Shown here: one piece after another, positions 1 through 64,000 of the stretch
Numbering within the stretch: the stretch's first letter is position 1
Layout of the letters: each line of letters opens with the position of its first letter
Origin: an uncultured Planctomycetia bacterium
Lineage (GTDB): Bacteria; Omnitrophota; Gorgyraeia; CAYWPX01
Assembly: GCA_964460615.1 (NCBI GenBank)
Contig: CAYWPX010000003.1
Span: forward strand, 155,028 to 219,027
Direction of reading: 5' to 3'
Length of the DNA stretch: 64,000 nt
Notes under the pieces: model-generated
What the model was told of the DNA's origin: nothing
The model's database searches: none
What the model saw: only the letters and a program-made list of their open reading frames with translations
Translations under genes and position numbers: made by a program

Positions 1-3000
1 AGCGCTTTGGCTCCAACTGAAAGCTTATCGTTTAAAGAAATCATTGCTGAAGGCTCTAATTTGAATCTATCGCTCAATCCTACTCCTCCAAAATTAGTTG
101 CATTAGGCTCCCAGAACCATGTACCAGGCTTTGGAGAACCGGGGAAGTATTTTGACGCGCCAAACCCAAGAGCAAGATGCAACTTAGGATCATTGTTAAA
201 TATAACGCCGTTAATATCAATGCCACCGAATGCAGTCCCACCTTGGGTAGCTCCAAGTAAACCTTTAAGACTTATTCTCCCGCCGTTATTAAGCCCGTAT
301 GTTGTGCCAGCTCCTATGTAACCGGCAGGCGTGCTTCCTGTGTTAACGTCAGAATTCGGAATCTGCAGGCCGCCATACATCAAATAATAATTTCTGAAGA
401 ATGTTGCGCCCTGCACCTGAGAAAGCGTAGCTTCTCCGGTAGGAGTCTTTAGCAGGTTAGTTCCGCCTGAAATAACAGTCTGGCCGGCGTTTATAAATAT
501 CGGCTTTGACCATGCACTTGCTATTCCAGCCTGTCCTTCCTGAGAAACTATCCTGACCCTTACATATTTGTGTCCGAAACTCTGATCACAGCTAATTGTA
601 GTCTGAATATCAGAATATGTCTTAGTATAGCCGCCTTCCGGGAACTCAGGGTATTTAGAAGTCTGGACAACATATATAGTCTTTCCATATGTAGCTCCAT
701 TAGGCTCACTAACTGTAACATTAAAGCCTAAATCATTAGGTATGACTCCTGTAACCGTAGGAGCATCCATGGCTTCTGGGATATTCAGATTAGATATACT
801 GCCAACATAAGGCGTACCCTCAACCAAACCAGCCATGTTTCCGGTGCAAGGAGTAATTCTTGCAAATTTAAGGCCCGGTGTCTGGTTTTTAATATATGCC
901 CTGACCTTGCCCGAAGAAGGCTGAACTACATAATCTTCGACAAATACCTCATTGCTATTATCAAAGGATCCGGAAGCATTAGTAGTTACTTCGACCTTAT
1001 AAGCTGTGGCGCCCGGGACCATATCAAATTCTACCCAGTAGTTGCCCTTAGACTCTGTGAAACCGTTAATAGCCTTCAATTGAGTAGGCAAAGCAAAGAA
1101 CATGGATACAGGATCTGACCACGAAACCACCTGCGCTCCGTCTGGGCCATCTTCAAATATTGCGTACCTGACCCACTTGTGAGTTCCGGTGCTGTCATAG
1201 CTTCTATTGAGATACTGGCTCATGGTGGTTCCATCCGGATAGTATTCAGCAACCGGCTTGACAAATTTGCTGGTTGAACTATCAACTGAGAAGTACTGAT
1301 CATTAGATGTCTGTATCGCCAATCTCTGGCCCGGGCTTGTCTTAGTCCAGCTCAACTGATAGCCCATAACCGGGTAATAGTTAACCCCAAAAACCGATGA
1401 AGGCGAAGGCATCTCAGCGCTTGATATCAGCGATTTATCAACAGTTTTTACATTAGCAGATTTTACAGGGCCCATCTTGTTGCCATGAAGAACTATGATA
1501 GCATAGTTATCATAAAGCGTAGTCTTGCTCCAAAGGTTTATATAACCAACTGAAGAGCTCTGGTTCTTACCTACGCCAACTATCTTAACTCCGCTTGCTA
1601 GTTCTCCGTTCTGAACAAAAACAGGGCTAGCGCCATTTACTCCGACAAGCATGTAGGTAACGTCATATTTATCGCTTGTGCCGGGTATTGTTTCGCCGGT
1701 TGCATAAGGAGTATTAAACGTAAGTTTGTTGCCTGAGATCGAAGGAGTTGATAAGCTGGCAGCATTCAAAGCCGATGGCGCATCTATCGCCTGTGATAAA
1801 GCATATTCTGTCCATCCGCCGACTGGGTATCCGTTTTCATCGATCTTTCTTATGCGGACCTTTGTATGGCCTTCGCTCTTATATAAGTAAGCGCTTGTAG
1901 CATCACTTGCGGTACCATAGACTGATACAGGACCAGTGGTAAAGTCTGTAGCTGTAGTCTGGATCTCAAGCCTTGCGCCATTTGCCCAGTTAAGCTCATA
2001 AGCGCTTCCATTAAGAGGGTTCTGTGCATTAATACCGATTTCTTCTCCGGCGCTTACTATCTGAGTAGCCGAGAGATCAACTTCTTTATACTGGTCTATA
2101 GAGGTTAATGACTGGGTTGATTTTACCTGACCGGTTGTTAATCCATGTAAAACAATTATAGCTGCCTTCTTGAAGGACTTATCAGTTATATTCACATAAC
2201 CTGTGCCATCGGCCAAATTGGTTCCCATGCCGATTATCTGTACGCCTGGCGCCAATTCTCCTTCAGCTCCGACAAATACTCCGTCGCCGTCTTCATTGAG
2301 ATTATTGGTACCGACAAGCATATAAGTAACAGTATATTTACTTGAGCTTCCAGGAACAGTATCACCGGTAACACCCTTGAAGGTGATCTTATCATTACCG
2401 ACAGATATATCAGCAAGATTGGCAGATTTTGCACTAGGAGCTACTATATTAATATTTACAGTTGTATACCCTGTAACCGGATGTCCATACTGGTCAACCT
2501 GACGGATCCTCAGTTTTTTGTGGCCAAGCGACTTATATAAGTTAAGAGCCGAAGTTCCGGCAGGAACTGAGTATGTAACAACATTGCTTGTGAACTTGCC
2601 ATCTACTTCTGTGAAATCACCGTCTGTTGTCTGAATATCTATAGCTTTCGAAGTATCAGTCCAGCTGTATGTATATTTACCGTCAAATGTACCTGCCTGA
2701 GCAGTCGGAATAGTCATTCCGGTGACTTTGGCAGTAACATCAAGAATCTGATTTGATACACCTTGAGTTGATTTTGCATAACCATCTTGTAATCCGTGGA
2801 GCACAATGATGGCAAAATTACTGAATGATTTATCCCAAACATTCGCATAGCCTCTGCCACCGGCGTTGGTACCGGAACCGACTACGCTTATAGAGCTGGC
2901 AGAATAAGGCTCACCGTCTTTAACGGTTATAGGACTATTTGAACCAACAACAATGTATGTAACTTTATAACTTCCATTTTCAGGATTTACTGCATTGAAA

Positions 3001-6000
3001 TCAAGCTTAGAACCTACCACATTAACTGTACCAAGCAGGTTAGTTCCCATTACCGCCGGTGCATCTATAGGAACTGAAAGATTGACTTCAGACCAGTCAG
3101 ATGTCGGGAACCCGTTCTCATCAACAGTTCTGACTCTTATCTTCGTATGACCTTCACTCTTATATAATGCCAAACTCTTATCAGTTGCTTTTGTCCCATA
3201 ACTATAAACTGTGCCCGTCGCAAAGTTAGTGTTTGTAGTCTGTATCTCTATCTTAGAAGGATTCGTCCAGTTAAGTACATAACCGCTTGTTACCGAAGGC
3301 GCATCCGCCATGCCTATAGCACGCCTTGCATCAATAACTCTAACTGTGCTCAAGTAACCAGCAAGATCTTCTGACTGTACAGACATTGACCAGCCGGTCT
3401 TATTACCCTGCATTACGACAATAGCTGTATATTTATACTTACTGTTCGTTGTGACATTGACATAACCTTTGCCTTCACCAGCATTCTTTCCCATACCGAT
3501 TATTTCAGTGCCGCTCGCCAATTCACCGTCTTTTACAAATATCGGTTTTCCATCTCTATCAGCATTATCAGTCCCAATAAGTACATACTGAATATCAAAA
3601 CCGGTGTCTGCAGTAACTGCATCAAATTCAAGTCTTTCCCCGGAAGCTGTGATATTCTTTATAGCATCTCCAGCCTTAACAGCCGGCGCCTGGACATTCA
3701 GGCCAAAGCTTGGTGAGAATTCTGAAATAGCCTGGCCATTTGCATCAACGATCCTGACTCTTGCATATGTATGGCCGGCGCTCTTATAAAGATTTTGTGA
3801 AGTCTGGCCGCTTACTGTACCGTAAGTTGACACATTACTTGAGAAATCAGACTTACTTGATGTCTGTATCTCTATTCTGTATGTTGAGTTTGTCCACGTA
3901 AGAGTATATGCAGTGCCGTTAAGAGGATTGGAAGTATTTAATCCGATAGTCGAAGCCGCATTAGCTGATGTTATAGGATTGCTGGACGCAAGAGTTGTTG
4001 TAACCTCTTTATACTGATATGTCGCCCCTTGAGTAGACATAGCATAACCAGTTGCACTAGAACCGTGCAACACTACAATTGCAGCTTTCCCTCCGGATTT
4101 CTTATTCCAGACGTTTACATATCCTGTCGCGCCATCATTCTTACCTGCGCCTATTATCTGGACATCCGAAGCAAGCTCTTTAGTGGTAGGATCTACTATT
4201 GCGCTGGATGAATTTGAAGACCAGACCAATAGATATGTAACCTCTTTACCTGTATCGGCTGTCTTTGCGTCAAATTTGATCCTGTACTGCTTAGCAGGAT
4301 CAATACCGACATTCGTCAAATTAGCATCTCTAACTACAGGCGAATTAATGCCCGCTGACTTAGTAAGTACGCCGCTCCAAGGAGTTTTCTTTATTCCATT
4401 TTCCTTTAAGACATATTTAATATACCTATGCCCCTGGCTCTTATATAGCGGTTGTGAATTTGTTCCGGCAGGGGTTGCATAGACCGATTTATTAGCAAAA
4501 TCTGCTGTGTCGCTTGTCCAGATCTCGAGAACTTCATTATCTTTAAGATTGTAGGACCAGCTGAATACCCCGTCAGTAATAGTAGTCTGACCAAGAAGGT
4601 CTTCCGGTGATTCAACAACAAGCCCATCAAGGCTTATCGGATCGCTTTCCCTGCCTTGTACTGAGCCGTTCACACCTGAATCAGGCCTGATCTTTATGTC
4701 CGTGGCATTGCTGTCAGTAATATAAGCTTTTGCATAAGTTGAGTCATCTGTCGGCTGAGGTATCACAGCCAATGTTTGCCAAGTACCACCTATCTTAACA
4801 AAAACTGAATACTGAGTAACGCCTTCCTGGAGGTCCCAGATAACTTCATTTGTACCTTTGCGGAAGGTTATATCACCCATTCTCTCAGCTTCCGGAACAG
4901 TGATCTGGGAGGTCAAATGAGTAGGCGTAGTCCATGAAGTAACCTGAGAGCTCGGCTTACCGGTAGCAACTTTAGTAACAATGGCATATCTGACATAGGT
5001 GTGCCCGGCACTCTTTACTAACGGCATGCTTGTGCCTGTGCCATCAAAATAATATGTAGAAGAAGTTGCAAAGCTAGTTGTCTTGCTGGTCTGAATAAGG
5101 ATTGCTTTGCCTGCCGGTATCTGTTTTGTCCAGGTAGCGACATAGTTATAACCGCCGCTAACACCGACTGAAGGTTTACCACCGTATTCAGCGAAGGTAG
5201 GAATATGAATATTCATTGAACTTATTGCTGAAGAAGCTTTACCCTTTATCTCTTTTTCGCCTGTTCCTCTAATCGCTATTACTTTAATATGTCCATTCTT
5301 AAACACCGTCCAGTTGGTATTTTCTGTAACTGCTATGACTTCATACTTACCGTTTGCCCCGGATGTGGACTGCATTACAACATACCTGTCAGCTCCGCTT
5401 ACAGCATTCCAACTCAGGTTGTTGCCTGACCATGCAAATCTCGTAGGAGCTGAAGGAGGCGCAGGAACGCTGATAGGAACACTGAATGCACCGGTAAACG
5501 GAGTTACCAGTTCATTGTTCCTCACTAAAGCAACTCTCATGTACTTGTCGCCCCTTGACCTGTCAAGGTAAATATAAGTCTTTCTGTAATCTTTGCCTAA
5601 TTCATATTTATGGACATTCTTAAACGAAGGATCACTAGATGTCTGTATGGATAATGAATAACCTGCCGGCAAAGCATTCCAGCTGAGCTTATACCCATCG
5701 GTAATGCAGTTTAACTTATTTATACCTGCGAAAGACAGCGGATTTGGAACAGCAATATTAACTGCTATCGGGCTAGTAAATCCTGTAACAAGTTCGCTCT
5801 TTTTGCCGGCATCGGTCGCAAGAGCAACTCTAATATATTTTGCGCCGTTAGATTTGAATAAATAGACATAACTATCTTGGCCGTCAAGATTATAGTCTTC
5901 GTATCTACTGAAGCTCGAAGTAACACTTGTCTGTACTACCCATTTATATCCTCTCGGGGCTTTATTAAGATTAAGTCTGTATCCATCGGATATCTGAGAT

Positions 6001-7080
6001 GAGCTAAGGCCGCTCGCTGTCAATGGGTTTCTGGAACTAATGGCAGGAATCCTCATAGCACCTGTAAACTCAGTTACAAAATTCCCATTATCATCTACTA
6101 ATGCCAGCCTTATATAAGTATCACCGTCAGCCCCTACAAGCCTAACATGATTGGATCCGGCAGCGGCAGTATTCCCTTGAATAATTCTAGTATTTTTGAA
6201 TGTTCTATCTTTAGAAGTATTTACTGCAAGCCTGTAACCTGCCGGCAGGTTGTTAAATACCAACTTATTTCCGTCAACTATGTGAGCGCCGATATTAGCC
6301 GCTGTAAGACCGGTTGCCCCAAGCGGATTAAGTACCTGCACATTGTGTAAAGCAACTGCTTTAGAGGCATTGCCTCTAACGAATTGGTTCTTTACTCCTG
6401 TAAGAGCTCTTACTCTTATCGCCTTTGCATTAGTAATAGGAATAAAGAATTTAACGGTGCCATTAACAGGATGATCTATATAATATCTCTTGACATATCT
6501 TTCGCTGGAAAATACCCTGTTTGCTGCATCATTTTCAGTTTCACCAGATAATTTTCTGATAGGTGCAGTGGAAATTTCTATCTCATAACCTGTCGCACCC
6601 GGAACCGATGCAAATGTGAAGAGATTCGTTCCGGTCGTATTCCTGAAAGTACTGGCATTCGGTGGATTAGCCGCTGCGGGAGCTTCAAAACCAAGCCTTG
6701 TCAAATTGCCGGAAGTATAAGCATTACCGGTCTCTCTTTTCTTAATAGAACCGTTAGCCCCTCTTTCCAGCACTCTTATAGTATAAATTCTAACATATTT
6801 ATGCCCAGCGCTGCTTTTAAGATAAACTGAAGTGTTGTTTGCGCCTCTTACTGAATACCCGACGGTCTTACTGTTCGGGAAGGTCGGATCGGATGAGGTC
6901 TGAACATAATATTCTATATCGCCGGTTGTATTAGCCGGTTTGGCCCATGACAACTTATAGTCATTTGTTATCTTGAATGTGGTAGCAACGGGTGGTTGCG
7001 TAGCACGTCTTGGGACCAGGTTTGACAGGTTCAATGCCTCTGCAGGAGTGGTTATCGCAGGATTACCCAACAATGTCACT
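1..7080 (-). repeat. C-terminal array of at least 12 Ig/FN3-like beta-sandwich modules (continues beyond the window)
   Basis: Recurrent module signature …W…P…(I/V)QTS(S/K)xxxF…Y…LYKSxGH(T/K)Y(V/I)R(V/I)…D(E/A)NG…WSE. Examples: GHTYVRYAIV, KYMRVALV, KYIRVALATD, TYIRLALVDDNG, GHKYVRIYTI, GHTKIRVRTVDENG, GHTKVRIRKIDENG, GHKKLRIRQVDQYG. Confidence 0.55.
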
Positions 7081-10000
7081 CCAAGTAATATCGTTGCGAC
7101 AATTCTCTTATTGGCGATCTTTGAAATTGCCTTCAAAAGGCCTGCTCTTAATCTAGGAATAAATCCGATATTGTCAACGACAGAACCTTCTCCGCCATTG
7201 AGGCCATATGTAAGCATTCCGTCTTCATTCTCAGTAGCAACTACAGAACCAAATTTTTCAAGTAACTCATTAAGCTGATTCTCGGCTTCAACCCTGCTTA
7301 CCCCGAATTCACTTGCATAAGAATAGATATCGTAAGAAACATCGTTTGCAAGCATATTGCAATAAGCCATATTGATATTAAGAGTTTTTCTTGAGGTAAA
7401 GTTATGATAGTAATAAGTAACACCGTCCTGCGTATCGCTCTTTATGTTGCTATTGTTGAGAACGAGATTTTCTAAAATTGCCTCCAAATCCTCGTCTTCA
7501 GATTCGCCGTATAACTCCCTTACCTTGTCAAGAGTGATGACATCTCCCTCCATCATCCTGTTATAGAGAGTAGCTGAAGTTAATTCTTCAAATGAAATAT
7601 CAGGATCTGTAATAGCGTTGAACCTATATAACAACCTGCCGTCATCAGAACGTGATTTTATGACTTCTCCGGAGAATATATTATAAGCATAACCAAGATC
7701 TCTATTGGCGGTAGAATAGCTGATCTTACCGTCTTCGCCGAAGTGTTCGACAAGAGCATCTCTATATTCCTTGATTGTAATATAAGCACCACCCTTAGAC
7801 TGGAGATATGCCATAAGGAAGTTAAGGCGTTCCATCCTCTTATCAACTTTTTCTGCGCCGGCCAAAGCTGCATCTGAAATTTCGGCGTCAAGAACAAACG
7901 TATCATTAATATATACAAGCACCTCATTTGCCTCGGCTTCGGTCAAGTCACCTCTCATATAAGCGGCCTGGAGCATTGAAGCGACTTCACCCAGCGACAT
8001 TATCTCGTCGTTATCTATCAAATAACTTAAGTTAAGCTTCCATATTTCCTTATCAAGTTTGTCTTCTTCGGCTTCTTCTGCCTCAGCATGGGTCTTTGGT
8101 TCGCCCAGGACCGCTGTATGTTCCATCATCTCGTGAAGTACCTGCCTAAAGAGAGCTTCCCCGGTTAAATAGCTTGTAACAACAATATCGCCTGAATTAA
8201 TGTCTGCTCTATTAAGATTAGCCGCCTCAATATCAGAAACAACGTGGCCGCTCACATAAAGCATTCTTCCGAATTCGCCTTCTTCGTCCAATAACTGCAA
8301 GGCTATGGAAGGCGCCCCGCTGGCATTTGTAACAAGCTTGACTCTACCGGAATCGATAAAGTTCATTGCTTCATTATACTCATCTGTCCCTGAACCAAAG
8401 TAGTTCCTGAATCCTTCTTCTAATGCCGCATATGCGTCAATATCATTAACAGCTTCATCTACAGCTGCTTCAGCTAATGCATCCTGAAGCTCTAAACCAA
8501 CCTCCGGATGCGATGAACCCTTGTTGATCAATTTGTCTGAATCAATTATCTTCTTACCGGACAGCGGATCTATGCCTCTTCTAAGCATGTCTACCCACGC
8601 TGTTGCACCCACATGGGCAAATCTGTTATCTAAAGGATAAAGTTGTCCGTCTTCGCCGACAATAGCTATGATGCCGCCATTATATTCAACGACTTTACTG
8701 AATTGAGAATATAAAGCTGCGCCCTTTTCATCGTCCCCAGTCAAAAACGCCAACATAGCAGCACCTGCTGTTAATTCAGAGTTAAACGACGGACTGCCTT
8801 CGACAACCTTAGACGCATACCCTTCAAGAGTAACTTTACCGTAAGAAACTTTATTAAGGGATATTTTGTCAAGGTATGGGAGAGTATTAAATGTAGCAGG
8901 ATCTATACCTGTAACATCCTTGGTCGCATATAATGCTAAAGGCGCCCAAATATTGTGAGTAGTAGGCTCTTCGCTTGAATAATTCGGATAAATGAACTTT
9001 CCAGTGCCTTCATCAGTTGTACCAACCAAGAAGTTTTCACCTGTCCACATACCGCCCTGAGACACATTCTTGGTCATCCATGTTAAGGCAAGTTTACCGG
9101 CATCGATATACTTCTGGTTACCGATAACTTGTCCCAATTTGATGAGCGCAGCTCCTGCAGTAGCATTATGTTCGGTTGAGGCCCATTCAATAGGGATATA
9201 ATACTTGGTATCATAGTTATCTCCCAGATAATCGGCGTTTGGATATTCAAGTCCGCCCTTTATCGCTCCGTATATAGGACTTGAAGAGTTCACTATCTGG
9301 AACTGTGACACCCATTCGGCTGCTTTTGTAGCTGCATCAAGGTATTTGGCATCATGGGTCTTTTCATATAAGTTAGTTAAGAACATGATATTCCATGAAA
9401 CAGGGCCAACCGCTATATTACCGGCATTAATCTGGCCGTTAACATCATAACCGTCTACCCACCCGCCTCTAAGGTTTATACCTTTTACAACAACGCTTTG
9501 TTTAAACTGTTTTGATATCAGGTTATCTGCAAGTACCTTAGCAGTCGCAAGATCCTGCTGAGTACCGCTTGCAACAAGCGAAATGCCGGTAACACCGACG
9601 TCATACGTCCAGCTGGAACTGTTGTTATACTGCTTGTAGCTCCTTAAAACTCCGTCAGAAGATATCTGGTCTCTTAAGAATGTTTCCATATTGGCTACGG
9701 AAACAACCGCCGGGCCGGTCTTCAAGGCATCCATAAGTTTCGGCCCGCCTACAATACCTCCGATTCCTAAGGTAGCAATGAGTACCGCTACAAACGCTTT
9801 TTTATCTTTTACCCATTTTATAAGCTGGTCTATCCTTGAAACATTAGGAGTAAGTATTTTATCTGTGATCTGAATAGCTTCTTGAACATTAGTATCATCA
9901 ATAGCATCCTGTAGTAACGAAAGTATTCCATCATCACCTCTGGCTAACAATGCCTCTCGTATCTCAGGATAATAAACCCCTTCGGTTTTGGCATATTCAA

Positions 10001-13000
10001 TAACGTCGTATGTCAATTGGTTACTGTCGGTGTCATATAATGTAAGTCCATCAAGTCTTTCGAGCGTCCTTGAATCAAGGCCCTGAGCAGACAAGACTTC
10101 AAGAGCAAATCCCTTTTCATCCTGAGTTAAGGACTTAAAGAGAATATCCGCAAAATTCAAATTGTCTATTTCATCTGTCTTTGTGAGGAAGAACAAGATC
10201 TCTATTTTTGCGTCTATGGATAACTCCGTAAAATCCTGTACCTTGCGTATCGCAAGCATAACCTCGGTAATATCAGCCGGCGGTGCCCTGTTACCAAGAG
10301 CATCCAACTTGACATGCCTTAGCTCTTCTTTTAATTCCATCTTGAGCAGGTCCTTGGAATCAAGTATGTCGTTATCAAGAGTATAGGTCGGGATACCATT
10401 ATCATCATAAGAAACTCTCGCAAGCTTGCTGTTCCAGACAACTATATTGAGGTTAGTACTAAGCGGGATACCCAGTTCTATCGCTGCTTCCTTAAGATTC
10501 TTGGCCATCCTCAGGTTTTCATCATTAGAATCAAATCTGGAGAGGTCGTCACCGCCTAATGTTGTAATCAATCCTTCAAAAGTCCCGTAATATATTATGG
10601 TCGTATTGCCGGGCCTTCTGGATATAGATGAAGTATTTACGCTTGAAGGCGTAACATGGACCGCTCCAAGAGCCGTGAAGGCATCCTTAATATTCTTAAC
10701 TATCTCCTGATAACCGGCTCCTTCTATAGGTATCGTTCCTTCGGGACTATCCGTATAATCGCCCAATCCCATATTCCCCGCCGGATCATCCTTAGTATCG
10801 CCTACACCCATCAGGGTCTGCCATGTGAAGATATTGTGGCCGTCTGAACCGTTTGTAGTAAATAATTTGTTTGTGGCATACCTTGCATCATTGTTATTAA
10901 GATCATCCAATAATTCCTGCAACGCATTCCTATAATCAGGCTTCAGTTTACTTGAATACATCTCAACGCCTCTTATCTGAGTATAAGAAGTCAGGAAGGC
11001 CCTCAAATATGTCATCTGGTCTTCAAGCGTCACTCTTTCGCCGCTCTTATAGGTCACCTCAACAGGATGTGGTAATACCAAGACACCTTTTTGAGCAGTT
11101 ACAAAGTTTATAACATCATTTATCGGCTGACCGTCCCTTATTCCTGATCTTTCGAAAGAAACATAACCCGTCGGGCCGTAATTAGGATCTTCTGGGTTGG
11201 TTGACCTGTTCTTTTTGAAATATTTTGCATTAACTTCTTTATAATTCGAACAACCCAATCTTTCGGGGCCGTATTTCTGGAAAAGAATGAGCGATAACTG
11301 ATAGGAATTGGTCAAGTCGGATATCTTACCTTGTAAATCTTCTTTGGTAAGTTCCAGCCCTTCATACCAATCCGGATGCAGATTCTTCTCGTTAAAGTTA
11401 GAATTAAATTGCATTCTCATCTTTTCAGCCCTATTAACACCGGTACCGAAAGCATTAGGATCAAAATAAATTCCATCCATTGTATTTACCATATTTACTA
11501 CTGGTGAGCTATTAAGGAACGTCTTATATGCATCGGCACTGCCTCTATTAGGGAAATAACCTATCAGATGCTGGCCGCCGGTTATACCTCTGGGGTCATC
11601 AATAAAATCAAATTCAACACCTGTAATAACTTCAATTCCAAGCTTATCCGAAGAAGCGTAGCCGGCAGAAAGAACCTCGCCTGCTCTTAAAGCTTCATAA
11701 TGGCTCCTAAAGGTGTTATGATCAATGATACCTATTGAGCTCAAGCCCTTCATCCATGCTTCGAGCACAGCTCCTGCCGGAGTAAGGTTGCCATCTGAAT
11801 AATAGGTATGGTAATGCATATCAACTCTGCCTTTTAATTCAAAGGTTCGTTTTACCAAATTTTCATTACTCTTTATGGCCTGTAGTGCCTGTAAGCGCCT
11901 TGCAACCCTGGCATCTTCGCTTACTTCATTCGGAAGCTTGTCATTGACCACTACAAATCCGGCTACAACCTTTTCAGCTGCCTTAGCTGAACCGCTGTCA
12001 AGTATGGCTTTCATACCATCGATTATAGTCTTATGCATCGCAGGAGTGGCATAATTGATGGCAGTATTATAAGCTGCTACCGCCTTTTCTATCTGGCCAA
12101 GAGCCATAAAGTTGGAAGCGTCTGCAAGTGCCGTATAAGCATCTTTTCTACCGATATAAGACAGGTTCATGAAGTTGCCATTCTGATCATACATTTCAAC
12201 CCTGTCTTTGTTTATGATAATATAACCGCCTGATATCGCTCCGCCACTAGTAACATAAAAATTATATTTCTCCCCATCAGGTGTCATAACAACAGGGCTT
12301 AATGTATATTCTGAATTGACATCTCCCCTTATAAGCTCAATAAATGTTGCATCAAGAGAGGCCTCGTGCAGAGCGCCAATTTCAGCAACATCAAGATCAA
12401 ACATGGTCCTGATGTCATTCTTTCTCTCACCAATTGCGCCAATAAGGTATGACTCTAATCCACCGTCTCTAAGGACCTGATTAAACATTTCTATAGGATT
12501 CTGTCTCTGGGCGCGGGTCTTTCTGTTCCATCTGCCGGGAACATTTTCAGTGCTCAACTGATCCAACCAATCATTGACCATGCTTAAGCTATGAGACCCT
12601 GTAAGGTTTTTACTACTGGTAAGCTGTTCGGCCAGAGATAAACTTCCATTAATGATCGCGCTGATCTGCTCAGGCTTAATTGCCTGAAGGATCGTTGCCA
12701 AATTGCTCAATTTGTCATCGTCAGTCTTTGCCATTTTGTATGCTTCATTAACAAAAAGCTTCTGATCATGCCTTACAATATTAAATATTTTTTCAAACTG
12801 TACCGAATCAAAATAAGGCAGGAACTCAGAAAAACCACCTGTAGGCCTTGAGAACATCGTGCCGCCAAAGTCAATATGTACTATATCCTGATTGGTACCC
12901 GAATTATCCGAGACATCATTGAAATCCGGGCTATTGAACATCATATTCCAAGGAGTCCTATCAGAATCCCTTAAGAGAGCTGATAGCATCAATGCCCCAT

Positions 13001-16000
13001 ATACCCTTGCATCATCATGATATCTCTCCAAGAGATTCAACCCGCCATCTTCATATCCAGGCAAAAATTCTATGGCCAGCCTCAGTTCTTTCTTGCGCTG
13101 ATATGGCCCGCCTGTTGCGCTCAGATCTCTCTCATACGGTTTGCCTTTAGCATAGTCTTTAACTTTATAACCGTTCTCATCTACCCTGAAACCTTCTACG
13201 GATATATATGCCCCATCCCTGTCATGTATATAGGCATATACCAGAGATGTCTTTGGTACCGGTAAACCCATTAGCGCAAAGAACCTCTGTGTCATATAAT
13301 CGATCAGTATCGTATATTCATTGCCGCCTTTTACTAAATACAATTGACCTGTGTGTTCATCCTTATAGAGATCAATAGGATTGGTTGTCGGCCTTGTAGG
13401 CACCCCAAAGAACTTCTGATAAGAAAGATTCTCAAAGTCTGCCTGGGAAATCAGGTCCTGACCGTTAGCGGCTTCACTGGCAGTCTTATTGGTAATATCA
13501 GAATAATTAGCCGGATCCTCCCTATTAGATTCTAAGTCAGCGCTGATCAATCTGTATACTATAAAGACATCTATAGGTATGCCGTCAATTTCATAATTAC
13601 CAGTTGTATTAAAATAAGACCTGAGAATATCTCTCGGTCCGTTGGAGCGGATCTCTTCTCTTATTCTGATCACGTCATCGTTAATACTATTATTGATAGC
13701 CTGGAGATACACATCAAAACCCTCAGGCCTCATATTAACAAGTGCTTTTGCCGAAGCATTCCTAAGTTTGTCCCTGTCATCATCTGTACCGCTCAAATAG
13801 TCATCACCGTTCAAGGCCAGGTTTACAAGCTCTTTCCTGATATTCTCGGCAACTTCAGCGTCAATCTTAGAACCTTCGCCATAATTAAGAGATCCGATAA
13901 CATCTATCATCTGTATCTCGTTCTCCGAAGGCGCATGATTCGAGATATTTGCCACTAAAGACTCCAGTCTTTCAATACCATAAGACGACCCTATGCTCTT
14001 AAGAGTCCCGGCGGCAGCCTTAACTAGTTCAATGGTATTATCAGCTTCTGAATTTTCTAAAATATTAAGAAGAAGCGTTATTCCTCTTTCTCTTAATTCC
14101 TTGACAGAAGCATTATAGCTGGGGTTTGAAGGATCTATCAAAGGCGAATTATCCTTGATCCTACCAAGCATATCCTTAAGCACATGTCCTGCAATGGTAG
14201 TTCTGATCTGCATTCTTATATTAATGTAGTAATCGCTGTCGTATGGGAAATAAGCTTTGGCTATGTTACCATCTACATCTTCAATGATATCAAGCAGTCT
14301 CTGCATCATCGTTGGATTATTCTCAACTCTTATCGGATTTATCGCCTCGGTAATAGCCGGCCAACCCCAGAATTCTTTATCATCACCTAAGGATTTAATA
14401 CATCTATTGAACGCCATTTCCCATATACGGATATTTTTGGATTCAAGCATTTCAGTGATAATTTCTTTGGCGTTTTTCCACAGGTCTTCATCAGTGAATT
14501 TATTCTTCAGTACTCCAAATATTAATTCAAGCGCCTGCTGCCTGTAATAATTTGTCCCAAAGGTATCTTCCATCTCAAGGTTAAAATACATCCACCTGAG
14601 GTTCCACAATGTTTCTATTCTCTTGGGAAGCTTGTCGGGTGACAGATCTCTCAGTTCATTTCTGGCGGCAGTGATATATGCGCTAGCATAATTCTGAGTA
14701 GAACTACCTAACCCAACATTTTCTTCCCATTCAGAGGTTCTTAGCCCCGGCGCCATAGCCTGATAAAGTGCAAGTTTTTCATATCTAGTCAAACTCGGAT
14801 GGTTAGCAATAATAGCATCCAGCTTATCAAACCTTCCGGACCCTGAGAAATTGGAACCAGCCAAGTCAAGCCATGATGCTGGATCAGAGCTGATCAATGT
14901 TAGCGCCTCTGACATGGCATTTCTTGCCTCATTGGAGTAGGTCGCGGCGGTAAGAACCGTCAAGCTAAATAGATGCTCCCACCCATATTTCAGCCCGCTA
15001 TTATTGTATATCTCTACGAGGTATTGTTTCCTTGCAAGTTGCGTTGAGCTTGGGTTGTTTGTCACATATGTATTATATGCCTGTACAAGTGGAGTAAGCT
15101 TGTCTAATGAAATCTGATGTTTGGCTTTTACAACTGCTTTTCTTGCAGCGTCTGATACTGGTTTTGTTGCTAATACGGTTTCGATCTTTAGCATCAGTTT
15201 ATTCTGGAGGGCGACGTTGGAGGTAGAAAGAATGCTATAAACTAGATTTGGCAATTCTGAAGCCAATTTAGCAGCTAAAGCCGCGAGATCAGCACCATCA
15301 GTTTTTATTAAAGTAAGCTCTGGATCAAATAAAGAATCAATAGCCAATTCCAACCTTCCTTCATCTGTTTCTGAATGCAGGCTGGCCGCTATTTGACCAA
15401 AAAGTATATGCGATTGTTCATTATCAGCACTCAACGCCTGTTTAATAGCTTCAGGATAATTGCCTATGGCAATATGCCCATAATTAACCTGGGCTTTTAT
15501 TTCATCTATTAGATCCTTGTATTTTTCGCTTTCTGCAAAATCACCTACATTTATCGCCAGCATAATATCCAAAACATCAAATATTGGCGTCAGTATACTA
15601 AGCTTCTGAGTTATATCATTTACAGAGCTAAATGTCAGGAGATCATTGAGATTGGTTATATTAAGCCCTGCTGCTATGCCGGCAACTTCAGGATTAAATG
15701 AGGTTGTCATATTATTTCTGCCAATAAGGAGATTTCTAATAAAGTTTGTGGCAGACTGGAAGTATGTATTAGCATTTGCGCCCAATTCACCGGAAATATA
15801 TTTAGCAACTGCTTCATCAATGCTGAATTCAACTCCATATTCGGTTTCAAAGGCAGCTTTAAATGAATTGAAGTTAGTTAAACCCATAAGCCCGGACAAT
15901 TCTGCTTCAGTAAGCTTATTATTGACTTTGGAGTATAGTAAATGCCCCACAATATCATGCCACTGTCCGACGTACCTGTCAGTTGAAGCGCTGCTCATAT

Positions 16001-19000
16001 TGATCAGTTTCGCAACTTCTGAGAAGAGGTTCAGGAAACCTATATCAGTAGTAACCATTTCTTTGTCTTCTATAACAGGGTTACCATTATCATCAATTCC
16101 AGTCTGTATACTCACTGTTTCGACTTTAAAATCTGACCTATTGGCATTTACTATATCCATAAATGCGGATATAGACTCCTCAGAAACTCCCAAACTTCTC
16201 AATCTGCTTTCTATTGACGTTGTAAGAGTTGTGCTGAAATAATTGTGTACCGGCGGCTTGCCGTATGGAACCCTGGTGGCCGGATCAAGGCCTAAGGTAT
16301 CCATCATAGCATCCCTTAGATCAACAGCAAGGTTGTATTTTTCAAAAGAGTTATTGAGAACTGTATGCTTCTGTATCTCTTTTGTAAATATCTGCCAGAT
16401 ACCCTTATCCTGATACCTCACCATTTCTATAATAGCGCTTCTTATACCGTTTAATTTGGGTAATCCTACTGCATCATAAAGATCAAGGATCTTCTTGGGA
16501 TTATCTCTAAAGTTGCCATTTGCTTCGGCAAGCTCGGTAAGTTTCTTGAATTTCTCCTCAACGCTTGGGGTAGTAGTCTGAGCGCTCCCCCATGTATTAT
16601 ATTGGGCAGCAACATTATTTATATCCTTATTGGTTGAGATATTAGTAATTGCCCCCACTCCTGCTGAAATAAGCGGGCCGACAATATATGCCAGGGCATA
16701 TAACGAACCGACTACCCACGCGCCCCAGACAACTGGGTTAGTAGCATCAGTAGTATACTTGAAGATATTTCCGAACAAACCAGTTAATAGTATTACAAAA
16801 GGAGCATGACCAATAGTGCGAATAAATGTCCCGTATATACCTTTTGAATCAAGGAACTGCGATAATCCCAGGAACGGCTTCAACCAAATACTTGCTTTAT
16901 TGTATTCTTCCTGCTGTTTTGCCGTAAGATCATGAGGTACGTTGTTCCAGAAAGAAATAAGCGGGCTAAGTAAATACGCTCCTGATACTGCTATACTAAA
17001 CGGTGACAAGCTCAAAGCAGCCCAAGTCAATAAAGCACCACCAATTATTGTTGGTATCAACTCAAGATTAGCAAGGTCAGATCTCAACTGAAGCCAAGGA
17101 GTTAAAGTTGTGGTATTTCCCTTTTCATCAGTTCTAGTGTGAGTATAGCCCGGGATCAATAAAGTAATCATATCCCATGGAATTTGTAACAGATATTTAA
17201 TGGGAAGCAACTGGCTAATCTTAGCATCATCTTCTACAGAAGATGTAGATACGAATTTTGCCTTCTCGCCAAGTAATTTAATAAATGTCTCCCACATCGC
17301 CACTATTGCAAGTGCCGGATAGAATAAAGTTGAGTAGGATACAAAATTGAGCATCTTCTTAGGTGTCTTTGCCATATTAACAAAGAAAATAATAAGAGGC
17401 GACATCAACGTCAACACTGTGATAACGAGGAATTGCGGCCCCACAACACGGCCTGCCTCAAGGGGAACATATGAATCATATAATAACGCCTGTATCAGAT
17501 AGAATACGAATACGAAGTTAAGAGGCAAATTGGATACAGGCACAGTAACATCCAGTTTCTCTATGGTAGTCATCTGTGAACTCCAGATCTTACCTCTCAT
17601 GGCGTTCTTAAAGACGCCGAATAAGAACCCTGCTTCACCTGCAAGTATGCCTTTCTGGAGTAACGACATATCTCCCAGTATATTCGATACATAGTTCCAT
17701 ATCTGGCCAAAGTAACCACCTACGCTGGTAACGGTATTATGTTCCACTCCGCCGCCGCCCGTAAACAAACTCAATAAACCGAATGTCGCAGCAAAAGCTC
17801 CCAATGCCCATAAGGCATCGGTGGCTTTCTTTGTTCCGAGGAATATATAATCCCTGAAGAATTCTACTGTACCGCCGGACCATTTTTTGTGCCTTACATA
17901 GAATTGTGTGAAGTTCTCAGGGAAACCTTCCATGGCGGATACACCTCTGGCGAATACACCGTAGTTACCGTGTTTTTTCATAAACCTCGCCTGCAGAGAG
18001 AACGCCAAGTCTTCGGAAACTATTTCTGGCCATCCCTGTCCGGACCTGCCGTCATAGGAACTCCATCTTACATCTCTCCATACGCTTCTTCTGTAGAGAA
18101 CTCCATGGCCGAGAAGCATTACGAATCCGCCTTTATTTCTCGGATGCTGGTACTGGTTCCAGTGGTGGTCAACGCCCGTGCCTACCTCATCGCTGAATTT
18201 TGTCTGGATCGTAGGATCGAATACGTGATTCGACTGTACAAACGCAACCTCATCATCATAGAAGTACGGCAGCATCTCCTCAACGTAATTCTCTGAGAAT
18301 ATTTCATCCTTATCGGTTAGAAGAAGGAAGTCATCAGCATCTGTTGTTTCAGCCTGCAGTGACAGGTTCATTTGCCCTGCTTTTGACCCGCCCTCAACAT
18401 CGGATATTATTATTTCAACATCCGGATATTTTGCTCTTAAATATTCAACCGTATCAAGTAAATATTGATAACGGATCCTCTTCTTTTCATCACTAAGTTT
18501 CTTGTTGGCAAGTATACTGCTGGAAATAATTACTCTATAGTTGCCATGGTGTCTAAACGACTGATTAACAACTGATTCAAGGGCCTTTAAATTGCCTCCA
18601 TCTTTACCGGGTTCACCTATACCGCTTGACGTCGGATACAACGCAGTAACGGTCTTCCCTCTAAAATCGCTATAATTCTTTAGCGGCATATCACCCTTAT
18701 CAAAATATGACATACCTTCCACAACCCAGTTGAAAGCACCATATAACCAGAATATGCCCCAGAACGCGAATATGTTGATCAGATTGAGCTTGATCCAAGG
18801 ATCCTGTTCAGATATAAGTTTTAGTTCAGGTATAATGGTCATCGCCGCAGCGGATAATGATAATCCGATGATAGTGCCCCAGTTCCTCCAGCTCTTACGG
18901 GATTTTTCACTGGAGTTTTTGTTTTCGCCGGCTTTAATGAATTTGGATATAAATGTGAATAAGGCTCCGAGGCCGGGTATTATTTCCATATTTAACTGGC

Positions 19001-22000
19001 TTGAAGATTCCTGGGCTGTTTCAGCCAATGCCTGTTTAAGCCTCGCTATTATGCCCCTTGCTTCTTCTTTTGTAGCCTCATCAGCTGTAGCCAGATTACC
19101 TGAATCGAGCTCTCTCTCAAGATCGTCGATCATTTTCTGTGAGTCTAGCGCACCGGTATTTTCATCCGTCAAGGTTGTACCTTCTTCATTGGCTAGTTTA
19201 TTTAGGAACTTATCAGAAAGCTCTTTATAGACCTGGGCAGCTTTTGTTTTCACATCATCAGTTATACCCAGGTTATGAGCATCAAAAGCCCATCTCTGCA
19301 GAGTCGATAAAGCCGGGACAAGGAATAATTCAGAAGTAAAGTCAAGGTTTCTCAATGCTTCCATTAACGCTATTTCATAAGCAACATTTTCTTCGGTTGC
19401 TATTTCATCATAGCAATATTCGTAAATACCCGACAACTCTACTACAAGAACATCAACAGCTTTCTCTGAACCCATCTCTGCTAGTTTTTCAACATAGTGA
19501 TTTCTCAGTTCAGCCAGCTCAGGCCTTTCAGCGGCCGTTGGGTAATTGGCAATTACTATTCCGATATTTTCTATAAGCTTACCAAGGGCAATAACTGCAT
19601 CTCCCGAATCATTCTGGCCTGCATTGACTAAGAAGGTCAGTATAACTTCCCTCAGTTCTATATCGGACTTCGACCCTTCGATCCTGTTACCCATGTATTC
19701 CAAGGCATCGCTATTGAAGGCTATATTGTCAAGGGCTTCAAGTATATTGCTCTTTTGTATATTAGTGGTAGCGGCTTTGTAATAAGCAAAAGATTTTTCC
19801 AATATCAAGATCATAAGCTGTAAATGCTTCCCGCTATCCTGGGATTCATCATAAGCCTGAGCTCTTAGTACAGCTTCATTTAAAGCGTCTTTTGCCGCCT
19901 CTACTATCAAAGGTGAAGAACTATTCAGTCCATAAATGGACAATAAATCGCTTACGATGTTAGTAGTGTTCATTGTAGCGCCTGTTACGCCCAGTCTAGC
20001 CCTCGAGAGAACTTCTTTGTAAATATTTAGACCGCTCAGAGCCTTATTTGGATCGGTGCTTCTCACTCTTGCAAAGGCCTCTACTGAGATCCATTTGTCA
20101 AATTCGGCTCCAAAATCAACACCACTATTAACTGCAGCAATAATTGTATCGATCTTATTTATCATATCTGATTCGGCTGAACCCAATATTCCTCTTGCGT
20201 ATGCTATAACAAGCTCGTCTTTCTGTTCCTGCGTCAAAACATTCACATTTGGCCTTAAATTAATAATATTTAAGGCTGTTGACACATCAGTTTTAGAGAC
20301 AACCTGTATCAGGATACCGCCAATGGAAGTATTAGAGACCTTCTGTATCGTAACGCCAAGTTTAGCGGCGTTATATTCAAAAGCCTTTATCCAGAAATCT
20401 TCATTTTCGAGTGTTGGGCTGATATCATGACCGGGCCTAAAATGTATGAGCCCGCCGGCTTTTGTGATCCTGAGCGCTTCGCTTATAAAATTATCAATTG
20501 ACATCATATCAGGAGCTTCATCTTCATAATCAACAATAGAGTCTATCAATGCCAATTTATCAACCGTTGAATCACCAATACTAAGCCTGCCTTTGGTAGC
20601 ATCACCCATTGTGAACTGGGCATTCAAAGGAACTCCATTAGAAGGCAAATTCCTACTTGTAAGGCTATTCAGGAAGTCTTTAAGCTTAAGGCCCTTTAAT
20701 GTAAACGCCCTTTCAGTCTGAGGTGAATTGAGATATCTTATTAGCTTTCTCATAAGATTAAGGACTATCGGGGACTTAACAAAACCGATTACCGTGACCC
20801 CGTCCATTCTCCCGGCTGTAAGAACATCATTGCCGTCTTTTGATAATGATACGTAAAGATCTCCGGCAGTTAATGAAAGAGGGTTCAATATATCACCGGC
20901 AGAATATGATGTAGCAGACGGTTCTGACTGATCAACGACGAGCTCTTTAGCCGGTTCTCCTGTTACTATAATACCGACATTATCTATAAGGTCTTTATAT
21001 GAATTATGAGTGGATATATCAAGACCATTATAGGACTTATTCTTAAGGTAAGATTCTGCAGCGATAAACGCAATAGGATTGGTTACTGCAACGGATACAT
21101 TCTTGATCTTACCGTTATATGCTACCTCGCTGATCCACTTCATAACCGCAAGATACACATTGATATCCTCATCGGTTGAAGTGATCGGGGAAGTCGGGCC
21201 GAAGGATGAGATGTTCATATTGGAACCACTCATTGAGTATGATATCTCGCCTTTCACTACTCCATTGACAACTATGTCATAAACATTTATACCTTTTTCA
21301 ACAAGCAGTATCTGGTCAAGATCTGACTCAACAACATTTTCTATTGCAACGACTATATTGGCATCACCCTTAAGTACCACACCTTTGCCGCTTGCTATCT
21401 GAGCGTCGATCTTGGCCTTAACCTGGTTATCAGAGAGATTATAGGATATCCATGCCTGGGTAGCTTCATCAAACATCTGGATATTTTTAAGGAATCTCGA
21501 ATAAATAGCTAAGGTCGCTGAATCCAAAGCTGCAGGAAGATGGAGCTTCTTACCTTCGCTTCTTGCTATAGTAACTATCTTATTTAATTCAGTTACGAGA
21601 TCCCCGCCTATCTTATTAAGTTTGAATACCTGGACTTCATCTACCTTAGAAACATATCTTACATCAGCGTTCACAGCATCAAATGACGCCGAGTTAAGGA
21701 AGTCAGCCATATCGTTATCGCTGGCATCTTCCAAGACCATAGGTGTAGCAGTATTCTTTATAGCGTTAAATTCCGCTAGTGCAACCTGGGTTGAAGGGAA
21801 TCTTTCATTAAATGCGTTGCGCATCAAAGAAATTGCCTGCAGATTACTGAATGACGCCGCAAACTGATCGCCATCAAGACTTGGGTTACCGGCCAGATCC
21901 TTTACGGCTACCAGCGCTTCAACATCTATGATGACTACATTACCATTTTCGTCCACTCCGTAGTTATCCGCGAATCTTGTTATGTCAAGATCTACATAAC

Positions 22001-25000
22001 CGGCTGCCCATAAAGCAGTCATAAGCCTTACGACATTTTCAAGGAGCGCTTTAGCGCCTTCAGGGTCACCGTTATTTAAAAGCTCATTTGTTTTTTCATT
22101 GAGCGTTGTCACTTTATTCTGTACAAGCGCGTGGGTAATCGTTTGGGTGTGCATAACATTGGCTTCGTCTAGATAAGTAATATTCAGGTTTTCCAATGCC
22201 GTATAAGGAGCCGCTATTCCTCCTAAATATGCCTTCAAGGTCTGATATTTCTGCCAAGCGCTTGGGTCTGAAGTCATATCTTTGATTACAAAATTACTGC
22301 CATCCTTGGAATAAACAGGGTTTGTTGCCCCTGAACCCACGAGATGTAAAGGTTCGAACATATCAGTCATAGAATCAAGGAACGCTTTTCTAGCAGTATC
22401 AGTTTCAAACATTTTTACATAGTTGGCTTTGGCTTTGTCAGGATCTTTTTCAAAGTTTGCCTTGAATGACTCTCCATCAATCGCCTCAAGTGAACCTTTA
22501 ATAACCGCCAAGATATCGCCTTTTACCTTTTGGTCTAAAAGGCCGCTATTAACCATAGGAGTAAGGAGTAGTCCATCGATATAAGTTTCGGAATCCTTGT
22601 GGCTGAATCTATCCATTTCAACCGCGTCCATCTCGGTACCTTCTGCATTGAAATCATACATATGATAATCATAGCCTTTGACATCGCCTGATTCAGTCAC
22701 TCCATAATTAAGCATTCTCTTGCCGTCAAGGTCAATAATGCCCCTCTGCCACATCTTGATCTGGACATCACAGTAGCTGTCAAAAATTCTCTTTAATTCA
22801 TCATACTTTTCCTGGATAAGCTTATTCTTCAATTCCTGGTCATAAGATTCATTGTTCTTGATAGCCATAACTGCCTGGGCGATCAACTTGACTTTATCCT
22901 GTATGATCGTAAGGCGTTCCTGTGCCCTTATTTTGGTAAATGTTCTGACAACCTTTGAGCCATTGTCATTTTCAATGACAGGTATACCGGCTTCATCTTC
23001 TATATCAATGGTTCTTGCAAATATATCGCCAAGGGCTTCTTCAGTGTCTCTAAGGTGCTTTGTATCTAATCCCAAAGGATCACTATCTTCACTTACAACT
23101 TTGACTACATACTTTTCGCCTGCGATCTCAAAGACCTCGGCTTCAGCGCCGCTAGCCAGGCTTATGATCTCCCTACCGCTTTCTCTTGTGATAAATTCTT
23201 TATACTTAGCATCCATTGACACCTTTAACGAGTCAGGATCTATACCCATTTCACTAAGCTTATTTCTTAATCCCTGGTCCACGGCGCCAGCTGAAAGCTT
23301 ACCGCTCAGGTAGCCAAGAACTATGGATTTGGATTCACTCTGATATAGATCAAAGAAATTAACAACATACGGCCATGCTTGCTCCCATGCCCCTGATCCG
23401 ATCGGGCCTATAGTAGTAACACATATATCCTGCATCAACTTTAACGCATTTTCATATGACAGGCCGACAAAATCAGCTATCCGATCTTTATAGGCGGCTA
23501 TTGATTTGTTGATTTTATTCATAACGGCCTTATCGGCATTAGTAGGCTCGCCTAACAAATATTCATATGAACTTCTAAAATTGAAATCAGCATCGCCGGT
23601 CGGATAAAGGTTCACCACAAATGCTCCGCCGGTTATGCTTAATGTCCCGTCTTCAAGGACCCTTGTGATTATGTCATCCTTATCTACCTGAATATTTGTC
23701 AATATATATATAACAGACCTGTAGTATCCTCTTGCCATATCCTGATTGCCTTTAAATTCCGCAATCCTTGCAAGTGTCAGAAGTGCCAGAGCTTCGATCC
23801 TATTAAGATGGTTTTTCTGTGCCTGGAATGCCACATTTATTGCCACCATCTTTGACTTCTCGATCTCAGCCGAATCATTCCATCCAAGGTTTAGCAATGC
23901 ATTAGTAATGGCGAGATACCTTTCTATATCTGTGCTGTCAAGGCCGCCTTTCATCCAGGTAATATTATCCGGAGCAAAGAAAAGCCTTGCGCTCTTAAGG
24001 CCTTCTATATCTTTATTTCTGAGTGCTAACTGCGCATCTCTAAGCTTCAGAGAATAATACCCGCCGGCTATCTGGGCTGAAGATATCAGACCTCTTACAG
24101 CATCATTTGTCAGGTCTTTTATACCCGGGTACGCATCCGTAAATCTGACAAATGTGATCAACTGATCTATTATTTCATCATCAACCTGTTTTTTACTAAC
24201 GGCACTAAAGGCAATATTGTAATAAGCAGCTGATGTTGTTTCCTTGATCATATCAAGAAGTATTGATCTTTCATTATCAGATAAACTCACCAAATATTTG
24301 AGATCACTTATCCTGCACATGATCTCGCTCACGGCAGGATTGAATCCGGTTGTATTCAGGTGTTCTGCTTCGTGTACGAGGATCATCTTAAGGAATGCAA
24401 CCTTCTGTTCCTTTGTATAAAGTGTATTTGTAATCAGATTGATATTTATATCAATACTGGCGTCATATCCTATGCTATGGTTTGCAAAACCCAGGAAGTC
24501 AACATTTTCATAGAACCTTATTTCATCAAACATAGAAAGGTTAAATTGGCTCCCGAGCTGGCTTACCGCTTCGCTTAATAACTCACTTATTAAGCTATGA
24601 GTCGGGTCAAATGCCAGTACGCGCTGATTGATATCGTGGGTTGCCACAGCTAAGACTACCTGAGGTTTATCGGTATTTGGCGTATCTATCTCAATGCTGA
24701 AGGCCTCATTGGCAGTCACAAGAGAGAAATCGGGTATAATAGCGCCGGCATTCCTTGCTATAGCATAGTTAACCGCTTCAATAAGATATGTAGTATCAGA
24801 ATTTAGGATCAGGTTTGCATTGCCCAATGCCGCATCATGGCCCGCAAGCGGCATACCTATCGAGGCCAATAATTTAACTCTGTCCCTTACAGAATCTCTT
24901 ACACTGTTTAAGAGAGATTCTGTAATATCCGTAGCGCTCCCTGTCAATTCATCGATCGCCAATGTCAAGATATCCATTGCATCAAGCGCTGTCTGATGAT

Positions 25001-28000
25001 TATCGGGGTCTTTGGCTGCTATGATCTTTGCCACATTAAGAGCCTCATCAGCTAAGATCGTCTTTCCGTCGGCGATAGCTTTTGTCCTTATATAATTTGC
25101 AAAGGCAAGAGAATCGGTATCATTAAACACCAGGTTGGCAAGGCCTGTTTTATCACCCTTTGCTATTATTTGGATATCTGACAGCTTTGTACCTTCCGCT
25201 GCTTCAGTATAGTAGAGGTCGTCGAGATACTGAAGTGATTCGTTTATATTCTTTAAAAGAGGCCAGAAATTAACATGAGCAAAATTACTGTCATAGGCAA
25301 AGAGAACCATTGCCATTCCATAGTCGCTCAGGTTGTATTCGGCCTGTATCTGAACGAGGTCATTTACAGAAGCAAACCTGTTATTCTTTGTTTCTAGGGC
25401 CTTAATAGCGTTATTCACTCTTACTATCATGCCAAGACTTGCAATAGAAACGTTATTAGATATGAACTCGGCATTCATCAGTTCACCGTTTGCGCCATTC
25501 CCGTCCCTTAACTTCTTTATGTCTGCAATTTCTGAAGGCGTGAAAGAAAGATTAAGTATCTGATAAACCATTGTCTCCGGCAATCCTGTATCCTGAGCTA
25601 TCTTGGCTATGTCTAATGGATTAACAAGTTTAAATCCTGTTATAAGTTTTTCAACGGCGTTAGCTGCGGCAACAAGCTGAGTATTACTGGATCCCTTAAA
25701 TATTCCCAAAGATAATTTAGCAGAATCAATTAATTGTTTTCTCTTCGATTCAAGTTCGTTGATCTTGGATTCTATTTCATTGACTACGCTCTCTTCCTGG
25801 TTAGCTTTCCAGTTATTGAGATATAACCTCACCATATCGCTGGATAGCATATCTGCAAATTTGATTTCACCCTGTTTATCAGGATCGCTTATTATGCTGA
25901 GTAAAATCTGCCTTATCTGAGCATCTACGCTTCTTAACTCATTTTCAGATGCCGCAACAGGATTATTTACATTTGCTGCCAGATCAGTAATATCCAGGAC
26001 AATACTATTATCCATAGCGGATAGATTGGCTTCCGCCTGTATAAGCGCGTCATAATTGGCCACAGGGTCCATGAGGAACATTCTGGCAAACGCGGTATTT
26101 ATCTCCGCTTTTCTGGTGATATTAAGCCTTGTAGATATTTCGGTGAGCGAGAATACCTCATTTTCCGGATCACTAATATAATCAACATCGAAAGTAATGG
26201 TGTGGCTCTTTACATATTCGCTCAGATTCGCCTGGGCTTCTTCAAATTCTGCTTTAGCTTCATCCATTCTTACCTTATGGACTTCTTCGGCCTCGCCGTC
26301 TAGTTCTCTAAATGCGGCTACTAAATTTGACTGGGCAACGCTAACTGCGGCCCTAAGCTGGTCTATCTGGTACTGCCTTGTGACAAGCCTCTGCACCATT
26401 GAACTTGCCTGCATATCCTGGGTCTTGCCGGCTATAAGTGCTAAGACCTGGTATTGCGGGTTAGAGGATTTTATTATATTTTTAATATTTGTAATATTTC
26501 TTAGGTTAGCCGCTACATCACCACCGTCCCATGAAAGAACTCCGGCAAACCCTATAGCCGCTTCACCTATCATAAGGATGGCATTAACTTCATTATCTCC
26601 GAAAGTATCAAGCGATATTGCGCTCGCATCGATAAGAGCACCGATAAGATCCACTGCTTTCTTATCATCGTCGCCTGCATTTGGTATAAGGGCATCTATA
26701 ACATTAGGATCTGAGTTTATCTTATTCCTTAAGCTCATAACCGCTTTTATGAACTTCTTTGCTCCGTCAGTAACATTCTTAAGGCCGGTAGCGGGATCAG
26801 TGGTTGTTAATCCTCTTGCGTCAAGCTGTGATCTGATGGCGCTCTTTGCCTCTTCGCTAATGCCTTCCATGCTGTCAATAGCTTCATCAACTGTCTCGGT
26901 GGCAGAAATCTCAACCTTTTTCTCTGTGGACATAGGTGCCACTTTTGGAAGCATGCTTTCTGTAATACTGGCATTTATTGATTCGAGGCATTCTGATAAA
27001 CTACCCGCTAAAGCGATCGGTGTTACAGAGCTATCCGAGGTAAGGGCAAGATTTATATCTGTGGTAGAAACAGCCATGGCTTCTGCTGAAATACTGCTTC
27101 CGACAGCAGTATTGGCAATGGCTTTAAATTCATCCGAATTTGTGATAGCATTCAGGAAGTTATCGGCTTTTTCCTTAGCCGCTTTGAGGCCATCAAGGCC
27201 TGTCTGGGCATTTCCTAAGCCGATATTTGTATCAACACCGGACTGATTCTGGAAGTCACTTATGGCCTTTTCGAGGAATGAATATTCAGCTTCTGTAGAA
27301 GCAGTAGCCCTGAGGCCTTCTAAGAAATGGACTAACGATTCATCTATAGCATCTGTAAGGTGCCTGTATAATAAATTTTGTCTTTCCGTTTGTTCGTTTG
27401 CATCAATAAGAGCCATAAACTCATCTTTTGTCACTTCATTGGCAAACCCTGTCGGCGGCGCCCTTTCAGCGTCAATATGGTCAATAACTAGTGAGTGCAA
27501 AAGCGCGGCATTGGCGGCTCCATTTGAAGTCACATCATATGTAAACCTTAACTGCCCTCCGGCAAGGTCCGCAGCTACATCATCAAGGGAGATCCTGCCT
27601 TCCCTGAATGCCTGGGCATCTTCGGCGGTATAAGCATATACGAACTTTCCGCCAAGCCTTACACCCCTATCTCTATTGAGCAATTGTTCTATATCGGTAG
27701 CCTTTGAGAATTTATCTGTTATTGCATGTACTTCTACATTACCGTTAAATACAACATCTATACCTCTTGTTGCGCCAAGTGTGAACCAGAATCCGACATT
27801 ATCGCCCGGGCGGACATCCATATATTTCTTTACATCCGGGTCCTCGGCTGTTGGATTGGCTTTTTCGAAATCAATCCTGTTATGTTCGCCAAGATTAAGC
27901 CTGCCATCAACAATGTCACTGGCAGTAACCCTGTACCAGTCTTCATGCTGGCCTTTCACTATAAACACATCTCTCTTTGAAGCATCTGTCGCAGTTAACA

Positions 28001-31000
28001 ATTTTATTATGATTCCATCTCTTACTATCGATTCATCAGTTCCAACTTGTCCATTGAGGAAGGCGACACCCTTCTTGGATCCGTCAACCGTCAAAGAATC
28101 TACAAGGTTTTCTCCGCTTGCATATGTCTTTATCATGCTGTCTGTTATCTTATCCACAGCTCTCTTTGTAGTTCCCTCTACCATCTCGACAACGTTAACA
28201 CCCAGCATCATTAAAGCTGCATAAGAAACGCTGTCTAATGTTCCCGAGAAACCTGAGAACGTAGCGTCAAATTGGGCATCATACATATGGCGGATAGTAT
28301 TCATACGACTTGACCTGCGGGTTTCGCCCTGCATCTCAACATTATCCAAGTTGCCGTTCTCGCCCATTATAGATCTCATAAATGCCAGCTGTGTTGCGCC
28401 GGCAAGATACGGATCAGACTGTTGCAATCTCGGGGCTATTACGCCGTTGGCCATTACCCTGATATCGCCGGTCTCAGCGCAATAAGCGACATCCTTACCT
28501 TCAGTCTGCCTCAGAGCTTTTGCCCATCCGACTAAAGCAGCCCTGTAACCCATGATAGCAGCTTTCTGCTGGTCAGTTAGATCAAGTTTATTTACATCTT
28601 CGGCCTTAAAGTCTTCGAGAGTGACATTTCTCTTTCCTTTAACATCCGAGTTGATAGCATCTACGATACCATTCAGGACATCCACGCCGTTATTGGTCGA
28701 ACCATAACTAAGCTCACCGTCATTGAACTTAACATCAAATAACGACACATTATCTGCGGCCATATACTGGTCGTAGGTAAGATCAAGGATATTATTTTCT
28801 GAATCTAAAACTCTGTATGTAAGAAGGTTTCTTCTTATGGCGCTGATCCAAGCCATTCCTCCGTCAGTTTCATATAATGACTCTATTGTCATACCATTAA
28901 CTTCAACATTACCTATAATGGTCATCAGTCTTGATATAACGGCTTTCTGATCCTTGGTAAGTTTTGTTGTATCCTGGCCGGCTTGCGTACCGTTAGAATA
29001 GAACGAAGTATCAGCTTCATCTGATATGAAATTGGCTTTATTATAAACAAGGTTAAATGCATCCACAACCGCCTGATCCTCAGGGGTCTTTATATTTTCG
29101 CCTATCTGGTCTCTTGCCTGTACCAGGAAGTCAAGACCCTGGCCGTCAATTATCCTTACCCTGTTATTAGCAAGAGCTGTCAATACTGCCTGCCTTTTGG
29201 CCGGATCATTGCTTCTAAGCTGATGCAAAGTATCTTCGGTGAATATTGTAGAAGTAAGGCCAAATGCAGCAAGAACATCCTGTAAAGGCTGGTTCTGGAT
29301 AGTCTGGTTAAACAAATCTTTACTTGAAAGTACAAAGTTTGTCGGCCTTGTGCTATCAGCCTGGCTCATTAATACAGTAGCTATAGCAAATATGACGTCG
29401 GTCTTTCCAGTACCGGCAGGAATTCTAAAGAAATTATCTGCGCCGTTATAGGCAAGTTCTGCTATGGCACGTATAACATTTACATCATTTCTCATGCCTA
29501 TAGTAAATCCTCTCATTGCCTCTACCTGGGCTATGATCGAATTAAACAGGACTGCATTAGCTTTCTGGGCATCACTGCCGAATGATTCGTCTGCCCTGTA
29601 TTTACCGTCATTATCCTGGATTATCCTTACAGGCAAAGTATCCCAGTTAGATTCTCTTGATGTAACCTTGCCGGCATCATCAATCTTTATAACTTCAAAT
29701 ATACCGTGGCTGATGCCATTAAGCGTCTCTATGCCAGTTGCAAGCCTGATCTCCAATTCCCCTTTAGTATTTATAGACGCGCTTATCGGAGTAGCGTCTA
29801 TATCGGCATTATCAAGTGCTTTCTGGCTTAATACAGTTATACCTTCAAAAGCTTTACCTTCAGCAGTAGAAACAAATTTTCCGTCTTTTGTCCTGAATAC
29901 ATACTTTACACTTTCAGTGCCATCAGCCAGTGTTTCAGTGATAGTCTCTACCACTATCGGCTGATCAGCTATTGAAACGCTTCTCGTTACTGTGCTTCCA
30001 TTGAAGGTAGTGGTTACAGAACCATCTTTGGTCTTAGAGGTTATAGAGTAATTGCCGTTAGCATCTATCGTATTTTCCGTACTTGTGTAAACCGCATTCA
30101 ACGCCTCGTTCATCCCTGTTTCTGTAGGCAGATAATCAAAGGCATCCTGGCATGTGGAATAATCTAATGGAAGCGCATTCAGCCTTGTGGTATCGACTTT
30201 ACCTGTGTTCATAATGCTGTTTAATAGCGGCGCAACTGCATAACCAAGGGTTGCCTGGTTATTTGTATAGATATTATTTAAAGCGCTATACATAGCCTCC
30301 AGCTGGGTTGTTGAATATGAATTACCCTGATTCAACCTTCCGGTAATAGCGGTAGTAATATTGGTCATGGCATTATCAAACTGGGACTGCGTAAGGTTGA
30401 GGTCGCCACTCTGGGCAAAATAAGTAAGGTTGACAAGTAGATTACCAAGTACGTGGCTATCTAATGTAGAGATTGTCTGGCTGTTTGCCACTGCACTTGT
30501 AACAGTAGCGCATAATGTGCTTATTTTCCCTCGTATTGCCCTTGCTCTATTGCTAAGGTCTGTGCTTGCAAAAGCGCCATTAGCCAAAGCATTGTCAATG
30601 GCAACAGCTGTTTCAACTGCGTCATTTAAAGCGGCCACCGTATCGCCCATAGACCCTACGGCAAAATCAGCAGTAGAGAAACTCTGGGAGAGATTGTCAG
30701 CAAGTATAATAAGATTATTAAGAAGCTGGTTATTACTTAATACTGCTACACTTGTAGATGAATTGGTCGTAAGAGAATCGATCAAAGAACTGATAGTCCT
30801 TAAGGTGGTCAATGCATTGGCGCCATTTGCATAAGACTGCGTAGTATTGGATCCCTGGAACCGGACTATATTGGAAGCGATCCTTGATATATTGGCTCCG
30901 AGGTCATTTAAAGCCCTTTCCTTTGTGGCTTCGTCAATAGCATTCTCCTGGATAGCCCTTGAAGTCTCTATAAGGCTTGATAAGAGATTAAGATGTGTAT

Positions 31001-34000
31001 CAACATTCGTAGCATCAGTAGAGAAGTCCATATTTGCTACAGTTCTATTTATCCTTGCAGCAACAGAAACCAAATTATTCCTTGCTTCTAATACTGCGCT
31101 TTGATAAGCATTGGCTGACATAGCATCACCGGACGGCCTCGGCATACCATTGGTTAAAATGTCCAGCGCAGCCGTGGCATTGCTCAGGAGCGCTGCGGCA
31201 TTATTTATATCTATATTACTTCTTGATAAAGACGCCTGCATCTGACTTGTTATATTAACCTGCGTATTGATAAGAGTCACTTTTATAGCATCCAACTGGG
31301 CAATATTCACAGATGATAAATTTGCATTCTCAAGTGTTGCGATCGAATTTGCTACCTGGGTAATAACCTCTGAAACAGCTGAAAGCCCGTCAATACTTAT
31401 ACCGGTATTGGTTAGCCTTAAAGATCCATTGGTAATAAGATAATTGAGAGATGTCTGTATCTTTGTAACCGCGTCGTTTATAGCTGTCTGGGACTGGATG
31501 TCTCCTGAAACTCTTGCCGCTAATTCAGGAGATTTAATAGCCGCATTTATTACCTGTGCTGATTGTGCGACATTATATAACTCTCTGCCTGATTTAATAC
31601 CTTCAAACAATCTTGATGCATTTACATTTGCCCCTTCTAATTCACCACCACCGGAAACGTATTCCGCGGCATAATTAGCTATATTACCAGCAATTTTTTG
31701 GTCAACACCAAACTTCATTAGACTGTTTTGTATATAATAGCCGTATGTAGGTTCAACTATACCTTCGTCGATGACCGCTGTTAATGCCTGAAGAACGGGG
31801 TATTTTTCAGCCAAACCTTCTAATCCAAACTGACCACTTACCATCTTATTAAAATTACCAATATAGGGTATATCTCCAAGCATTCTGCTTATAGGACCCA
31901 TAGTAGGAGCTATAATAGCACCTATAACAGCGCCCTGTTGAAAAGCCTGGAGTGCTGTACCCTCGCCAAACTGGTCAAATTGCTCACTTATTGCATTAAA
32001 AACACCACCAATACCAAACGGGGCATTCTGAAAAGTTTGCCCTAAATAATTAAATGCGCCGGATAACGGCTTAAATAATCCCATTTGGCCTGCGCCCCAG
32101 AATCCAACTCCAAGCGCTCCAACTTTTAAAGAATTAAGCGCAGTATTAGCTATTGCTAATCCTGAAGTTTTCAATGCCCAGCCACCTGCGCCATCAGCTA
32201 ATGTAATACCACCCCATTTTGCCAATGTAGGCGAAGTAAGCCCTATAAGCTTGACAGTATTAAATCCGATCCCCGCTGCTGTCTGGCCAATCGATCTTAC
32301 TGAATTGGCTAATAAAGCTCCTACCTGGCCTTCAAACGACAGTGTGCCGCTTGTTCCAACAGTTGTAGCAAAATTAATAGCCAAATTTTTTCCTATGTTA
32401 ATCCCAGCTTGAAGAGCTCCGACAGCAATTCTGCCCAAAGCCTGTTCTAAGGTAGCAGTTGTAGCAAATTTTAAGGACAAATTTGTAATACCTGTTGTTA
32501 TTGCTCCTCTAAGTCCGGCTAAGGCCGCACCCACAGTAACTTGTGACGCTGTACCTGTTAAAAGTTTTATACCAGCGCCAACACCGGCAGTCATTAGTCC
32601 GCCCCAAACTACATCAACAGCTCCTGCGGCCCAAGGATTCCAATCCTTTGTCCCAATAAAACCTCTCCACTCATCCTGAAGATACTGTGTATTCACTGCA
32701 TTCATAATTGTAAGATTACGAAGATATCCAAGTTCAGCATCAGTAGTCAACCCAAAATTAAATCCTACAGTATCACCAAGGTAATTACCAAGAGCATTAG
32801 ATACATAACCAGCTTGAGACTCGGCCCATGAACCTAAAGTCAATAAACCTGTACCAAAATTCCTGAAGAAGGATGTGCCAGCCGCTAGCAATGAACTCTC
32901 TTCCCAGTCCTTTCTTCTATACTGTGTTCTCAGAGTATCTGTCATTAATTTCTTAGTCTCGCTGACGCTTAAATTTCTGTCTCCTGTAGCGCCATAAGCA
33001 TGATATTCATATCCATGCTTTTCTTCATTCCATGTTAAATTTGCAGGATTCATTCCTCCGGCAGCCAAAAGCTGAGGTATTGTGGCAGCATCGACAGACG
33101 CTGTAAATGCCCAATTTATCCCTTTCCTTCTGTTGTCATCATAAGCAAGGTCCCTAGCCTTATTTCCAATATCTAATAAATAAGCCTGACTATGCTGGGA
33201 GGCTATTTCAGACATCATTCTATTCTGCTCGGCCTGGTAATCCATTTGAGCATATTTATTATAAATAAACTGCTTAGCATCGGCACTTATTGTCCCTCCA
33301 TTCCACGCCTTTTCCATCATAATATCCATCTCAGCCTGATTCCTAAAGTAAAAACTATTCCATGCATAATTACCTGTACCGATCTGGCTTGCAGGATTAA
33401 ATAAAGATGTCCAACTGCTGGAAGAATTAACAGATGCAAGGTATTTAGCTCTAAATTCTTCGGGAGTCATTAATGTGCTGCCATCAGGGCCCATAGCTTT
33501 TAACCAGTTATTGCTTACATAATTATCATAAAGCATATCGACATATTTAGGATGCGTGGCGTATTGAGACTTTACATGCCACTTACCATTTTTATCAAAA
33601 GTCCCTGTCTGGTTCATCTTGTTTCTTAGAGCAACAATATCATTATAATTAGCACCATAGGGTTTTCCAAAGAACACAACACCGTCTGGATTCTCTTTAG
33701 CAAATTTGGCAACTATCTCAGCTTTTTGGGCGTTGATTATAGCGGTATTAAGCCTCTTACCTGCCGCATTAATAGAGTTTGACAACCCCTTAAGGGAATT
33801 ATTTAAATTATTAACACTGGTAGAAACATTATTTATCTTTTTGGCAAATCCATTTACATCGTTAAGCGATAAATTGCCGCTATATAAGGCATCTTTGAAA
33901 TTTCCCTTATACTGCGCCATTAATTGCTGATAAGAATCTAATTTATTACCCTTACTGCCGACTGACCCGATCAATGACGCAAATCTCTTGTATTCAGGCA

Positions 34001-37000
34001 AACTTCTATACTTGGCCGGTACTTTAGCCAGGGCTGCATTCAGCTTATCCTGCGATGCGCCGATAGAAGATGAAAGTTTATTGAAATTTGCTTCAAGGTC
34101 TTTAACTGCTACCATGATCTTAAGAGCCGATCCGTAGGTAAAGAACTTGGTCAATTTGTCAGCACTTCCTTCGCTAAGTGCTTCATTATAGAACGCTAAT
34201 GTCTGCCTATAGAGACTGTCTTCATTCTTAATATCTTCTCCGATCTTCGACATCGACCCGGAATTTTTGGTAAGCCAATTCTTTAGGTTAACAAGTTCCC
34301 TCTTTGTGGAGTCATCAACCGGTGAGCCATTCAAGAATAAATGGCCATTGGCTGTCCATTGTGACTTTGCACTCGGATCAAACCATGTCTTCCAGTCTAC
34401 CTTGTAACCATAGGTCGTACCATCCTCTGCTGTGATCCTCAGGACATCCTGTGACGGAATATATGTTGTCCCTTTAGTATCATTCCATAAACCCATATCT
34501 GCTAAATAGTAGAATGGGTTATTAAAATCCTGAACCACATGATTAGAACTGTCTGTCAATGAAGTTAGATTCTGAGCTTTAAACGCAATGAAATTATTAC
34601 TGACATCTTCAAATCCATTAAAATATGAGCTAGTTGCTCCGGACCAGTTATTTGCCCATATACCGCTATAGCCGTTGGTTAAATATCCGCTAGTATAATT
34701 AGCTAACATCGGATCTTGTGTACCATATTGCGTCCACGCTACAGAACGAACTTCTCCATTCTGTATAACATTGCCAGCGCCTATAGCGCCACCGGTCCAA
34801 TAATAATTACCATTAGTACTACCGCTTATTGGCGGAGCTGATGGTATACCGGCTACTGACTCAGATGATCCTGATGTGAAATTATTGGTATAGACCATCT
34901 GGGAAACAGTATCAACTAATGATTTTCCGCCATCCGTACTGTAAAATCTCCCGTCTTCGCTTAATAAGATTATCTGTCCATCCTGAGTTTCTACAGGAAG
35001 CATATTGACAGAACCGCCGCCATAAGAAGCGTCAATTGTCACACCAAAAGTCTCTTTGCCCTGGTATGGATTTGTAGAAACATCAATCGGCCTATATCCG
35101 ACCATAAAAGCATTAGTAAGATCACTAGATCCATAATTTGCCCATGGCAGATCTCCAAAAAGCGAACTTTCACTTGTATTGGTTCCAAACGGGTTATAGG
35201 CATAAGCTTCCCATCCCGTAACCTCTTCTGGGATAGGGCTTACCTGGTTAAATGTAACAGGCGGCTCGTAGAACGGAAGCGCATCTGTTTCCACATTGTA
35301 AAACCAGTCTGTTACTACCTGTTTAGAAGCAAATTCTTCCTGAGTTAATGTCCTTGCGATACCATATGTATTGGCTAATGCCTGAAGTTCTTCGTTACTA
35401 GAGGCAGATACAATAAATCTGGCATTTGTCTGCCCGTCGATCATCTGCCAATATCCGCCGCTAACAGGCGATAAGAGCACTGGACTGCCGCCTTTGGTAG
35501 GAACAGCGTAGAATCTTGAGTCATACGACAAATAATCATCAAACGATTTAGTGCTTTCATTATAAATCAATGTTACATTAGCCCCATAACTTGTAACCCC
35601 CGTATATGCATTCAAGCCCTGATTCAAAGTAAATGTTACATAATCCAGCATCCCGTAGTCTTCATCATAAACTTCCTTAAGGATAGTACCCTCTGTTAAA
35701 TCTGCATGAATGAATCCATTAGTGGAATCGAGGCTACTCCAGATCCAATGGCCTTCATCATTTGTTGTAATAAATGCATTCTTAACTTCCATTCCGCCTA
35801 TATTAAGACTATCAACTACTTGCCCTGCGGAAATCACTTCTCCCGTTAAAATATTAGTTTTGTAGTATGTCCCGCTAAGTGAGTCATAAAGATCGTATCC
35901 GGCTCTGTAATTAGGACTGGATCTATCCCATCTAAAGCTTTCAGTAGCATAATTATGCACAATGGAGTTTAATTCGGGATTAGCCTTTAACACCTGTTCT
36001 GAAACATTATACATTCCTATCAATGTTCGCCTGTTAGGATCGTTCGCATCTTTACTGAAATCAATGTTATATAAGTTTACTGTAACATTGTTAGCATCGT
36101 ACCTTGAGACCTCAGCGGTAATTGCCGGATTGCCAAATAGATCAAAATACGGGTTTTCAAATGAATTAAAGAAGGTCCCTGATAGAGACATAGAATCCAA
36201 TCCAAATTTCGATAAACCTAATGAAGGATTTAGTTCAATAGGCACTAAAGAAAGGTTTAAATTAGTCAAATCACTTGCCTTTAAAGTCTGACTATTTAAC
36301 CAGCCATTAAATCTGTTTAAAATTCTCTGAATCTTCGCGTCATTTTCCGTTTTCCATATCGTATATTGCTTCTTCCATAATTCTGTCTTCCAATTATTGA
36401 TGTCTGCATCAATAGATCTTGTAATAAAGTTTATACCTAAGAAATTAGTGACTGCTCTTATAGCCGGCTTAACGACTTTATAACTGAACCAATCGCTTAT
36501 CCCCACCCTTGCGATCCTCGTAGAGCCGTCAGGCATAGTTTGCTTTAATGGTATTATCGGTATTTCGCTTATCGCGCCCTGATAGAGATTTCTCCCGAAG
36601 GTTGACCACGGGTTAAACCCAAGATCAACATTAACACCGTATTTTTTCCAAATTTTATATTCCTGGTATTCCACCATCACGTAAGCTTTTGCGGTATCCT
36701 TTACGGCATTCCAGAATACTTTGTTATACCATTTTGCATCTGCGTCTGGGCCGGGCAGCCATTCGCTGAGAGCCGCACTTAAAAATGCCTCATCGAACGG
36801 TATCTTAAATATCCACGAATTTAAAGCCGCTGTTGCCGTCACCCTTGCAAGCGCCCACCAGAAACCAGCCCCTGGTATAAGAGCGTTTACAACGATCTGA
36901 ATAGCAATATTAATGACTATATCTTTTACGGCTTCCCATGCCTTATTGACCCATTCTCTTACAGTCGGAGATACTGCATAAGCGGTTGCCGCAACAAATA

Positions 37001-40000
37001 TAATAGCTATAAATGAACAAGCGCCTCTTGTCCTCATCATCTCTTCGCGGGACATTCTCTTTTCAGAAGTAACGCTTGCGATATTCTTGACCATCGCCTT
37101 GCCGTCCCAGCGCTGGACAAAATCCCTAAGTTTAAGCACTCTCTCAACGCCGTTTTCAATGACTGTTACGGTGTGATTATCAAGGTCTGTGGTACCGCTG
37201 ATCGCTTTTACTACCATAAAATGCTCGTCTTTGGTGTAAACAGTGATCTCACTACCTTCGACCGACAGCAACGACTGCAATTCTGTCAAAGTAAGGTTCT
37301 TTGCGCCGGCGTAGTTATTGGTGCCGGTCCTGTTTAATAGCGATCCAACAACTGACATAGAATACATGGAAATAAGCGCCTGGCTGCCTGTATTGGCAGT
37401 CATGAACCCGAAAATTATTTCTAATATCATCAGCTCTGCCGCTATGCCTACTGAAGATATATTGCCGCTTGAATATGTATAATATAATGTGTTACCGGGA
37501 GTGGTTGACGGAACATAACCAGTAAGTACTACAAGCATAGACTCCACAACGCTTCGTCCAAAGTGTTTCTGGGTAAGCGCATTTAAAGTCGCCTGCAATG
37601 TATCGGTAACATTATAGATCTTTAGTGATGAGCTGAATGACTTGATGGCATCTGCCAAAGCCACGAAGTTGCTTCCGAGGCCAGAGAAGGCTGCAGAAGA
37701 AGTGATAGACCCGCTAATAACATTGTAAATTTGAGCGAAGAATGAGGTTATCCTGCTCTTTACAGTCGCCATGAAGTTAGTATTGGCGTCATACTCAGTC
37801 TTATACCCTGTAACCGTATCAGTAGTAAGATATGTCTTTAACTGCGAAATATTCCTGGTAGCATTGAGATACTGATTCCTGAAGTTGGTTAATTCTGCGG
37901 CACCGCCGACCTCAGTCGGATATCTGCCAAGGATATCAAAGAAGACTTTTCTGATCGCCTCATCAATTGCCTTATTTAAAAGTTCAGTCTTCTTAGTTTC
38001 AGCTATACCTTTACCGTAAGTACCATTATTTATCCAGCTGCCATAAGTTGAGGTTAATGAAGAAACCCTTAAATCAGACTGGCTTTTAACCATGTTAAAT
38101 GCATCTAACCAGGCAGAATAGCCGGTAGTAGAAGTTAGGGAGGAAGTTACTCTGTCAGTCCTTGATCTATCGCCTGAAGCATATTCCCATATAATGTATG
38201 GAAGGTTATCTATATTGCAATTAAAATATGTGAAAAGCTTTGTAAAATATTCCAACTCTTCTATCGAGCCATCTCTTGGGGTAGTTAAAAAACCGCCTTT
38301 TCTGAATATATTGTTATTTATTAAATAATCCCTGATCCTGTAAGTATCGCCGATAATATCGGTATTGGCTCTAAGCATAATATCAGCGGTAATCTTTGAC
38401 CATGAAATGTATGGAGGGCCAACTATGGACTTAATGTCACTCAGAAGATTTTCCTGAATAAGATTCCTTATAGACGGGTCTGTAACAATAGAAGCATTGA
38501 TTGTCGCGATCCAGCCGGGAGTACTCTTGTTAATCGTTATAAAATCTGAAGTGGTGGGAGCTGATGGGAAATATATTACGGAATATCTAAGGTATTTATT
38601 GTATAAGTTTACCAGTTTCTCAAGGGTCAGGTTATAATATTCTTTTGTAAATACCTGGTAAGGATAATTGGTTGTATTCGAAAGGTCGCTATAGTTACCG
38701 AAAGACGGGCCGAAGAAATCGGAAATATAATTAAATGACTGCGCCAATTCAGCGGCTGTCGGCGCCCTGCCGAGGAAAAGCTTGTAAATAGCGTCTATTA
38801 TAGTAGGCTTATCTGCTGCTTCAGGCTTTACTGTATTAGTAAACGTAAGCGACGGCATCTGCGTCTTATCTTCCACGCCTTTATATTCAAAATACCACGG
38901 CTTAGAAGGAGTGCCAATCCCCTGTTGATTCGGATTAAGGACCGTAAGATATATGCCAAACTGAGGAGTGTGATTTGTTGTTATGACTGTTGTCTTATCG
39001 GCCTTAACAACACTGTAAGCAGTGCCACCCGATGTTTTCCACTGTGTCCAGTCTTCGCCATAATTATACTCATATTCCAATCCAAGGGTTTCGCCGACAC
39101 CATTATTATATAAAGCCGAAAAATATACATTCTTGGATGACGGCATATCCTGAATACGGGTATCAACTTTATAATCAGTAACGGTTTTTGTAATACTCTT
39201 GTTGCTGAAATTCATCGGCACGCCGCCGGTAAGCGAATAATTACTAAATCCTATTTCTGCATTAACACCCGGAGTCCATGTCCCGATATTCCCATTAGCT
39301 ACCCATGGGTTAGCTGCGATTTCTGAGCCATAAAGCTGATACATAGCCGGTATCGCATAATCAAGCCACGGCTTAAGGCTGTCTTCAGAGTGCCCTCCCT
39401 CAGTAAGATTTTCATCATCCATAAATTCTGAATATGCCTTACTGCCTACACTGTCTAGTATTGACATATACCAGTTATAGAAGTCAGCGCTGAAATCGCT
39501 TATTTCAACCGACTTGGATATCATGCCATCAACAGTATCCCTCACATAATAGGTATCGGTTGTTGTCAGACCATATGTTTCTATCTCTTTAAATCCGCTG
39601 TATCTCTTTACTCCGCTTATTATGATCTTATCAACTTCAACTCCGGAAGCAAAGGCCAGGTCATACGGTTTTGTTGTATCGGTGATATTTACGGGATAAG
39701 TCCCGACCGGCGCGCCTGCCTTATAAAGAGTTACTGTAACTGTCCCCATCGGCTGTGCCAGGATATTTGTTCCATACAACCTCAGGAGGTTAATCTTTCT
39801 TGTCGAATCCCATATCATCCTGATTTCTGAATTGTCTACATTAGAAGCCCATGCGCCCATCCACTTTCTTGTGGCTAGGGAACCATCTATCACATTACCG
39901 CCATAATACGCATTGTTAGAATCTGAGTAGAAGCTTGATACCTCAACTTTGGCAGTCTTTGCCATATTTACACCGGCGTTACAGACTTCTTTTGTTGCCT

Positions 40001-42266
40001 CTCCGGTAATCGACATGTAGCGGGTTGTGCTCTTTGTTGCATGAGCCTTATCATATACTTCAATTTCTCTAAATCCTGTATCGCCGGTACCTGTTGTTGC
40101 TACACTTAATCTAAGAGTAGTAGCACCTGCTACGGAAATATCATTAGGAATTAATATCTCATACCCTGTGCTGATAGGAAGGTACTGGACAGGTATGGTC
40201 CTAAGAACTGTTGAACCGGACATAAACTGTACATTAGCATTTGTAATCTTACCGGACATTTCATCTGCTTTATTTGAAACATTAGTATAAAGGACTATCT
40301 TCCTGATATCTTTACTCTCTGACCATGTCAGATCAACATTATAATTTTTGATAGAGGTGCTCCACGCGCCGGTAGCCCAGCTCGCACCATTACCTTCGGC
40401 ATAGTAATATGTGGTAGTTTTCATAGGGTCGCCATCGGTAAGCGAAGTAACCGTTGTCCCGTTGGCTTTTACGACTGCGGTCCTTGCGATATTGTCGGAT
40501 TCATCAAATGAATTTATATTTGTTGAATCGGTCTTCATCTGCCTTACATTACCGAACTTATCGTATACTTGATTGGTATATGAGGTTTCATAGGTATCAT
40601 AAATAGTGTTGTAAATTTCCACCTCACCGACCGCTGTATTAGTGTGCCTCTGTATATATACCCTCGAAACACCTTCTGTTGCGGCAAATTTAACATCTAC
40701 CTTATTTCCATCTGTATCAAAATAGTTGCTTTTATTTACAGCAAACTGCTTAAGTACATTACCGCTTACATCAAAGAGCGTTATATTCCACATACTGTCA
40801 TCATCAGATGCCGGATTCTCTTCTGTGTCTCTTTTGACGTCACGGATAATGATCCTGTCTAATGTTTTTACATTAGTACCATAATTAAACTGCATCCAAG
40901 CGGTATCATAAGCGCCTGATGCAGGTTTCCACTCACCGGCGTTATCTTTATAATTAAAGGCTCCATCGATCAAATTTAAATTTGAAGAGCCTGACGCAGT
41001 TGCACTTGTTGTGATACTGGCATAGCTTGCAACGTTTTTACTGCCTATACCGCCTACACTAATATCTTTATTTATTGTGCCATCGGCATTATAGATAGTC
41101 TTTCTGGTATAGTTATTATCGCCGAGAGCAATATTGGGGTTAAAATACAAAGTTCCGTCGCTCTTAACGGCTCTGTTGGAAGTACTGCCCTGCCAAGTAG
41201 TAATAACATTGTCTTTCGAATCAAGCTCATATTTGAAGAATATAGTGTTGCCCAATGAATCAATAGCTTTTGTAACTCTGCCGTTTTCATCAAAGTAGGT
41301 TATTGAGATCCTGCCGTTATCGCCCTGCTCATAAGAAACTGCTATATTACCTTTGGAATCATAATCATAACTTCTCTTAACATGCTTAAGAGTATTATCA
41401 ACTCCAAGGAATGGATTGGTCATGAGAACATCGGAAGTATAAGTAGCCCCTCCTGGTGTAACACTGCCTGAAATAGTACCGGATCCCTGATAACTTATTA
41501 CTGATGTAGAGTATTTATAATTTCCCTTTATTTTCCCGGACATCAGACTTACTGCCTCAGAGTTCATGCCATTATCCACGGCTTCTATCATTTCACCTAA
41601 ATCATCAAATTTATAGCAAGATATATACTGCGTAAGAACAGTAGAGGTAACTCCGCTTGCTTCTTCATAAGAATCCTTAAGCATAGAGGTAAGATCATAA
41701 TGCGATACAACTTTGCCGCTGGCGTCTGTTTCATAAATAAAGTAATGATTTCTACCCTGGCTGTCTGTCATGCTTGTGGCCCTGCCATTTACCTCATCCT
41801 GGAAATACGTGACTTTGGAAGCGTCATCAGAATAAACTTTTAAGTTTGAATTTGTAAATGAGGCACCTGAGGTTTCAAGCTTGATTGAATGGCTGCCCGC
41901 TTTCAGTAGATAAGTGTAATATCTTGTCTTCTGTATACCCTGGTCAACTGCGCCCCTGAAAGATGATGGGCTCTTAAATGCGGATATCTTTGCTCCGTCT
42001 ATAGAAATCTGTAGTTCACTATCGGCGGCCGCCAATGCTGTGATCTCTATTGTAACCAAAGTCTCGGTGGCTACGTTTATATTTAAAGTTTTTGAAGCAC
42101 TAACTAAAGGTAATGTTTCACCGGTAATCAGAGTGGTATAAGGAACTGCCGCAAACGCCCCGCCATAAAGCGCTGTTTCAACTTTTTCGTATCGTTTTAT
42201 AAGATCGCCTTTAGAATCTCTGAAGTTCTTATAGTATGTCTTTCTTCCATTTTTATCCTGAACGCT
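1..42266 (-). CDS. In-frame continuation of the giant ORF beyond the TAG: at least 14,088 sense codons in the same frame (mod 3) with no stop, 3' end beyond the window start. Either read-through of the same gene or a second giant gene.
   Basis: Full manual codon-by-codon translation of the reverse complement from 42266 down to 1. Spot checks at 42181-42266, 39570, 33000, 30000, 29400, 21000, 17880, 12840, 11760, 7020-7300 and 1-182 all lie in the same frame as the upstream ORF and are stop-free. The ORF track lists no minus ORF in this frame or frame 1 across 42 kb of AT-rich DNA, only five short frame-2 ORFs. That is expected if this frame-0 ORF has no stop in the window and is therefore not listed. 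Confidence 0.75.
600..4700 (-). repeat. Degenerate nucleotide-level tandem repeats (unit about 620-660 nt, about 6 copies) encoding paired Ig-like modules
   Basis: The recurring plus-strand motif …cttcgctcttatataag… (antisense of LYKSEGH) appears at about 1880, 2535, 3165, 3780 and 4440. The flanking stretches tgtctgtatctctatc… and …gtccagttaag… repeat at the same phase. Confidence 0.5.
7085..7170 (-). other. Internal signal-peptide-like segment (basic n-region, 13-residue hydrophobic core, AxA site)
   Basis: …RLRAGLLKAISKIANKRIVATILLGVTLLGNPAITTPAEA|LNLS…, verified codon by codon at 7020-7300. A TTG at 7134-7136 would give MKAISKIANKR… if used as an internal start. Confidence 0.5.
8118..8135 (-). 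other. Second HExxH motif (HEMMEH)
   Basis: ALFRQVLHEMMEHTAVLGEP, verified at 8101-8140. Could be a metal site or chance. Confidence 0.25.
8650..9620 (-). other. Possible alpha/alpha-toroid (six-hairpin glycosidase or epimerase-like) domain
   Basis: SWTYDVGVTGISLVASG…AGNIAVGPVSWNIMFLTNLYE…EWVSQFQ…HNATAGAALIKLG…GGMWTGENF, with W/G-rich helical hairpins. Low-confidence fold guess. Confidence 0.25.
11060..11830 (-). other. PHP-family phosphoesterase domain (CpsB/YwqE-like tyrosine phosphatase or Pol-X PHP fold)
   Basis: GRVDMHYHTYYSDGNLTP…GIIDHNTF…ITGVEFD…VLVLPHP. Verified at 11760-11831. Confidence 0.6.
12800..13500 (-). other. PI3K/PI4K-like kinase catalytic core
   Basis: TILIDYMTQRFFALMGL (compare IFKxGDDLRQD), LRDSDRTPWNMMF (compare DRHxxN), IVHIDFGGTMF (HIDFG). 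Verified at 12840-12900. Confidence 0.45.
16600..17850 (-). other. C-terminal polytopic membrane region of the GT2 module (at least 7 predicted TM helices)
   Basis: ALWALGAFAATFGLLSLF, LPLNFVFVFYLIQALLY, PQFLVITVLTLMSPLIIFFV, FVSYSTLFYPALAIVAMW, LIPTIIGGALLTWAALSLSPFSIAVSGAYLLSPLISFW, APFVILLTGLFGNIF, VVWGAWVVGSLYALAYIVGPLISAGVGAI. Confidence 0.5.
17850..18580 (-). other. GT2-family processive beta-glycosyltransferase catalytic domain (cellulose-, chitin- or hyaluronan-synthase-like)
   Basis: NYRVIISSS…TDADDFLLLTDKDE (DxD) … VSEDLAFSLQ (TED-like) … TQFYVRHKKWSGG (QxxRW-like). Verified at 17880-17940 and 18331-18380. Confidence 0.6.
18620..18950 (-). other. Two N-terminal TM helices of the GT2 module
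   Basis: MEIIPGLGALFTFISKFIK…WGTIIGLSLSAAAMTIIPELK…IKLNLINIFAFWGIFWLYGAFNWVV. Confidence 0.5.
21900..22350 (-). other. Protein-kinase-like fold 2 (aminoglycoside-phosphotransferase-like Brenner motif)
   Basis: LVGSGATNPVYSKDGSNFVIK … YVDLDITRFADNYGVDENGNVVIIDVEA (hxDxxxxN…IDxE pattern). Confidence 0.35.
22600..23200 (-). other. Protein-kinase-like fold 1 (putative)
   Basis: Gly-rich loop plus Lys: LASGAEAEVFEIAGEKYVVKVV. Catalytic-loop-like: GIIDLDGKRMLNYGV…GDVKGYDYH. Confidence 0.3.
24358..24375 (-). other. HExxH zinc-binding motif (HEAEH), possible zincin-like metallopeptidase
   Basis: KEQKVAFLKMILVHEAEHLNTTGFNPAVSEIM, verified at 24354-24390. Motif only. Confidence 0.3.
27600..29540 (-). 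other. SecA-like DEAD motor ATPase domain (SF2 fold) embedded in the giant ORF
   Basis: Motifs verified by direct translation. NAVLFNSIIAQVEAMRGFTIGMRNDVNVIRAIAELAYNGADNFFRIPAGTGKTDVIFAIATV (compare SecA FGMRHFDVQ…EMRTGEGKTL). KANFISDEADTSF (DEAD box, compare SecA VDEVDSIL). FSGFSGTLDS (compare GMTGTA). FTLGATRGIDVVFNGN (compare TNMAGRGTDIVLGGN). VEVHAITDKFSKATDIEQLLNRDRGVRLGGKFVYAYTAED (compare [39 protein letters not shown]). Confidence 0.6.
29900..31700 (-). other. Long low-complexity, N/S/T/A/L-rich predicted alpha-helical fibrous tract of about 600 aa
   Basis: …SLNYLITNGSLRLTNTGISIDGLSAVSEVITQVANSIATLENANLSSVNIAQLDAIKVTLINTQVNITSQMQASLSRSNIDINNAAALLSNATAALDILTNG…. Confidence 0.45.
31700..32640 (-). 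other. Glycine/alanine-rich hydrophobic core with many GxxxG/AxxxG motifs (phage tape-measure TP901-core-like)
   Basis: GAVDVVWGGLMTAGVGAGIKLLTGTASQVTVGAALAGLRGAITTGITNLSLKFATTATLEQALGRIAVGALQAGINIGKNLAINFATTVGTSG…GALGVGFWGAGQMGLFKPLSGAFNYLGQTF…. Confidence 0.4.
33690..34140 (-). other. Coiled-coil segment of about 150 aa
   Basis: LEANFNKLSSSIGASQDKLNAALAKVPAKY…NNVSTSVNNLNNSLKGLSNSINAAGKRLNTAIINAQKAEIVAKFAK, with heptad-like N/S/L/A periodicity. Confidence 0.5.
36850..37060 (-). other. Internal cluster of 2-3 predicted transmembrane helices
   Basis: MSREEMMRTRGACSFIAIIFVAATAYAVSPTV…IVINIAIQIVVNALIPGAGFWWALARVTATAALNSWIF. Confidence 0.5.
37885..38810 (-). other. Two DUF4214-like motifs (LGRxPxxxE/G…) in an uncharacterised extracellular-type region
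   Basis: IIDAIYKLFLGRAPTAAELAQSF (38735-38810) and IDEAIRKVFFDILGRYPTEVGGAAELTNF (37885-37970). Confidence 0.3.
39570..41030 (-). other. Three tandem discoidin (F5/8 type C, galactose-binding-like) domains
   Basis: SNLNLIDGAFNYKDNAGEWKPASGAYDTAWMQFNYG…VGEVEIY; GNGASWATGAWSTSIKNYNVDLTW…GFREIEVYD; NAYYGGNVIDGSLATRKWMGAWAS…GFKEIETYG. Verified by direct translation of 40921-41020, 40051-40080 and 39854-39900. Confidence 0.55.
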
Positions 42267-42269
42267 CTA
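42267..42269 (-). other. Single in-frame TAG inside a YD-repeat (…ITTYNIYGDM-TAG-SVQDKNGRKTYYKNFRDSKGDLIKRYEK…)
   Basis: Verified by reverse-complementing 42181-42281. The same frame and repeat register continue on both sides. The next in-frame ATG is 166 codons downstream (41769-41771). Confidence 0.9.
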
Positions 42270-45200
42270 CATATCGCCATAAATATTATACGTAGTTATG
42301 CTGTCAACATAATTAACCCCGGATGCATTTGTTTTCGTCTGCGTAGCAGTTAAAATATTACCCTTTGCGTCTTTTGTATAACTGAATTTTGTGATATTAC
42401 CGTTATTATCTATTGATTGCAGGTTATCACCGCTTCGCGGATCCATTACTACTCTTTCAACCTTATTGTTTCTTGCCGGGGTTGTATTTATTACTTCGGT
42501 GATCTCGCCTCTATAATTCCTGTTATAAGTAATATTTTTGACAATTCCGTATTCATTGGTCGATGCTATCGGATTACCCAAGAGATCATACTCAATGGTG
42601 CCGGTTGCAACAAACTGCTCATCGCCGGTAGTAATATCCTTACCGATCTTTTTGTATTCTATTCTCTTTTTAATATCTCCGGTTGCAAATCTTTCATAAC
42701 CAATCCTTGTTTCTGCGCCGTTCTGGTCAATAATGGATACCAGGCTGCCATCCTCAAAGAATTTCTGGCTATAGTTCGTAACCTGGTCATTTGCATCTAT
42801 CACGCCATCGCAATTTATGTCAGTATCTCTGTAGCTTGCTTTCTCTATGGAACTGGTGACATTGCCAAGGGCGTCCTTAAGATATGCGTATTCTGTAACC
42901 CTGCTATTCTTATCGGTAAATTTTACAACGTCCCCTTCCAGATTGTACTCAGTATCTTCATAGAAGGTTATAGTCTGGTCCGCAACTCCGTCCTGGTTTA
43001 TGTCATCTTTATAGGTAGTAGTTCTTCTCATCTTTGTTGTATTACCGAGAGAATCATTGGTATAAGTAAAGGTGATTGTCTTATTGAACTGCGCGTCAGT
43101 TCCTTTGCGGTCTTCGACTTCGCTCATTACTGCGCCGTTTATATAGAAATTCTTTGTCTTTTTGACTTCTATGTATTCATAGGTACCGTCGTTATTAATA
43201 TCCTCATGTCGGGTAGTCGTCTCATGGCTTGCTATGACATTTAATTTGTTATCCCATTCATAAGTGAATGAGCTGTTATTTCCGTTTTTATCCGTAAGGG
43301 CCTTTATTGATCCGTCAGCATTATAGTAGGTAGTCATGCTGTATGAATAAGGATCCGTTGCCCCTCCTTCATATGAGAAAAAGGTCTGGGTGATCCTTGT
43401 CCTGTTACCTTTATAATCCTTGTTGTACTGATAATAGATCCTGTTGCCCTTATTGTCTTTTGAATAATCAAGCTCCCCGACCATGGTAAGATCGCCGTAA
43501 GTGTTAATAGAGCCTGTTTCGGTAACAAAGTATTTATCCAGATACTTGGAATCAAGCTGGCCATTGCTGTTTGTATCTTCGCCGGCATCAAGAACGCCAT
43601 TACCGTTTACATCCTCGCCTCTAAATGCCCAGTCTGTTTCCCTGACTGAAGCGACATTGCCCTTGTCGTCAAATGCATAGTTGCTATACATGGTCTTATG
43701 GCCATTCTCATCTATCAATGCCTTTATCTGCCCGATCCAGCCGGCTTTTTGACTGGCCGGTACAGAAGCGGGAACAGTTGATTCTACATAATATTCATAA
43801 CCTTTAACGTTGGTGATTACATTGCTTGCATTGGTAGGATCGGTGTATGTCATCGAGGTATACATATATTTCGTTCTACCGCTTGCTGAGTCTTTTAAAT
43901 AACTATATTTTGTACTAATACCATTTTCATCTACGGACTCTATCATCTCGGAATTATTGTTGTACTCTTTGGATGAAGAGACAACAAAATACGCCGGGTC
44001 AGTTGAATGCGCCGTATATTCTTCCTTTGACACGCTTACGACTTCTGCTCCTGACCTCTTGTAGTAAATTTTCTGCACAGTCTTAGAATAACCTATAGCA
44101 TAGTTATTATAACCGTTCGCGTCAGTCGGATACTCAAAATAGTACATAATTTCATTCTTATCTTTAATAAGCGTTATTTTTCCATCTGCATCGTAGTAAG
44201 ATGTCTGGGCCCCGTAATAAGATCTCTTGTCTTTGGTGATCGTGTAATCAAGATTGCCGTCATCTTTATATACATATGTAATAACAGAATCATATGATTC
44301 ATAAGAAACTGCCCTCTGTTCTCCGTCAACATCAGCATATCTTGTGAGAGAAGTGACTCCCTGTGCAAGCGCATTAGGCCTATTGGGATTTGACTCTGTG
44401 GTATTGATCAGCTTGCCTGTCGCGGAATCGTAATAATAGAGCGTCCTTGGATGAATATTTGATTTGTATGTCGTATCCGCCCCTAAGCTGTAGATCACGG
44501 CTACCTTTTCGGAATTACCCGTTCCCTGGAATACGGTGACGGTCCTTTCAACAGAGCCATCCATAAGCTTTCTAACGCTTATGCAATAGTCCATATCTGC
44601 GTTATCCGAACCGGCTTCATCACTATCAATATCAAGAGTAATGCCTGTGAGATTAAGGGTGGCTCCTATGACATTAGGATCCGGAGTAATTTCGCCCTTA
44701 TAGAAATAATAAGTTTCCATTGAATTTGAAGGATCGATCATCCTGACCATTCTCTCGTTGCCGGATGTGCCCTCGTAGAAATATGTCACCAACGTCTCCT
44801 GGCCTCTGGAATCAGTAGACTGCTCTTTAGCGGTTGCAAGGACTCCATTGACATAAACATAAGTCCTTGTTGTTTCAGGAGTGGCGCTGCCGTTAAAGAA
44901 TTCCTGTTTTTCAACCCTGCCGTCTGCTACCGAGAAATAACTCTTGTTAAGCAGGTTATCAACAGTCAAACTTGCTCCTTTATACTTGGCCACTGTAATA
45001 AGCCTATCCGTATATGTAGCGTCATAAGTGTTGACGAGCCAATATTTCTGGTTTCCTTTAATGACATTGTTGGAAGCGTCAAGAGAAGCTTCGAATATAT
45101 TGAGAGGGCTGCTGTTTGTATCATAATAAGTCAATTCATTCTGGCTAGGATCGTATACGCTATCCAGCTTATCGCTTGTTGTATTGTAAAAATAGATGCC

Positions 45201-48200
45201 TTTTATCTTATCGTTTTCATCCTTAACGGTGACTTTTTTGACTTTTGCTATGCCATTTACGGTTTCATACTCATAAGTTGTAACGTTTTTATAACTCTTG
45301 AAGGAAACATCTGATATGTAGTCATAATAGACTATCTCTTCAGATTTAACGAGCCTTCCTGACTGGTAAGTATAAAGATAAGACCTTACTCTATATTGAT
45401 TACTTAGCGCTATAGCCGCATCCAGAGTACCGTCCTGATCAATGTCCTCACCGGCGTCAATTACAGCATCATTATCGAGGTCTTCTCCCAGCATATTACC
45501 TTTGTAAACCACTAAAACCTGGCCAAAGTTATCAAGGGTGCTGGTTTCATTCTTATAGTAGTTATAAATTTTTGAAATAGCTTCTCTGTCGCTGTCATAG
45601 GCATATCTGACTTTATCTGTTACATTACCCATTTTATCTTTTATTACTACTATTTTATTGATAAGTTTTTTATTACCTGTTGCGGAATTATAATATAAAT
45701 CTGAAATAACTGTACCGTTAGCTACGCCTGAATCATTGTACCTGGTCTCGGTAATATTGGTGACATTCCCTGTTGTAGCATTGTAGGTGTAAGCGTATGA
45801 ATTTCTCAAGTCCGCAGCAACTTTTGTCTTATTGGGCGTATAATCATTATTATAGACTGATGTCACTTCACCGGAATAAGCATCAAAGAAACTTGTTGTG
45901 TTTGACGCCTTATTATAAGAAGATATCAGCCTGCCTGAATCGGTATTGTAATAATTTTTAATAACATTTCCGGTAGAATCCGTCATTTCAGTATGCTCAA
46001 CAGAATTACCGGAATAGAAATAAGTAGTAGTAGATGTCTGCGTAATAACATTATTGTAGCTATCTTTATCATAATTGTTTGATGTAACTGTCCTTATAAG
46101 GTTATTGGTATCATAGGTATAAGCATAATCAGCCAAAAGTGCATAATTTACTCCCACCGGCGCCACTCCTGTATAGGCAGTAGAACCAAGATACCTGTAA
46201 ATAGCTACGGGGTTGCCGGTATTATCAAATTCTGTAACCTGCTTGTCCCTTTCTGAATAGCTTCTTAAAAGCGCTCCGTAGTTGGCCGTTACATCAAAAT
46301 AATAATAAGTTTTCCAGTTATCGCTGTCAGTGATGTAATAATTCTGGACGAATGTATAACCTCCAACAGTTGTATAGTTATAAGTTGTAGTTGAGGTTGT
46401 AGTTAATGTCTCTCCGCCGCCATTTACCTTGTCATATGAGGTCTCGGTAGATGTGCTGATATTATAGACATTTGCAGTAAAGGTATAAGTATAATGCTTT
46501 AACTGGTAGTATTCGCCAGTTCCAAGGCCATTCTGGTCATAATAAATATCTGATGGCTGCCCTTTTTCAATACCGGTCGTATAATATAATGTTGTCCTCT
46601 TCCTGGATAAGTCGTGTGATTTAGTCAGAATGCCATTTGTATAGGTATAGGTAGTTCTATTATTAAATCTATCGGTATAAGCTGTTAAATTGCCGTCTTC
46701 ATCGTACTCTCTTATGCTAAGGCCATTTCCGTTTACCTTATCATATTCTTTTATTGTCTGAAGGGTTAATTTGCTGTCAAATGTATACTCATAATGATAT
46801 AACCATCCAGATAACTTAAGCGCATTTTCATCGGGAGTAGTAGAGTAAGTCCCTTTATAAACATCTCTGGGCTGATTCTTATCATCATAATATGTAAACT
46901 GCTTTTTAGTCTGGTCAAATGAGAAAGCAAGACCGTTAGTATTGTAGAAATAATCAGTTCTTGCGCCATTCTTATCGATGATGCACATAAGGTTGCCGTT
47001 AAAATTATTGGTCAGGTACCCGCGCTTAGTAAAAAGATTGGCATATGTTCCGGTCTGAGGATTAAAGGTGGAAAGATCTGTGCCTATGGCGTAATTACTC
47101 ATATCATATTCGTAAGATATGAATTTTACGTCATTGGACCTTATGGTATCAGATATAGATGAATATACATAATATTTGCTGACAGGGACATTATAAGTAG
47201 TTCCAGAATTCCATCCATATACATAATCAGCCACTCTCTGAGTAGCATCAAGCGGATTGTCCTTATAATAGGTTCTCAAAGCACCCGCGCCGTCTACACC
47301 ATTTGGCTTATAGGTTGTGTAGCTAAGCTTACCGCCGGAATATACATAATCCGTTACGGCGCCATTCTGATTAATAGAGCTTACTACATCGCCTACTGTG
47401 GCTGTATAGCCATTTGTGTTTGTCTTATAGATTGACTTATCATAAACATAATAATATTTTCCGCTTCTGTAGAAATATATATCACCGGCTACCGGCACAG
47501 TATCAGAAGGTTTCGTCATATCAAATCTAATAGATGTCTCCATCTCCAGATTATTTCCATAAACAGAGAATGTATATTCATAGTGGTATAACTGTTTCGT
47601 AAGGTCGCCGTAAACGCCGGCATAAGTATCCTCAACAAAATTATCCTTATTGAAATAATCTGTAGTCTTAGCATTAGTTGTCGGGTCGGTTTTTTCTATG
47701 GCATAGCTTACTCCGACCAGTGACTCCGTATCGTAGTAATATTTATATCTTCCTAATACAGTTGTTCCATTATTGTCATAGGCAATTACCGTATCTATCT
47801 TTCCGTAACTATTAAAGGTAGTGACATTATATTTCTGTGTACCTGTTATATACTCAGTCTGGCTAAGGACATCTCCGAGGTTGCCGTTGGCATCACTATA
47901 AGCATAAGAATATGTCTTCTTTAAAACGTACGCTGTGCTGACCCACTCATAATATTCAGTCATCAACCCGCGTTTATTATAAACGATCTTTTTATTCGGA
48001 GACCCTGTTTTGTCTTCCGAATAAAGCAAATATCCTTCAGCATCATAGGTGTATTGGATATTATCTATTTTAGTCCTGTCAGTCTCAACCCTATTGAAAG
48101 ACCTGTAGACTTTTCCTATATTGGCCGAACCTGCATCATCGTCATTATTATAGTAAAATTTAGTTGTTACAGTCGGCTGAACAGTAATGCCGGCCTTATA

Positions 48201-51200
48201 AAATTCGGTTGCCATACCAACCTTTGTGCCGGTTACTGTCCCGTTCACACTACCTTCATAATCTGCGCTGAATAAAGTGGTAACATTGCCGGGATACAAA
48301 CCTTTATAATCATCAGCAACCTGCGACCTGCCCGTGACTGTAGATGAGGTAAACCTAATATTATCAATAAAAGCGTTTGCTCCGGTTGTAGTAACGGTGT
48401 ATACATTTCCTATTCTGAACTTTGGATATGTAGTGCTGGATATAGTGGTAGGATAATAGAAAGTTGTGGTATTGTCCCTGTAAGCCCTCTGCTCACCATT
48501 AACATATAATGCTACAAATTTAGTTGTAGCGCTAAAATTCCATGTTACTGTTAACTTGTACCATTCACCAACTTCTACATTGCCATTCATGGCAATTTCA
48601 GTCTTGCTTGTACCATTACCCATGGTAAAAATAAAACCTTTTACTTTGCCGCCTCCGATACTGGTCGGGTCAAACGCCAGTCTTAAATGTTGTTCAGTCC
48701 CGCCCGTTCCTCCGGCCCCAAGATAAAAGTAGTTGTGAACTGATGTTACATCCATTGGTTTTACCCACATATCCAATGTACCTGTGGCAAATGTAGAGAG
48801 TATGCCTGTCCTTGAATAATCAACTGCCTGGTTATTGCCTATGAATAAGGATTGCCCTGTTGCTTTCTTTTCAAAATATTTTTCAACCGATCTTTTTATA
48901 GCCCCTTTTGAATCCATATAATAATTATAGTGGACCAGATGGGTTTCTGGAGACAGATAGCCATTGAGATTCATTATAAAATTATTATATCCCCTGTAAT
49001 CCCCCTTATAAACATCTGTTACATTTCCAGTGGCGTCATAAAAAGTTGTCTGGCCGTTAAATTCGTCATATATAGTCCTCAAATCACCCATATGCTGCAC
49101 ACCATTGATCCAAACGGGCGTGTATTCATAGTAAAATTTATTATTATTATTATCTATTACCTCGACAATTTTCCCTTCATTAATATCATAAATGTTAGTC
49201 GTAACATCATCCATCACTTGCCCGCCGTCTACCGTGACTTTTCTTGTATCTTTTCTCTGGATGATATTGCCGTTCTCGTCAAAGGTATAATCATAGTGAT
49301 AAAGCAGATTGGCGGGAAGTTTTGCGGCATCGCCGTTTCCTTTATATATATCAGTCACATTGGCTTTATCATCATAATATGATGTCTGATTATTCTTCTG
49401 GTCATAGACATATTTCAGATTCCCAAAATTATCATACTCATAAGCATAGGTTCTATTATTCAATACATCAAGTTGGGTCTTGGATTTGCCGCGCTTTGCC
49501 GCAACATCTGTATAGGCCGGATCACCGGTTCTGCCGTTATAATAAGTCGTGTCATAGGTCTCTGATAAGGTAATTAATCCGCCCTTAGCGATGTTACCTG
49601 TTATAGCAACTCTCCCCGTTGCTGAATTAGTACCTTCAAAATCATCAAAGAATGTCTGTCCTGTTGCCCCAAACAATGGTGTAGAGAGATAATCTTCCTT
49701 AAGCTGATCCAATGTCTTACCATAATTAAACCCGACTATATTATCAACCGTGCCGTTCAATCCCCTCGAAGTCGCATTTACACTACCGTTTCCAAAGTAA
49801 AACGTTGATGGAAGTGACGGTGTGGCAAATGTTGCACTCCCTATAAGCGTACCGTCAATATAAGCGTAGAATCTGCCGCCTGACCAGGTTATGGCAAAGT
49901 GATGCCATTTGTTATTGAAGTTTGCAAATTTGAACGGGCTATCATCGGCAGGGGCATCAAGGTCCAATGTGACGGCATTTGTCTCATTAACGCCATATCT
50001 GAAATATATCTTATTATTAGCAGTACCAGCTTTTCTCATGTAGATACCAAGATAACTTGTACTACTTACCGTATCAGTGGTAGCGCATTTCAATATAGAT
50101 GTATCCTTACCTGATGCCCACTCAGGCTGATACCAGAATTCAACCGTTCCCTGGCTATAGTTCGTAACTAATTGCTTATCGTACCTTATACCTGTGTTTG
50201 TAAAATCTTCATTGCCATAACCGCCGCTACTGGCTCCTTCAAGCCTCTTATAGCCGATCTTTCTGTCTTTTAGCAAAATATAGTTATAATCTGAAGCAAA
50301 ATCAGATGCTGAGTAAACATACCTGTAAAGAAGATCGGTTACTGATGGGTTGGCGCTATTTCCCTTATAAACACTCTTCAAAAGCCCAGCATTATTATAA
50401 AAACTGGTTGTATCGTTATACTGATCGTAGATGTAATTAAGCTTATTAAACTTGGCCTTATCGGGTGTAGGATCAGCCGGGTTGGACTGATAATAATAAA
50501 AATATTCATGTCCAGCCTTATCCGTTACTTTGGATATCCTGCCGATTGAATCAAAATCAGTTGTATTTGTTTCCGTAGCGGTTACCGTACCTGAAGCGAT
50601 ATATCTGGTTTCGACTGATCTTGTTATTTGGCCGCTTGCATCATATGTATAATCATAATGCGTTTTTAGTTTGCTAATATCTTTTGCTCCGAGATCGCCT
50701 TCATATATATCGCTGATATTATTTTTGGCGTCATAAAAATATGTTAAATTATTTTCTTCGCTGTATGAGCGGACAAGTTCGCCGGTAGACGTGTTGTAAT
50801 AGTGCCTTGTAATCTTGCCAGCCTTATCTTTGGCTTTTATCATCATCAGCCTGTATGGCTTTGTAGTGGTATAAACATATTCGATCTTTTTATTGATGGT
50901 CACTACCGTATTCAGGTTTTCTGTTGTTCCGTCATATTTATCAAGAACAAAAGTATCATAGGCGACTTCATCGTACCAGAGCATATTTCCGGTAGATTCA
51001 TCATACTCATAGTTATATGTAGCCTTCAATGTTCCGGAACCGGGAGTGGCGACATCACCAGCTTCAACTCTCCACACGACACCCTTTTCCAAACTATCCG
51101 TAACCATCGAATCATAATAGAAAGAAGTAGTATTCTCGGATTTAGTATAAGCCCTGTTTAGAAGATCTGTAACAGGATCATAATAATATTTAATACTTGG

Positions 51201-54200
51201 CGAGCTTTGGGTATCCCCTGAGGCAATTCCTCCCTTATCGATAAGAGCAGTTATCCTCCCCTTGGAGTCGTAATATTTTATGGAATTAACATAAGAAGTT
51301 TCGGCGCCACTTATTTCGCCATCCCCATTTGCGTCATCGCCGATAGTCTCGGTAACCTGCGTATTAAACCCGTATGACGCATCCTTTAGATAACTAAACG
51401 TGGTTACAGTCTTAGCGCTTTTATCAACTATCTTTGTGACGTCTCCCTGAGAGTTTATATATGTAACTTTGTTAGTTTCTGTGATAATGGAGTTTGTGAT
51501 CGAATTAAAATAGTCTCTTTCATACGTATATTTGGTTTCGATAACATCCCCGGGAGTAAATGTGATCTTATATGTCACCCCGCTTATTAATTCTTTGGTA
51601 ATATTCGTAATACCGTAAACTGTCTTTATTTCATTAATGATCGCGTCAAGATCAGCGCCGGTAAAGCCATTATTAAGCTTTACGAGAACCCTTGTTGGTG
51701 CAAATGAATAACCCATCGGATTTTCATCTGTAGTAAGAAGCACATCGGGAGAGGCATCATTGACCTTAGAATACTGCTTAAAGATATTTGCCAATACATC
51801 GCTTGTAGGGAAATTCTGGACCTTTTTCGTTTCCACCAGCGGGTCAACCTTTTCATTGAACTTTCCGGTGCTGTCCGGGACCATTCTTGTAAGGCCGATC
51901 TTGGTATATTCATACTTAGTGAGGACAACATTGTTCTTCATCTCGTATTTTGCTATCAATGCGCCGTTCGGGTCTTTGACATATTTGTAGGTAGTAACAT
52001 CGTCCGCATTAACCTTGCTTTCGTTCTTAATAAGATCGCCATCGCTATTGAAGGTCTGAATATATTTTTCTGTTTCAACAAGGGTAATATCCTTATTTTC
52101 ACTGTCCTTTGTATATGTATATGTAGAGACCTTATTCTTTATATCGGTGACCCTTGTAAGTTTCCCGTCCGGTGCGTATTCATACATGTTATGTATATTA
52201 AGGCCTATTTCGAGTTTCCCGGTTATTTTTCCGCTTGAATTTTTAAAATACTGGTAGGTAATTTCGCTCTGGGGATATCTGGCATCCATTTCAGAGATAA
52301 GCTCCCCAAGCTCATTATATTTCCATATTCTGATACTATTGGTTCCGGGAGCCCCTGGAGTACCATCCATAAGAGTTACCTTGGTCATTGTATAACCTTC
52401 TCCATCAACCAGGTACTCATAATAATAGAAATTGCCGTACTTATCCGTAACCGTTACGGGTTTATTTTCACTATTTCTGTCATAAATAGTCCTGCCGTAT
52501 TTGTCTACCTTTCTGATAATAATTCCCTTATCCTCATCATCTGTTGAATAATAAATGGTGGTACCATCCTGTGCAACGTCATGATCTATATCACCGAATG
52601 CGTTATAAACATAATAATGCATAGTATCCACTCTCGGGGACAGTTTCCAGTTAGAATCAAGATCGAATTTAACAACATCGCCCATCTTAAGCGTAATACT
52701 TGAATTAATATTATTGGTAGCAGTAACAATAACTGTCTTCGGAGTATAGCCCTCCTCAGCTTCTTCAATGCTAAGGCTTACAAAAAAGCTTTCTTTTGTA
52801 ATAGGGTTGTAGAAATTAAGATATTCTGAACCAAGCTTTGTGCCTTTAAGCGTCAGATTGCTAGATGCATCAGCTACAGGTGTAAGGCTGCCATCGGTGA
52901 GTAACGACCAGCTATAAGCGCCTTTTCCCGATGTGATCTCATTTCTTAATTCAACTCTTAGGGTATCATTCTTATTTATTGTAAATACGATTTTGCCGTT
53001 CTCTACATCTTCTCCGTCATATCTTATTACTACGCCTACAGAGTTTACTATTATAGTGTGCGTAACCCCCGCCGCCTCACTATCCTCTACCGTTAGATCG
53101 ATATTGAATAATCCTCTTGTGAGATTATAGTCAGTATCACTGGTATCCACGAGCTGATTAACAAGCTGAAGGTTCGTTGTCCCGAATCTTACCGGCTTAA
53201 AGGTCCAAACACCGTTTCCGGTATTGGCTGTATCGATCGATAATAAGCTGTAATCAATGCCCATGCTCATATCATGCTTGATGGCGGATATTGAGCCCTG
53301 GTACAACGGCCCGGCCAAAAGCGTCCTTGTCTCTACCTGACCGGCTGCATCGACAGTATAAATATACCTGTAACCAAGAGCCCCCATAGAATCAAAGACT
53401 TCTTTAGTCAACCCATTTCTTTCGTCATTGGTGACATAGTAAGTGATCTTACTGCCGTCATAGTACGAGGTACTCAGCCTATTACCATTGACATCATATT
53501 CAGTGACTGTGTCTAAAGATACTTTAGAATTAAAGGTGGTGGATTCACCGTATTTATTTATACCATAGAGGTAAAATATATCCTGGCCATTGCTATCGGT
53601 AATTGACTTTAGCCTGCCCAGTTCGTCAACCTTGAAGCTTACCTTAACCGCATCATACAGCTTGATATTAGGGTTCAAAAAGAACCTTCCGTTTGAGGCG
53701 TTGTAATGATATTCAAACACCATCCCTTTGTAGTTTAGTTTCACTACATAGCCCGATGCCGGTACATTCTTATCGCCTGTTAAATCATATCCATCCAGCG
53801 TTGAATCCGCCCAATTGTAGTTCACTATACCAGCCAGGGTAATTTCTTCCCCGAAATAAAGATCATATTTACCAACACCATAACCGGCAATATTTTCATA
53901 AAGATCTTTTGCTATCGCCTCTATAAGCTTCTTGCCGTTCACAAGAGGCTGGCCGGCCATGATCGGTTTTAACGTAAGAGTTGTGCCGTCATAATCATAT
54001 TCATATGTAATGCCTTTATATTTAAGGACTATCTTATAATCCTCGCCTTCAGGCCTGATCATTGAAACAAATTTTATTTTATTCTTATCGCAGGCGAGGA
54101 ATGTTGACAGATTTGAGATTGCGTTTTTAATAGCTCCTATATTATTCCCGAAGCTAGCGGTATTGTCCATCACCGGATCAAGATATATCTTATTAATAGC

Positions 54201-57200
54201 TCCATCTTTATAGGTATGGAACTCATAATAGTTTCCTTTAGCCTGGAAAACTATCTTATATCCTGAAATACTTTCTACGGTATTATCGCTTGAATAACCG
54301 CCAAGGGTACGATCGGCCCACTGTGCTTTTTCTACGCTTATAAGCTTGAAATCAGCACTGACAAGGTTAAAGATATCAAACTGCGCATCTTTAAGAGCTG
54401 TTCTAGTGACAAGATATGCCTTAGCATCACTGACTAAGGTATACATATCGCTTAGCTCAGGTATTAAATATGCATTTGTAAGATTTGTGTGGAATTCGTA
54501 GGTTTTAGCGCCATAGCTAAGGATTATTTTATAGCCTTCTGTATCGGTCCCTGAAGGCGTAATATCCGTCCTGTATCCGCCGAGTGTCTCATCATCCCAG
54601 ATCATTTTCTGCACAGAAGCTATAGCAACGGCTTTCTTATCATCTGTTGTTGAGCCAATGAAACTCTTGGACACAAGTGCGTTGATAGAACTATATATAA
54701 GAGGTATTGTCACAGCATTAAGGTTAGTGGCACAATAAAGAGTTGTTGCGCCTTTTCTTAAATGGTATTCGGCTACTAACCCGCCAAATGTAAAAAAGAG
54801 TTTATACCCTTTTACATTCTTAGTTGTAGAAAGACCTGTTGGATCAAAGCCGCCCAAAGTATCATCGGCAAATGTATATTCCTGCATCCCTTCAAATTTA
54901 ATTTCTGAAGCACTTGAGATCGGGGCAACTGTCCTAATTTTATTATATAAATCTGTCCTGGCGGAAGCTACATCGTTTGTAAGTACATTTATAATTGCAG
55001 GATCCATATATGTCTTTGAATCAGGATCGGCAAGTACCGAGTTATACATATATAGGAAATTATTGGCTGAGAAGAAGAACCTGTATGCAGTGGTTTCGTT
55101 ATCAAAAGTTCCTTCGGGGTCAGCCTCTTTGGTACGCAATGTCTGTATCTGAGAATTGGTCAGGGCCTTGTTATATATCCTCACTTCATCAATAACGCCG
55201 TCCCATTTACCATAGTTAGCTGACTGCCATATACCGATAGATGTGGTACTAGCAGTTGATGTATAGGCAGGCAATAAACCTGTTTTTAAGGTTGAAGCTA
55301 TGCCGTCAACATAGAGTTGCCCCGTACCCTTATCAGAATCATATGCCAAAGCCACAAAATGCATCTTGCCGTCGTTAATATTCACATCTGAAGTAAAATA
55401 TGTTTCCGTAGTGCCGCCGTTACCTACTCGCGCGCCAACCTTGCCATCATTGCCAACATAGATCATATAATTCTGGGTATAACCACTGCCGCCTTCGCCG
55501 CGAGATACAATAGTCCTGAAGTTTTGCCCCGTAATAGGCCCATCCCATTTAAACCATGACGTGACCGTGAAATTACTTAAAGAAAGATTATTATTATTCC
55601 CAAGGCTTATATAATCACTTGTTCCATTAAAATTATACCCTCTGCCGCTCTGGCCATTTACTAGTACAGGTGAACCATAAATAGTCCCGTTATAGTTATT
55701 ACCTGTCATATCATTGGCATTACCGTCAAATTTGTAAAATGCGGCCATATCTGTATTATTTACGGGAGTACCTTCGAGGATATTCTTAAGTGTAATATCT
55801 TCTTCGGATATGCCAGTCCTTGCTGCAAGGTCTGCAATGCTATTCTTAAATGCATTGACCTTCTGGGTTAAATTTGGTTCCGGATATGCCTCTCCGGTAG
55901 TAATATCTATAATATATGTTATCGGTAGACCTTTATAGCTGAATTTAACCTTTAATCCGGCGGTAGGCGTCAGCATTGTTGTATCATCATCGCTTCTATA
56001 ACCATCAAAGTCATAATCGCTGAATATTTTGCTCTCAACCGAACTTATGCTCATATTATTAACATTAAATGAAAAATCTGAGACAATATCCAGCTTGGCA
56101 TTATTCACTATCTGCCTTACACGATCAGCGGAAATAGTGACATCCTTATCTGTTGTAAGGGCTGTGCTTTTACCATCGGCATCAAAAATGAACGCTGTAC
56201 CGTCAATATTAGTGATTTTCTCGACTTTACCGTTTGCGCCATATTGAATAATTATCCCGCCGCCATTCTGGGTTGAGGATTCTACGGCAGATACGGATTC
56301 TACAAGCCTGTTTATAAGCTCAGGATTTATTGAAAGGATATACTGATACCTGTCACTCGGTATGATAAAGCCAGTCCCCGGTGTACCTTCAAACCCCCAG
56401 AAATTCAGATTGTTGTTATCAAGATAGGTTTCGATCTCAAGTATTGCATTAAGGAAGCCTGTCTGATCCATAAAATCAGCGGTTAAAAGTTTGTTTCTAT
56501 AGTTCTTTACAAAATAAGCAGCTCTGTCAGCAGGTACGTTGCTGGAATTCAACTCAAAGTAATCCAGGTCCTTTGTGGTACCATCCGGATAAGTAACTCT
56601 GATAGTATTTTCATCAATAATTGAATATGTCGTTCCGACTGCATCACCAAAATCATTGATATTGTTTGTTGCTATAGAATCATTATTGACGACATATTTA
56701 TAATTATCGATAGCCCTTAATAGGCACTCTGATATTACATTGCCGTTATTCTGAAGGAGATACCCAAGCCTTGAGCCAGGCATGCTAGTAGCGTCATAAA
56801 GTGACCCTATCGGATCTCCAAACGAATTCAGGTTGAGTGATTTTAGGATATCATTTATTATAGAAATTCCTTTTGAACTATAATTAAAGGTATAAGTCTC
56901 ACCGGTTGTCTCTGTGATCTTTATCACAAGGCCGTCAATATTGAAATCAAGCTTTCTGCCCTTAGAATCATATATGGACAATACATTGCCATTTTCGTCT
57001 CTATTGAGCTGGTTAACTGAAGTTGTACCGCTGGAAACAATAACTTTAATTATCTGTCCGCTCGAATCCTTTATATAAGTATAAACCTTTATACCTGAAC
57101 TTGTCATAATAGTAGAAACCATGCCGTCATTATTATAAGTAGTTACATTACCATCATAATCCTCAGATGAAATAAGTTTTTCACCCTGAATCACTCCTCC

Positions 57201-60200
57201 TTCATAAATATATTCAAATCTTAATTCATATTCACCGTCAGTAACAGTCTTAAATGAGGGCAACCCTGTCTCCGGATCAAACTCGTAACCGTAGAAAACT
57301 CCGTCTTCTTCCGTAATAATTGGATTCATGCCCGTGTCAATGGCATTAAAATTTTCATATGTACTGACAACGCCGCTTGGGCTGATCTTTTTGATCTCAA
57401 GGATGCTTTTTCCTGTGATGTTATTATCGTCATCATAAGCATAATCCCATGTATATCTGACTTCTGAATTATCTGGGTATACTATTCTATTGACAGACCC
57501 GTTAGAGTCGTAGAATTTTTTCATAGTGTCGCTTGTCCCGGCACCTGCTTCACTGATAAATTCACTCATTGGATCCATTGCAAAATCGCTGTAGTTGGTC
57601 CCGAATGTGGCAGGATTATAATTCTTAAAACCGGGCTGCTGGTCTATGAAGCTATTATTAAGATAAAAATCAGGATATGTGGCAAACAACCTTGAATCAA
57701 AAGTCAAGGTAGACGCCCAAAAAACGTTATTCTCAAATACATTAATATCTTCAGGCGCTACTGAAGTTTTAAGCTGGTAATTAACCGCCATTTCCTGCGG
57801 ATTGATTATGATATTATTTCGGATAGTCGGATTGGCCTGAATGATGTTTATAGCCATTTTTGTATTATTGATAGTATTATTTTCTATCAGAGGGTCACTA
57901 GGCTCGTAGGCAGCATCGCTGAAAGATTCCAGCTCAAATCCTCTAGTCATATTATTAATAACATTATCTTTTATAATACCGCCAAATCTGCCCCATCCTT
58001 TTATGGCAGTGCTGTAGAAAAATGAGCTATAATAAGGTATTACTTCACCATAGTAAGTCCCTGAACTAAAATAGTTATTGGTTATTGTAGCTGCTGCATA
58101 ATCAAGAAAGATACCGGCATCTCTAGTATCAAGGAATTTGTTATTATTAATGAGTATGTTATAATCTGTATCCATATATTCAGTATAGGAGCCGCTTATC
58201 CAACCAACGCCTATTGCCCCACCGTTGCCACCTGAACCCATATACCTGAATGTATTATTTTCGATAGTAACATTCCTTGACCTGTCAACCCAAATTCCGT
58301 ACCTTGGGCCATTATTATATATACCTTCGAATGTGATACCGCTTATTACTACGTCATTAGCATGGTCCACCGCGACCATGCTTGTATACCCGCCTATATT
58401 TTTAACGATTTTTGTCTTATCCGCTCCCTGGCCAAGAAGCCTTACTCCCTGTTTTAGTTTAATGCTGCCGGAATAAAAATTAAATGTACCTTCACCGAGC
58501 ATAACCGTATCGCCATAATTTGCAGAGTTAATTGCGGCTTGTATTACCCCTTCGGCGTTAGCGCCGTATGTTGATTTAAAATAAGCCGTGCTCATACTTC
58601 TCGGCGAGCCGTTATTTATAGTATAGGTTATACTGCTATTATTAGTTCCGTAGAAACCCACAACGGTAATAAGCCCGCTTGTTGCATTAAAGGTTGTCCC
58701 TACGACAAGCTCTCCGGTCCATGGATTAATAGGGGCGTCAACATATATGGTATTGCCGACTTCCTGTCCAAGAATATTTTTGTTCTCGTCATCAGTAAGA
58801 AGTACTGCACCGTCTATTTCCTCAGAAGTAAGAATCTCTCCATTAAACTTTTCTTTAAACTCCTCTATTGATTCGGTTACTGATACACCGTTATCGTTAT
58901 AATTTACATTTCCATCGGCAACTGAAACAATAACAACATAGTGATTGCCGTTTATAAAAGCCACTCCTGGCTGCGTAATCTTTACAAGGTCGTTATCAGG
59001 ATCGATTTTATAGGCCTTAAGATCAAATCCTTTTGCATTGGCGTATCTAGCTATACTTTCAAAGGAGATCTTAAGATCAGCATTTGAATCCTTCAGTTCA
59101 GTGGTAACCCCTGTCAGGATATCATAGAGAATAGTTGCTATAGCTATTTTTTCCTTTTCCTGGTCAGGGAAAAAATAATTTAATACATTAGTTGCGCAGT
59201 TAATTATGTTCGTAATCTGATTATTAAGATAAGAAATTATCCCATTAATTCCTGTCTGTGTTAAAAGTACGGGATTGGTCCCGGACAATATATTTCTGAT
59301 ACCGGCATACTGGTCATTAGCCGTATCCATCACGCTTTCAAGAAATGTCCTTATGACATCAATAACCCTTGAAGCCATTTGAGAAACATTGGTTAGCGGC
59401 GTCAGGTTAAGTGAATCAAAATAATTCGAAATCTTCGTAAATACATCGAGTGATTGTTCCTCGTCAAGCTGGGCCTTATTGCTGTACCACTCGCCGTTAA
59501 GCTTTTCAAGCTTTATTTTAAATACAAGCGTCTGGCCGGCCATCGGATGAGTACCGGTAAGCCCGTATGCCCTTTCCGGAGGAATAACAACGGTTACTTC
59601 TTCGCCAAGCCTGAGACCTACTACCGCATCTTCAAATCCTTTAATAACAGATCCGCTGCCGATACTGAAATTTAATAACGTAGAAGAATTTTCATTAGTA
59701 TCAAAAACCTCTCCATTAAGGTAAGAACCTGTATATTTGACGCCTATCGCGTCCCCTAATTTCGCAAAATCAACCTCATTGCCTGATTTAACAACTGTTT
59801 CGCCTACGATCTCTTCATATGTACCATCAGATTTAATGACAAACTTGCCAAGTATATTTCCTTCGCCGTCTTTCTTGTAAGCGTATTCGGTTTTCTTGCC
59901 GGTTTTATCGGTCTCCGAAACTAAAAAACCGTTTGCATCTCTCTCGATTTTTGAGCCATCACTAAATATAACAGTAGTAGATATTGTTGTGCCGGCAGTA
60001 TCTGTGCGTTTTGTAAAGGTAGAGTTCAGATAAACCCTGAATTTCGCAAGATCAATTTCCCTGATGCCATCCCCATTTATATCCTGGCCTGCAACATCAG
60101 AACCGAATTTATTGACAAGAGCCTTTACGAGAGAATCCCAGCCTGCATCCGTTACATAGCTCTTCCACATAGTAGGGTAACTTCCGGTAGTATCCCAAGT

Positions 60201-62459
60201 AGTATCAAAATTCGACCAATCTATTTCCGTTTCAAGGTCCGCCACATCGTCTGCTGAAATTCCGGACAAGGCATAATCAATATCGCTTGTTTCGTATTGA
60301 TCATTAGAAATTACGGTTCTTCTCTTAACTTCATCCTTAATTATATTTCTTAGCTGTTCAATATTTATATTGACCGTTTCATCAATTAAATCAATGCCCT
60401 CCTGAGTTCCCGCTGCCTGGGCGGGCATTTCAGGAGCTTCTTCACTCTTCTTGCCGGCGCTTCCTTGAGGCGGCTTAACCATCGGCAACTCATTATCTTC
60501 ATCAGTAGCGGCTCTACGTCCAGTTATTAATTGATCAAGCCAGTCAACAAAATTGGCTAATCCAAGGCTCTGAATAAAATATATTGCCTGTAACTGATAA
60601 TCCTGTTTTTTAGAAAATTTGTCTATAAGGTTTTTCGTAGAATCTGCTATCGTACTAACAGTTGACGGAAGCGGCGCGAACATTCTCTGGATATAAGCAG
60701 AAAAAGCGGCATTTGCGTCTTCCTGTTCCTTTTTATAAAGCGGGTCGTTATTATCTCCGATACCATTTTTATTTACATCCGACCATTCGTTTAGATCGAA
60801 AGGAAACGCGTCAACATCATCCGTATAACCATCCGCATCCGAATCATCGTCTTTAATTAGGCCCGTTGTTGAGGTGCCTGTTATAGTATCTGGTTTACCG
60901 TCCTTATCAGTATCTTTAGAGGCAGATGCATCCAGTGGGAAAGCGTCTATATTGTCATTTACTCCATCGACATCACTGTCAACCAATGCGGGATTCAAAC
61001 CCTTCATAAGCTCATCTTTATCTAAAATTCCATCACCATCAGAATCACTTGACAATGGGTTAATGCCCCTATCCAGCTCTTCTTTGTCAGGCACCCCATC
61101 CGCATCCGAATCGTTAGTCAATGGATTCGTCCCAATCGTAAGTTCATTATTATCATTAATACCATCGTTATCGGTATCTTCAATGAGAGGATTTGTACCT
61201 AACTCGATCTCCCTTAAGTTTGTTACTCCATCGTTATCATTATCAGGGAATTCTTCTCCTATAACCTGATCATTCAAATCCAAATGAGTAATCTTCCCTA
61301 CTAAATTAGAAGCTGCAAGCTCTTTCAGGTCATAACCGGTAAGGACGCCGTTGGCATACACATATTCCCTGATAGTCCCGTTATTATAAACTTCCTTGAG
61401 TATCTGGCCGTCCTGAGAAATGTATGTCTGATCATTGGTTTCTGTGTTCTTTATGACAATCCCATTAATATTGTATATGAATTCATATACTACATTATCC
61501 TGGCCCATCAAAGATTTTAACCTGTTAGAATAATCATATTTAAGGGTTAAAGTAGGAGTGACAACCGTTGTTTCAACAATATTCTCACTGGCATCTCTCG
61601 CATAGGAATAATTATCCTCTGTCCCATCCTGATAGATAATTTTACTTATTAAATTATTTTCAAATAACACCACTTTATTATCGCTGGCATATTTTATGGA
61701 CAGAACCTTGTTATCAGGGCTATAAGTAACTATATCGCCGTTATTAAGCGTTGCTATAATTTTAGCGACATTTCCTTCATTATCCAATTCATACGAATAA
61801 TTAGTTGTGACTCCGTCTTTAGTATAAGAAGATATTCTGCCATTATCAAAATTTATAGTTTCGCCGGAAGTAAATGTGTAAGAAACAATATTTCCATTTT
61901 CATTATATATGAGGAAACTACCGTTGGATTTAGTTATAGTGATCTGTGTTATTTTAGTGGGATCGGTTTGATCAAAAACATAGGAATAGACAGCTACATC
62001 GCCGGTTGCTTCAGTTATAGTATCTATAAGATTATTATTGAATGTAACTACTTTGCCGTCTTCATATACCTGGCTGACTACATTACCGGTTGCATCAATA
62101 TTGGTTGTCACGACATTACCGGGAACGGTTTCTTTGTTAAGCGCTTTATTCTGAGCTTCTTCAAGCGCCTGCATTTCTTTTACAAGTTCTTCCTGTCTAG
62201 ACTGGGCATCCTGTTGTGTACTTAACGGCACAGATTGTCTTTCTTGACGCTGTTGCATTAATTCTCTGATGTCTGCAGCCCTAGAAACTTCCTGAAACAA
62301 AAAAGTAAAAACTAGCACGGATGCAATTGTTTTGAGCCAAAATCTACGCCTAGCTGATCTCCACTCGAGAATGCTCAAAAGCTCTGCTTCGGTCCTGTCA
62401 TCGTAAAATGACATCTCACCCACATCATCTCTTGGTCTAATTTTTTCTTCGTTTGTCAT
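42267..62459 (-). CDS. Giant multidomain surface protein, N-terminal 6730-aa segment (start ATG at 62457-62459; ends at the in-frame TAG 42267-42269)
   Basis: ORF track gives 6730 aa with no stop. AAGGA lies 7 nt upstream of the ATG. The N-terminus carries one hydrophobic helix (FWLKTIASVLVFTFLFQEV). The protein is rich in T/Y/D/N/G/S and full of YD repeats (YxYDxxGN-type), with LamG, beta-helix, FKBP and TSP3 motifs. Confidence 0.9.
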   Translation of the reverse strand: MTNEEKIRPRDDVGEMSFYDDRTEAELLSILEWRSARRRFWLKTIASVLVFTFLFQEVSRAADIRELMQQRQERQSVPLSTQQDAQSRQEELVKEMQALEEAQNKALNKETVPGNVVTTNIDATGNVVSQVYEDGKVVTFNNNLIDTITEATGDVAVYSYVFDQTDPTKITQITITKSNGSFLIYNENGNIVSYTFTSGETINFDNGRISSYTKDGVTTNYSYELDNEGNVAKIIATLNNGDIVTYSPDNKVLSIKYASDNKVVLFENNLISKIIYQDGTEDNYSYARDASENIVETTVVTPTLTLKYDYSNRLKSLMGQDNVVYEFIYNINGIVIKNTETNDQTYISQDGQILKEVYNNGTIREYVYANGVLTGYDLKELAASNLVGKITHLDLNDQVIGEEFPDNDNDGVTNLREIELGTNPLIEDTDNDGINDNNELTIGTNPLTNDSDADGVPDKEELDRGINPLSSDSDGDGILDKDELMKGLNPALVDSDVDGVNDNIDAFPLDASASKDTDKDGKPDTITGTSTTGLIKDDDSDADGYTDDVDAFPFDLNEWSDVNKNGIGDNNDPLYKKEQEDANAAFSAYIQRMFAPLPSTVSTIADSTKNLIDKFSKKQDYQLQAIYFIQSLGLANFVDWLDQLITGRRAATDEDNELPMVKPPQGSAGKKSEEAPEMPAQAAGTQEGIDLIDETVNINIEQLRNIIKDEVKRRTVISNDQYETSDIDYALSGISADDVADLETEIDWSNFDTTWDTTGSYPTMWKSYVTDAGWDSLVKALVNKFGSDVAGQDINGDGIREIDLAKFRVYLNSTFTKRTDTAGTTISTTVIFSDGSKIERDANGFLVSETDKTGKKTEYAYKKDGEGNILGKFVIKSDGTYEEIVGETVVKSGNEVDFAKLGDAIGVKYTGSYLNGEVFDTNENSSTLLNFSIGSGSVIKGFEDAVVGLRLGEEVTVVIPPERAYGLTGTHPMAGQTLVFKIKLEKLNGEWYSNKAQLDEEQSLDVFTKISNYFDSLNLTPLTNVSQMASRVIDVIRTFLESVMDTANDQYAGIRNILSGTNPVLLTQTGINGIISYLNNQITNIINCATNVLNYFFPDQEKEKIAIATILYDILTGVTTELKDSNADLKISFESIARYANAKGFDLKAYKIDPDNDLVKITQPGVAFINGNHYVVIVSVADGNVNYNDNGVSVTESIEEFKEKFNGEILTSEEIDGAVLLTDDENKNILGQEVGNTIYVDAPINPWTGELVVGTTFNATSGLITVVGFYGTNNSSITYTINNGSPRSMSTAYFKSTYGANAEGVIQAAINSANYGDTVMLGEGTFNFYSGSIKLKQGVRLLGQGADKTKIVKNIGGYTSMVAVDHANDVVISGITFEGIYNNGPRYGIWVDRSRNVTIENNTFRYMGSGGNGGAIGVGWISGSYTEYMDTDYNILINNNKFLDTRDAGIFLDYAAATITNNYFSSGTYYGEVIPYYSSFFYSTAIKGWGRFGGIIKDNVINNMTRGFELESFSDAAYEPSDPLIENNTINNTKMAINIIQANPTIRNNIIINPQEMAVNYQLKTSVAPEDINVFENNVFWASTLTFDSRLFATYPDFYLNNSFIDQQPGFKNYNPATFGTNYSDFAMDPMSEFISEAGAGTSDTMKKFYDSNGSVNRIVYPDNSEVRYTWDYAYDDDNNITGKSILEIKKISPSGVVSTYENFNAIDTGMNPIITEEDGVFYGYEFDPETGLPSFKTVTDGEYELRFEYIYEGGVIQGEKLISSEDYDGNVTTYNNDGMVSTIMTSSGIKVYTYIKDSSGQIIKVIVSSGTTSVNQLNRDENGNVLSIYDSKGRKLDFNIDGLVIKITETTGETYTFNYSSKGISIINDILKSLNLNSFGDPIGSLYDATSMPGSRLGYLLQNNGNVISECLLRAIDNYKYVVNNDSIATNNINDFGDAVGTTYSIIDENTIRVTYPDGTTKDLDYFELNSSNVPADRAAYFVKNYRNKLLTADFMDQTGFLNAILEIETYLDNNNLNFWGFEGTPGTGFIIPSDRYQYILSINPELINRLVESVSAVESSTQNGGGIIIQYGANGKVEKITNIDGTAFIFDADGKSTALTTDKDVTISADRVRQIVNNAKLDIVSDFSFNVNNMSISSVESKIFSDYDFDGYRSDDDTTMLTPTAGLKVKFSYKGLPITYIIDITTGEAYPEPNLTQKVNAFKNSIADLAARTGISEEDITLKNILEGTPVNNTDMAAFYKFDGNANDMTGNNYNGTIYGSPVLVNGQSGRGYNFNGTSDYISLGNNNNLSLSNFTVTSWFKWDGPITGQNFRTIVSRGEGGSGYTQNYMIYVGNDGKVGARVGNGGTTETYFTSDVNINDGKMHFVALAYDSDKGTGQLYVDGIASTLKTGLLPAYTSTASTTSIGIWQSANYGKWDGVIDEVRIYNKALTNSQIQTLRTKEADPEGTFDNETTAYRFFFSANNFLYMYNSVLADPDSKTYMDPAIINVLTNDVASARTDLYNKIRTVAPISSASEIKFEGMQEYTFADDTLGGFDPTGLSTTKNVKGYKLFFTFGGLVAEYHLRKGATTLYCATNLNAVTIPLIYSSINALVSKSFIGSTTDDKKAVAIASVQKMIWDDETLGGYRTDITPSGTDTEGYKIILSYGAKTYEFHTNLTNAYLIPELSDMYTLVSDAKAYLVTRTALKDAQFDIFNLVSADFKLISVEKAQWADRTLGGYSSDNTVESISGYKIVFQAKGNYYEFHTYKDGAINKIYLDPVMDNTASFGNNIGAIKNAISNLSTFLACDKNKIKFVSMIRPEGEDYKIVLKYKGITYEYDYDGTTLTLKPIMAGQPLVNGKKLIEAIAKDLYENIAGYGVGKYDLYFGEEITLAGIVNYNWADSTLDGYDLTGDKNVPASGYVVKLNYKGMVFEYHYNASNGRFFLNPNIKLYDAVKVSFKVDELGRLKSITDSNGQDIFYLYGINKYGESTTFNSKVSLDTVTEYDVNGNRLSTSYYDGSKITYYVTNDERNGLTKEVFDSMGALGYRYIYTVDAAGQVETRTLLAGPLYQGSISAIKHDMSMGIDYSLLSIDTANTGNGVWTFKPVRFGTTNLQLVNQLVDTSDTDYNLTRGLFNIDLTVEDSEAAGVTHTIIVNSVGVVIRYDGEDVENGKIVFTINKNDTLRVELRNEITSGKGAYSWSLLTDGSLTPVADASSNLTLKGTKLGSEYLNFYNPITKESFFVSLSIEEAEEGYTPKTVIVTATNNINSSITLKMGDVVKFDLDSNWKLSPRVDTMHYYVYNAFGDIDHDVAQDGTTIYYSTDDEDKGIIIRKVDKYGRTIYDRNSENKPVTVTDKYGNFYYYEYLVDGEGYTMTKVTLMDGTPGAPGTNSIRIWKYNELGELISEMDARYPQSEITYQYFKNSSGKITGKLEIGLNIHNMYEYAPDGKLTRVTDIKNKVSTYTYTKDSENKDITLVETEKYIQTFNSDGDLIKNESKVNADDVTTYKYVKDPNGALIAKYEMKNNVVLTKYEYTKIGLTRMVPDSTGKFNEKVDPLVETKKVQNFPTSDVLANIFKQYSKVNDASPDVLLTTDENPMGYSFAPTRVLVKLNNGFTGADLDAIINEIKTVYGITNITKELISGVTYKITFTPGDVIETKYTYERDYFNSITNSIITETNKVTYINSQGDVTKIVDKSAKTVTTFSYLKDASYGFNTQVTETIGDDANGDGEISGAETSYVNSIKYYDSKGRITALIDKGGIASGDTQSSPSIKYYYDPVTDLLNRAYTKSENTTSFYYDSMVTDSLEKGVVWRVEAGDVATPGSGTLKATYNYEYDESTGNMLWYDEVAYDTFVLDKYDGTTENLNTVVTINKKIEYVYTTTKPYRLMMIKAKDKAGKITRHYYNTSTGELVRSYSEENNLTYFYDAKNNISDIYEGDLGAKDISKLKTHYDYTYDASGQITRSVETRYIASGTVTATETNTTDFDSIGRISKVTDKAGHEYFYYYQSNPADPTPDKAKFNKLNYIYDQYNDTTSFYNNAGLLKSVYKGNSANPSVTDLLYRYVYSASDFASDYNYILLKDRKIGYKRLEGASSGGYGNEDFTNTGIRYDKQLVTNYSQGTVEFWYQPEWASGKDTSILKCATTDTVSSTSYLGIYMRKAGTANNKIYFRYGVNETNAVTLDLDAPADDSPFKFANFNNKWHHFAITWSGGRFYAYIDGTLIGSATFATPSLPSTFYFGNGSVNATSRGLNGTVDNIVGFNYGKTLDQLKEDYLSTPLFGATGQTFFDDFEGTNSATGRVAITGNIAKGGLITLSETYDTTYYNGRTGDPAYTDVAAKRGKSKTQLDVLNNRTYAYEYDNFGNLKYVYDQKNNQTSYYDDKANVTDIYKGNGDAAKLPANLLYHYDYTFDENGNIIQRKDTRKVTVDGGQVMDDVTTNIYDINEGKIVEVIDNNNNKFYYEYTPVWINGVQHMGDLRTIYDEFNGQTTFYDATGNVTDVYKGDYRGYNNFIMNLNGYLSPETHLVHYNYYMDSKGAIKRSVEKYFEKKATGQSLFIGNNQAVDYSRTGILSTFATGTLDMWVKPMDVTSVHNYFYLGAGGTGGTEQHLRLAFDPTSIGGGKVKGFIFTMGNGTSKTEIAMNGNVEVGEWYKLTVTWNFSATTKFVALYVNGEQRAYRDNTTTFYYPTTISSTTYPKFRIGNVYTVTTTGANAFIDNIRFTSSTVTGRSQVADDYKGLYPGNVTTLFSADYEGSVNGTVTGTKVGMATEFYKAGITVQPTVTTKFYYNNDDDAGSANIGKVYRSFNRVETDRTKIDNIQYTYDAEGYLLYSEDKTGSPNKKIVYNKRGLMTEYYEWVSTAYVLKKTYSYAYSDANGNLGDVLSQTEYITGTQKYNVTTFNSYGKIDTVIAYDNNGTTVLGRYKYYYDTESLVGVSYAIEKTDPTTNAKTTDYFNKDNFVEDTYAGVYGDLTKQLYHYEYTFSVYGNNLEMETSIRFDMTKPSDTVPVAGDIYFYRSGKYYYVYDKSIYKTNTNGYTATVGDVVSSINQNGAVTDYVYSGGKLSYTTYKPNGVDGAGALRTYYKDNPLDATQRVADYVYGWNSGTTYNVPVSKYYVYSSISDTIRSNDVKFISYEYDMSNYAIGTDLSTFNPQTGTYANLFTKRGYLTNNFNGNLMCIIDKNGARTDYFYNTNGLAFSFDQTKKQFTYYDDKNQPRDVYKGTYSTTPDENALKLSGWLYHYEYTFDSKLTLQTIKEYDKVNGNGLSIREYDEDGNLTAYTDRFNNRTTYTYTNGILTKSHDLSRKRTTLYYTTGIEKGQPSDIYYDQNGLGTGEYYQLKHYTYTFTANVYNISTSTETSYDKVNGGGETLTTTSTTTYNYTTVGGYTFVQNYYITDSDNWKTYYYFDVTANYGALLRSYSERDKQVTEFDNTGNPVAIYRYLGSTAYTGVAPVGVNYALLADYAYTYDTNNLIRTVTSNNYDKDSYNNVITQTSTTTYFYSGNSVEHTEMTDSTGNVIKNYYNTDSGRLISSYNKASNTTSFFDAYSGEVTSVYNNDYTPNKTKVAADLRNSYAYTYNATTGNVTNITETRYNDSGVANGTVISDLYYNSATGNKKLINKIVVIKDKMGNVTDKVRYAYDSDREAISKIYNYYKNETSTLDNFGQVLVVYKGNMLGEDLDNDAVIDAGEDIDQDGTLDAAIALSNQYRVRSYLYTYQSGRLVKSEEIVYYDYISDVSFKSYKNVTTYEYETVNGIAKVKKVTVKDENDKIKGIYFYNTTSDKLDSVYDPSQNELTYYDTNSSPLNIFEASLDASNNVIKGNQKYWLVNTYDATYTDRLITVAKYKGASLTVDNLLNKSYFSVADGRVEKQEFFNGSATPETTRTYVYVNGVLATAKEQSTDSRGQETLVTYFYEGTSGNERMVRMIDPSNSMETYYFYKGEITPDPNVIGATLNLTGITLDIDSDEAGSDNADMDYCISVRKLMDGSVERTVTVFQGTGNSEKVAVIYSLGADTTYKSNIHPRTLYYYDSATGKLINTTESNPNRPNALAQGVTSLTRYADVDGEQRAVSYESYDSVITYVYKDDGNLDYTITKDKRSYYGAQTSYYDADGKITLIKDKNEIMYYFEYPTDANGYNNYAIGYSKTVQKIYYKRSGAEVVSVSKEEYTAHSTDPAYFVVSSSKEYNNNSEMIESVDENGISTKYSYLKDSASGRTKYMYTSMTYTDPTNASNVITNVKGYEYYVESTVPASVPASQKAGWIGQIKALIDENGHKTMYSNYAFDDKGNVASVRETDWAFRGEDVNGNGVLDAGEDTNSNGQLDSKYLDKYFVTETGSINTYGDLTMVGELDYSKDNKGNRIYYQYNKDYKGNRTRITQTFFSYEGGATDPYSYSMTTYYNADGSIKALTDKNGNNSSFTYEWDNKLNVIASHETTTRHEDINNDGTYEYIEVKKTKNFYINGAVMSEVEDRKGTDAQFNKTITFTYTNDSLGNTTKMRRTTTYKDDINQDGVADQTITFYEDTEYNLEGDVVKFTDKNSRVTEYAYLKDALGNVTSSIEKASYRDTDINCDGVIDANDQVTNYSQKFFEDGSLVSIIDQNGAETRIGYERFATGDIKKRIEYKKIGKDITTGDEQFVATGTIEYDLLGNPIASTNEYGIVKNITYNRNYRGEITEVINTTPARNNKVERVVMDPRSGDNLQSIDNNGNITKFSYTKDAKGNILTATQTKTNASGVNYVDSITTYNIYGDM
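48359..48899 (-). other. LamG-like domain 3
   Basis: GTLDMWVKPMDVTSVHNYFYLGAGG…GEWYKLTVTWNFSATTKFVALYVNGEQRAY. Confidence 0.55.
49814..50249 (-). other. LamG-like domain 2
   Basis: QGTVEFWYQPEWASGKDTSILKCATTD…NNKWHHFAITWSGGRFYAYIDGTLIG. Confidence 0.55.
53684..54929 (-). repeat. Five tandem copies of an uncharacterised module of about 95 aa (about 285 nt)
   Basis: Protein repeats: FADDTLGGFDPTGLSTTKNVKGYKLFFTFGG…EYHL; WDDETLGGYRTDITPSGTDTEGYKIILSYG…EFHT; WADRTLGGYSSDNTVESISGYKIVFQAKG…EFHT; …EDYKIVLKYKGITYEYDY; WADSTLDGYDLTGDKNVPASGYVVKLNYKG…EYHY. The periodicity is also visible at nucleotide level, for example …gttttagcgccatagctaaggattattttatagcc… and …gtttcctttagcctggaaaactatcttatatcc…. 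Confidence 0.6.
55169..55775 (-). other. LamG / concanavalin-A-like lectin domain 1
   Basis: AFYKFDGNANDMTGNNYNGTIYGSP…SWFKWDG…HFVALAYD…LYVDG…WDGVIDEVRIYNKALT. Confidence 0.6.
57660..58590 (-). other. Right-handed parallel beta-helix (pectate-lyase-like) region
   Basis: Repeated NNxxxxN rungs: VTIENNTFRY, ILINNNKFLD, TITNNYFSS, IKDNVINN, LIENNTINN, TIRNNIIINP, VFENNVFW. Confidence 0.65.
58890..59280 (-). other. Possible papain-like (C39-like) cysteine peptidase domain
   Basis: A Cys in NIINCATNVL, followed about 85 aa later by GNHYVVIVSVADGNVNY (His then Asp). The spacing resembles the C39 family. This is motif-level evidence only. Confidence 0.3.
59531..59789 (-). other. FKBP-type peptidyl-prolyl isomerase domain
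   Basis: GVKYTGSYLNGEVFDTNE…NFSIGSGSVIKGFEDAVVGLRLGEEVTVVIPPERAYGLTGTHPMAGQTLVFKIKLEKL, a typical FKBP C-terminal signature. Confidence 0.7.
60734..61277 (-). repeat. Thrombospondin type-3-like Asp-rich Ca-binding repeats (about 10 units)
   Basis: Repeated DxDxDGxxDxxE and TNPLxxDSDxDG motifs: DNDNDGVTNLREIELGTNPLIEDTDNDGINDNNELTIGTNPLTNDSDADGVPDKEELDRGINPLSSDSDGDGILDKDE…. Confidence 0.65.
62286..62342 (-). other. N-terminal transmembrane signal-anchor helix (residues about 40-58)
   Basis: RRFWLKTIASVLVFTFLFQEV is preceded by basic residues and followed by a coiled-coil-like segment rich in Q, E and R. Confidence 0.7.
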
Positions 62460-62466
62460 AGCTTTT

Positions 62467-62471
62467 TCCTT
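62467..62471 (-). promoter_or_regulatory. Ribosome-binding site AAGGA, 7 nt upstream of the ATG
   Basis: Minus strand reads aaaaaaggaaaaagct then ATG. Confidence 0.5.
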
Positions 62472-62495
62472 TTTTAATATTCAGTTCCTAAACTG

Positions 62496-62523
62496 TTTAT
62501 AAAACTTTTTATAAAAAAGTCAA
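62496..62523 (-). promoter_or_regulatory. Candidate sigma70-like promoter: TTGACT, 15-nt spacer, TATAAA (minus strand)
   Basis: Reverse complement reads ttgacttttttataaaaagttttataaac, about 40-65 nt upstream of the ATG. The spacer is short and the -10 is imperfect. Confidence 0.3.
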
Positions 62524-62675
62524 AAAAAAATTCCCGGTTATATTTTATCAATATAAACTAGGCAAAACTTTTCTATGATTTTTAAAATCATACTCAACCT
62601 CATTATTCTCCATAAAAATATACAAAATATGTTTTCATATTTCTAACATAAGTATACCTTACAGAAATACATATT

Positions 62676-62705
62676 GCAAGTTTTTTTTTAACTTTTTAAA
62701 CTTGC
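62676..62705 (-). terminator. Weak hairpin downstream of the LamG/BNR gene (GCAAGTTT...AAACTTGC, 8-bp stem, A-rich loop)
   Basis: Inverted repeat seen directly. The loop is large and there is no clear U-tract, so the terminator function is doubtful. Confidence 0.2.
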
Positions 62706-62745
62706 TTACTTTATAAATTTCTAACTTTTCATGCTTTTTAATGGT

Positions 62746-64000
62746 TTATTTTGCAATTTTTGCCCTCCAAGCGATCCATCCATTGGTTGTATATGTTGAG
62801 GCATATAAATGACCCTTAAAGATACCAAGGCTTTCAGATATACCCCTATTAAACATTGTTGTCCAATTTACGCCATCAGGTGATGAATACATATAATTTC
62901 CATTATATGCTGTCAGATACATCCTACCCATATATACCTTTACATCGCAGACATACGGACTTGAATACATACCTGTAAAACAAAGGGACCATGTTACCCC
63001 ATCCTGGGATCTGTACGCTCTCGTAGCTCCAAACGACTCTGAAACAAACGCATAAATATAACCGCCAAATACCGCCATATGAGAAATATTGCGGATACTT
63101 GAATTGCCAAATCCACCGGATTCTACCATATTCCATGTTGTCCCGTTATCAGTCCTCCAGATCTGTCCGCCCGATGTCTTTCTCTCAAAGTACCCGTTAT
63201 TATATGTCCCGACGTAGAGCCTCTCTTTGAATACCACCATTGAATCAACGCTCATATTTGCGTACTCTCTCTGGATACCGTTTACAGTATTGTTAGGGTC
63301 TTTTCCGAATGCCGCCGGCGCAACATTAAGCCAGCTTGCTTCATATAAGGACAGGATCTCAGCTTGCGTTAAAACGCGGTCATATATTATAAATTCGTCG
63401 AGACTGCCGTAAAATCCCTGTATGTTTGTAAGTACCGGTGTTGCAAGTGCAGTACCAATTACAAGAGAGTTAAGATTATTAAAGTTAGGTTTAGTTACTG
63501 TCGATGTCTCTCCGGCTTTTGTGCCATTTACATATAAGGTGGCTATACTAGTTGATCCGGTTGTATCATAAGTGTAAGTCACTAAAGACCACTTGCCGGT
63601 CTGGATATTAGAAGCGGTAATTTGGCTTCCGGTTACATTATTGTAGCATTTTAAGGAAGAGCCTGAACCGTTGTATTCCATTTTTATAAAGCCGGAGGTT
63701 CCTGTGAGATTGAATACAACAGATGTATCGCTTGCCTGAGATCCGCTTGGCGCCAGCCACATCGATATACTACCCTTATCTTCCCTGTAGTCGCCGGTAC
63801 AGGCGATATTGGTATACTTTGGATAAGAGGAATTATTATAATAGGAGCTATTCTGGAAACTGAAGCCACCGTTATACATACCTATTACACAGAAACCGTT
63901 CTGATGATTATGAACGACACCGTTATAATTATTACCGGAGTAATCATTTGCGTCGCTATTCAAAGGATAATACGCTACCATATTTACATTTGTAATATTG
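62746..64000 (-). CDS. LamG (concanavalin-A-like) plus BNR/Asp-box beta-propeller protein, C-terminal part. The frame stays open to the window end, so the true start lies beyond 64000.
   Basis: ORF track gives 411 aa from the first ATG at 63979-63981; the upstream codons NITNVN are still open. The N-terminal part, AYYPLNSDANDYSGNNYNGVV...WSLVTYTYD...LYVNG, follows a LamG pattern. The C-terminal part has repeated SxDxGxTW motifs (WRTDNGTTW, SQDGVTWS, SPDGVNWT). Stop TAA at 62746-62748. Confidence 0.75.
   Translation of the reverse strand, partial: NITNVNMVAYYPLNSDANDYSGNNYNGVVHNHQNGFCVIGMYNGGFSFQNSSYYNNSSYPKYTNIACTGDYREDKGSISMWLAPSGSQASDTSVVFNLTGTSGFIKMEYNGSGSSLKCYNNVTGSQITASNIQTGKWSLVTYTYDTTGSTSIATLYVNGTKAGETSTVTKPNFNNLNSLVIGTALATPVLTNIQGFYGSLDEFIIYDRVLTQAEILSLYEASWLNVAPAAFGKDPNNTVNGIQREYANMSVDSMVVFKERLYVGTYNNGYFERKTSGGQIWRTDNGTTWNMVESGGFGNSSIRNISHMAVFGGYIYAFVSESFGATRAYRSQDGVTWSLCFTGMYSSPYVCDVKVYMGRMYLTAYNGNYMYSSPDGVNWTTMFNRGISESLGIFKGHLYASTYTTNGWIAWRAKIAK
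62749..63330 (-). repeat. BNR/Asp-box repeats (beta-propeller blades) of the upstream partial gene
   Basis: WRTDNGTTW, RSQDGVTWS, SSPDGVNWT spaced by about 50-60 aa. Confidence 0.55.
63340..63981 (-). other. LamG-like domain of the upstream partial gene
   Basis: AYYPLNSDANDYSGNNYNGVVHNHQNGF…SISMWLAP…WSLVTYTYD…LYVNGTKAGE…LDEFIIYDRVLT closely parallels LamG 1 of the giant protein (AFYKFDGNANDMTGNNYNGTIYGSP…IDEVRIYNKALT). Confidence 0.55.

What the first reader, a model, noticed from the sequence alone, without database searches (positions are those of the whole stretch)
16600..18950. Membrane-embedded GT2 processive polysaccharide synthase module (cellulose- or chitin-synthase-like) inside the same frame
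A catalytic GT2 core (DxD, TED-like, QxxRW-like RHKKW) is flanked by 2 and then at least 7 TM helices. The arrangement is that of BcsA, chitin synthase or HAS-type synthase-translocases. It implies polysaccharide synthesis and export coupled to the giant protein. It also begins with a Met-initiated TM segment (MEIIPGLGALFTF…) that looks like a former independent N-terminus.
Basis: partly seen in the sequence, partly recalled or inferred. Interest (0 to 1): 0.8.

Follow-up and report, generated by a model that had tools for sequence, protein, structure and literature searches.

The report
Cellulose-synthase-like module inside giant gene
One stretch of about 790 amino acids inside a bacterial-type gene that encodes at least 14,000 (probably over 20,000) amino acids is a complete membrane-embedded sugar-polymer synthase of the bacterial cellulose-synthase (BcsA) type, normally a stand-alone protein, so this giant protein may make and export its own polysaccharide.

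Summary
It lies on the minus strand. Window 16632-18989 encodes a ~786-aa module inside a stop-free frame of 14,088 codons (window 3-42266) that runs off the window.

Four lines of evidence agree:
- Pfam GT2 models hit (PF13632, E=1e-15).
- A profile of 139 stand-alone homologues built without the query hits at 299 bits. It covers profile positions 8-517 of 577, in order.
- A profile-to-PDB search puts BcsA first (E~1e-17).

So this is a whole BcsA-type synthase-translocase. It has 2 N-terminal TM helices, a cytosolic GT-A domain, an interface helix carrying RHKKW, 6-8 further TM helices and a gating-loop-like KFVST. It is fused in frame into a giant protein.

DxD (DKDE), the catalytic SED, the KW and the gating loop are kept. 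The donor-nucleotide side has diverged (DDS to SSS, NDF to SGI, RR to IS), and there are three insertions. Activity and polymer identity are therefore inferred, not shown.

The flanks have no detectable relatives. The only close relative is a 1.9-kb metagenome fragment. Verdict: a new variant of a known kind, of moderate interest.

The parts
3..42266 (-). Stop-free frame of 14,088 codons. This is the giant ORF that contains the module. Its C-terminus lies beyond the left end of the window.
   Evidence: Six-frame scan. Pfam finds only a few domains in it. No PDB sequence hits.
42267..42269 (-). Single in-frame TAG between the 6,730-aa ORF and the 14,088-codon frame. YD/RHS-like repeat sequence continues across it. 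The next possible start is TTG at codon 69, and the first ATG is at codon 165.
   Evidence: RHS_repeat Pfam hit just upstream.
42270..62459 (-). Upstream 6,730-aa ORF in the same frame, probably the N-terminal part of the same protein. It has an N-terminal signal anchor, a TSP3 repeat, FKBP_C, Peptidase_C39, 3x Laminin_G_3 and an RHS repeat.
16632..18989 (-). BcsA-type membrane GT2 synthase module (codons 7760-8545 of the frame). It is homologous from end to end to stand-alone 500-620-aa synthases.
18927..18989 (-). MEIIPGLGALFTFISKFIKAG: a 16-residue hydrophobic or amphipathic helix that the stand-alone homologues lack. It could be a doubtful extra TM helix or an interface helix.
   Evidence: KD maximum 1.34. 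AF2 helix 15-31 with pLDDT 40-54. No counterpart in A1.
18702..18881 (-). TM1 and TM2 of the module. They are preceded by a Lys/Arg-rich stretch (KFIKAGENKNSSEKSRKSWRNW), which the positive-inside rule places in the cytoplasm.
   Evidence: Aligned with the two N-terminal TM helices of the family.
17925..18662 (-). Cytosolic GT-A catalytic domain.
   Evidence: Pfam PF13632, PF13641 and PF00535. pLDDT 80-97.
18477..18542 (-). Beta-2 strand plus loop, NYRVIISSSILANKKLSDEKKR. The family's near-invariant DDS (uracil-binding Asp position) is SSS here. A D-E pair lies 10 residues further on.
   Evidence: A1 aligns DDS with SSS. The MAFFT alignment of 140 sequences and HMMER align DD with D177-E178. 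AF2 strand 160-166, helix from 177.
18303..18314 (-). DKDE, the DxD metal/diphosphate motif. It aligns to BcsA D246-A-D248-H.
   Evidence: Invariant D236 and D238 in A1. Profile-to-BcsA alignment.
18009..18017 (-). SED, the equivalent of BcsA T341-E342-D343 (catalytic base). It sits within GQGWPEIVSEDLAFSL.
   Evidence: Invariant in A1. Aligned to TED of BcsA.
17880..17894 (-). RHKKW, the equivalent of BcsA Q379-R-G-R-W383 on the interface helix (acceptor-binding Trp).
   Evidence: AF2 helix 370-393.
17592..17840 (-). Insertion of 77-83 aa that the stand-alone homologues lack. It contains one strongly and one moderately hydrophobic helix, possibly an extra TM hairpin.
   Evidence: Gap in A1 and between the two HMM domains. 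pLDDT <50. KD 1.71 and 1.19.
16632..17567 (-). C-terminal membrane part. It runs from EKLD-TM through TM, an amphipathic helix, the gating loop and TM-TM to a final TM-TM. Two further insertions of about 35 and 30 aa are present.
17241..17264 (-). KAKFVSTS, the counterpart of the BcsA gating-loop motif FxVTxK (RFAVTAK). The family consensus is AxFxVTAD.
   Evidence: F589 and T592 invariant in A1. Co-linear weak HMM domain 2 aligned to BcsA 481-514.
9042..9401 (-). Context in the same ORF, ~2,500 aa downstream: weak matches to D-glucuronyl C5-epimerase C-terminus and pectate lyase, directly after a TM helix (codons 10824-10842). It might be a polysaccharide-modifying domain. Unconfirmed.
   Evidence: PF06662 at 23.7 bits (cut-off 23.3) and PF09492 at E=0.021. 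The single-sequence AF2 model failed, pLDDT 37.

Best explanation
Window 16632-18989 (minus strand) encodes a complete membrane-integrated family-2 glycosyltransferase of the bacterial cellulose-synthase (BcsA) architectural class. In its relatives this is a stand-alone 500-620-aa protein. Here it is fused in frame into a giant ORF of at least 14,088 codons. With the ORF before the single in-frame TAG, the total is probably at least 20,819.

Proposed working:
- Two TM helices bring the chain back to the cytoplasm.
- The GT-A domain binds a nucleotide-sugar through DKDE and a divalent cation.
- The Asp of SED acts as the catalytic base.
- The Trp of RHKKW, on the interface helix, holds the acceptor end of the growing glycan at the mouth of a channel formed by the following 6-8 TM helices.
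- A KFVST gating loop closes over the donor.
- The polymer is pushed through the module's own channel, one sugar at a time, to the outer face of the cytoplasmic membrane.
- The number of TM helices appears even, so both flanks of the giant protein stay on the cytoplasmic side. The module also serves as a multi-pass anchor.

Shown: fold, family, motif conservation, end-to-end homology and in-frame fusion.
Inferred: catalytic activity, processivity, topology, the identity of donor and polymer, and any functional coupling to other parts of the giant protein.
For: - Pfam GT2 models score above their gathering thresholds.
- 38 word-seeded hits and 315 exhaustive HMMER hits were found. Every listed one (all 38, and the best 150 of the 315) is a membrane GT2 of at most 735 aa.
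- The query aligns with these proteins from the N-terminal TM pair to the last TM pair.
- A profile of 139 homologues built without the query matches in order over positions 8-517 of 577, at 299 bits. There is only one copy in the 20,818 aa searched.
- The family profile hits BcsA chains at E~1e-17. DaDe aligns to DADH, SEDLA to TEDAE, rhkKW to QRGRW, and AvFlvTad to RFAVTAK.
- The AF2 model has pTM 0.72 and core pLDDT 80-97.
- Foldseek's top PDB hits are BcsA, HAS and CesA.
- The query keeps 43 of the 58 columns that are >=80% conserved in the family. These include KAG, DxD, GFVMLLGHG, PEIVSED, KW, EKLD and the F and T of the gating loop.
- The only close relative, the metagenome fragment L001, is 48% identical overall. 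It is nearly identical across exactly these motifs: FLLLTDKDE, GFVMLLGH, GQGWPEIVSEDLAFSL, VRHxKWSGGTVEF, EKLDVTVPVxNLPLNF, SYSTLFYPALA and KAKFxST. This is the pattern expected under purifying selection on a working active site.
- Bacterial stand-alone homologues sit directly after a conserved, translationally coupled gene for a signal-peptide protein. In one locus that protein carries N-terminal TPR repeats. This is the layout of synthase-dependent exopolysaccharide secretion.
- Codon usage of the module lies within the range of the rest of the ORF, and no stop codon occurs for 42 kb. The fusion is therefore not an obvious assembly join.
Against: - The donor-nucleotide half of the GT-A domain departs from the family pattern. 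T-C-N-D-F after beta-1 is T-S-S-G-I plus an 8-aa insertion. D-D-S after beta-2 is most probably S-S-S. R-R before KAG is I-S, and N216 is Q.
- The DD alignment is ambiguous. D177-E178 lies 10 residues later, and I could not inspect model coordinates.
- QxxRW is RHKKW and FxVTxK is KFVSTS, so neither motif is canonical.
- Three insertions (~80, ~35 and ~30 aa) have low model confidence.
- NCBIfam gives no hit for the query. Its homologues score far below every curated cut-off. The polymer therefore cannot be named.
- No partner such as a BcsB-like protein, a porin or a PilZ domain was found in the giant protein.
- No topology predictor was available.
- Activity is untested.
Confidence: 0.6

Rival explanations
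1. Degenerate pseudo-synthase. The module descends from a BcsA-type synthase but no longer polymerises. It now serves as a multi-pass membrane anchor, or as a glycan-binding or glycan-conducting element, for the giant protein.
For: Residues that are 90-99% conserved in the stand-alone family on the nucleotide-binding side are lost: D133 to G, the DD to SS, the RR to IS. Three insertions have low confidence. NCBIfam gives no hit. The surrounding 2,000 aa are orphan sequence evolving beyond recognition.
Against: DxD, the catalytic ED, KW, the gating-loop F and T and 43 of 58 conserved columns are retained. The 48%-identical relative L001 is almost identical in exactly the catalytic motifs, which a mere anchor would not require. 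L001 still has one Asp at the DD position.
Confidence: 0.2
2. Non-processive membrane GT2. The module transfers a single sugar to a lipid, polyprenyl-phosphate or protein acceptor, as PcManGT, GtrB/DPMS-type enzymes or ceramide glucosyltransferase do. It does not make and translocate a polymer.
Against: The best match by a clear margin is BcsA, with 459 aligned residues that include the membrane part. A gating-loop-like FxxT motif and the acceptor Trp are present. There are 8 or more TM helices instead of 4. Bacterial homologues are paired with a secreted, partly TPR-bearing partner, as in exopolysaccharide secretion systems.
Confidence: 0.15
3. Artefact. A separate ~2.4-kb synthase gene only appears fused because of a mis-assembly, a chimeric join or sequencing errors that removed its start and stop.
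For: The module corresponds to an entire stand-alone protein. It begins near a Met. Its GC3 (0.433) is slightly above every other 801-codon window of the ORF (mean 0.383, sd 0.024, max 0.423). One in-frame TAG elsewhere (42267-42269) shows the sequence or gene is not flawless.
Against: There is no stop codon in 14,088 consecutive codons, including ~7,760 before and ~5,540 after the module. The synonymous-codon-usage distance lies inside the range of the other windows. No Shine-Dalgarno-like sequence precedes the Met. The flanks on both sides are equally orphan, helical-repeat-like sequence in the same frame.
Confidence: 0.03
4. It is specifically a chitin synthase or a class I hyaluronan synthase.
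Confidence: 0.02

Closest known systems
BcsA, bacterial cellulose synthase catalytic subunit (Rhodobacter sphaeroides, PDB 4p00/4hg6/5ej1; E. coli 9fmv/9b8v)
   Different: Sequence identity is only 13-15%. There are 2 N-terminal TM helices rather than 4. No PilZ domain and no BcsB partner were detected. QxxRW is RHKKW and FxVTxK is KFVSTS. The first Asp motif is probably lost. Three insertions are present. The module is embedded in a giant ORF. The product is unknown. Homologues score 36-63 bits against the NCBIfam cellulose synthase model TIGR03030, whose cut-off is 699.
Uncharacterised family of stand-alone membrane GT2 proteins (PF13632+PF13506+PF13641; 500-620 aa), e.g. Halomarina pelagica WP_254544108.1 and bacterial members P0027, P0022 and P0007
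   Same: Homology runs from end to end (28-40% identity) and includes all TM helices, EKLD, GFVMLLGHG, PEIVSEDLAF, RH(K/M)KW and the F.VT loop. The haloarchaeal-type members share the exact RHKKW motif.
   Different: Every family member listed by the searches (38, the best 150 of 315) is a separate gene of at most 735 aa. The bacterial ones have a coupled upstream signal-peptide partner. The window's copy lies inside a giant ORF and has lost NDF, DDS and RR. It has W for F in GWPEIV and carries three insertions. No homologue of the partner is found in the giant protein.
Giant multi-domain proteins of Omnitrophota ('Archaeovorins' and dockerin/TSP3-type; bioRxiv 10.1101/2023.11.21.568195, bioRxiv 10.64898/2026.06.07.730766, PMC12419801)
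   Same: The ORF is very long and has many scattered TM helices. An N-terminal-region C39 peptidase, TSP3 repeats, lectin-like domains, glycosyltransferase content and mostly unannotatable sequence are all present. The papers report glycosyl transferases and 'polysaccharide biosynthesis enzymes' in such proteins.
   Different: The papers name GT5/starch-synthase and GT1 domains, which are soluble folds. Neither main text mentions GT2, PF13632/PF13641/PF00535 or cellulose synthase. The taxon of this window is unknown. No SecA_DEAD domain was detected, only a weak ResIII/DEAD-like match.
Cyclic beta-1,2-glucan synthase Cgs (PDB 8rf9/8rfe) and other large fused synthases
   Different: Cgs is ~2,800 aa with defined partner domains that process its own product. 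Here the polypeptide is 5-7 times longer, and no product-processing domain is securely identified.

Membership tests
Glycosyltransferase family 2 (GT-A fold, inverting) | Significant match to GT2 profile models | tested here: met
   PF13632 58.1 bits (cut-off 27), PF13641 42.7 (27), PF00535 24.9 (23.3).
Glycosyltransferase family 2 (GT-A fold, inverting) | GT-A fold with a DxD motif | tested here: met
BcsA-type processive membrane synthases (cellulose synthase superfamily) | GT-A domain inserted between TM helices, with the membrane part superimposable on BcsA | tested here: met
BcsA-type processive membrane synthases (cellulose synthase superfamily) | First Asp motif (uracil-binding D after beta-2) | tested here: inconclusive
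   The family DDS aligns with SSS in A1 and in the alignment with L001. It aligns with D177-E178 in the 140-sequence MAFFT alignment and in HMMER. Model coordinates could not be inspected.
BcsA-type processive membrane synthases (cellulose synthase superfamily) | DxD and the catalytic-base Asp of TED | tested here: met
   DKDE aligns to DADH and SED to TED in the profile-to-BcsA alignment. Both are invariant in A1.
BcsA-type processive membrane synthases (cellulose synthase superfamily) | QxxRW on the interface helix | tested here: inconclusive
   The motif is RHKKW. The Trp and the helix are kept, Q becomes R and R becomes K. The same variant, RH(K/M)KW, holds throughout the stand-alone family.
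BcsA-type processive membrane synthases (cellulose synthase superfamily) | Gating loop FxVTxK | tested here: inconclusive
   The loop is KFVSTS. F and T are invariant in the family, V becomes S and K becomes S. It is co-linear with BcsA RFAVTAK, but only as a sub-threshold second HMM domain.
Bacterial cellulose synthase proper (BcsA orthologue) | C-terminal PilZ domain, BcsB partner, score above the curated equivalog cut-off | tested here: not met
   No PilZ or BcsB Pfam hit anywhere in the ORF. NCBIfam gives no hit for the query. Homologues score 36-63 bits against TIGR03030 (cut-off 699).
Chitin synthase | Chitin_synth Pfam match and closest structural similarity | tested here: not met
OpgH/MdoH, PgaC, HAS | Score above the curated family cut-off | tested here: not met
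Any polysaccharide synthase | Demonstrated polymer product and processivity | not testable with these tools
   This needs biochemistry.
Omnitrophota giant proteins (Archaeovorin type) | Omnitrophota origin, over 30,000 aa, a SecA_DEAD domain, numerous TM helices, and GT, methyltransferase, GH and peptidase domains | tested here: inconclusive
   Length is at least 14,088 aa (at least 20,819 across the TAG) and is truncated by the window. TM helices, a GT domain and a C39 peptidase are present. SecA_DEAD was not detected, only ResIII at 20 bits. The taxon could not be determined.

The most novel reading that the evidence does not exclude
A fully functional polysaccharide synthase-translocon is built into a surface or membrane protein of over 20,000 aa. 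The giant protein would then synthesise and extrude a glycan right next to its own extracytoplasmic lectin-like, RHS-like and possibly epimerase/lyase-like domains. It would be a self-contained single-polypeptide factory for a glycan coat, tether or adhesive. The altered donor pocket (no canonical DD or NDF) would point to an unusual activated sugar. This would be a mode of organising exopolysaccharide synthesis without the usual multi-protein operon.
Probability: 0.2. Interest if true: 0.8.

Novelty: new variant of a known kind. Interest (0 to 1): 0.55.

Why it matters
Giant bacterial proteins of 10,000-150,000 aa are mostly unannotatable. Their many TM segments are usually read as mere anchors. 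Here one TM cluster turns out to be a whole integral-membrane enzyme, a BcsA-type synthase with its own channel.

- This gives a concrete, testable function for part of such a protein.
- It also gives a fixed topological landmark, because the GT-A domain must face the cytoplasm.
- It shows that multi-pass membrane machines can be recruited as 'domains' of giant ORFs.
- If the module is active, a single polypeptide would link polymer synthesis and export to adhesion- or degradation-type domains. That is relevant to how these organisms build or attack cell surfaces.
- The module and its fragmentary relative also define a divergent sub-clade of an uncharacterised synthase family with an altered donor site.

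Tried and rejected
1. NCBIfam on the module gave no hit. Single-sequence phmmer against PDB gave only noise.
2. Source and taxon could not be found.
   - Exact look-up of the neighbouring 411-aa protein found nothing on record.
   - Two genome-contig scans and two metagenome-contig scans found no relative, not even L001.
   - There is no tRNA in the window.
3. A homologue search with the N-terminal 1,300 aa returned only TSP3-repeat proteins of at most 2,272 aa.
   - It was uninformative for taxonomy.
   - It suggests the indexed database holds few or no giant proteins.
   - I therefore do NOT treat 'no giant protein among the hits' as evidence that the fusion is unique.
4. A homologue search with 1,990 aa flanking the module gave nothing at E<=1e-3. 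Conservation of the fusion in related giants could not be tested.
5. PDB sequence searches of all three ~5,000-aa (4,088-5,000 aa) chunks of the 14,088-codon frame gave no hits.
6. The structure of the possible epimerase/lyase-like region from a single sequence had pLDDT 37 and was unusable. It was not sent to fold search.
Its profile has no Pfam or PDB match. 'Outer-membrane porin' remains a guess from its signal peptide and the TPR fusion.
8. The afdb50 fold library was unavailable.
9. Self-BLAST of the giant protein found no internal repeats at E<=1e-5. There is no second synthase copy.
10. TAG as a sense codon was rejected. There is only one TAG in 20,819 in-frame codons.
11. Supplementary tables of the giant-gene preprint are not held. 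Earlier listing of GT2 domains there cannot be excluded.
Full report
1. WHAT IS IN THE SEQUENCE

The finding lies on the minus strand. A six-frame scan shows a stop-free frame from window 42266 down to 3. It holds 14,088 codons and runs off the window.

Directly upstream, in the same frame, lies a 6,730-aa ORF (42267..62459). A single TAG (42267-42269) separates the two. YD/RHS-like repeat sequence continues across this TAG...TTYNIYGDM*SVQDKNGRKTYYKNF.... The first possible start downstream is a TTG at codon 69, and the first ATG is at codon 165. The two are therefore most probably one gene of at least 20,819 codons, interrupted by an error, a mutation or a read-through stop.

All motif coordinates were verified by translation.

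2. CHECKING THE OBSERVATION

Pfam finds three GT2 models above their gathering scores:
- PF13632, E=1.3e-15
- PF13641, E=8.7e-11
- PF00535, E=2.2e-5

Kyte-Doolittle analysis puts 8 of the 15 strongest hydrophobic peaks of the 14,088 aa within this ~790-aa stretch.

Chance is excluded. A profile built from 139 stand-alone homologues, without the query, matches codons 7786-8142 (profile positions 8-329, E=5e-69). It also matches codons 8219-8442 (positions 324-517, E=5e-26), for 299 bits in total. There is only one such match in the 20,818 aa searched.

3. WHAT IT IS

A word-seeded search of 5.8 billion proteins gave 38 hits. An exhaustive HMMER search of 1.84 billion cluster representatives gave 315 hits at E<=1e-3, of which the best 150 are listed. 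Every listed hit is a membrane GT2 protein of 735 aa or less. They carry PF13632+PF13506+PF13641+PF00535.

The query aligns with them from their N-terminal TM pair to their last TM pair at 25-33% identity. The module is therefore an entire stand-alone protein, not just a catalytic domain.

The family profile hits BcsA chains first in the PDB (E~1e-17). The motifs correspond as follows:
- DaDe to DADH
- SEDLA to TEDAE
- rhkKW to QRGRW
- AvFlvTad to RFAVTAK, the gating loop (co-linear but sub-threshold)

- PcManGT: 25.3
- HAS: 22.3
- E. coli BcsA: 22.3
- CesA: 21.5
- Cgs: 21.5
- CslF6: 20.0
- Chitin synthases: 14.5

No curated NCBIfam family claims the query. Its homologues reach only 20-63 bits against cut-offs of 310-1131 for CelA, PgaC, MdoH and HpnI. 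So the architecture is BcsA-like. The module is not an orthologue of any characterised synthase, and the polymer cannot be named.

4. ANATOMY OF THE MODULE (residue 1 = codon 7750 of the frame)

- Residues 15-31: a helix (MEIIPGLGALFTFISKFI) that is absent from the homologues. It has low confidence and a hydrophobic run of only 16 residues.
- A Lys/Arg-rich linker follows. I read it as cytoplasmic by the positive-inside rule.
- Residues ~47-66 and ~78-98: TM1 and TM2.
- Residues 120-365: the GT-A domain.
- Residues 370-393: the interface helix with RHKKW.
- Residues ~394-476: a low-confidence insertion with one strongly and one moderately hydrophobic helix. It may be an extra TM hairpin.
- Residues 485-515: EKLD-TM.
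- Residues 528-549: a TM helix.
- Residues 553-582: an amphipathic helix.
- Residues 586-593: KAKFVSTS, the gating-loop equivalent.
- A second insertion, with a beta-hairpin.
- Residues 654-670 and 673-692: TM helices.
- A third insertion.
- Residues 739-756 and 762-796: TM helices.

With 2 + (0 or 2) + 2 + 2 + 2 membrane spans, both ends of the module would be cytoplasmic. It could then sit in a cytoplasmic stretch of the giant protein without changing the topology of the flanks. This is an inference; no topology predictor was available.

5. IS IT LIKELY TO WORK?

The query keeps 43 of the 58 columns that are >=80% conserved among the 139 homologues. These include KAG, DxD, FVQ, GFVMLLGHG, PEIVSED, R..KW..G..E, EKLD and the F and T of the gating loop.

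The 15 departures cluster on the donor-nucleotide side of the GT-A domain:
- T-C-N-D-F after beta-1 is T-S-S-G-I plus 8 extra residues.
- R-R before KAG is I-S.
- N216 is Q.

The family's D-D-S after beta-2 aligns with S-S-S in alignment A1 and in the alignment with the closest relative. MAFFT on 140 sequences and HMMER instead place it at D177-E178, ten residues later. The model has the strand at 160-166 and the next helix starting at 177. On that basis I favour loss of the canonical Asp, with S-D-E as the helix N-cap. This is unresolved.

The only close relative is P0042, on L001, a 1,920-bp JGI metagenome contig that is open at both ends. It carries a frameshift and an insertion of ~150 aa. 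It is 48% identical overall. Across FLLLTDKDE, GFVMLLGH, GQGWPEIVSEDLAFSL, VRHxKWSGGTVEF, EKLDVTVPVxNLPLNF, SYSTLFYPALA and KAKFxST it is almost identical. It also keeps one Asp at the DD position (VIVAD). This pattern suggests purifying selection on the active site within this sub-clade.

My probabilities are:
- about 0.6 for an active, processive synthase
- about 0.2 for a degenerate anchor or pseudo-enzyme
- about 0.15 for a non-processive transferase

6. CONTEXT OF THE RELATIVES

Three bacterial stand-alone homologues (P0027, P0022, P0007) each follow a translationally coupled gene. That gene encodes a conserved protein with a signal peptide. It is 277-286 aa long; in one genome it is 547 aa with N-terminal TPR repeats. 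The mutual E-values are 1e-45 to 1e-54.

This two-gene layout resembles synthase-dependent exopolysaccharide secretion, where a TPR/porin protein is paired with an inner-membrane synthase. The partner has no Pfam or PDB match, and I could not model it. No homologue of the partner is found in the giant protein.

The closest full-length relatives share the exact RHKKW motif and are haloarchaeal:
- P0002 clusters with Halomarina pelagica WP_254544108.1.
- P0001 has a neighbour with a Pfam match to PF28084, a family named after a Haloferax volcanii protein.

7. CONTEXT IN THE GIANT ORF

Most of the ORF is dark sequence:
- None of the three ~5,000-aa (4,088-5,000 aa) chunks has a PDB sequence hit.
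- The 1,990 aa flanking the module have no homologue among 5.8 billion proteins.
- There are no internal repeats.

Recognisable pieces in the long frame are:
- DUF7402 (codons 592-738)
- a weak ResIII/DEAD-like P-loop (codons 4265-4405)
- a PHP domain (codons 10149-10245)
- a borderline D-glucuronyl C5-epimerase / pectate-lyase-like stretch (codons ~10956-11075), directly after a TM helix

If real, the last item would be a polysaccharide-modifying domain in the same polypeptide. The single-sequence model failed, with pLDDT 37.

The upstream ORF carries a TSP3 repeat, FKBP_C, Peptidase_C39, three Laminin_G_3 domains and an RHS repeat.

The module's GC3 (0.433) is slightly above the rest of the frame (0.383 +/- 0.024). 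Its synonymous-codon-usage distance is within range. The fusion is therefore not recent, and there is no sign of an assembly join.

8. COMPARISON WITH WHAT IS KNOWN, AND NOVELTY

Giant proteins with many TM helices, C39 peptidases, TSP3/dockerin-type regions and glycosyl transferases are described for Omnitrophota. The named GT types are GT5/starch synthase and GT1, which are soluble folds. 'Polysaccharide biosynthesis enzymes' are also mentioned in general terms. The sources are bioRxiv 10.1101/2023.11.21.568195, bioRxiv 10.64898/2026.06.07.730766 and PMC12419801. Neither of the two giant-protein preprints (searched PMC12419801 only for 'Omnitrophota' and 'giant') mentions GT2, the three Pfam accessions or cellulose synthase in its main text. 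Supplementary tables were not available.

The origin of this window could not be determined. The protein databases I searched returned no protein longer than ~2,300 aa. I therefore cannot say whether other giant proteins carry such a module.

The safe statement is this. It is a BcsA-type synthase-translocase, belonging to an uncharacterised family and forming a divergent sub-clade, embedded as one module of a giant ORF. That makes it a new variant of a known kind.

Interest is moderate (0.55). The find gives a functional and topological handle on a dark giant protein, and it suggests a single-polypeptide coupling of glycan synthesis and export with surface domains. Activity, product and recurrence remain to be shown.

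Noticed in passing
window 42267-42269 (minus strand): A single in-frame TAG separates a 6,730-aa ORF from the 14,088-codon frame. YD/RHS-like repeat sequence runs straight across it, and no start codon follows for 69 (TTG) or 165 (ATG) codons. This is probably one gene of at least 20,819 codons with a sequencing error, a mutation or read-through. TAG as a sense codon is unlikely, because there is only one in 20,819 codons.
   Followed up: partly
window 13557-16556 and 19017-21986 (minus strand): The ~1,000 aa on either side of the synthase module are helical-repeat-like (my impression from reading the sequence). They have no homologue at E<=1e-3 among 5.8 billion proteins. None of the 14,088 aa has a PDB sequence match.
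   Followed up: yes
window 9042-9401 (minus strand), after a TM helix at 9741-9797: There is a borderline match to the D-glucuronyl C5-epimerase C-terminus (23.7 bits, cut-off 23.3) and a weak pectate-lyase match. This may be a polysaccharide-modifying domain in the same polypeptide as the synthase. The single-sequence AF2 model was unusable (pLDDT 37).
   Followed up: partly
window 11532-11822 and 29052-29474 (minus strand): A PHP phosphoesterase domain (E=2e-7) and a weak ResIII/DEAD-like P-loop NTPase (20 bits) lie in the giant ORF. No SecA_DEAD model hit, although such domains are reported for Omnitrophota giant proteins.
   Followed up: no
window 42270-62459 and 62746-63981 (minus strand): The N-terminal ORF has a signal anchor, a TSP3 repeat, FKBP_C, Peptidase_C39, three Laminin_G_3 domains and an RHS repeat. 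The separate 411-aa gene upstream is also a Laminin_G_3 protein (E=3e-21). A 286-nt AT-rich intergenic region precedes the giant gene.
   Followed up: partly
L002 4361-6004, L003 4167-5000, L004 4141-5001: Bacterial stand-alone homologues of the module are each preceded by a translationally coupled gene for a conserved signal-peptide protein. It is ~280 aa long, and in L002 it is fused to N-terminal TPR repeats. It has no Pfam or PDB match. It is a candidate export partner of an uncharacterised two-gene exopolysaccharide system.
   Followed up: partly
L001 1-1920 (JGI 3300045952, Ga0491434_0092200): This is the only close relative of the module (48% identity). It carries an insertion of ~150 aa between the SED region and the RHxKW helix, and a +3 to +1 frameshift near position 1027. 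The contig is too short to tell whether it lies in a giant gene.
   Followed up: partly
window 3-42266 (minus strand): Cysteine makes up only ~0.1% of the 14,088 residues. There are no internal repeats at E<=1e-5 despite the length.
   Followed up: no
window 26197-27246 (+) and other plus-strand ORFs of 150-349 aa: These ORFs lie antisense to the giant gene. They are very probably not genes.
   Followed up: no

Follow-up and report, generated by a model that had tools for sequence, protein, structure and literature searches.

A highly diverged SecA motor homologue probably embedded in an Omnitrophota-type giant membrane protein, with a proposed role in export

SecA-like domains in the giant proteins of Omnitrophota have already been described, and a self-export hypothesis for these proteins was proposed in the same work (West-Roberts et al., 2023; 10.1101/2023.11.21.568195); the PF07517 group of such giant proteins also appears in 10.64898/2026.06.07.730766. 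The locus analysed here, which lies in a 64,000-nt stretch of DNA (the window), resembles the 2023 domains in several ways: the motor sits in a gene of tens of kb with transmembrane segments; it combines the motor with a preprotein-binding-type insert and has no scaffold or wing, as far as sequence can tell; its named relatives are Candidatus Omnitrophota throughout; and its sequence is extremely divergent. The giant proteins themselves are also alike in having a C39 peptidase close to an N-terminal signal anchor, and glycosyltransferase, TSP3, and lectin domains in one protein. The West-Roberts domains were found by Pfam SecA_DEAD and SecA_PP_bind, whereas the motor in the window and its 14 tested relatives were not. 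Because PF07517 detects the former and not the latter, the motor family of the window may form a branch of its own that has diverged further than the Pfam-detected SecA_DEAD domains of giant proteins.

Canonical SecA (E. coli b0098; B. subtilis 1TF2/1TF5) is a free soluble protein of ~900 aa, whereas the motor is embedded within a membrane protein at least 14,088 aa long. Both have the order NBD1, preprotein cross-linking domain (PPXD) between motifs II and III, and NBD2, and the motor family shares SecA landmarks including DEVD (in most relatives), GxTGT, AxRGTD, and QLxGRxxG; identity is only ~10-12%, with no match at the profile level, and the insert is longer (~250 aa vs. ~155 aa). Canonical SecA also has a helical scaffold, two-helix finger, wing, and C-terminal tail, none of which was detected for the motor. 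The accessory SecA2 of M. tuberculosis (PDB 4UAQ) functions in export without a wing domain; it is a free protein and, unlike the motor, retains the helical scaffold.

A six-frame stop scan with translation placed the motor in the second of two giant reading frames that share one frame on the minus strand. The frames, the membrane-associated regions, the motor with its parts, and the adjoining module are as follows.

42270..62459, minus strand: giant ORF A (6,730 aa), which shares the frame of B
3..42266, minus strand: giant reading frame B, open for at least 14,088 codons
36876..37451, minus strand: three transmembrane-like hydrophobic segments from a crude Kyte-Doolittle scan (residues ~1606-1797 of frame B)
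27540..29660, minus strand: very likely SecA-type motor domain (q1-707, where q1 is window position 29660), made up of NBD1, a PPXD-like domain inserted in it, and NBD2
29475-29498, minus strand: GMRNDVNV, counterpart of SecA GMRHFDVQ (E. coli 80-87), before Walker A
29400-29423, minus strand: Walker A/motif I, IPAGTGKT (SecA MRTGEGKT); G85 and K86 invariant
29010-29021, minus strand: Walker B/motif II, DEAD; D214, E215, and D217 invariant
28263..29015, minus strand: ~250-aa insert separating motifs II and III, predicted to fold like the SecA PPXD
28380..28493, minus strand: SecA-like return path out of the insert, a hairpin followed by a helix segment
28236-28259, minus strand: motif III, FSGFSGTL (SecA LAGMTGTA); G470, G473, and T474 invariant
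27591..28235, minus strand: second RecA-like domain, NBD2, carrying motifs V and VI
27753-27779, minus strand: motif V, LGATRGIDV; R632 and D635 invariant
27663-27686, minus strand: motif VI, QLLNRDRG; Q659, R663, R665, and G666 invariant
26262..27542, minus strand: conserved module of ~430 aa immediately C-terminal to the motor (residues ~4909-5335 of frame B)
16677..18548, minus strand: GT2 glycosyltransferase domain with about five transmembrane-like segments (residues ~7907-8530 of frame B)

Frame B is open from window position 42266 down to base 3, and its C-terminus lies beyond the start of the window. The stop scan found a single TAG at 42267-42269 as the sole break between it and ORF A, and the two together amount to at least 20,819 codons in one frame. 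ORF A is the adhesin-like "cargo" portion, with an N-terminal signal-anchor-like helix and TSP3, FKBP, C39 peptidase, beta-helix, LamG, and RHS/YD domains. Outside the motor, Pfam detected DUF7402, GT2 (Glyco_trans_2_3, E 1.8e-14), and PHP domains in frame B. The frame is giant and carries hydrophobic clusters, as Omnitrophota giant proteins do: the cluster at 36876..37451 lies upstream of the motor, the GT2-linked cluster, whose membrane segments also come from the hydropathy scan, lies on its other side, and clusters similar to the upstream one, likewise preceding the motor, were seen in several relatives. The topology of the motor region is that given by this crude hydropathy scan.

The earlier note had placed a SecA-like motor at 27600-29540 within the giant ORF, with all motor motifs in the right order. 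Its suggestion that the fusion might be a machine complete in itself for export or injection had already been put forward by West-Roberts et al. (2023). The segment is coding (minus strand, residues 4242-4888 of frame B), but the folded domain is slightly larger, ~27540 to 29660 (residues ~4203-4909), as delimited by conserved sequence and confident structure. GMRNDVNV, Walker A, DEAD, and motifs III, V, and VI were all located in order, the motif VI string quoted earlier, QLLNRDRGVRLGGKFVYAYTAED, was found in the translation, and the Walker A lysine and DEAD were both kept on retranslation. SF2 motifs I, II, III, V, and VI are therefore intact and spread over two RecA-like nucleotide-binding domains. 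As in SecA, GMRNDVNV comes after a long N-terminal helix; its R and final Q are kept in most relatives, and the window copy has V in place of Q. Walker B reads DEVD, the SecA form, in 8 of the 14 aligned relatives.

Sequence searches gave little indication of SecA. The SecA_DEAD, SecA_PP_bind, and SecA_SW matches that had been proposed as a check did not materialize: no Pfam SecA family reached E<=1 in the segment or in any of 14 relatives, neither SecA_DEAD (PF07517) nor SecA_PP_bind (PF01043) scored above gathering score in the motor, and Pfam gave just ResIII (E 4e-4, under the cut-off) and DEAD, both sub-threshold. No family of Pfam, NCBIfam, PHROGs, or PADLOC exceeded its cut-off on the segment. 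An HMM of 81 proteobacterial SecAs, a shallow set covering merely 60-95% identity, matched neither the two giant ORFs nor any relative. PDB searches by sequence with the single motor sequence or the family profile did not match SecA; the profile searches returned P-loop matches to Brr2 and RIG-I only, or none. When the family was aligned to a SecA profile by hhalign, the alignment was collinear (20-691 vs. 49-582, P 0.0029; controls P 0.5 for the reversed and 0.008-0.06 for block-shuffled profiles). Eleven sequence landmarks of E. coli SecA follow one another in the motor in the same order and at comparable spacing, and besides the helicase motifs these include the SecA-specific GMR..V.Q, FGL, GxDFL, hairpin, and return helix.

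Structure prediction bore out the SecA assignment. The AlphaFold2 model of the motor (pLDDT 79) has a RecA-like NBD1, a PPXD-type insert after Walker B, and a RecA-like NBD2, and in a Foldseek search of the PDB ranks 1-7 were all SecA or SecA2 (E 2.8e-8 to 9.1e-7) with low whole-model TM-scores of 0.3-0.38; SecA ranked top in both structure searches. The insert lies within NBD1 between motifs II and III, as in SecA. On its return path the hairpin DVAYCAETGDIRVMANG corresponds to SecA DVDYIVKDGEVIIVDEHTG and the following APRLQQSDPYLAGATQLAF to SecA GRRWSDGLHQAVEAKEG, with predicted strands at 391-394 and 399-404 and a helix at 417-432; no other block of the family is as conserved. Modelled alone, the insert had a structural match only to a SecA-containing chimera; the SecA2 chain 4uaq_A, which also bears a PPXD, was absent from the top 60 matches, and a PDB sequence search with the insert profile gave no SecA match. 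We concluded that the SecA-specific PPXD insert is retained.

A word-indexed homologue search with the segment or the 14-sequence alignment returned no match, although the collection contains the relatives, and for this reason an exhaustive HMMER scan was needed. The all-against-all scan of 1.84 billion representatives yielded 26 relatives (19 with E<=1e-10); those with names are all from Candidatus Omnitrophota, in proteins of 1,600-7,800 aa, the closest being 66% identical, and some are annotated by NCBI as SF2-type helicase/translocase. Scans of genome contigs and metagenome contigs with the motor-bearing protein gave no match, an exact 44-mer and an exact look-up of the 411-aa upstream ORF likewise matched nothing, and the contexts of three relatives were uninformative. 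Conservation was read from the 14-sequence alignment (~25% identity), to which the invariant residues in the lines above refer. Branches are very long, and Walker A is GGGKN in two relatives; all ATP-binding and hydrolysis residues are strictly conserved in the alignment, so the motor is very probably an active ATPase. The strong constraint on the clamp domain and catalytic residues argues for a real polypeptide-handling ATPase. With motifs, invariant residues, model, and structure searches in agreement, the region 27540-29660 on the minus strand is very likely a SecA-type motor, and it is probable, if less assured, that a highly diverged SecA motor homologue is here built into an Omnitrophota-type giant membrane protein and has the proposed role in export.

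Sequence comparison of the flanks detected neither a helical scaffold with a two-helix finger nor a wing (SecA_SW) C-terminal to NBD2, which leaves the motor without the canonical elements for docking on SecY and for pushing. In place of the SecA scaffold and wing stands the ~430-aa conserved module, which phmmer tiling and alignment showed to be common to 9 relatives. It had no Pfam match and no detectable similarity to an alignment of SecA residues 580-901 (scaffold/wing; hhalign P 0.26).

How might such a motor work? With a cluster of transmembrane helices on either side, the motor would be cytoplasmic, and the polypeptide itself would be the membrane tether, a substitute for the scaffold, wing, and C-terminal tail by which free SecA docks. 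Driven by ATP, the cleft between NBD1 and NBD2 would close and open and so move a PPXD clamp that grips unfolded polypeptide. The motor would thereby help to bring extracytoplasmic parts of the giant protein, its own or those of other copies, into the membrane or through it, probably jointly with the ordinary Sec channel of the cell. That the motor acts in export of the giant protein is a possibility we advance tentatively, at somewhat less than even chances. With read-through of the TAG, ~11,000 residues separate the motor from the N-terminus, and for this reason it would more plausibly act on loops downstream of it, or in trans on other nascent copies, than export the adhesin part at its own N-terminus.

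The same distance speaks for a loss of the secretion role, as the N-terminal extracytoplasmic part leaves the ribosome long before the motor does. The domain could be SecA-derived and repurposed in the cytoplasm to serve the giant protein, together with the ~430-aa module, as an ATP-driven chaperone, unfoldase, or conformational switch. The undetected scaffold, finger, and wing, with which SecA docks on SecY and pushes its substrate, fit this explanation, as do the different module that follows the motor in 9 relatives, the very long branches, and the GGGKN variants. We nonetheless regard repurposing as rather unlikely: the polypeptide-gripping PPXD clamp is kept with its return path as the most conserved block, membrane segments lie on both sides of the motor, and the wing-less mycobacterial SecA2 still exports. 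It is doubtful that the motor and module, tethered in the membrane, form a self-contained translocation unit that dispenses with SecA scaffold and finger and perhaps with SecYEG. Such a unit could work in cis or between copies; if real, it would be a new kind of export device for surface adhesins of >20,000 aa, and the giant proteins scored as SecA-less in Pfam surveys may all have a cryptic motor.

The NCBI annotations of some relatives raise the question of an ordinary SF2 nucleic-acid helicase/translocase (DEAD/DEAH, ResIII, or DinG/XPD-like) fused into the giant protein, its resemblance to SecA being the shared RecA-RecA core only. This is improbable, given that SecA came first in both structure searches, that SecA-specific landmarks outside the helicase motifs are collinear, and that the insert matched no Arch or helicase accessory domain. 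XPD/DinG helicases have Fe-S cysteines and an Arch domain, whereas the motor has no Fe-S cysteine cluster (one cysteine in 707 residues, zero in two relatives) and a PPXD-type insert, and this type was rejected; a defence-system helicase was likewise rejected from the lack of a PADLOC match and the giant-protein setting. A membrane giant protein also sets the motor apart from XPD/DinG and DEAD-box/ResIII helicases. Chance motif matches in a long, compositionally ordinary ORF without a real ATPase domain, to which the non-significant BLASTP comparison with E. coli SecA (E 0.3) and the empty word-indexed search might point, have a negligible probability and are refuted by the 26 HMMER relatives, the invariant residues, the AlphaFold2 model, and the structure searches.

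Among the published clues to how bacteria as small as Omnitrophota can produce, fold, and export proteins tens of thousands of residues long, the main one is a SecA-type motor built into them. The picture published in 2023 is unchanged; the window adds a hard-to-detect, very divergent example of a known arrangement. As Pfam misses the motor and its 14 relatives, Pfam-based surveys would count such a protein as motor-less. Standard domain libraries label the motor as weak ResIII/DEAD at best, and the frequency of SecA-like motors reported for giant proteins is therefore probably an underestimate.

The motor motifs that an earlier note had read at window 27600-29540 (residues 4242-4888 of frame B, the minus-strand open frame that carries them), and had attributed to a SecA-like preprotein-translocase motor, were all recovered in the same order on retranslation of the segment: GMRNDVNV, the Walker A motif IPAGTGKT, DEAD, FSGFSGTL, LGATRGIDV, and finally QLLNRDRGVRLGGKFVYAYTAED. 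The domain slightly exceeds that range; conserved sequence and confident structure extend over approximately 27540-29660 (707 residues, numbered here from window 29660). Scanning 1.84 billion cluster representatives exhaustively with HMMER yielded 26 relatives (19 at E ≤ 1e-10), all of them stretches of large proteins or fragments thereof. All source-named relatives derive from Candidatus Omnitrophota MAGs. The nearest relative shares 66% identity and is annotated as 'DEAD/DEAH box helicase family protein'; no closer locus was found. A word-indexed protein search with the motor segment gave zero relatives and was also empty with the alignment query, whose members are that collection's own cluster representatives; relatives of families so diverged are recoverable by the exhaustive HMMER scan only.

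Across 14 aligned sequences, which share ∼25% identity with the query, the columns without variation nearly coincide with the catalytic ones: P81, G85, and K86; D214, E215, and D217; G470, G473, and T474; R632 and D635; Q659, R663, R665, and G666. Invariance of catalytic columns at such low identity indicates that the motor motifs are genuine, conserved, and constrained. The residues for nucleotide binding and the arginine fingers are all conserved, and the motor domain is very probably active as an ATPase. The SecA form DEVD is present in 8 of the 14 relatives. Two members of the alignment, P0008 and P0011, carry GGGKN in place of the Walker A consensus GxGKT/S and retain DEAD together with the arginines of motif VI; both may bind ATP yet hydrolyze it poorly.

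By sequence profile, the motor is not SecA. The check proposed in the earlier note, Pfam SecA models run on the segment, gave no SecA match, and the claim fails by that test: the segment matched only ResIII (E 4e-4 to 8e-4, short of the gathering cut-off) and, faintly, DEAD. Among the 14 family members, ResIII was found in 11 and DEAD in 10 (best E ∼1e-6), and none matched SecA_DEAD, SecA_PP_bind, or SecA_SW at E ≤ 1. NCBIfam, PHROGs, and PADLOC gave no matches to the motor segment; phmmer and the family profile against all PDB sequences picked up nothing but weak P-loop similarity to Brr2 and RIG-I. Neither giant ORF and none of the relatives matched an HMM made from 81 proteobacterial SecAs. 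BLASTP against E. coli SecA (from NC_000913) was not significant (E 0.3), although its top local alignment is correctly placed, running from Walker A to DEVD. In hhalign, the motor family was collinear with the alignment of the 81 SecAs (residues 20-691 with SecA 49-582) at P 0.0029, compared to P 0.5 for reversed SecA columns and P 0.008-0.06 for eight block-shuffles. This signal is real but small, and the bulk of it comes from the Walker A-motif Ib stretch.

By structure, the motor is SecA. Modeled by AlphaFold2 with the 14-sequence alignment, the 707 residues reached a mean pLDDT of 79, and the model's Foldseek ranks 1-7 against PDB are SecA or SecA2 (E 2.8e-8 to 9.1e-7), with DdmD, XPD, DinG, and RIG-I-like helicases behind. 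XPD/DinG identity was excluded by cysteine content: one cysteine in 707 residues and none in two relatives leave no Fe-S cluster in the motor. SecA-specific landmarks beyond the generic helicase motifs are collinear with E. coli SecA.

Table. Landmarks of the motor and of E. coli SecA.
GMRNDVNV in the motor; GMRHFDVQ in SecA
FVLSSKDL in the motor; HVVTVNDY in SecA
AAFGLTS in the motor; EFLGLTV in SecA
GQGLDFL in the motor; EYGFDYL in SecA
DVAYCAETGDIRVMANG in the motor; DVDYIVKDGEVIIVDEHTG in SecA
APRLQQSDPYLAGATQLAF in the motor; GRRWSDGLHQAVEAKEG in SecA
FSGFSGTL in the motor; LAGMTGTA in SecA

We concluded that the SecA-type reading holds by fold, whereas the sequence profiles suggested for it do not support it. 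The modeled motor is a two-RecA SF2 ATPase with a clamp domain of the PPXD (preprotein cross-linking domain) type.

The motor belongs to the following arrangement.

62746-63981, minus strand: independent ORF of 411 aa lying upstream of the giant gene, with a LamG/concanavalin-like lectin domain (E 3e-21)
42267-62459, minus strand: ORF A, 6,730 codons (ORF scan)
58824-59765, minus strand: FKBP-type prolyl isomerase (E 1e-19) and C39 peptidase (E 7e-8), in ORF A
42266 down to base 3, minus strand: frame B, 14,088 codons, stop-free and running off the window (stop scan)
40053-40493, minus strand: DUF7402 domain, in frame B (Pfam E 1.5e-7)
26262-27542, minus strand: conserved module of ∼430 aa directly after the motor, common to 9 relatives
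16677-18548, minus strand: GT2 (cellulose-synthase-like) glycosyltransferase, then about five hydrophobic segments, in frame B
11532-11822, minus strand: PHP phosphoesterase domain, in frame B (Pfam E 3e-7)

ORF A and frame B share one frame, with just one TAG between them (42267-42269, minus strand; context 41067-43469), which interrupts a YD/RHS-type repeat unit (...TTYNIYGDM*SVQDKNGRKTYYKNFRDSKGDLIKRYE...). YD-like repeats are present on both sides, and the nearest downstream ATG is 165 codons off. Rather than two genes, this looks like a single one with 20,819 codons or more, its in-frame TAG looking like a sequencing error, recent pseudogenization, readthrough, or recoding. The plus strand is nearly devoid of long ORFs; G+C is ∼0.41, and GC skew is negative throughout the window, the pattern that a single long gene on the minus strand would give. 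The lectin domain of the 411-aa ORF, whose exact sequence is absent from the public gene index, is of the same type as those within the giant protein.

ORF A begins with a signal-anchor-like helix preceded by RRR and contains a TSP3 repeat, the FKBP and C39 domains (∼900-1,200 residues from the N-terminus, after the helix), a beta-helix, LamG lectin domains, and RHS/YD repeats. A foldase built in beside a processing protease fits the published N-terminal C39 pattern. In the 14,088 residues of frame B, only GT2, PHP, and DUF7402 exceed the Pfam gathering cut-off (C5-epim_C is sub-threshold, E 9e-4, 19.2 bits vs 23.3), and over 90% of the frame is without a recognizable domain. The GT2 domain and adjoining hydrophobic segments suggest that this polypeptide includes a polysaccharide synthase module embedded in the membrane. 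By a crude hydropathy scan, the motor is flanked by a cluster of three transmembrane-like segments at residues 1606-1797 and by the cluster associated with GT2 at 8151-8530, with one weaker hydrophobic segment at residue 5227. Hydrophobic clusters precede the motor in several relatives too.

Tiling of the giant frame against the relatives confined conservation to residues ∼4071-5335, the motor and the module that follows. Pfam searches of the motor flanks turned up neither a scaffold nor a two-helix finger nor a wing domain. The ∼430-aa module, aligned across the 9 relatives (with blocks such as R.PP.G, LY..L.D..ES.V.FLE.L, FQN..G.D.N..LGTAQSG..GL, and LP..AP), matches no Pfam family and shows no resemblance at the profile level to SecA's C-terminal third (hhalign P 0.26); it is the leading candidate to stand in for SecA's docking domains. 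The missing finger and scaffold and this new module also favor the main rival explanation, a SecA-derived ATPase repurposed to a non-secretory job. Given the PPXD result, the motor is less likely to be a plain nucleic-acid helicase.

As a translocation motor, the domain would be cytoplasmic and tethered by the giant protein's own membrane helices; ATP would power it to grip and move unfolded polypeptide, and it may help insert or export parts of the giant protein. It is preceded by ∼4,200 residues in its own frame, or ∼11,000 with TAG readthrough. Due to this late synthesis, cis export of the N-terminal adhesin part would require that part to wait unfolded; the motor seems more likely to act on loops downstream of it, or in trans on other nascent copies.

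The export role is already in print as a hypothesis. West-Roberts et al. (2023; 10.1101/2023.11.21.568195) described SecA-like domains, found in giant proteins of Omnitrophota, that lack scaffold and wing, are located close to transmembrane regions, group on long branches in a clade distinct from housekeeping SecA, and co-occur with N-terminal C39 peptidases, and proposed that they take part in exporting the giant protein itself. A 2026 preprint on long Omnitrophota proteins lists a PF07517 architecture group (n = 20) and a C39 group (n = 24) (10.64898/2026.06.07.730766). The window protein agrees with the West-Roberts et al. description in every testable respect; unlike those domains, the motor family here escapes the Pfam SecA models and would therefore be missed by Pfam-based surveys. 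The motor is a more diverged addition to the SecA-like domains already described in Omnitrophota giant proteins.

Follow-up and report, generated by a model that had tools for sequence, protein, structure and literature searches.

Described systems and the present locus

Programmed read-through of a stop codon is exemplified by the A1 protein of phage Q-beta. The locus described here is similar to such systems in that a long open frame without its own start follows directly upon an in-frame stop, but is different with respect to the surroundings of the stop, where no stimulatory context or RNA structure was found. In bacterial genes, in-frame stops are common and are mostly short-lived polymorphisms, while conserved in-frame stops under purifying selection are also known (Belinky et al. 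2021, PMC7918605). Among Salmonella pseudogenes, UAG is the stop most often read through, and the read-through UAGs are enriched in C at both -1 and +4 (Feng et al. 2022, PMC9122581). A young nonsense interruption, as proposed for the TAG described below, is an already known phenomenon in bacterial genes. The pseudo-pseudogenes, in which stops of brief persistence may undergo low-level read-through (PMC7918605, PMC9122581), and the present locus have in common a lone in-frame UAG, an intact downstream frame and the lack of a restart signal, and the age of the change here is compatible with the scale of population polymorphisms. The two differ in the size of the target, which here extends over more than 62 kb and includes 8,163 one-step nonsense sites, about 60 times the number in a typical gene, so that a nonsense strike is far more likely here. 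They also differ in the bases flanking the stop, which are C-rich in the translated UAG pseudogenes but G (-1) and A (+4) at the present TAG.

With respect to the gene product, the giant proteins of Omnitrophota (West-Roberts et al. 2023, 10.1101/2023.11.21.568195; 2026 preprint 10.64898/2026.06.07.730766) share with the present protein a length above 20 kAA, the Pfam domains TSP3 repeat (PF18884), concanavalin-like (PF13385) and Peptidase C39 (PF03412), and an organization of beta-rich Rhs-like repeat arrays with embedded enzymes and hydrophobic segments. In the reported set, 80% of the clusters of proteins of at least 10,000 aa are singletons (10.1101/2023.11.21.568195; 10.64898/2026.06.07.730766), and the present protein is likewise a sequence singleton; in addition, a reported pair of adjacent giant genes proved to be one gene. 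Unlike these proteins, SecA DEAD-like and dockerin domains were not found in the part within the window (the whole stretch of DNA that was analysed, 64 kb in length). The present ORF exceeds 10,000 aa and is mosaic in domain content, the two features by which giant proteins are recognized, and as judged from the predicted domains and the weak nearest matches, the protein appears to resemble the giant Omnitrophota proteins.

Repeats of the YxYDxxGxLxxxxDxxG type also appear to be shared with the Rhs/YD-repeat toxins, such as the C components of Tc toxins, T6SS Rhs effectors and teneurins. In the Rhs toxins, the repeats form a single shell of about 700 residues that encloses a C-terminal toxin, whereas here they extend over about 7,000 residues, with other domains interleaved. 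No NCBIfam match to the Rhs-associated core was obtained in residues 3731-9731, and three matches to the motif DPxG[LWIVM] were detected across the protein within the window (the C-terminus is located outside the window). The assignment as a canonical Rhs toxin was rejected because no core domain was found in residues 3731-9731.

The giant reading frame and the repeat bisected by its TAG

On the minus strand, the frame starting from ATG at 62459 and reaching base 3 of the window consists of 20,819 codons, among which a TAG is the only stop. The upstream part (42270-62459, minus strand) includes 6,730 codons from this ATG to the codon preceding the TAG; the TAG itself is codon 6731 (42267-42269, minus strand), located in the context GAT ATG TAG AGC GTT and seen as CTA on the plus strand; and the downstream part (3-42266, minus strand) continues in the unchanged frame for 14,088 stop-free codons and runs off the window edge. 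The number of 20,819 codons is a lower bound for this giant ORF, which is cut by the window edge. As a side observation, the window is essentially one gene and includes no marker gene.

Neither TAA nor TGA was found in frame across the 20,819 codons, and the two other minus-strand frames contain 1,414 and 2,415 stops. For the 14,088 codons (42,264 nt) after the TAG, about 470 stops were expected from the positional base composition and none was found, while the codon usage before and after the TAG was correlated with r = 0.91. No frameshift or indel was detected in the giant frame over 62.4 kb. The preliminary description of this locus had noticed both the lone in-frame TAG and the 42 kb of stop-free frame that follow it, and these counts bear out the two points. 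With a single occurrence in 20,819 codons, TAG was rejected as a general sense codon; CGG, the least used of the sense codons, appears twice in the same set, and every other one at least eight times.

The TAG bisects a YD-type repeat (42231-42290, minus strand; residues 6724-6743), YNIYGDM*SVQDKNGRKTYY (the asterisk represents the TAG), which was detected with an i-Evalue of 2.9e-6 by an HMM of the YD repeat trained on this protein itself. A total of 75 repeats were identified by this HMM, and since one of them spans the TAG, the earlier statement that the frame and the repeat register run straight through the stop proved correct. BLASTP alignments also cross the TAG, both to internal repeats and to the unrelated protein P0002, of which repeats such as YSVFGDVLSLADRNGRKINYQY align straight across the bisected repeat; the TAG is therefore an in-frame stop within continuous homologous coding sequence. 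Elsewhere in the array, the position under the TAG is occupied by V, T, I, K, D, N, S, L, E, R or M, and of these residues, K, S, L and E have codons that differ from TAG by a single base. The YD repeats persist after the TAG, to about residue 7357, and on either side of it Pfam RHS_repeat fell just short of its cut-off of 22 bits, with scores of 20.3 and 21.1. A stretch of 450 residues across the TAG was modelled with AlphaFold2 (single-sequence input), but the model was unusable, with a mean pLDDT of 40. Hopping or bypassing at the TAG was rejected, because the residues right after the TAG fit the repeat without a gap.

Initiation and export signals on the two sides of the TAG

The ATG of the giant gene is preceded, at a distance of 7 nt, by the Shine-Dalgarno (SD)-like sequence AAGGA (62467-62471, minus strand), which was used as the reference for local starts. 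After the TAG, neither ATG, GTG nor TTG is present in frame for 69 codons. The first canonical start in frame is TTG at +70 codons (42057-42059, minus strand), and the first ATG is at +166 codons (41769-41771, minus strand), both without an SD-like motif; altogether, such a motif was found at none of the four canonical starts at +70, +78, +166 and +195, leaving the downstream part with no independent start in this region. The sole SD-like motif near the downstream candidates is the 4-nt AAGG at a non-canonical ATA at +23. The ATG immediately before the TAG is in frame and runs directly into the stop, and no coupled start with a ribosome-binding site was found within a few nt of the TAG. The N-terminus that would be generated from the ATG at +166, MTDSQGRNHYF, is not signal-peptide-like, and no signal-peptide-like N-terminus was found at the later starts examined. 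The initial claim that the downstream part has no start for 166 codons needs to be modified in that ATG is indeed absent for 165 codons but TTG is present in frame at +70 and +78, while the claim that this part carries no signal peptide of its own agrees with the nature of the candidate N-termini.

The upstream part of 6,730 codons includes TSP3_bac, FKBP_C, Peptidase_C39, Beta_helix, two matches to Laminin_G_3 and many YD-type repeats. An N-terminal hydrophobic segment, read from the translation, is located at about residues 41-58 (62286-62339, minus strand; WLKTIASVLVFTFLFQEV, with RRR before it), and this is the sole export or anchor signal before residue 8334. The downstream part also includes three copies of DUF7402, the best-scoring one at 40053-40493 (minus strand; residues 7323-7469; E = 7.5e-10, 39.5 bits against the cut-off of 27, in three stretches), and clusters of hydrophobic segments, the first transmembrane-like cluster after the N-terminus being located at 36876-37460 (minus strand; residues 8334-8528) by the hydrophobicity scan. 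A GT2 glycosyltransferase domain (17769-18548, minus strand; residues 14638-14897), followed by hydrophobic segments at residues 15009-15640, a PHP domain and a C5-epimerase-like stretch are also included. The extracellular-type domains originally described after the TAG as YD and discoidin are thus present as YD and DUF7402, the latter being the name in Pfam of what had been called discoidin. The nearest proteins in the databases bear the name 'discoidin domain-containing'.

The hydrophobicity scan detected no hydrophobic segment between about residue 58 and residue 8334, and the TAG is located inside this single stretch of 8,270 residues, from the N-terminal anchor to the cluster at 8334-8528. 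Both sides of the TAG are therefore predicted to belong to one exported stretch, and its two flanks to a single segment outside the membrane.

These features bear on the possibility that there are two true genes, the first ended by the TAG and the second starting from the TTG at +70 or +78, the ATG at +166 or a non-canonical codon. Candidate TTG and ATG codons are indeed available downstream in this frame, membrane insertion of a separate product could in principle be achieved by the hydrophobic segments from residue 8334 onwards, and the public source evidently lists the 6,730-aa product as its own protein. The two parts, however, are in the same frame with zero spacer and with one repeat unit halved between them; the canonical starts are without an SD-like motif, with AAGG only at the non-canonical ATA; and a product starting from these candidates, the N-termini of which are not signal-peptide-like, would carry about 1,600 residues of YD repeats and DUF7402 before the first hydrophobic segment without any means of export. 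Moreover, the frame stays open over the 69-165 codons that lead from the TAG to the candidate starts, and this interval continues to fit the pattern of repeats and domains; promoter-like sites are no commoner than in shuffled sequence. We thus consider the two-gene arrangement very unlikely. Terminator-like sites are also no commoner than in shuffled sequence, and no terminator was found near the TAG. The view in the preliminary description that the TAG is not the old end of a gene followed by untranslated DNA is supported by the same frame, the zero spacer, the bisected repeat and the lack of restart, and further by the shared codon usage and the intact downstream frame of 42 kb.

Origin of the TAG and its meaning

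No stable RNA structure was predicted in the 126 nt from just before the TAG (fold z = +0.49), no match to Rfam was found near the TAG, and no tRNA was found in the 64-kb window. Programmed read-through is thus unsupported. In a wider sense, decoding of the TAG could be functional, either by programmed or selected leaky termination by near-cognate tRNA or through pyrrolysine machinery or a suppressor tRNA whose genes are located in another part of the genome. The cell would then make much of the 6,730-aa form and little of the full-length form, which would exceed 20,800 aa. No stop interrupts the downstream frame, as would also be expected under selection for a read-through product, and the distal domains are without their own export signal or start; the read-through of UAG above all other stops in Salmonella pseudogenes (PMC9122581) and the conserved in-frame stops under purifying selection in bacteria (PMC7918605) point in the same direction. 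Such decoding is nevertheless improbable in view of the lack of RNA structure, Rfam match and tRNA just described, of the bases at -1 and +4, which are G and A against the C-enriched context in Salmonella, and of the single TAG per 20,819 codons, although CGG is also used just twice. The more specific proposal that the TAG is maintained as a leaky terminator, generating the anchored protein of 6,730 aa with a small fraction extended beyond 20,800 aa, is given very little weight. If true, the extension would add further adhesion-type domains, membrane segments and enzymes, and the locus would represent a switch between two isoforms by read-through, of a kind not previously described for giant surface proteins of bacteria. 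Because there is no RNA structure or element, the context is unfavourable and the TAG is single, a mutation or a consensus error is likelier than recoding. Among the three origins that had been offered for the TAG, i.e., read-through, recent nonsense mutation and error, the latter two have gained, while recoding is left without structure, RNA element or favourable context. A point mutation of very recent date and an error in the consensus are the most likely sources of the TAG.

To compare the codon across relatives, sequences covering the TAG site were searched for in genome, metagenome and viral contigs and in protein collections (a word-indexed set of 5.8 billion sequences and a library of 1.84 billion representatives, the latter by exhaustive HMMER), but none was found. 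The scan of genome contigs gave only generic YD matches of 23-27% identity, from Butyrivibrio and a Clostridia MAG, and the scans of metagenome and viral contigs gave nothing. The word-indexed collection returned no homologue and not even the query protein itself, while the HMMER search of the 1.84 billion representatives gave, apart from the upstream ORF itself, only weak repeat matches, the best of which, P0002 and P0007, are discoidin-domain proteins from Omnitrophota MAGs. The upstream part is identical to the database protein P0001 (6,730 aa; source NCBI), which is encoded on one contig of 219,046 bp.

The sequence is known from one contig only, and an artefact of assembly or consensus over a sense codon, whether from base calling, from polishing or from strain variants that were mis-assembled locally, would look identical in sequence alone to a young mutation. 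There is also a precedent, in which a local assembly fix merged two adjacent giant genes on one contig into a protein of 74,983 aa (bioRxiv 10.1101/2023.11.21.568195). The consensus, however, should be accurate, since no frameshift or indel is present in 62.4 kb, and the nonsense errors expected in the ORF are about 0.03 at 1e-5 errors per base and 0.003 at 1e-6. The DNA around the TAG is unique within the window, which makes repeat-driven mis-assembly unlikely, and the collapse of repeats was rejected since there is no DNA repeat near the TAG. From the accuracy of the consensus and the low number of expected nonsense errors, a real change is favoured over a base-call error; an artefact is accordingly regarded as unlikely, though to be kept in mind, and the nonsense change as more likely real than artefactual.

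The reading that we prefer, with about even confidence, is that a single giant gene has very recently acquired a nonsense change of one base, at which translation would mostly terminate after residue 6,730. The gene, of at least 20,819 codons, would encode a membrane-anchored, largely extracytoplasmic multi-domain protein of the Omnitrophota kind, in which a single base change converted a sense codon, probably AAG, CAG, TTG, GAG or TCG, at a variable position of a YD repeat into TAG. If the downstream part is untranslated, the neutral divergence since the loss of translation is less than about 0.17% (95% level), because all the 5,409 one-step nonsense targets in this part (among the 8,163 in the whole frame) remain without a stop. 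The change would then be very young, most likely a real nonsense mutation or a strain polymorphism represented in the assembly consensus. In the cells that carry it, ribosomes would mostly terminate after residue 6,730, leaving an N-terminally anchored truncated protein, and translation of the distal part, which is at least 14,088 codons long, would depend solely on rare, unprogrammed misreading of UAG by near-cognate tRNA.

At present, the finding serves mainly as a warning to annotators. Evidently, just the first 6,730 aa have entered the public record of a coding unit at least three times longer, and therefore one stop can lead to underestimation of both the number and the length of giant genes in MAGs. 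A new regulatory mechanism would be indicated only if the TAG is conserved and read through. If the TAG is real, a giant gene has been caught just after its truncation, which bears on how such huge and fragile targets, with thousands of one-step nonsense sites, stay intact, and which would offer a natural test of the dispensability of the distal two thirds of the protein.

Extent of the giant reading frame and its continuity across the TAG

Nearly all of the window (positions 3–62459, minus strand) is occupied by one open reading frame (ORF). From ATG at 62459 to window base 3, this giant ORF comprises 20,819 codons, a minimum because it is cut by the window edge, and carries only one stop, the TAG at codon 6731 (CTA at 42267–42269 of the plus strand), in frame with that ATG. 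Neither TAA nor TGA was found among the 20,819 codons of this frame, and the two remaining minus-strand frames carry 1,414 and 2,415 stops. An AAGGA motif is located 7 nt upstream of the ATG, and at the N-terminus a hydrophobic segment (residues approximately 41–58) comes after a stretch rich in arginine. Cysteine codons number 26 of 20,819, and CGG and CGA are used two and ten times, respectively.

Both sides of the TAG constitute one coding unit, upon which several independent tests agree. Past the TAG, 14,088 codons continue without a stop against about 470 stops expected from positional base composition, in support of the preliminary description that the downstream part is stop-free. Codon usage upstream and downstream of the TAG is correlated (r = 0.91), and is indistinguishable between the flanking 1,000-codon blocks. 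The correlation with the first third falls to 0.71–0.83 at codons 9,000–16,000, probably reflecting the differing amino-acid composition there. A total of 75 YD repeats were identified between residues 117 and 16,762 using an HMM trained on the giant protein itself, just five of them beyond residue 7,357. The stop is located inside one repeat (residues 6724–6743, YNIYGDM*SVQDKNGRKTYY; i-Evalue 2.9e-6 with the self-trained HMM), and both the frame and the repeat register run over the single stop, as originally described. Pfam RHS_repeat gave near-threshold matches on either side (residues 5252–5283 and 7056–7093), and repeats of the unrelated P0002, a weak match from an Omnitrophota MAG, such as YSVFGDVLSLADRNGRKINYQY, align continuously through the TAG. 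The hydrophobicity scan detected no hydrophobic segment between the N-terminal segment and residue 8334, and therefore the TAG falls within a single 8,270-residue stretch predicted to remain on the same side of the membrane. The approximately 1,600 residues 3' of the TAG contain YD repeats and three DUF7402 copies, without an export signal of their own.

Gene-boundary and recoding signals around the TAG

In-frame ATG, GTG, or TTG is absent for 69 codons past the TAG. The candidate restarts on the minus strand are TTG at 70 and 78 codons and ATG at 166 and 195 codons downstream; the earlier statement that no start exists for 166 codons thus holds for ATG but not for TTG. None of these four starts is associated with an SD-like motif, and none of their N-termini resembles a signal peptide, the latter as previously proposed for the downstream part. 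Promoter-like and terminator-like sites occur no more often than in shuffled sequence; no such site is located directly 3' of the TAG on the coding strand. With such candidate starts, a true split, in which the downstream part has an internal restart, is very improbable. The open frame, codon usage, repeats, topology, and lack of boundary signals altogether uphold the main inference that the TAG is not an old gene end. An antisense ORF of 275 aa with a TTG start (42417–43244, plus strand) adjoins the TAG region, and is probably spurious because antisense frames of the giant gene are stop-poor.

A 126-nt RNA segment beginning immediately 5' of the TAG showed no gain in fold stability over shuffled sequence (z = +0.49). 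Rfam gave no match in the whole window at gathering thresholds, nor, with the E-value limit relaxed to 1, in the DNA up to 1 kb from the TAG, and no tRNA gene was found in the window. The TAG is preceded by G (–1) and followed by A (+4), whereas read-through UAG codons in Salmonella pseudogenes are enriched in C at both positions (PMC9122581). These results indicate no mark of a programmed site at the TAG within the 64-kb window. Functional read-through or suppression, the latter for instance by a suppressor tRNA or a pyrrolysine system encoded outside the window, is considered very unlikely. Its single occurrence per 20,819 codons implies that TAG is not a regular sense codon, although this rarity by itself is not conclusive, given the scarcity of CGG. 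By analogy with the unprogrammed low-level UAG read-through in Salmonella, usually as glutamine (PMC9122581), traces of the full-length giant protein could be produced, incidentally if so.

Origin and age of the stop codon

Local assembly errors are known to split giant genes in metagenome assemblies, and two adjacent giant genes became one 74,983-aa gene after curation (West-Roberts et al., 10.1101/2023.11.21.568195). For the present TAG, a consensus or assembly error is possible but rather doubtful: the absence of indels in frame over 62.4 kb points to an accurate consensus, a rate of 1e-5 errors per base would place only about 0.03 nonsense errors in the giant ORF, and repeat collapse is unlikely because the window contains neither a second copy of the DNA up to 500 bases from the TAG on each side nor long DNA repeats.

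We give about an even chance to the TAG being genuine and very young, as a nonsense mutation or a strain polymorphism within a single giant gene. This reading agrees with surveys that found in-frame stops to be common in bacterial genes, most of them of polymorphism age (PMC7918605). The giant gene is a mutational target about 60 times the usual. A total of 5,409 single-base changes could make a stop in the downstream part; if it were untranslated and neutral, the chance of its still being open would be 5% at 0.17% divergence, a limit that indels would make tighter still. The intact downstream frame therefore indicates either that the TAG is very young or that the downstream part is still selected. 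Residues under the stop position in other YD repeats are V, T, I, K, D, N, S, L, E, R, and M; of these, K (AAG), L (TTG), S (TCG), and E (GAG) could each have become TAG by a single substitution. CAG (Gln) is likewise one base away, and all five are candidate ancestral codons; C to T, as in CAG to TAG, is the commonest kind of mutation.

Relatives and domain organization of the giant gene

The upstream 6,730-aa product is present in the public collection as P0001 (source NCBI; one contig of 219,046 bp; cluster of one). A match to the first 600 residues past the TAG is absent from the representative library; either the downstream part was unannotated by the source or very long proteins were omitted from the library. 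Genome, metagenome, and viral contigs yielded no relative that covers the TAG region, nor did word-indexed protein search, which also did not return P0001 itself. When 1,200 residues spanning the TAG were searched exhaustively with HMMER, the 1.84 billion representatives gave, besides P0001, weak repeat matches only; the best weak matches to the TAG region come from Candidatus Omnitrophota MAGs and are discoidin-domain proteins.

Pfam domains identified were TSP3_bac (residues 428–447), FKBP_C (899–984), Peptidase_C39 (1131–1212), Beta_helix (1387–1566), Laminin_G_3 (2278–2439 and 4091–4246), DUF7402 (7323–7469, plus two further copies), and, with window positions on the minus strand, GT2 glycosyltransferase (14638–14897; 17769–18548), PHP (16880–16976; 11532–11822), and a weak D-glucuronyl C5-epimerase-like match (approximately 17757–17806; 9040–9190). 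No Rhs core domain was found in the giant protein, with NCBIfam covering residues 3731–9731. A weak Rad50-like match (approximately residues 9384–9571; window 33750–34310, minus strand; E = 0.002, far under cut-off) probably marks a coiled-coil stretch. Hydrophobic clusters were detected by the scan at residues 8334–8528, 15009–15640, and 17555. Several segments of the second cluster (window approximately 15540–17435, minus strand) lie C-terminal to GT2, deep in the giant ORF, and together with GT2 resemble a membrane-bound polysaccharide synthase module. The upstream neighbor gene (62746–64000, minus strand) carries a Laminin_G_3 domain and ends in TAA; since no stop closes its frame before the right window edge, it is probably longer than the listed 411 aa.

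In a 2026 preprint on Omnitrophota giant proteins, recurring domains include TSP3, PF13385, and Peptidase C39, and singletons represent 80% of sequence clusters for proteins of at least 10 kAA (10.64898/2026.06.07.730766). The giant ORF likewise includes TSP3, PF13385, and Peptidase C39 and is a sequence singleton. Together with the weak matches to Omnitrophota MAGs, these features make its product look like an Omnitrophota-type giant protein, and we infer the phylum accordingly. Pending reads or relatives, the TAG matters mainly as a caveat for annotation, and the giant gene is the more remarkable object.
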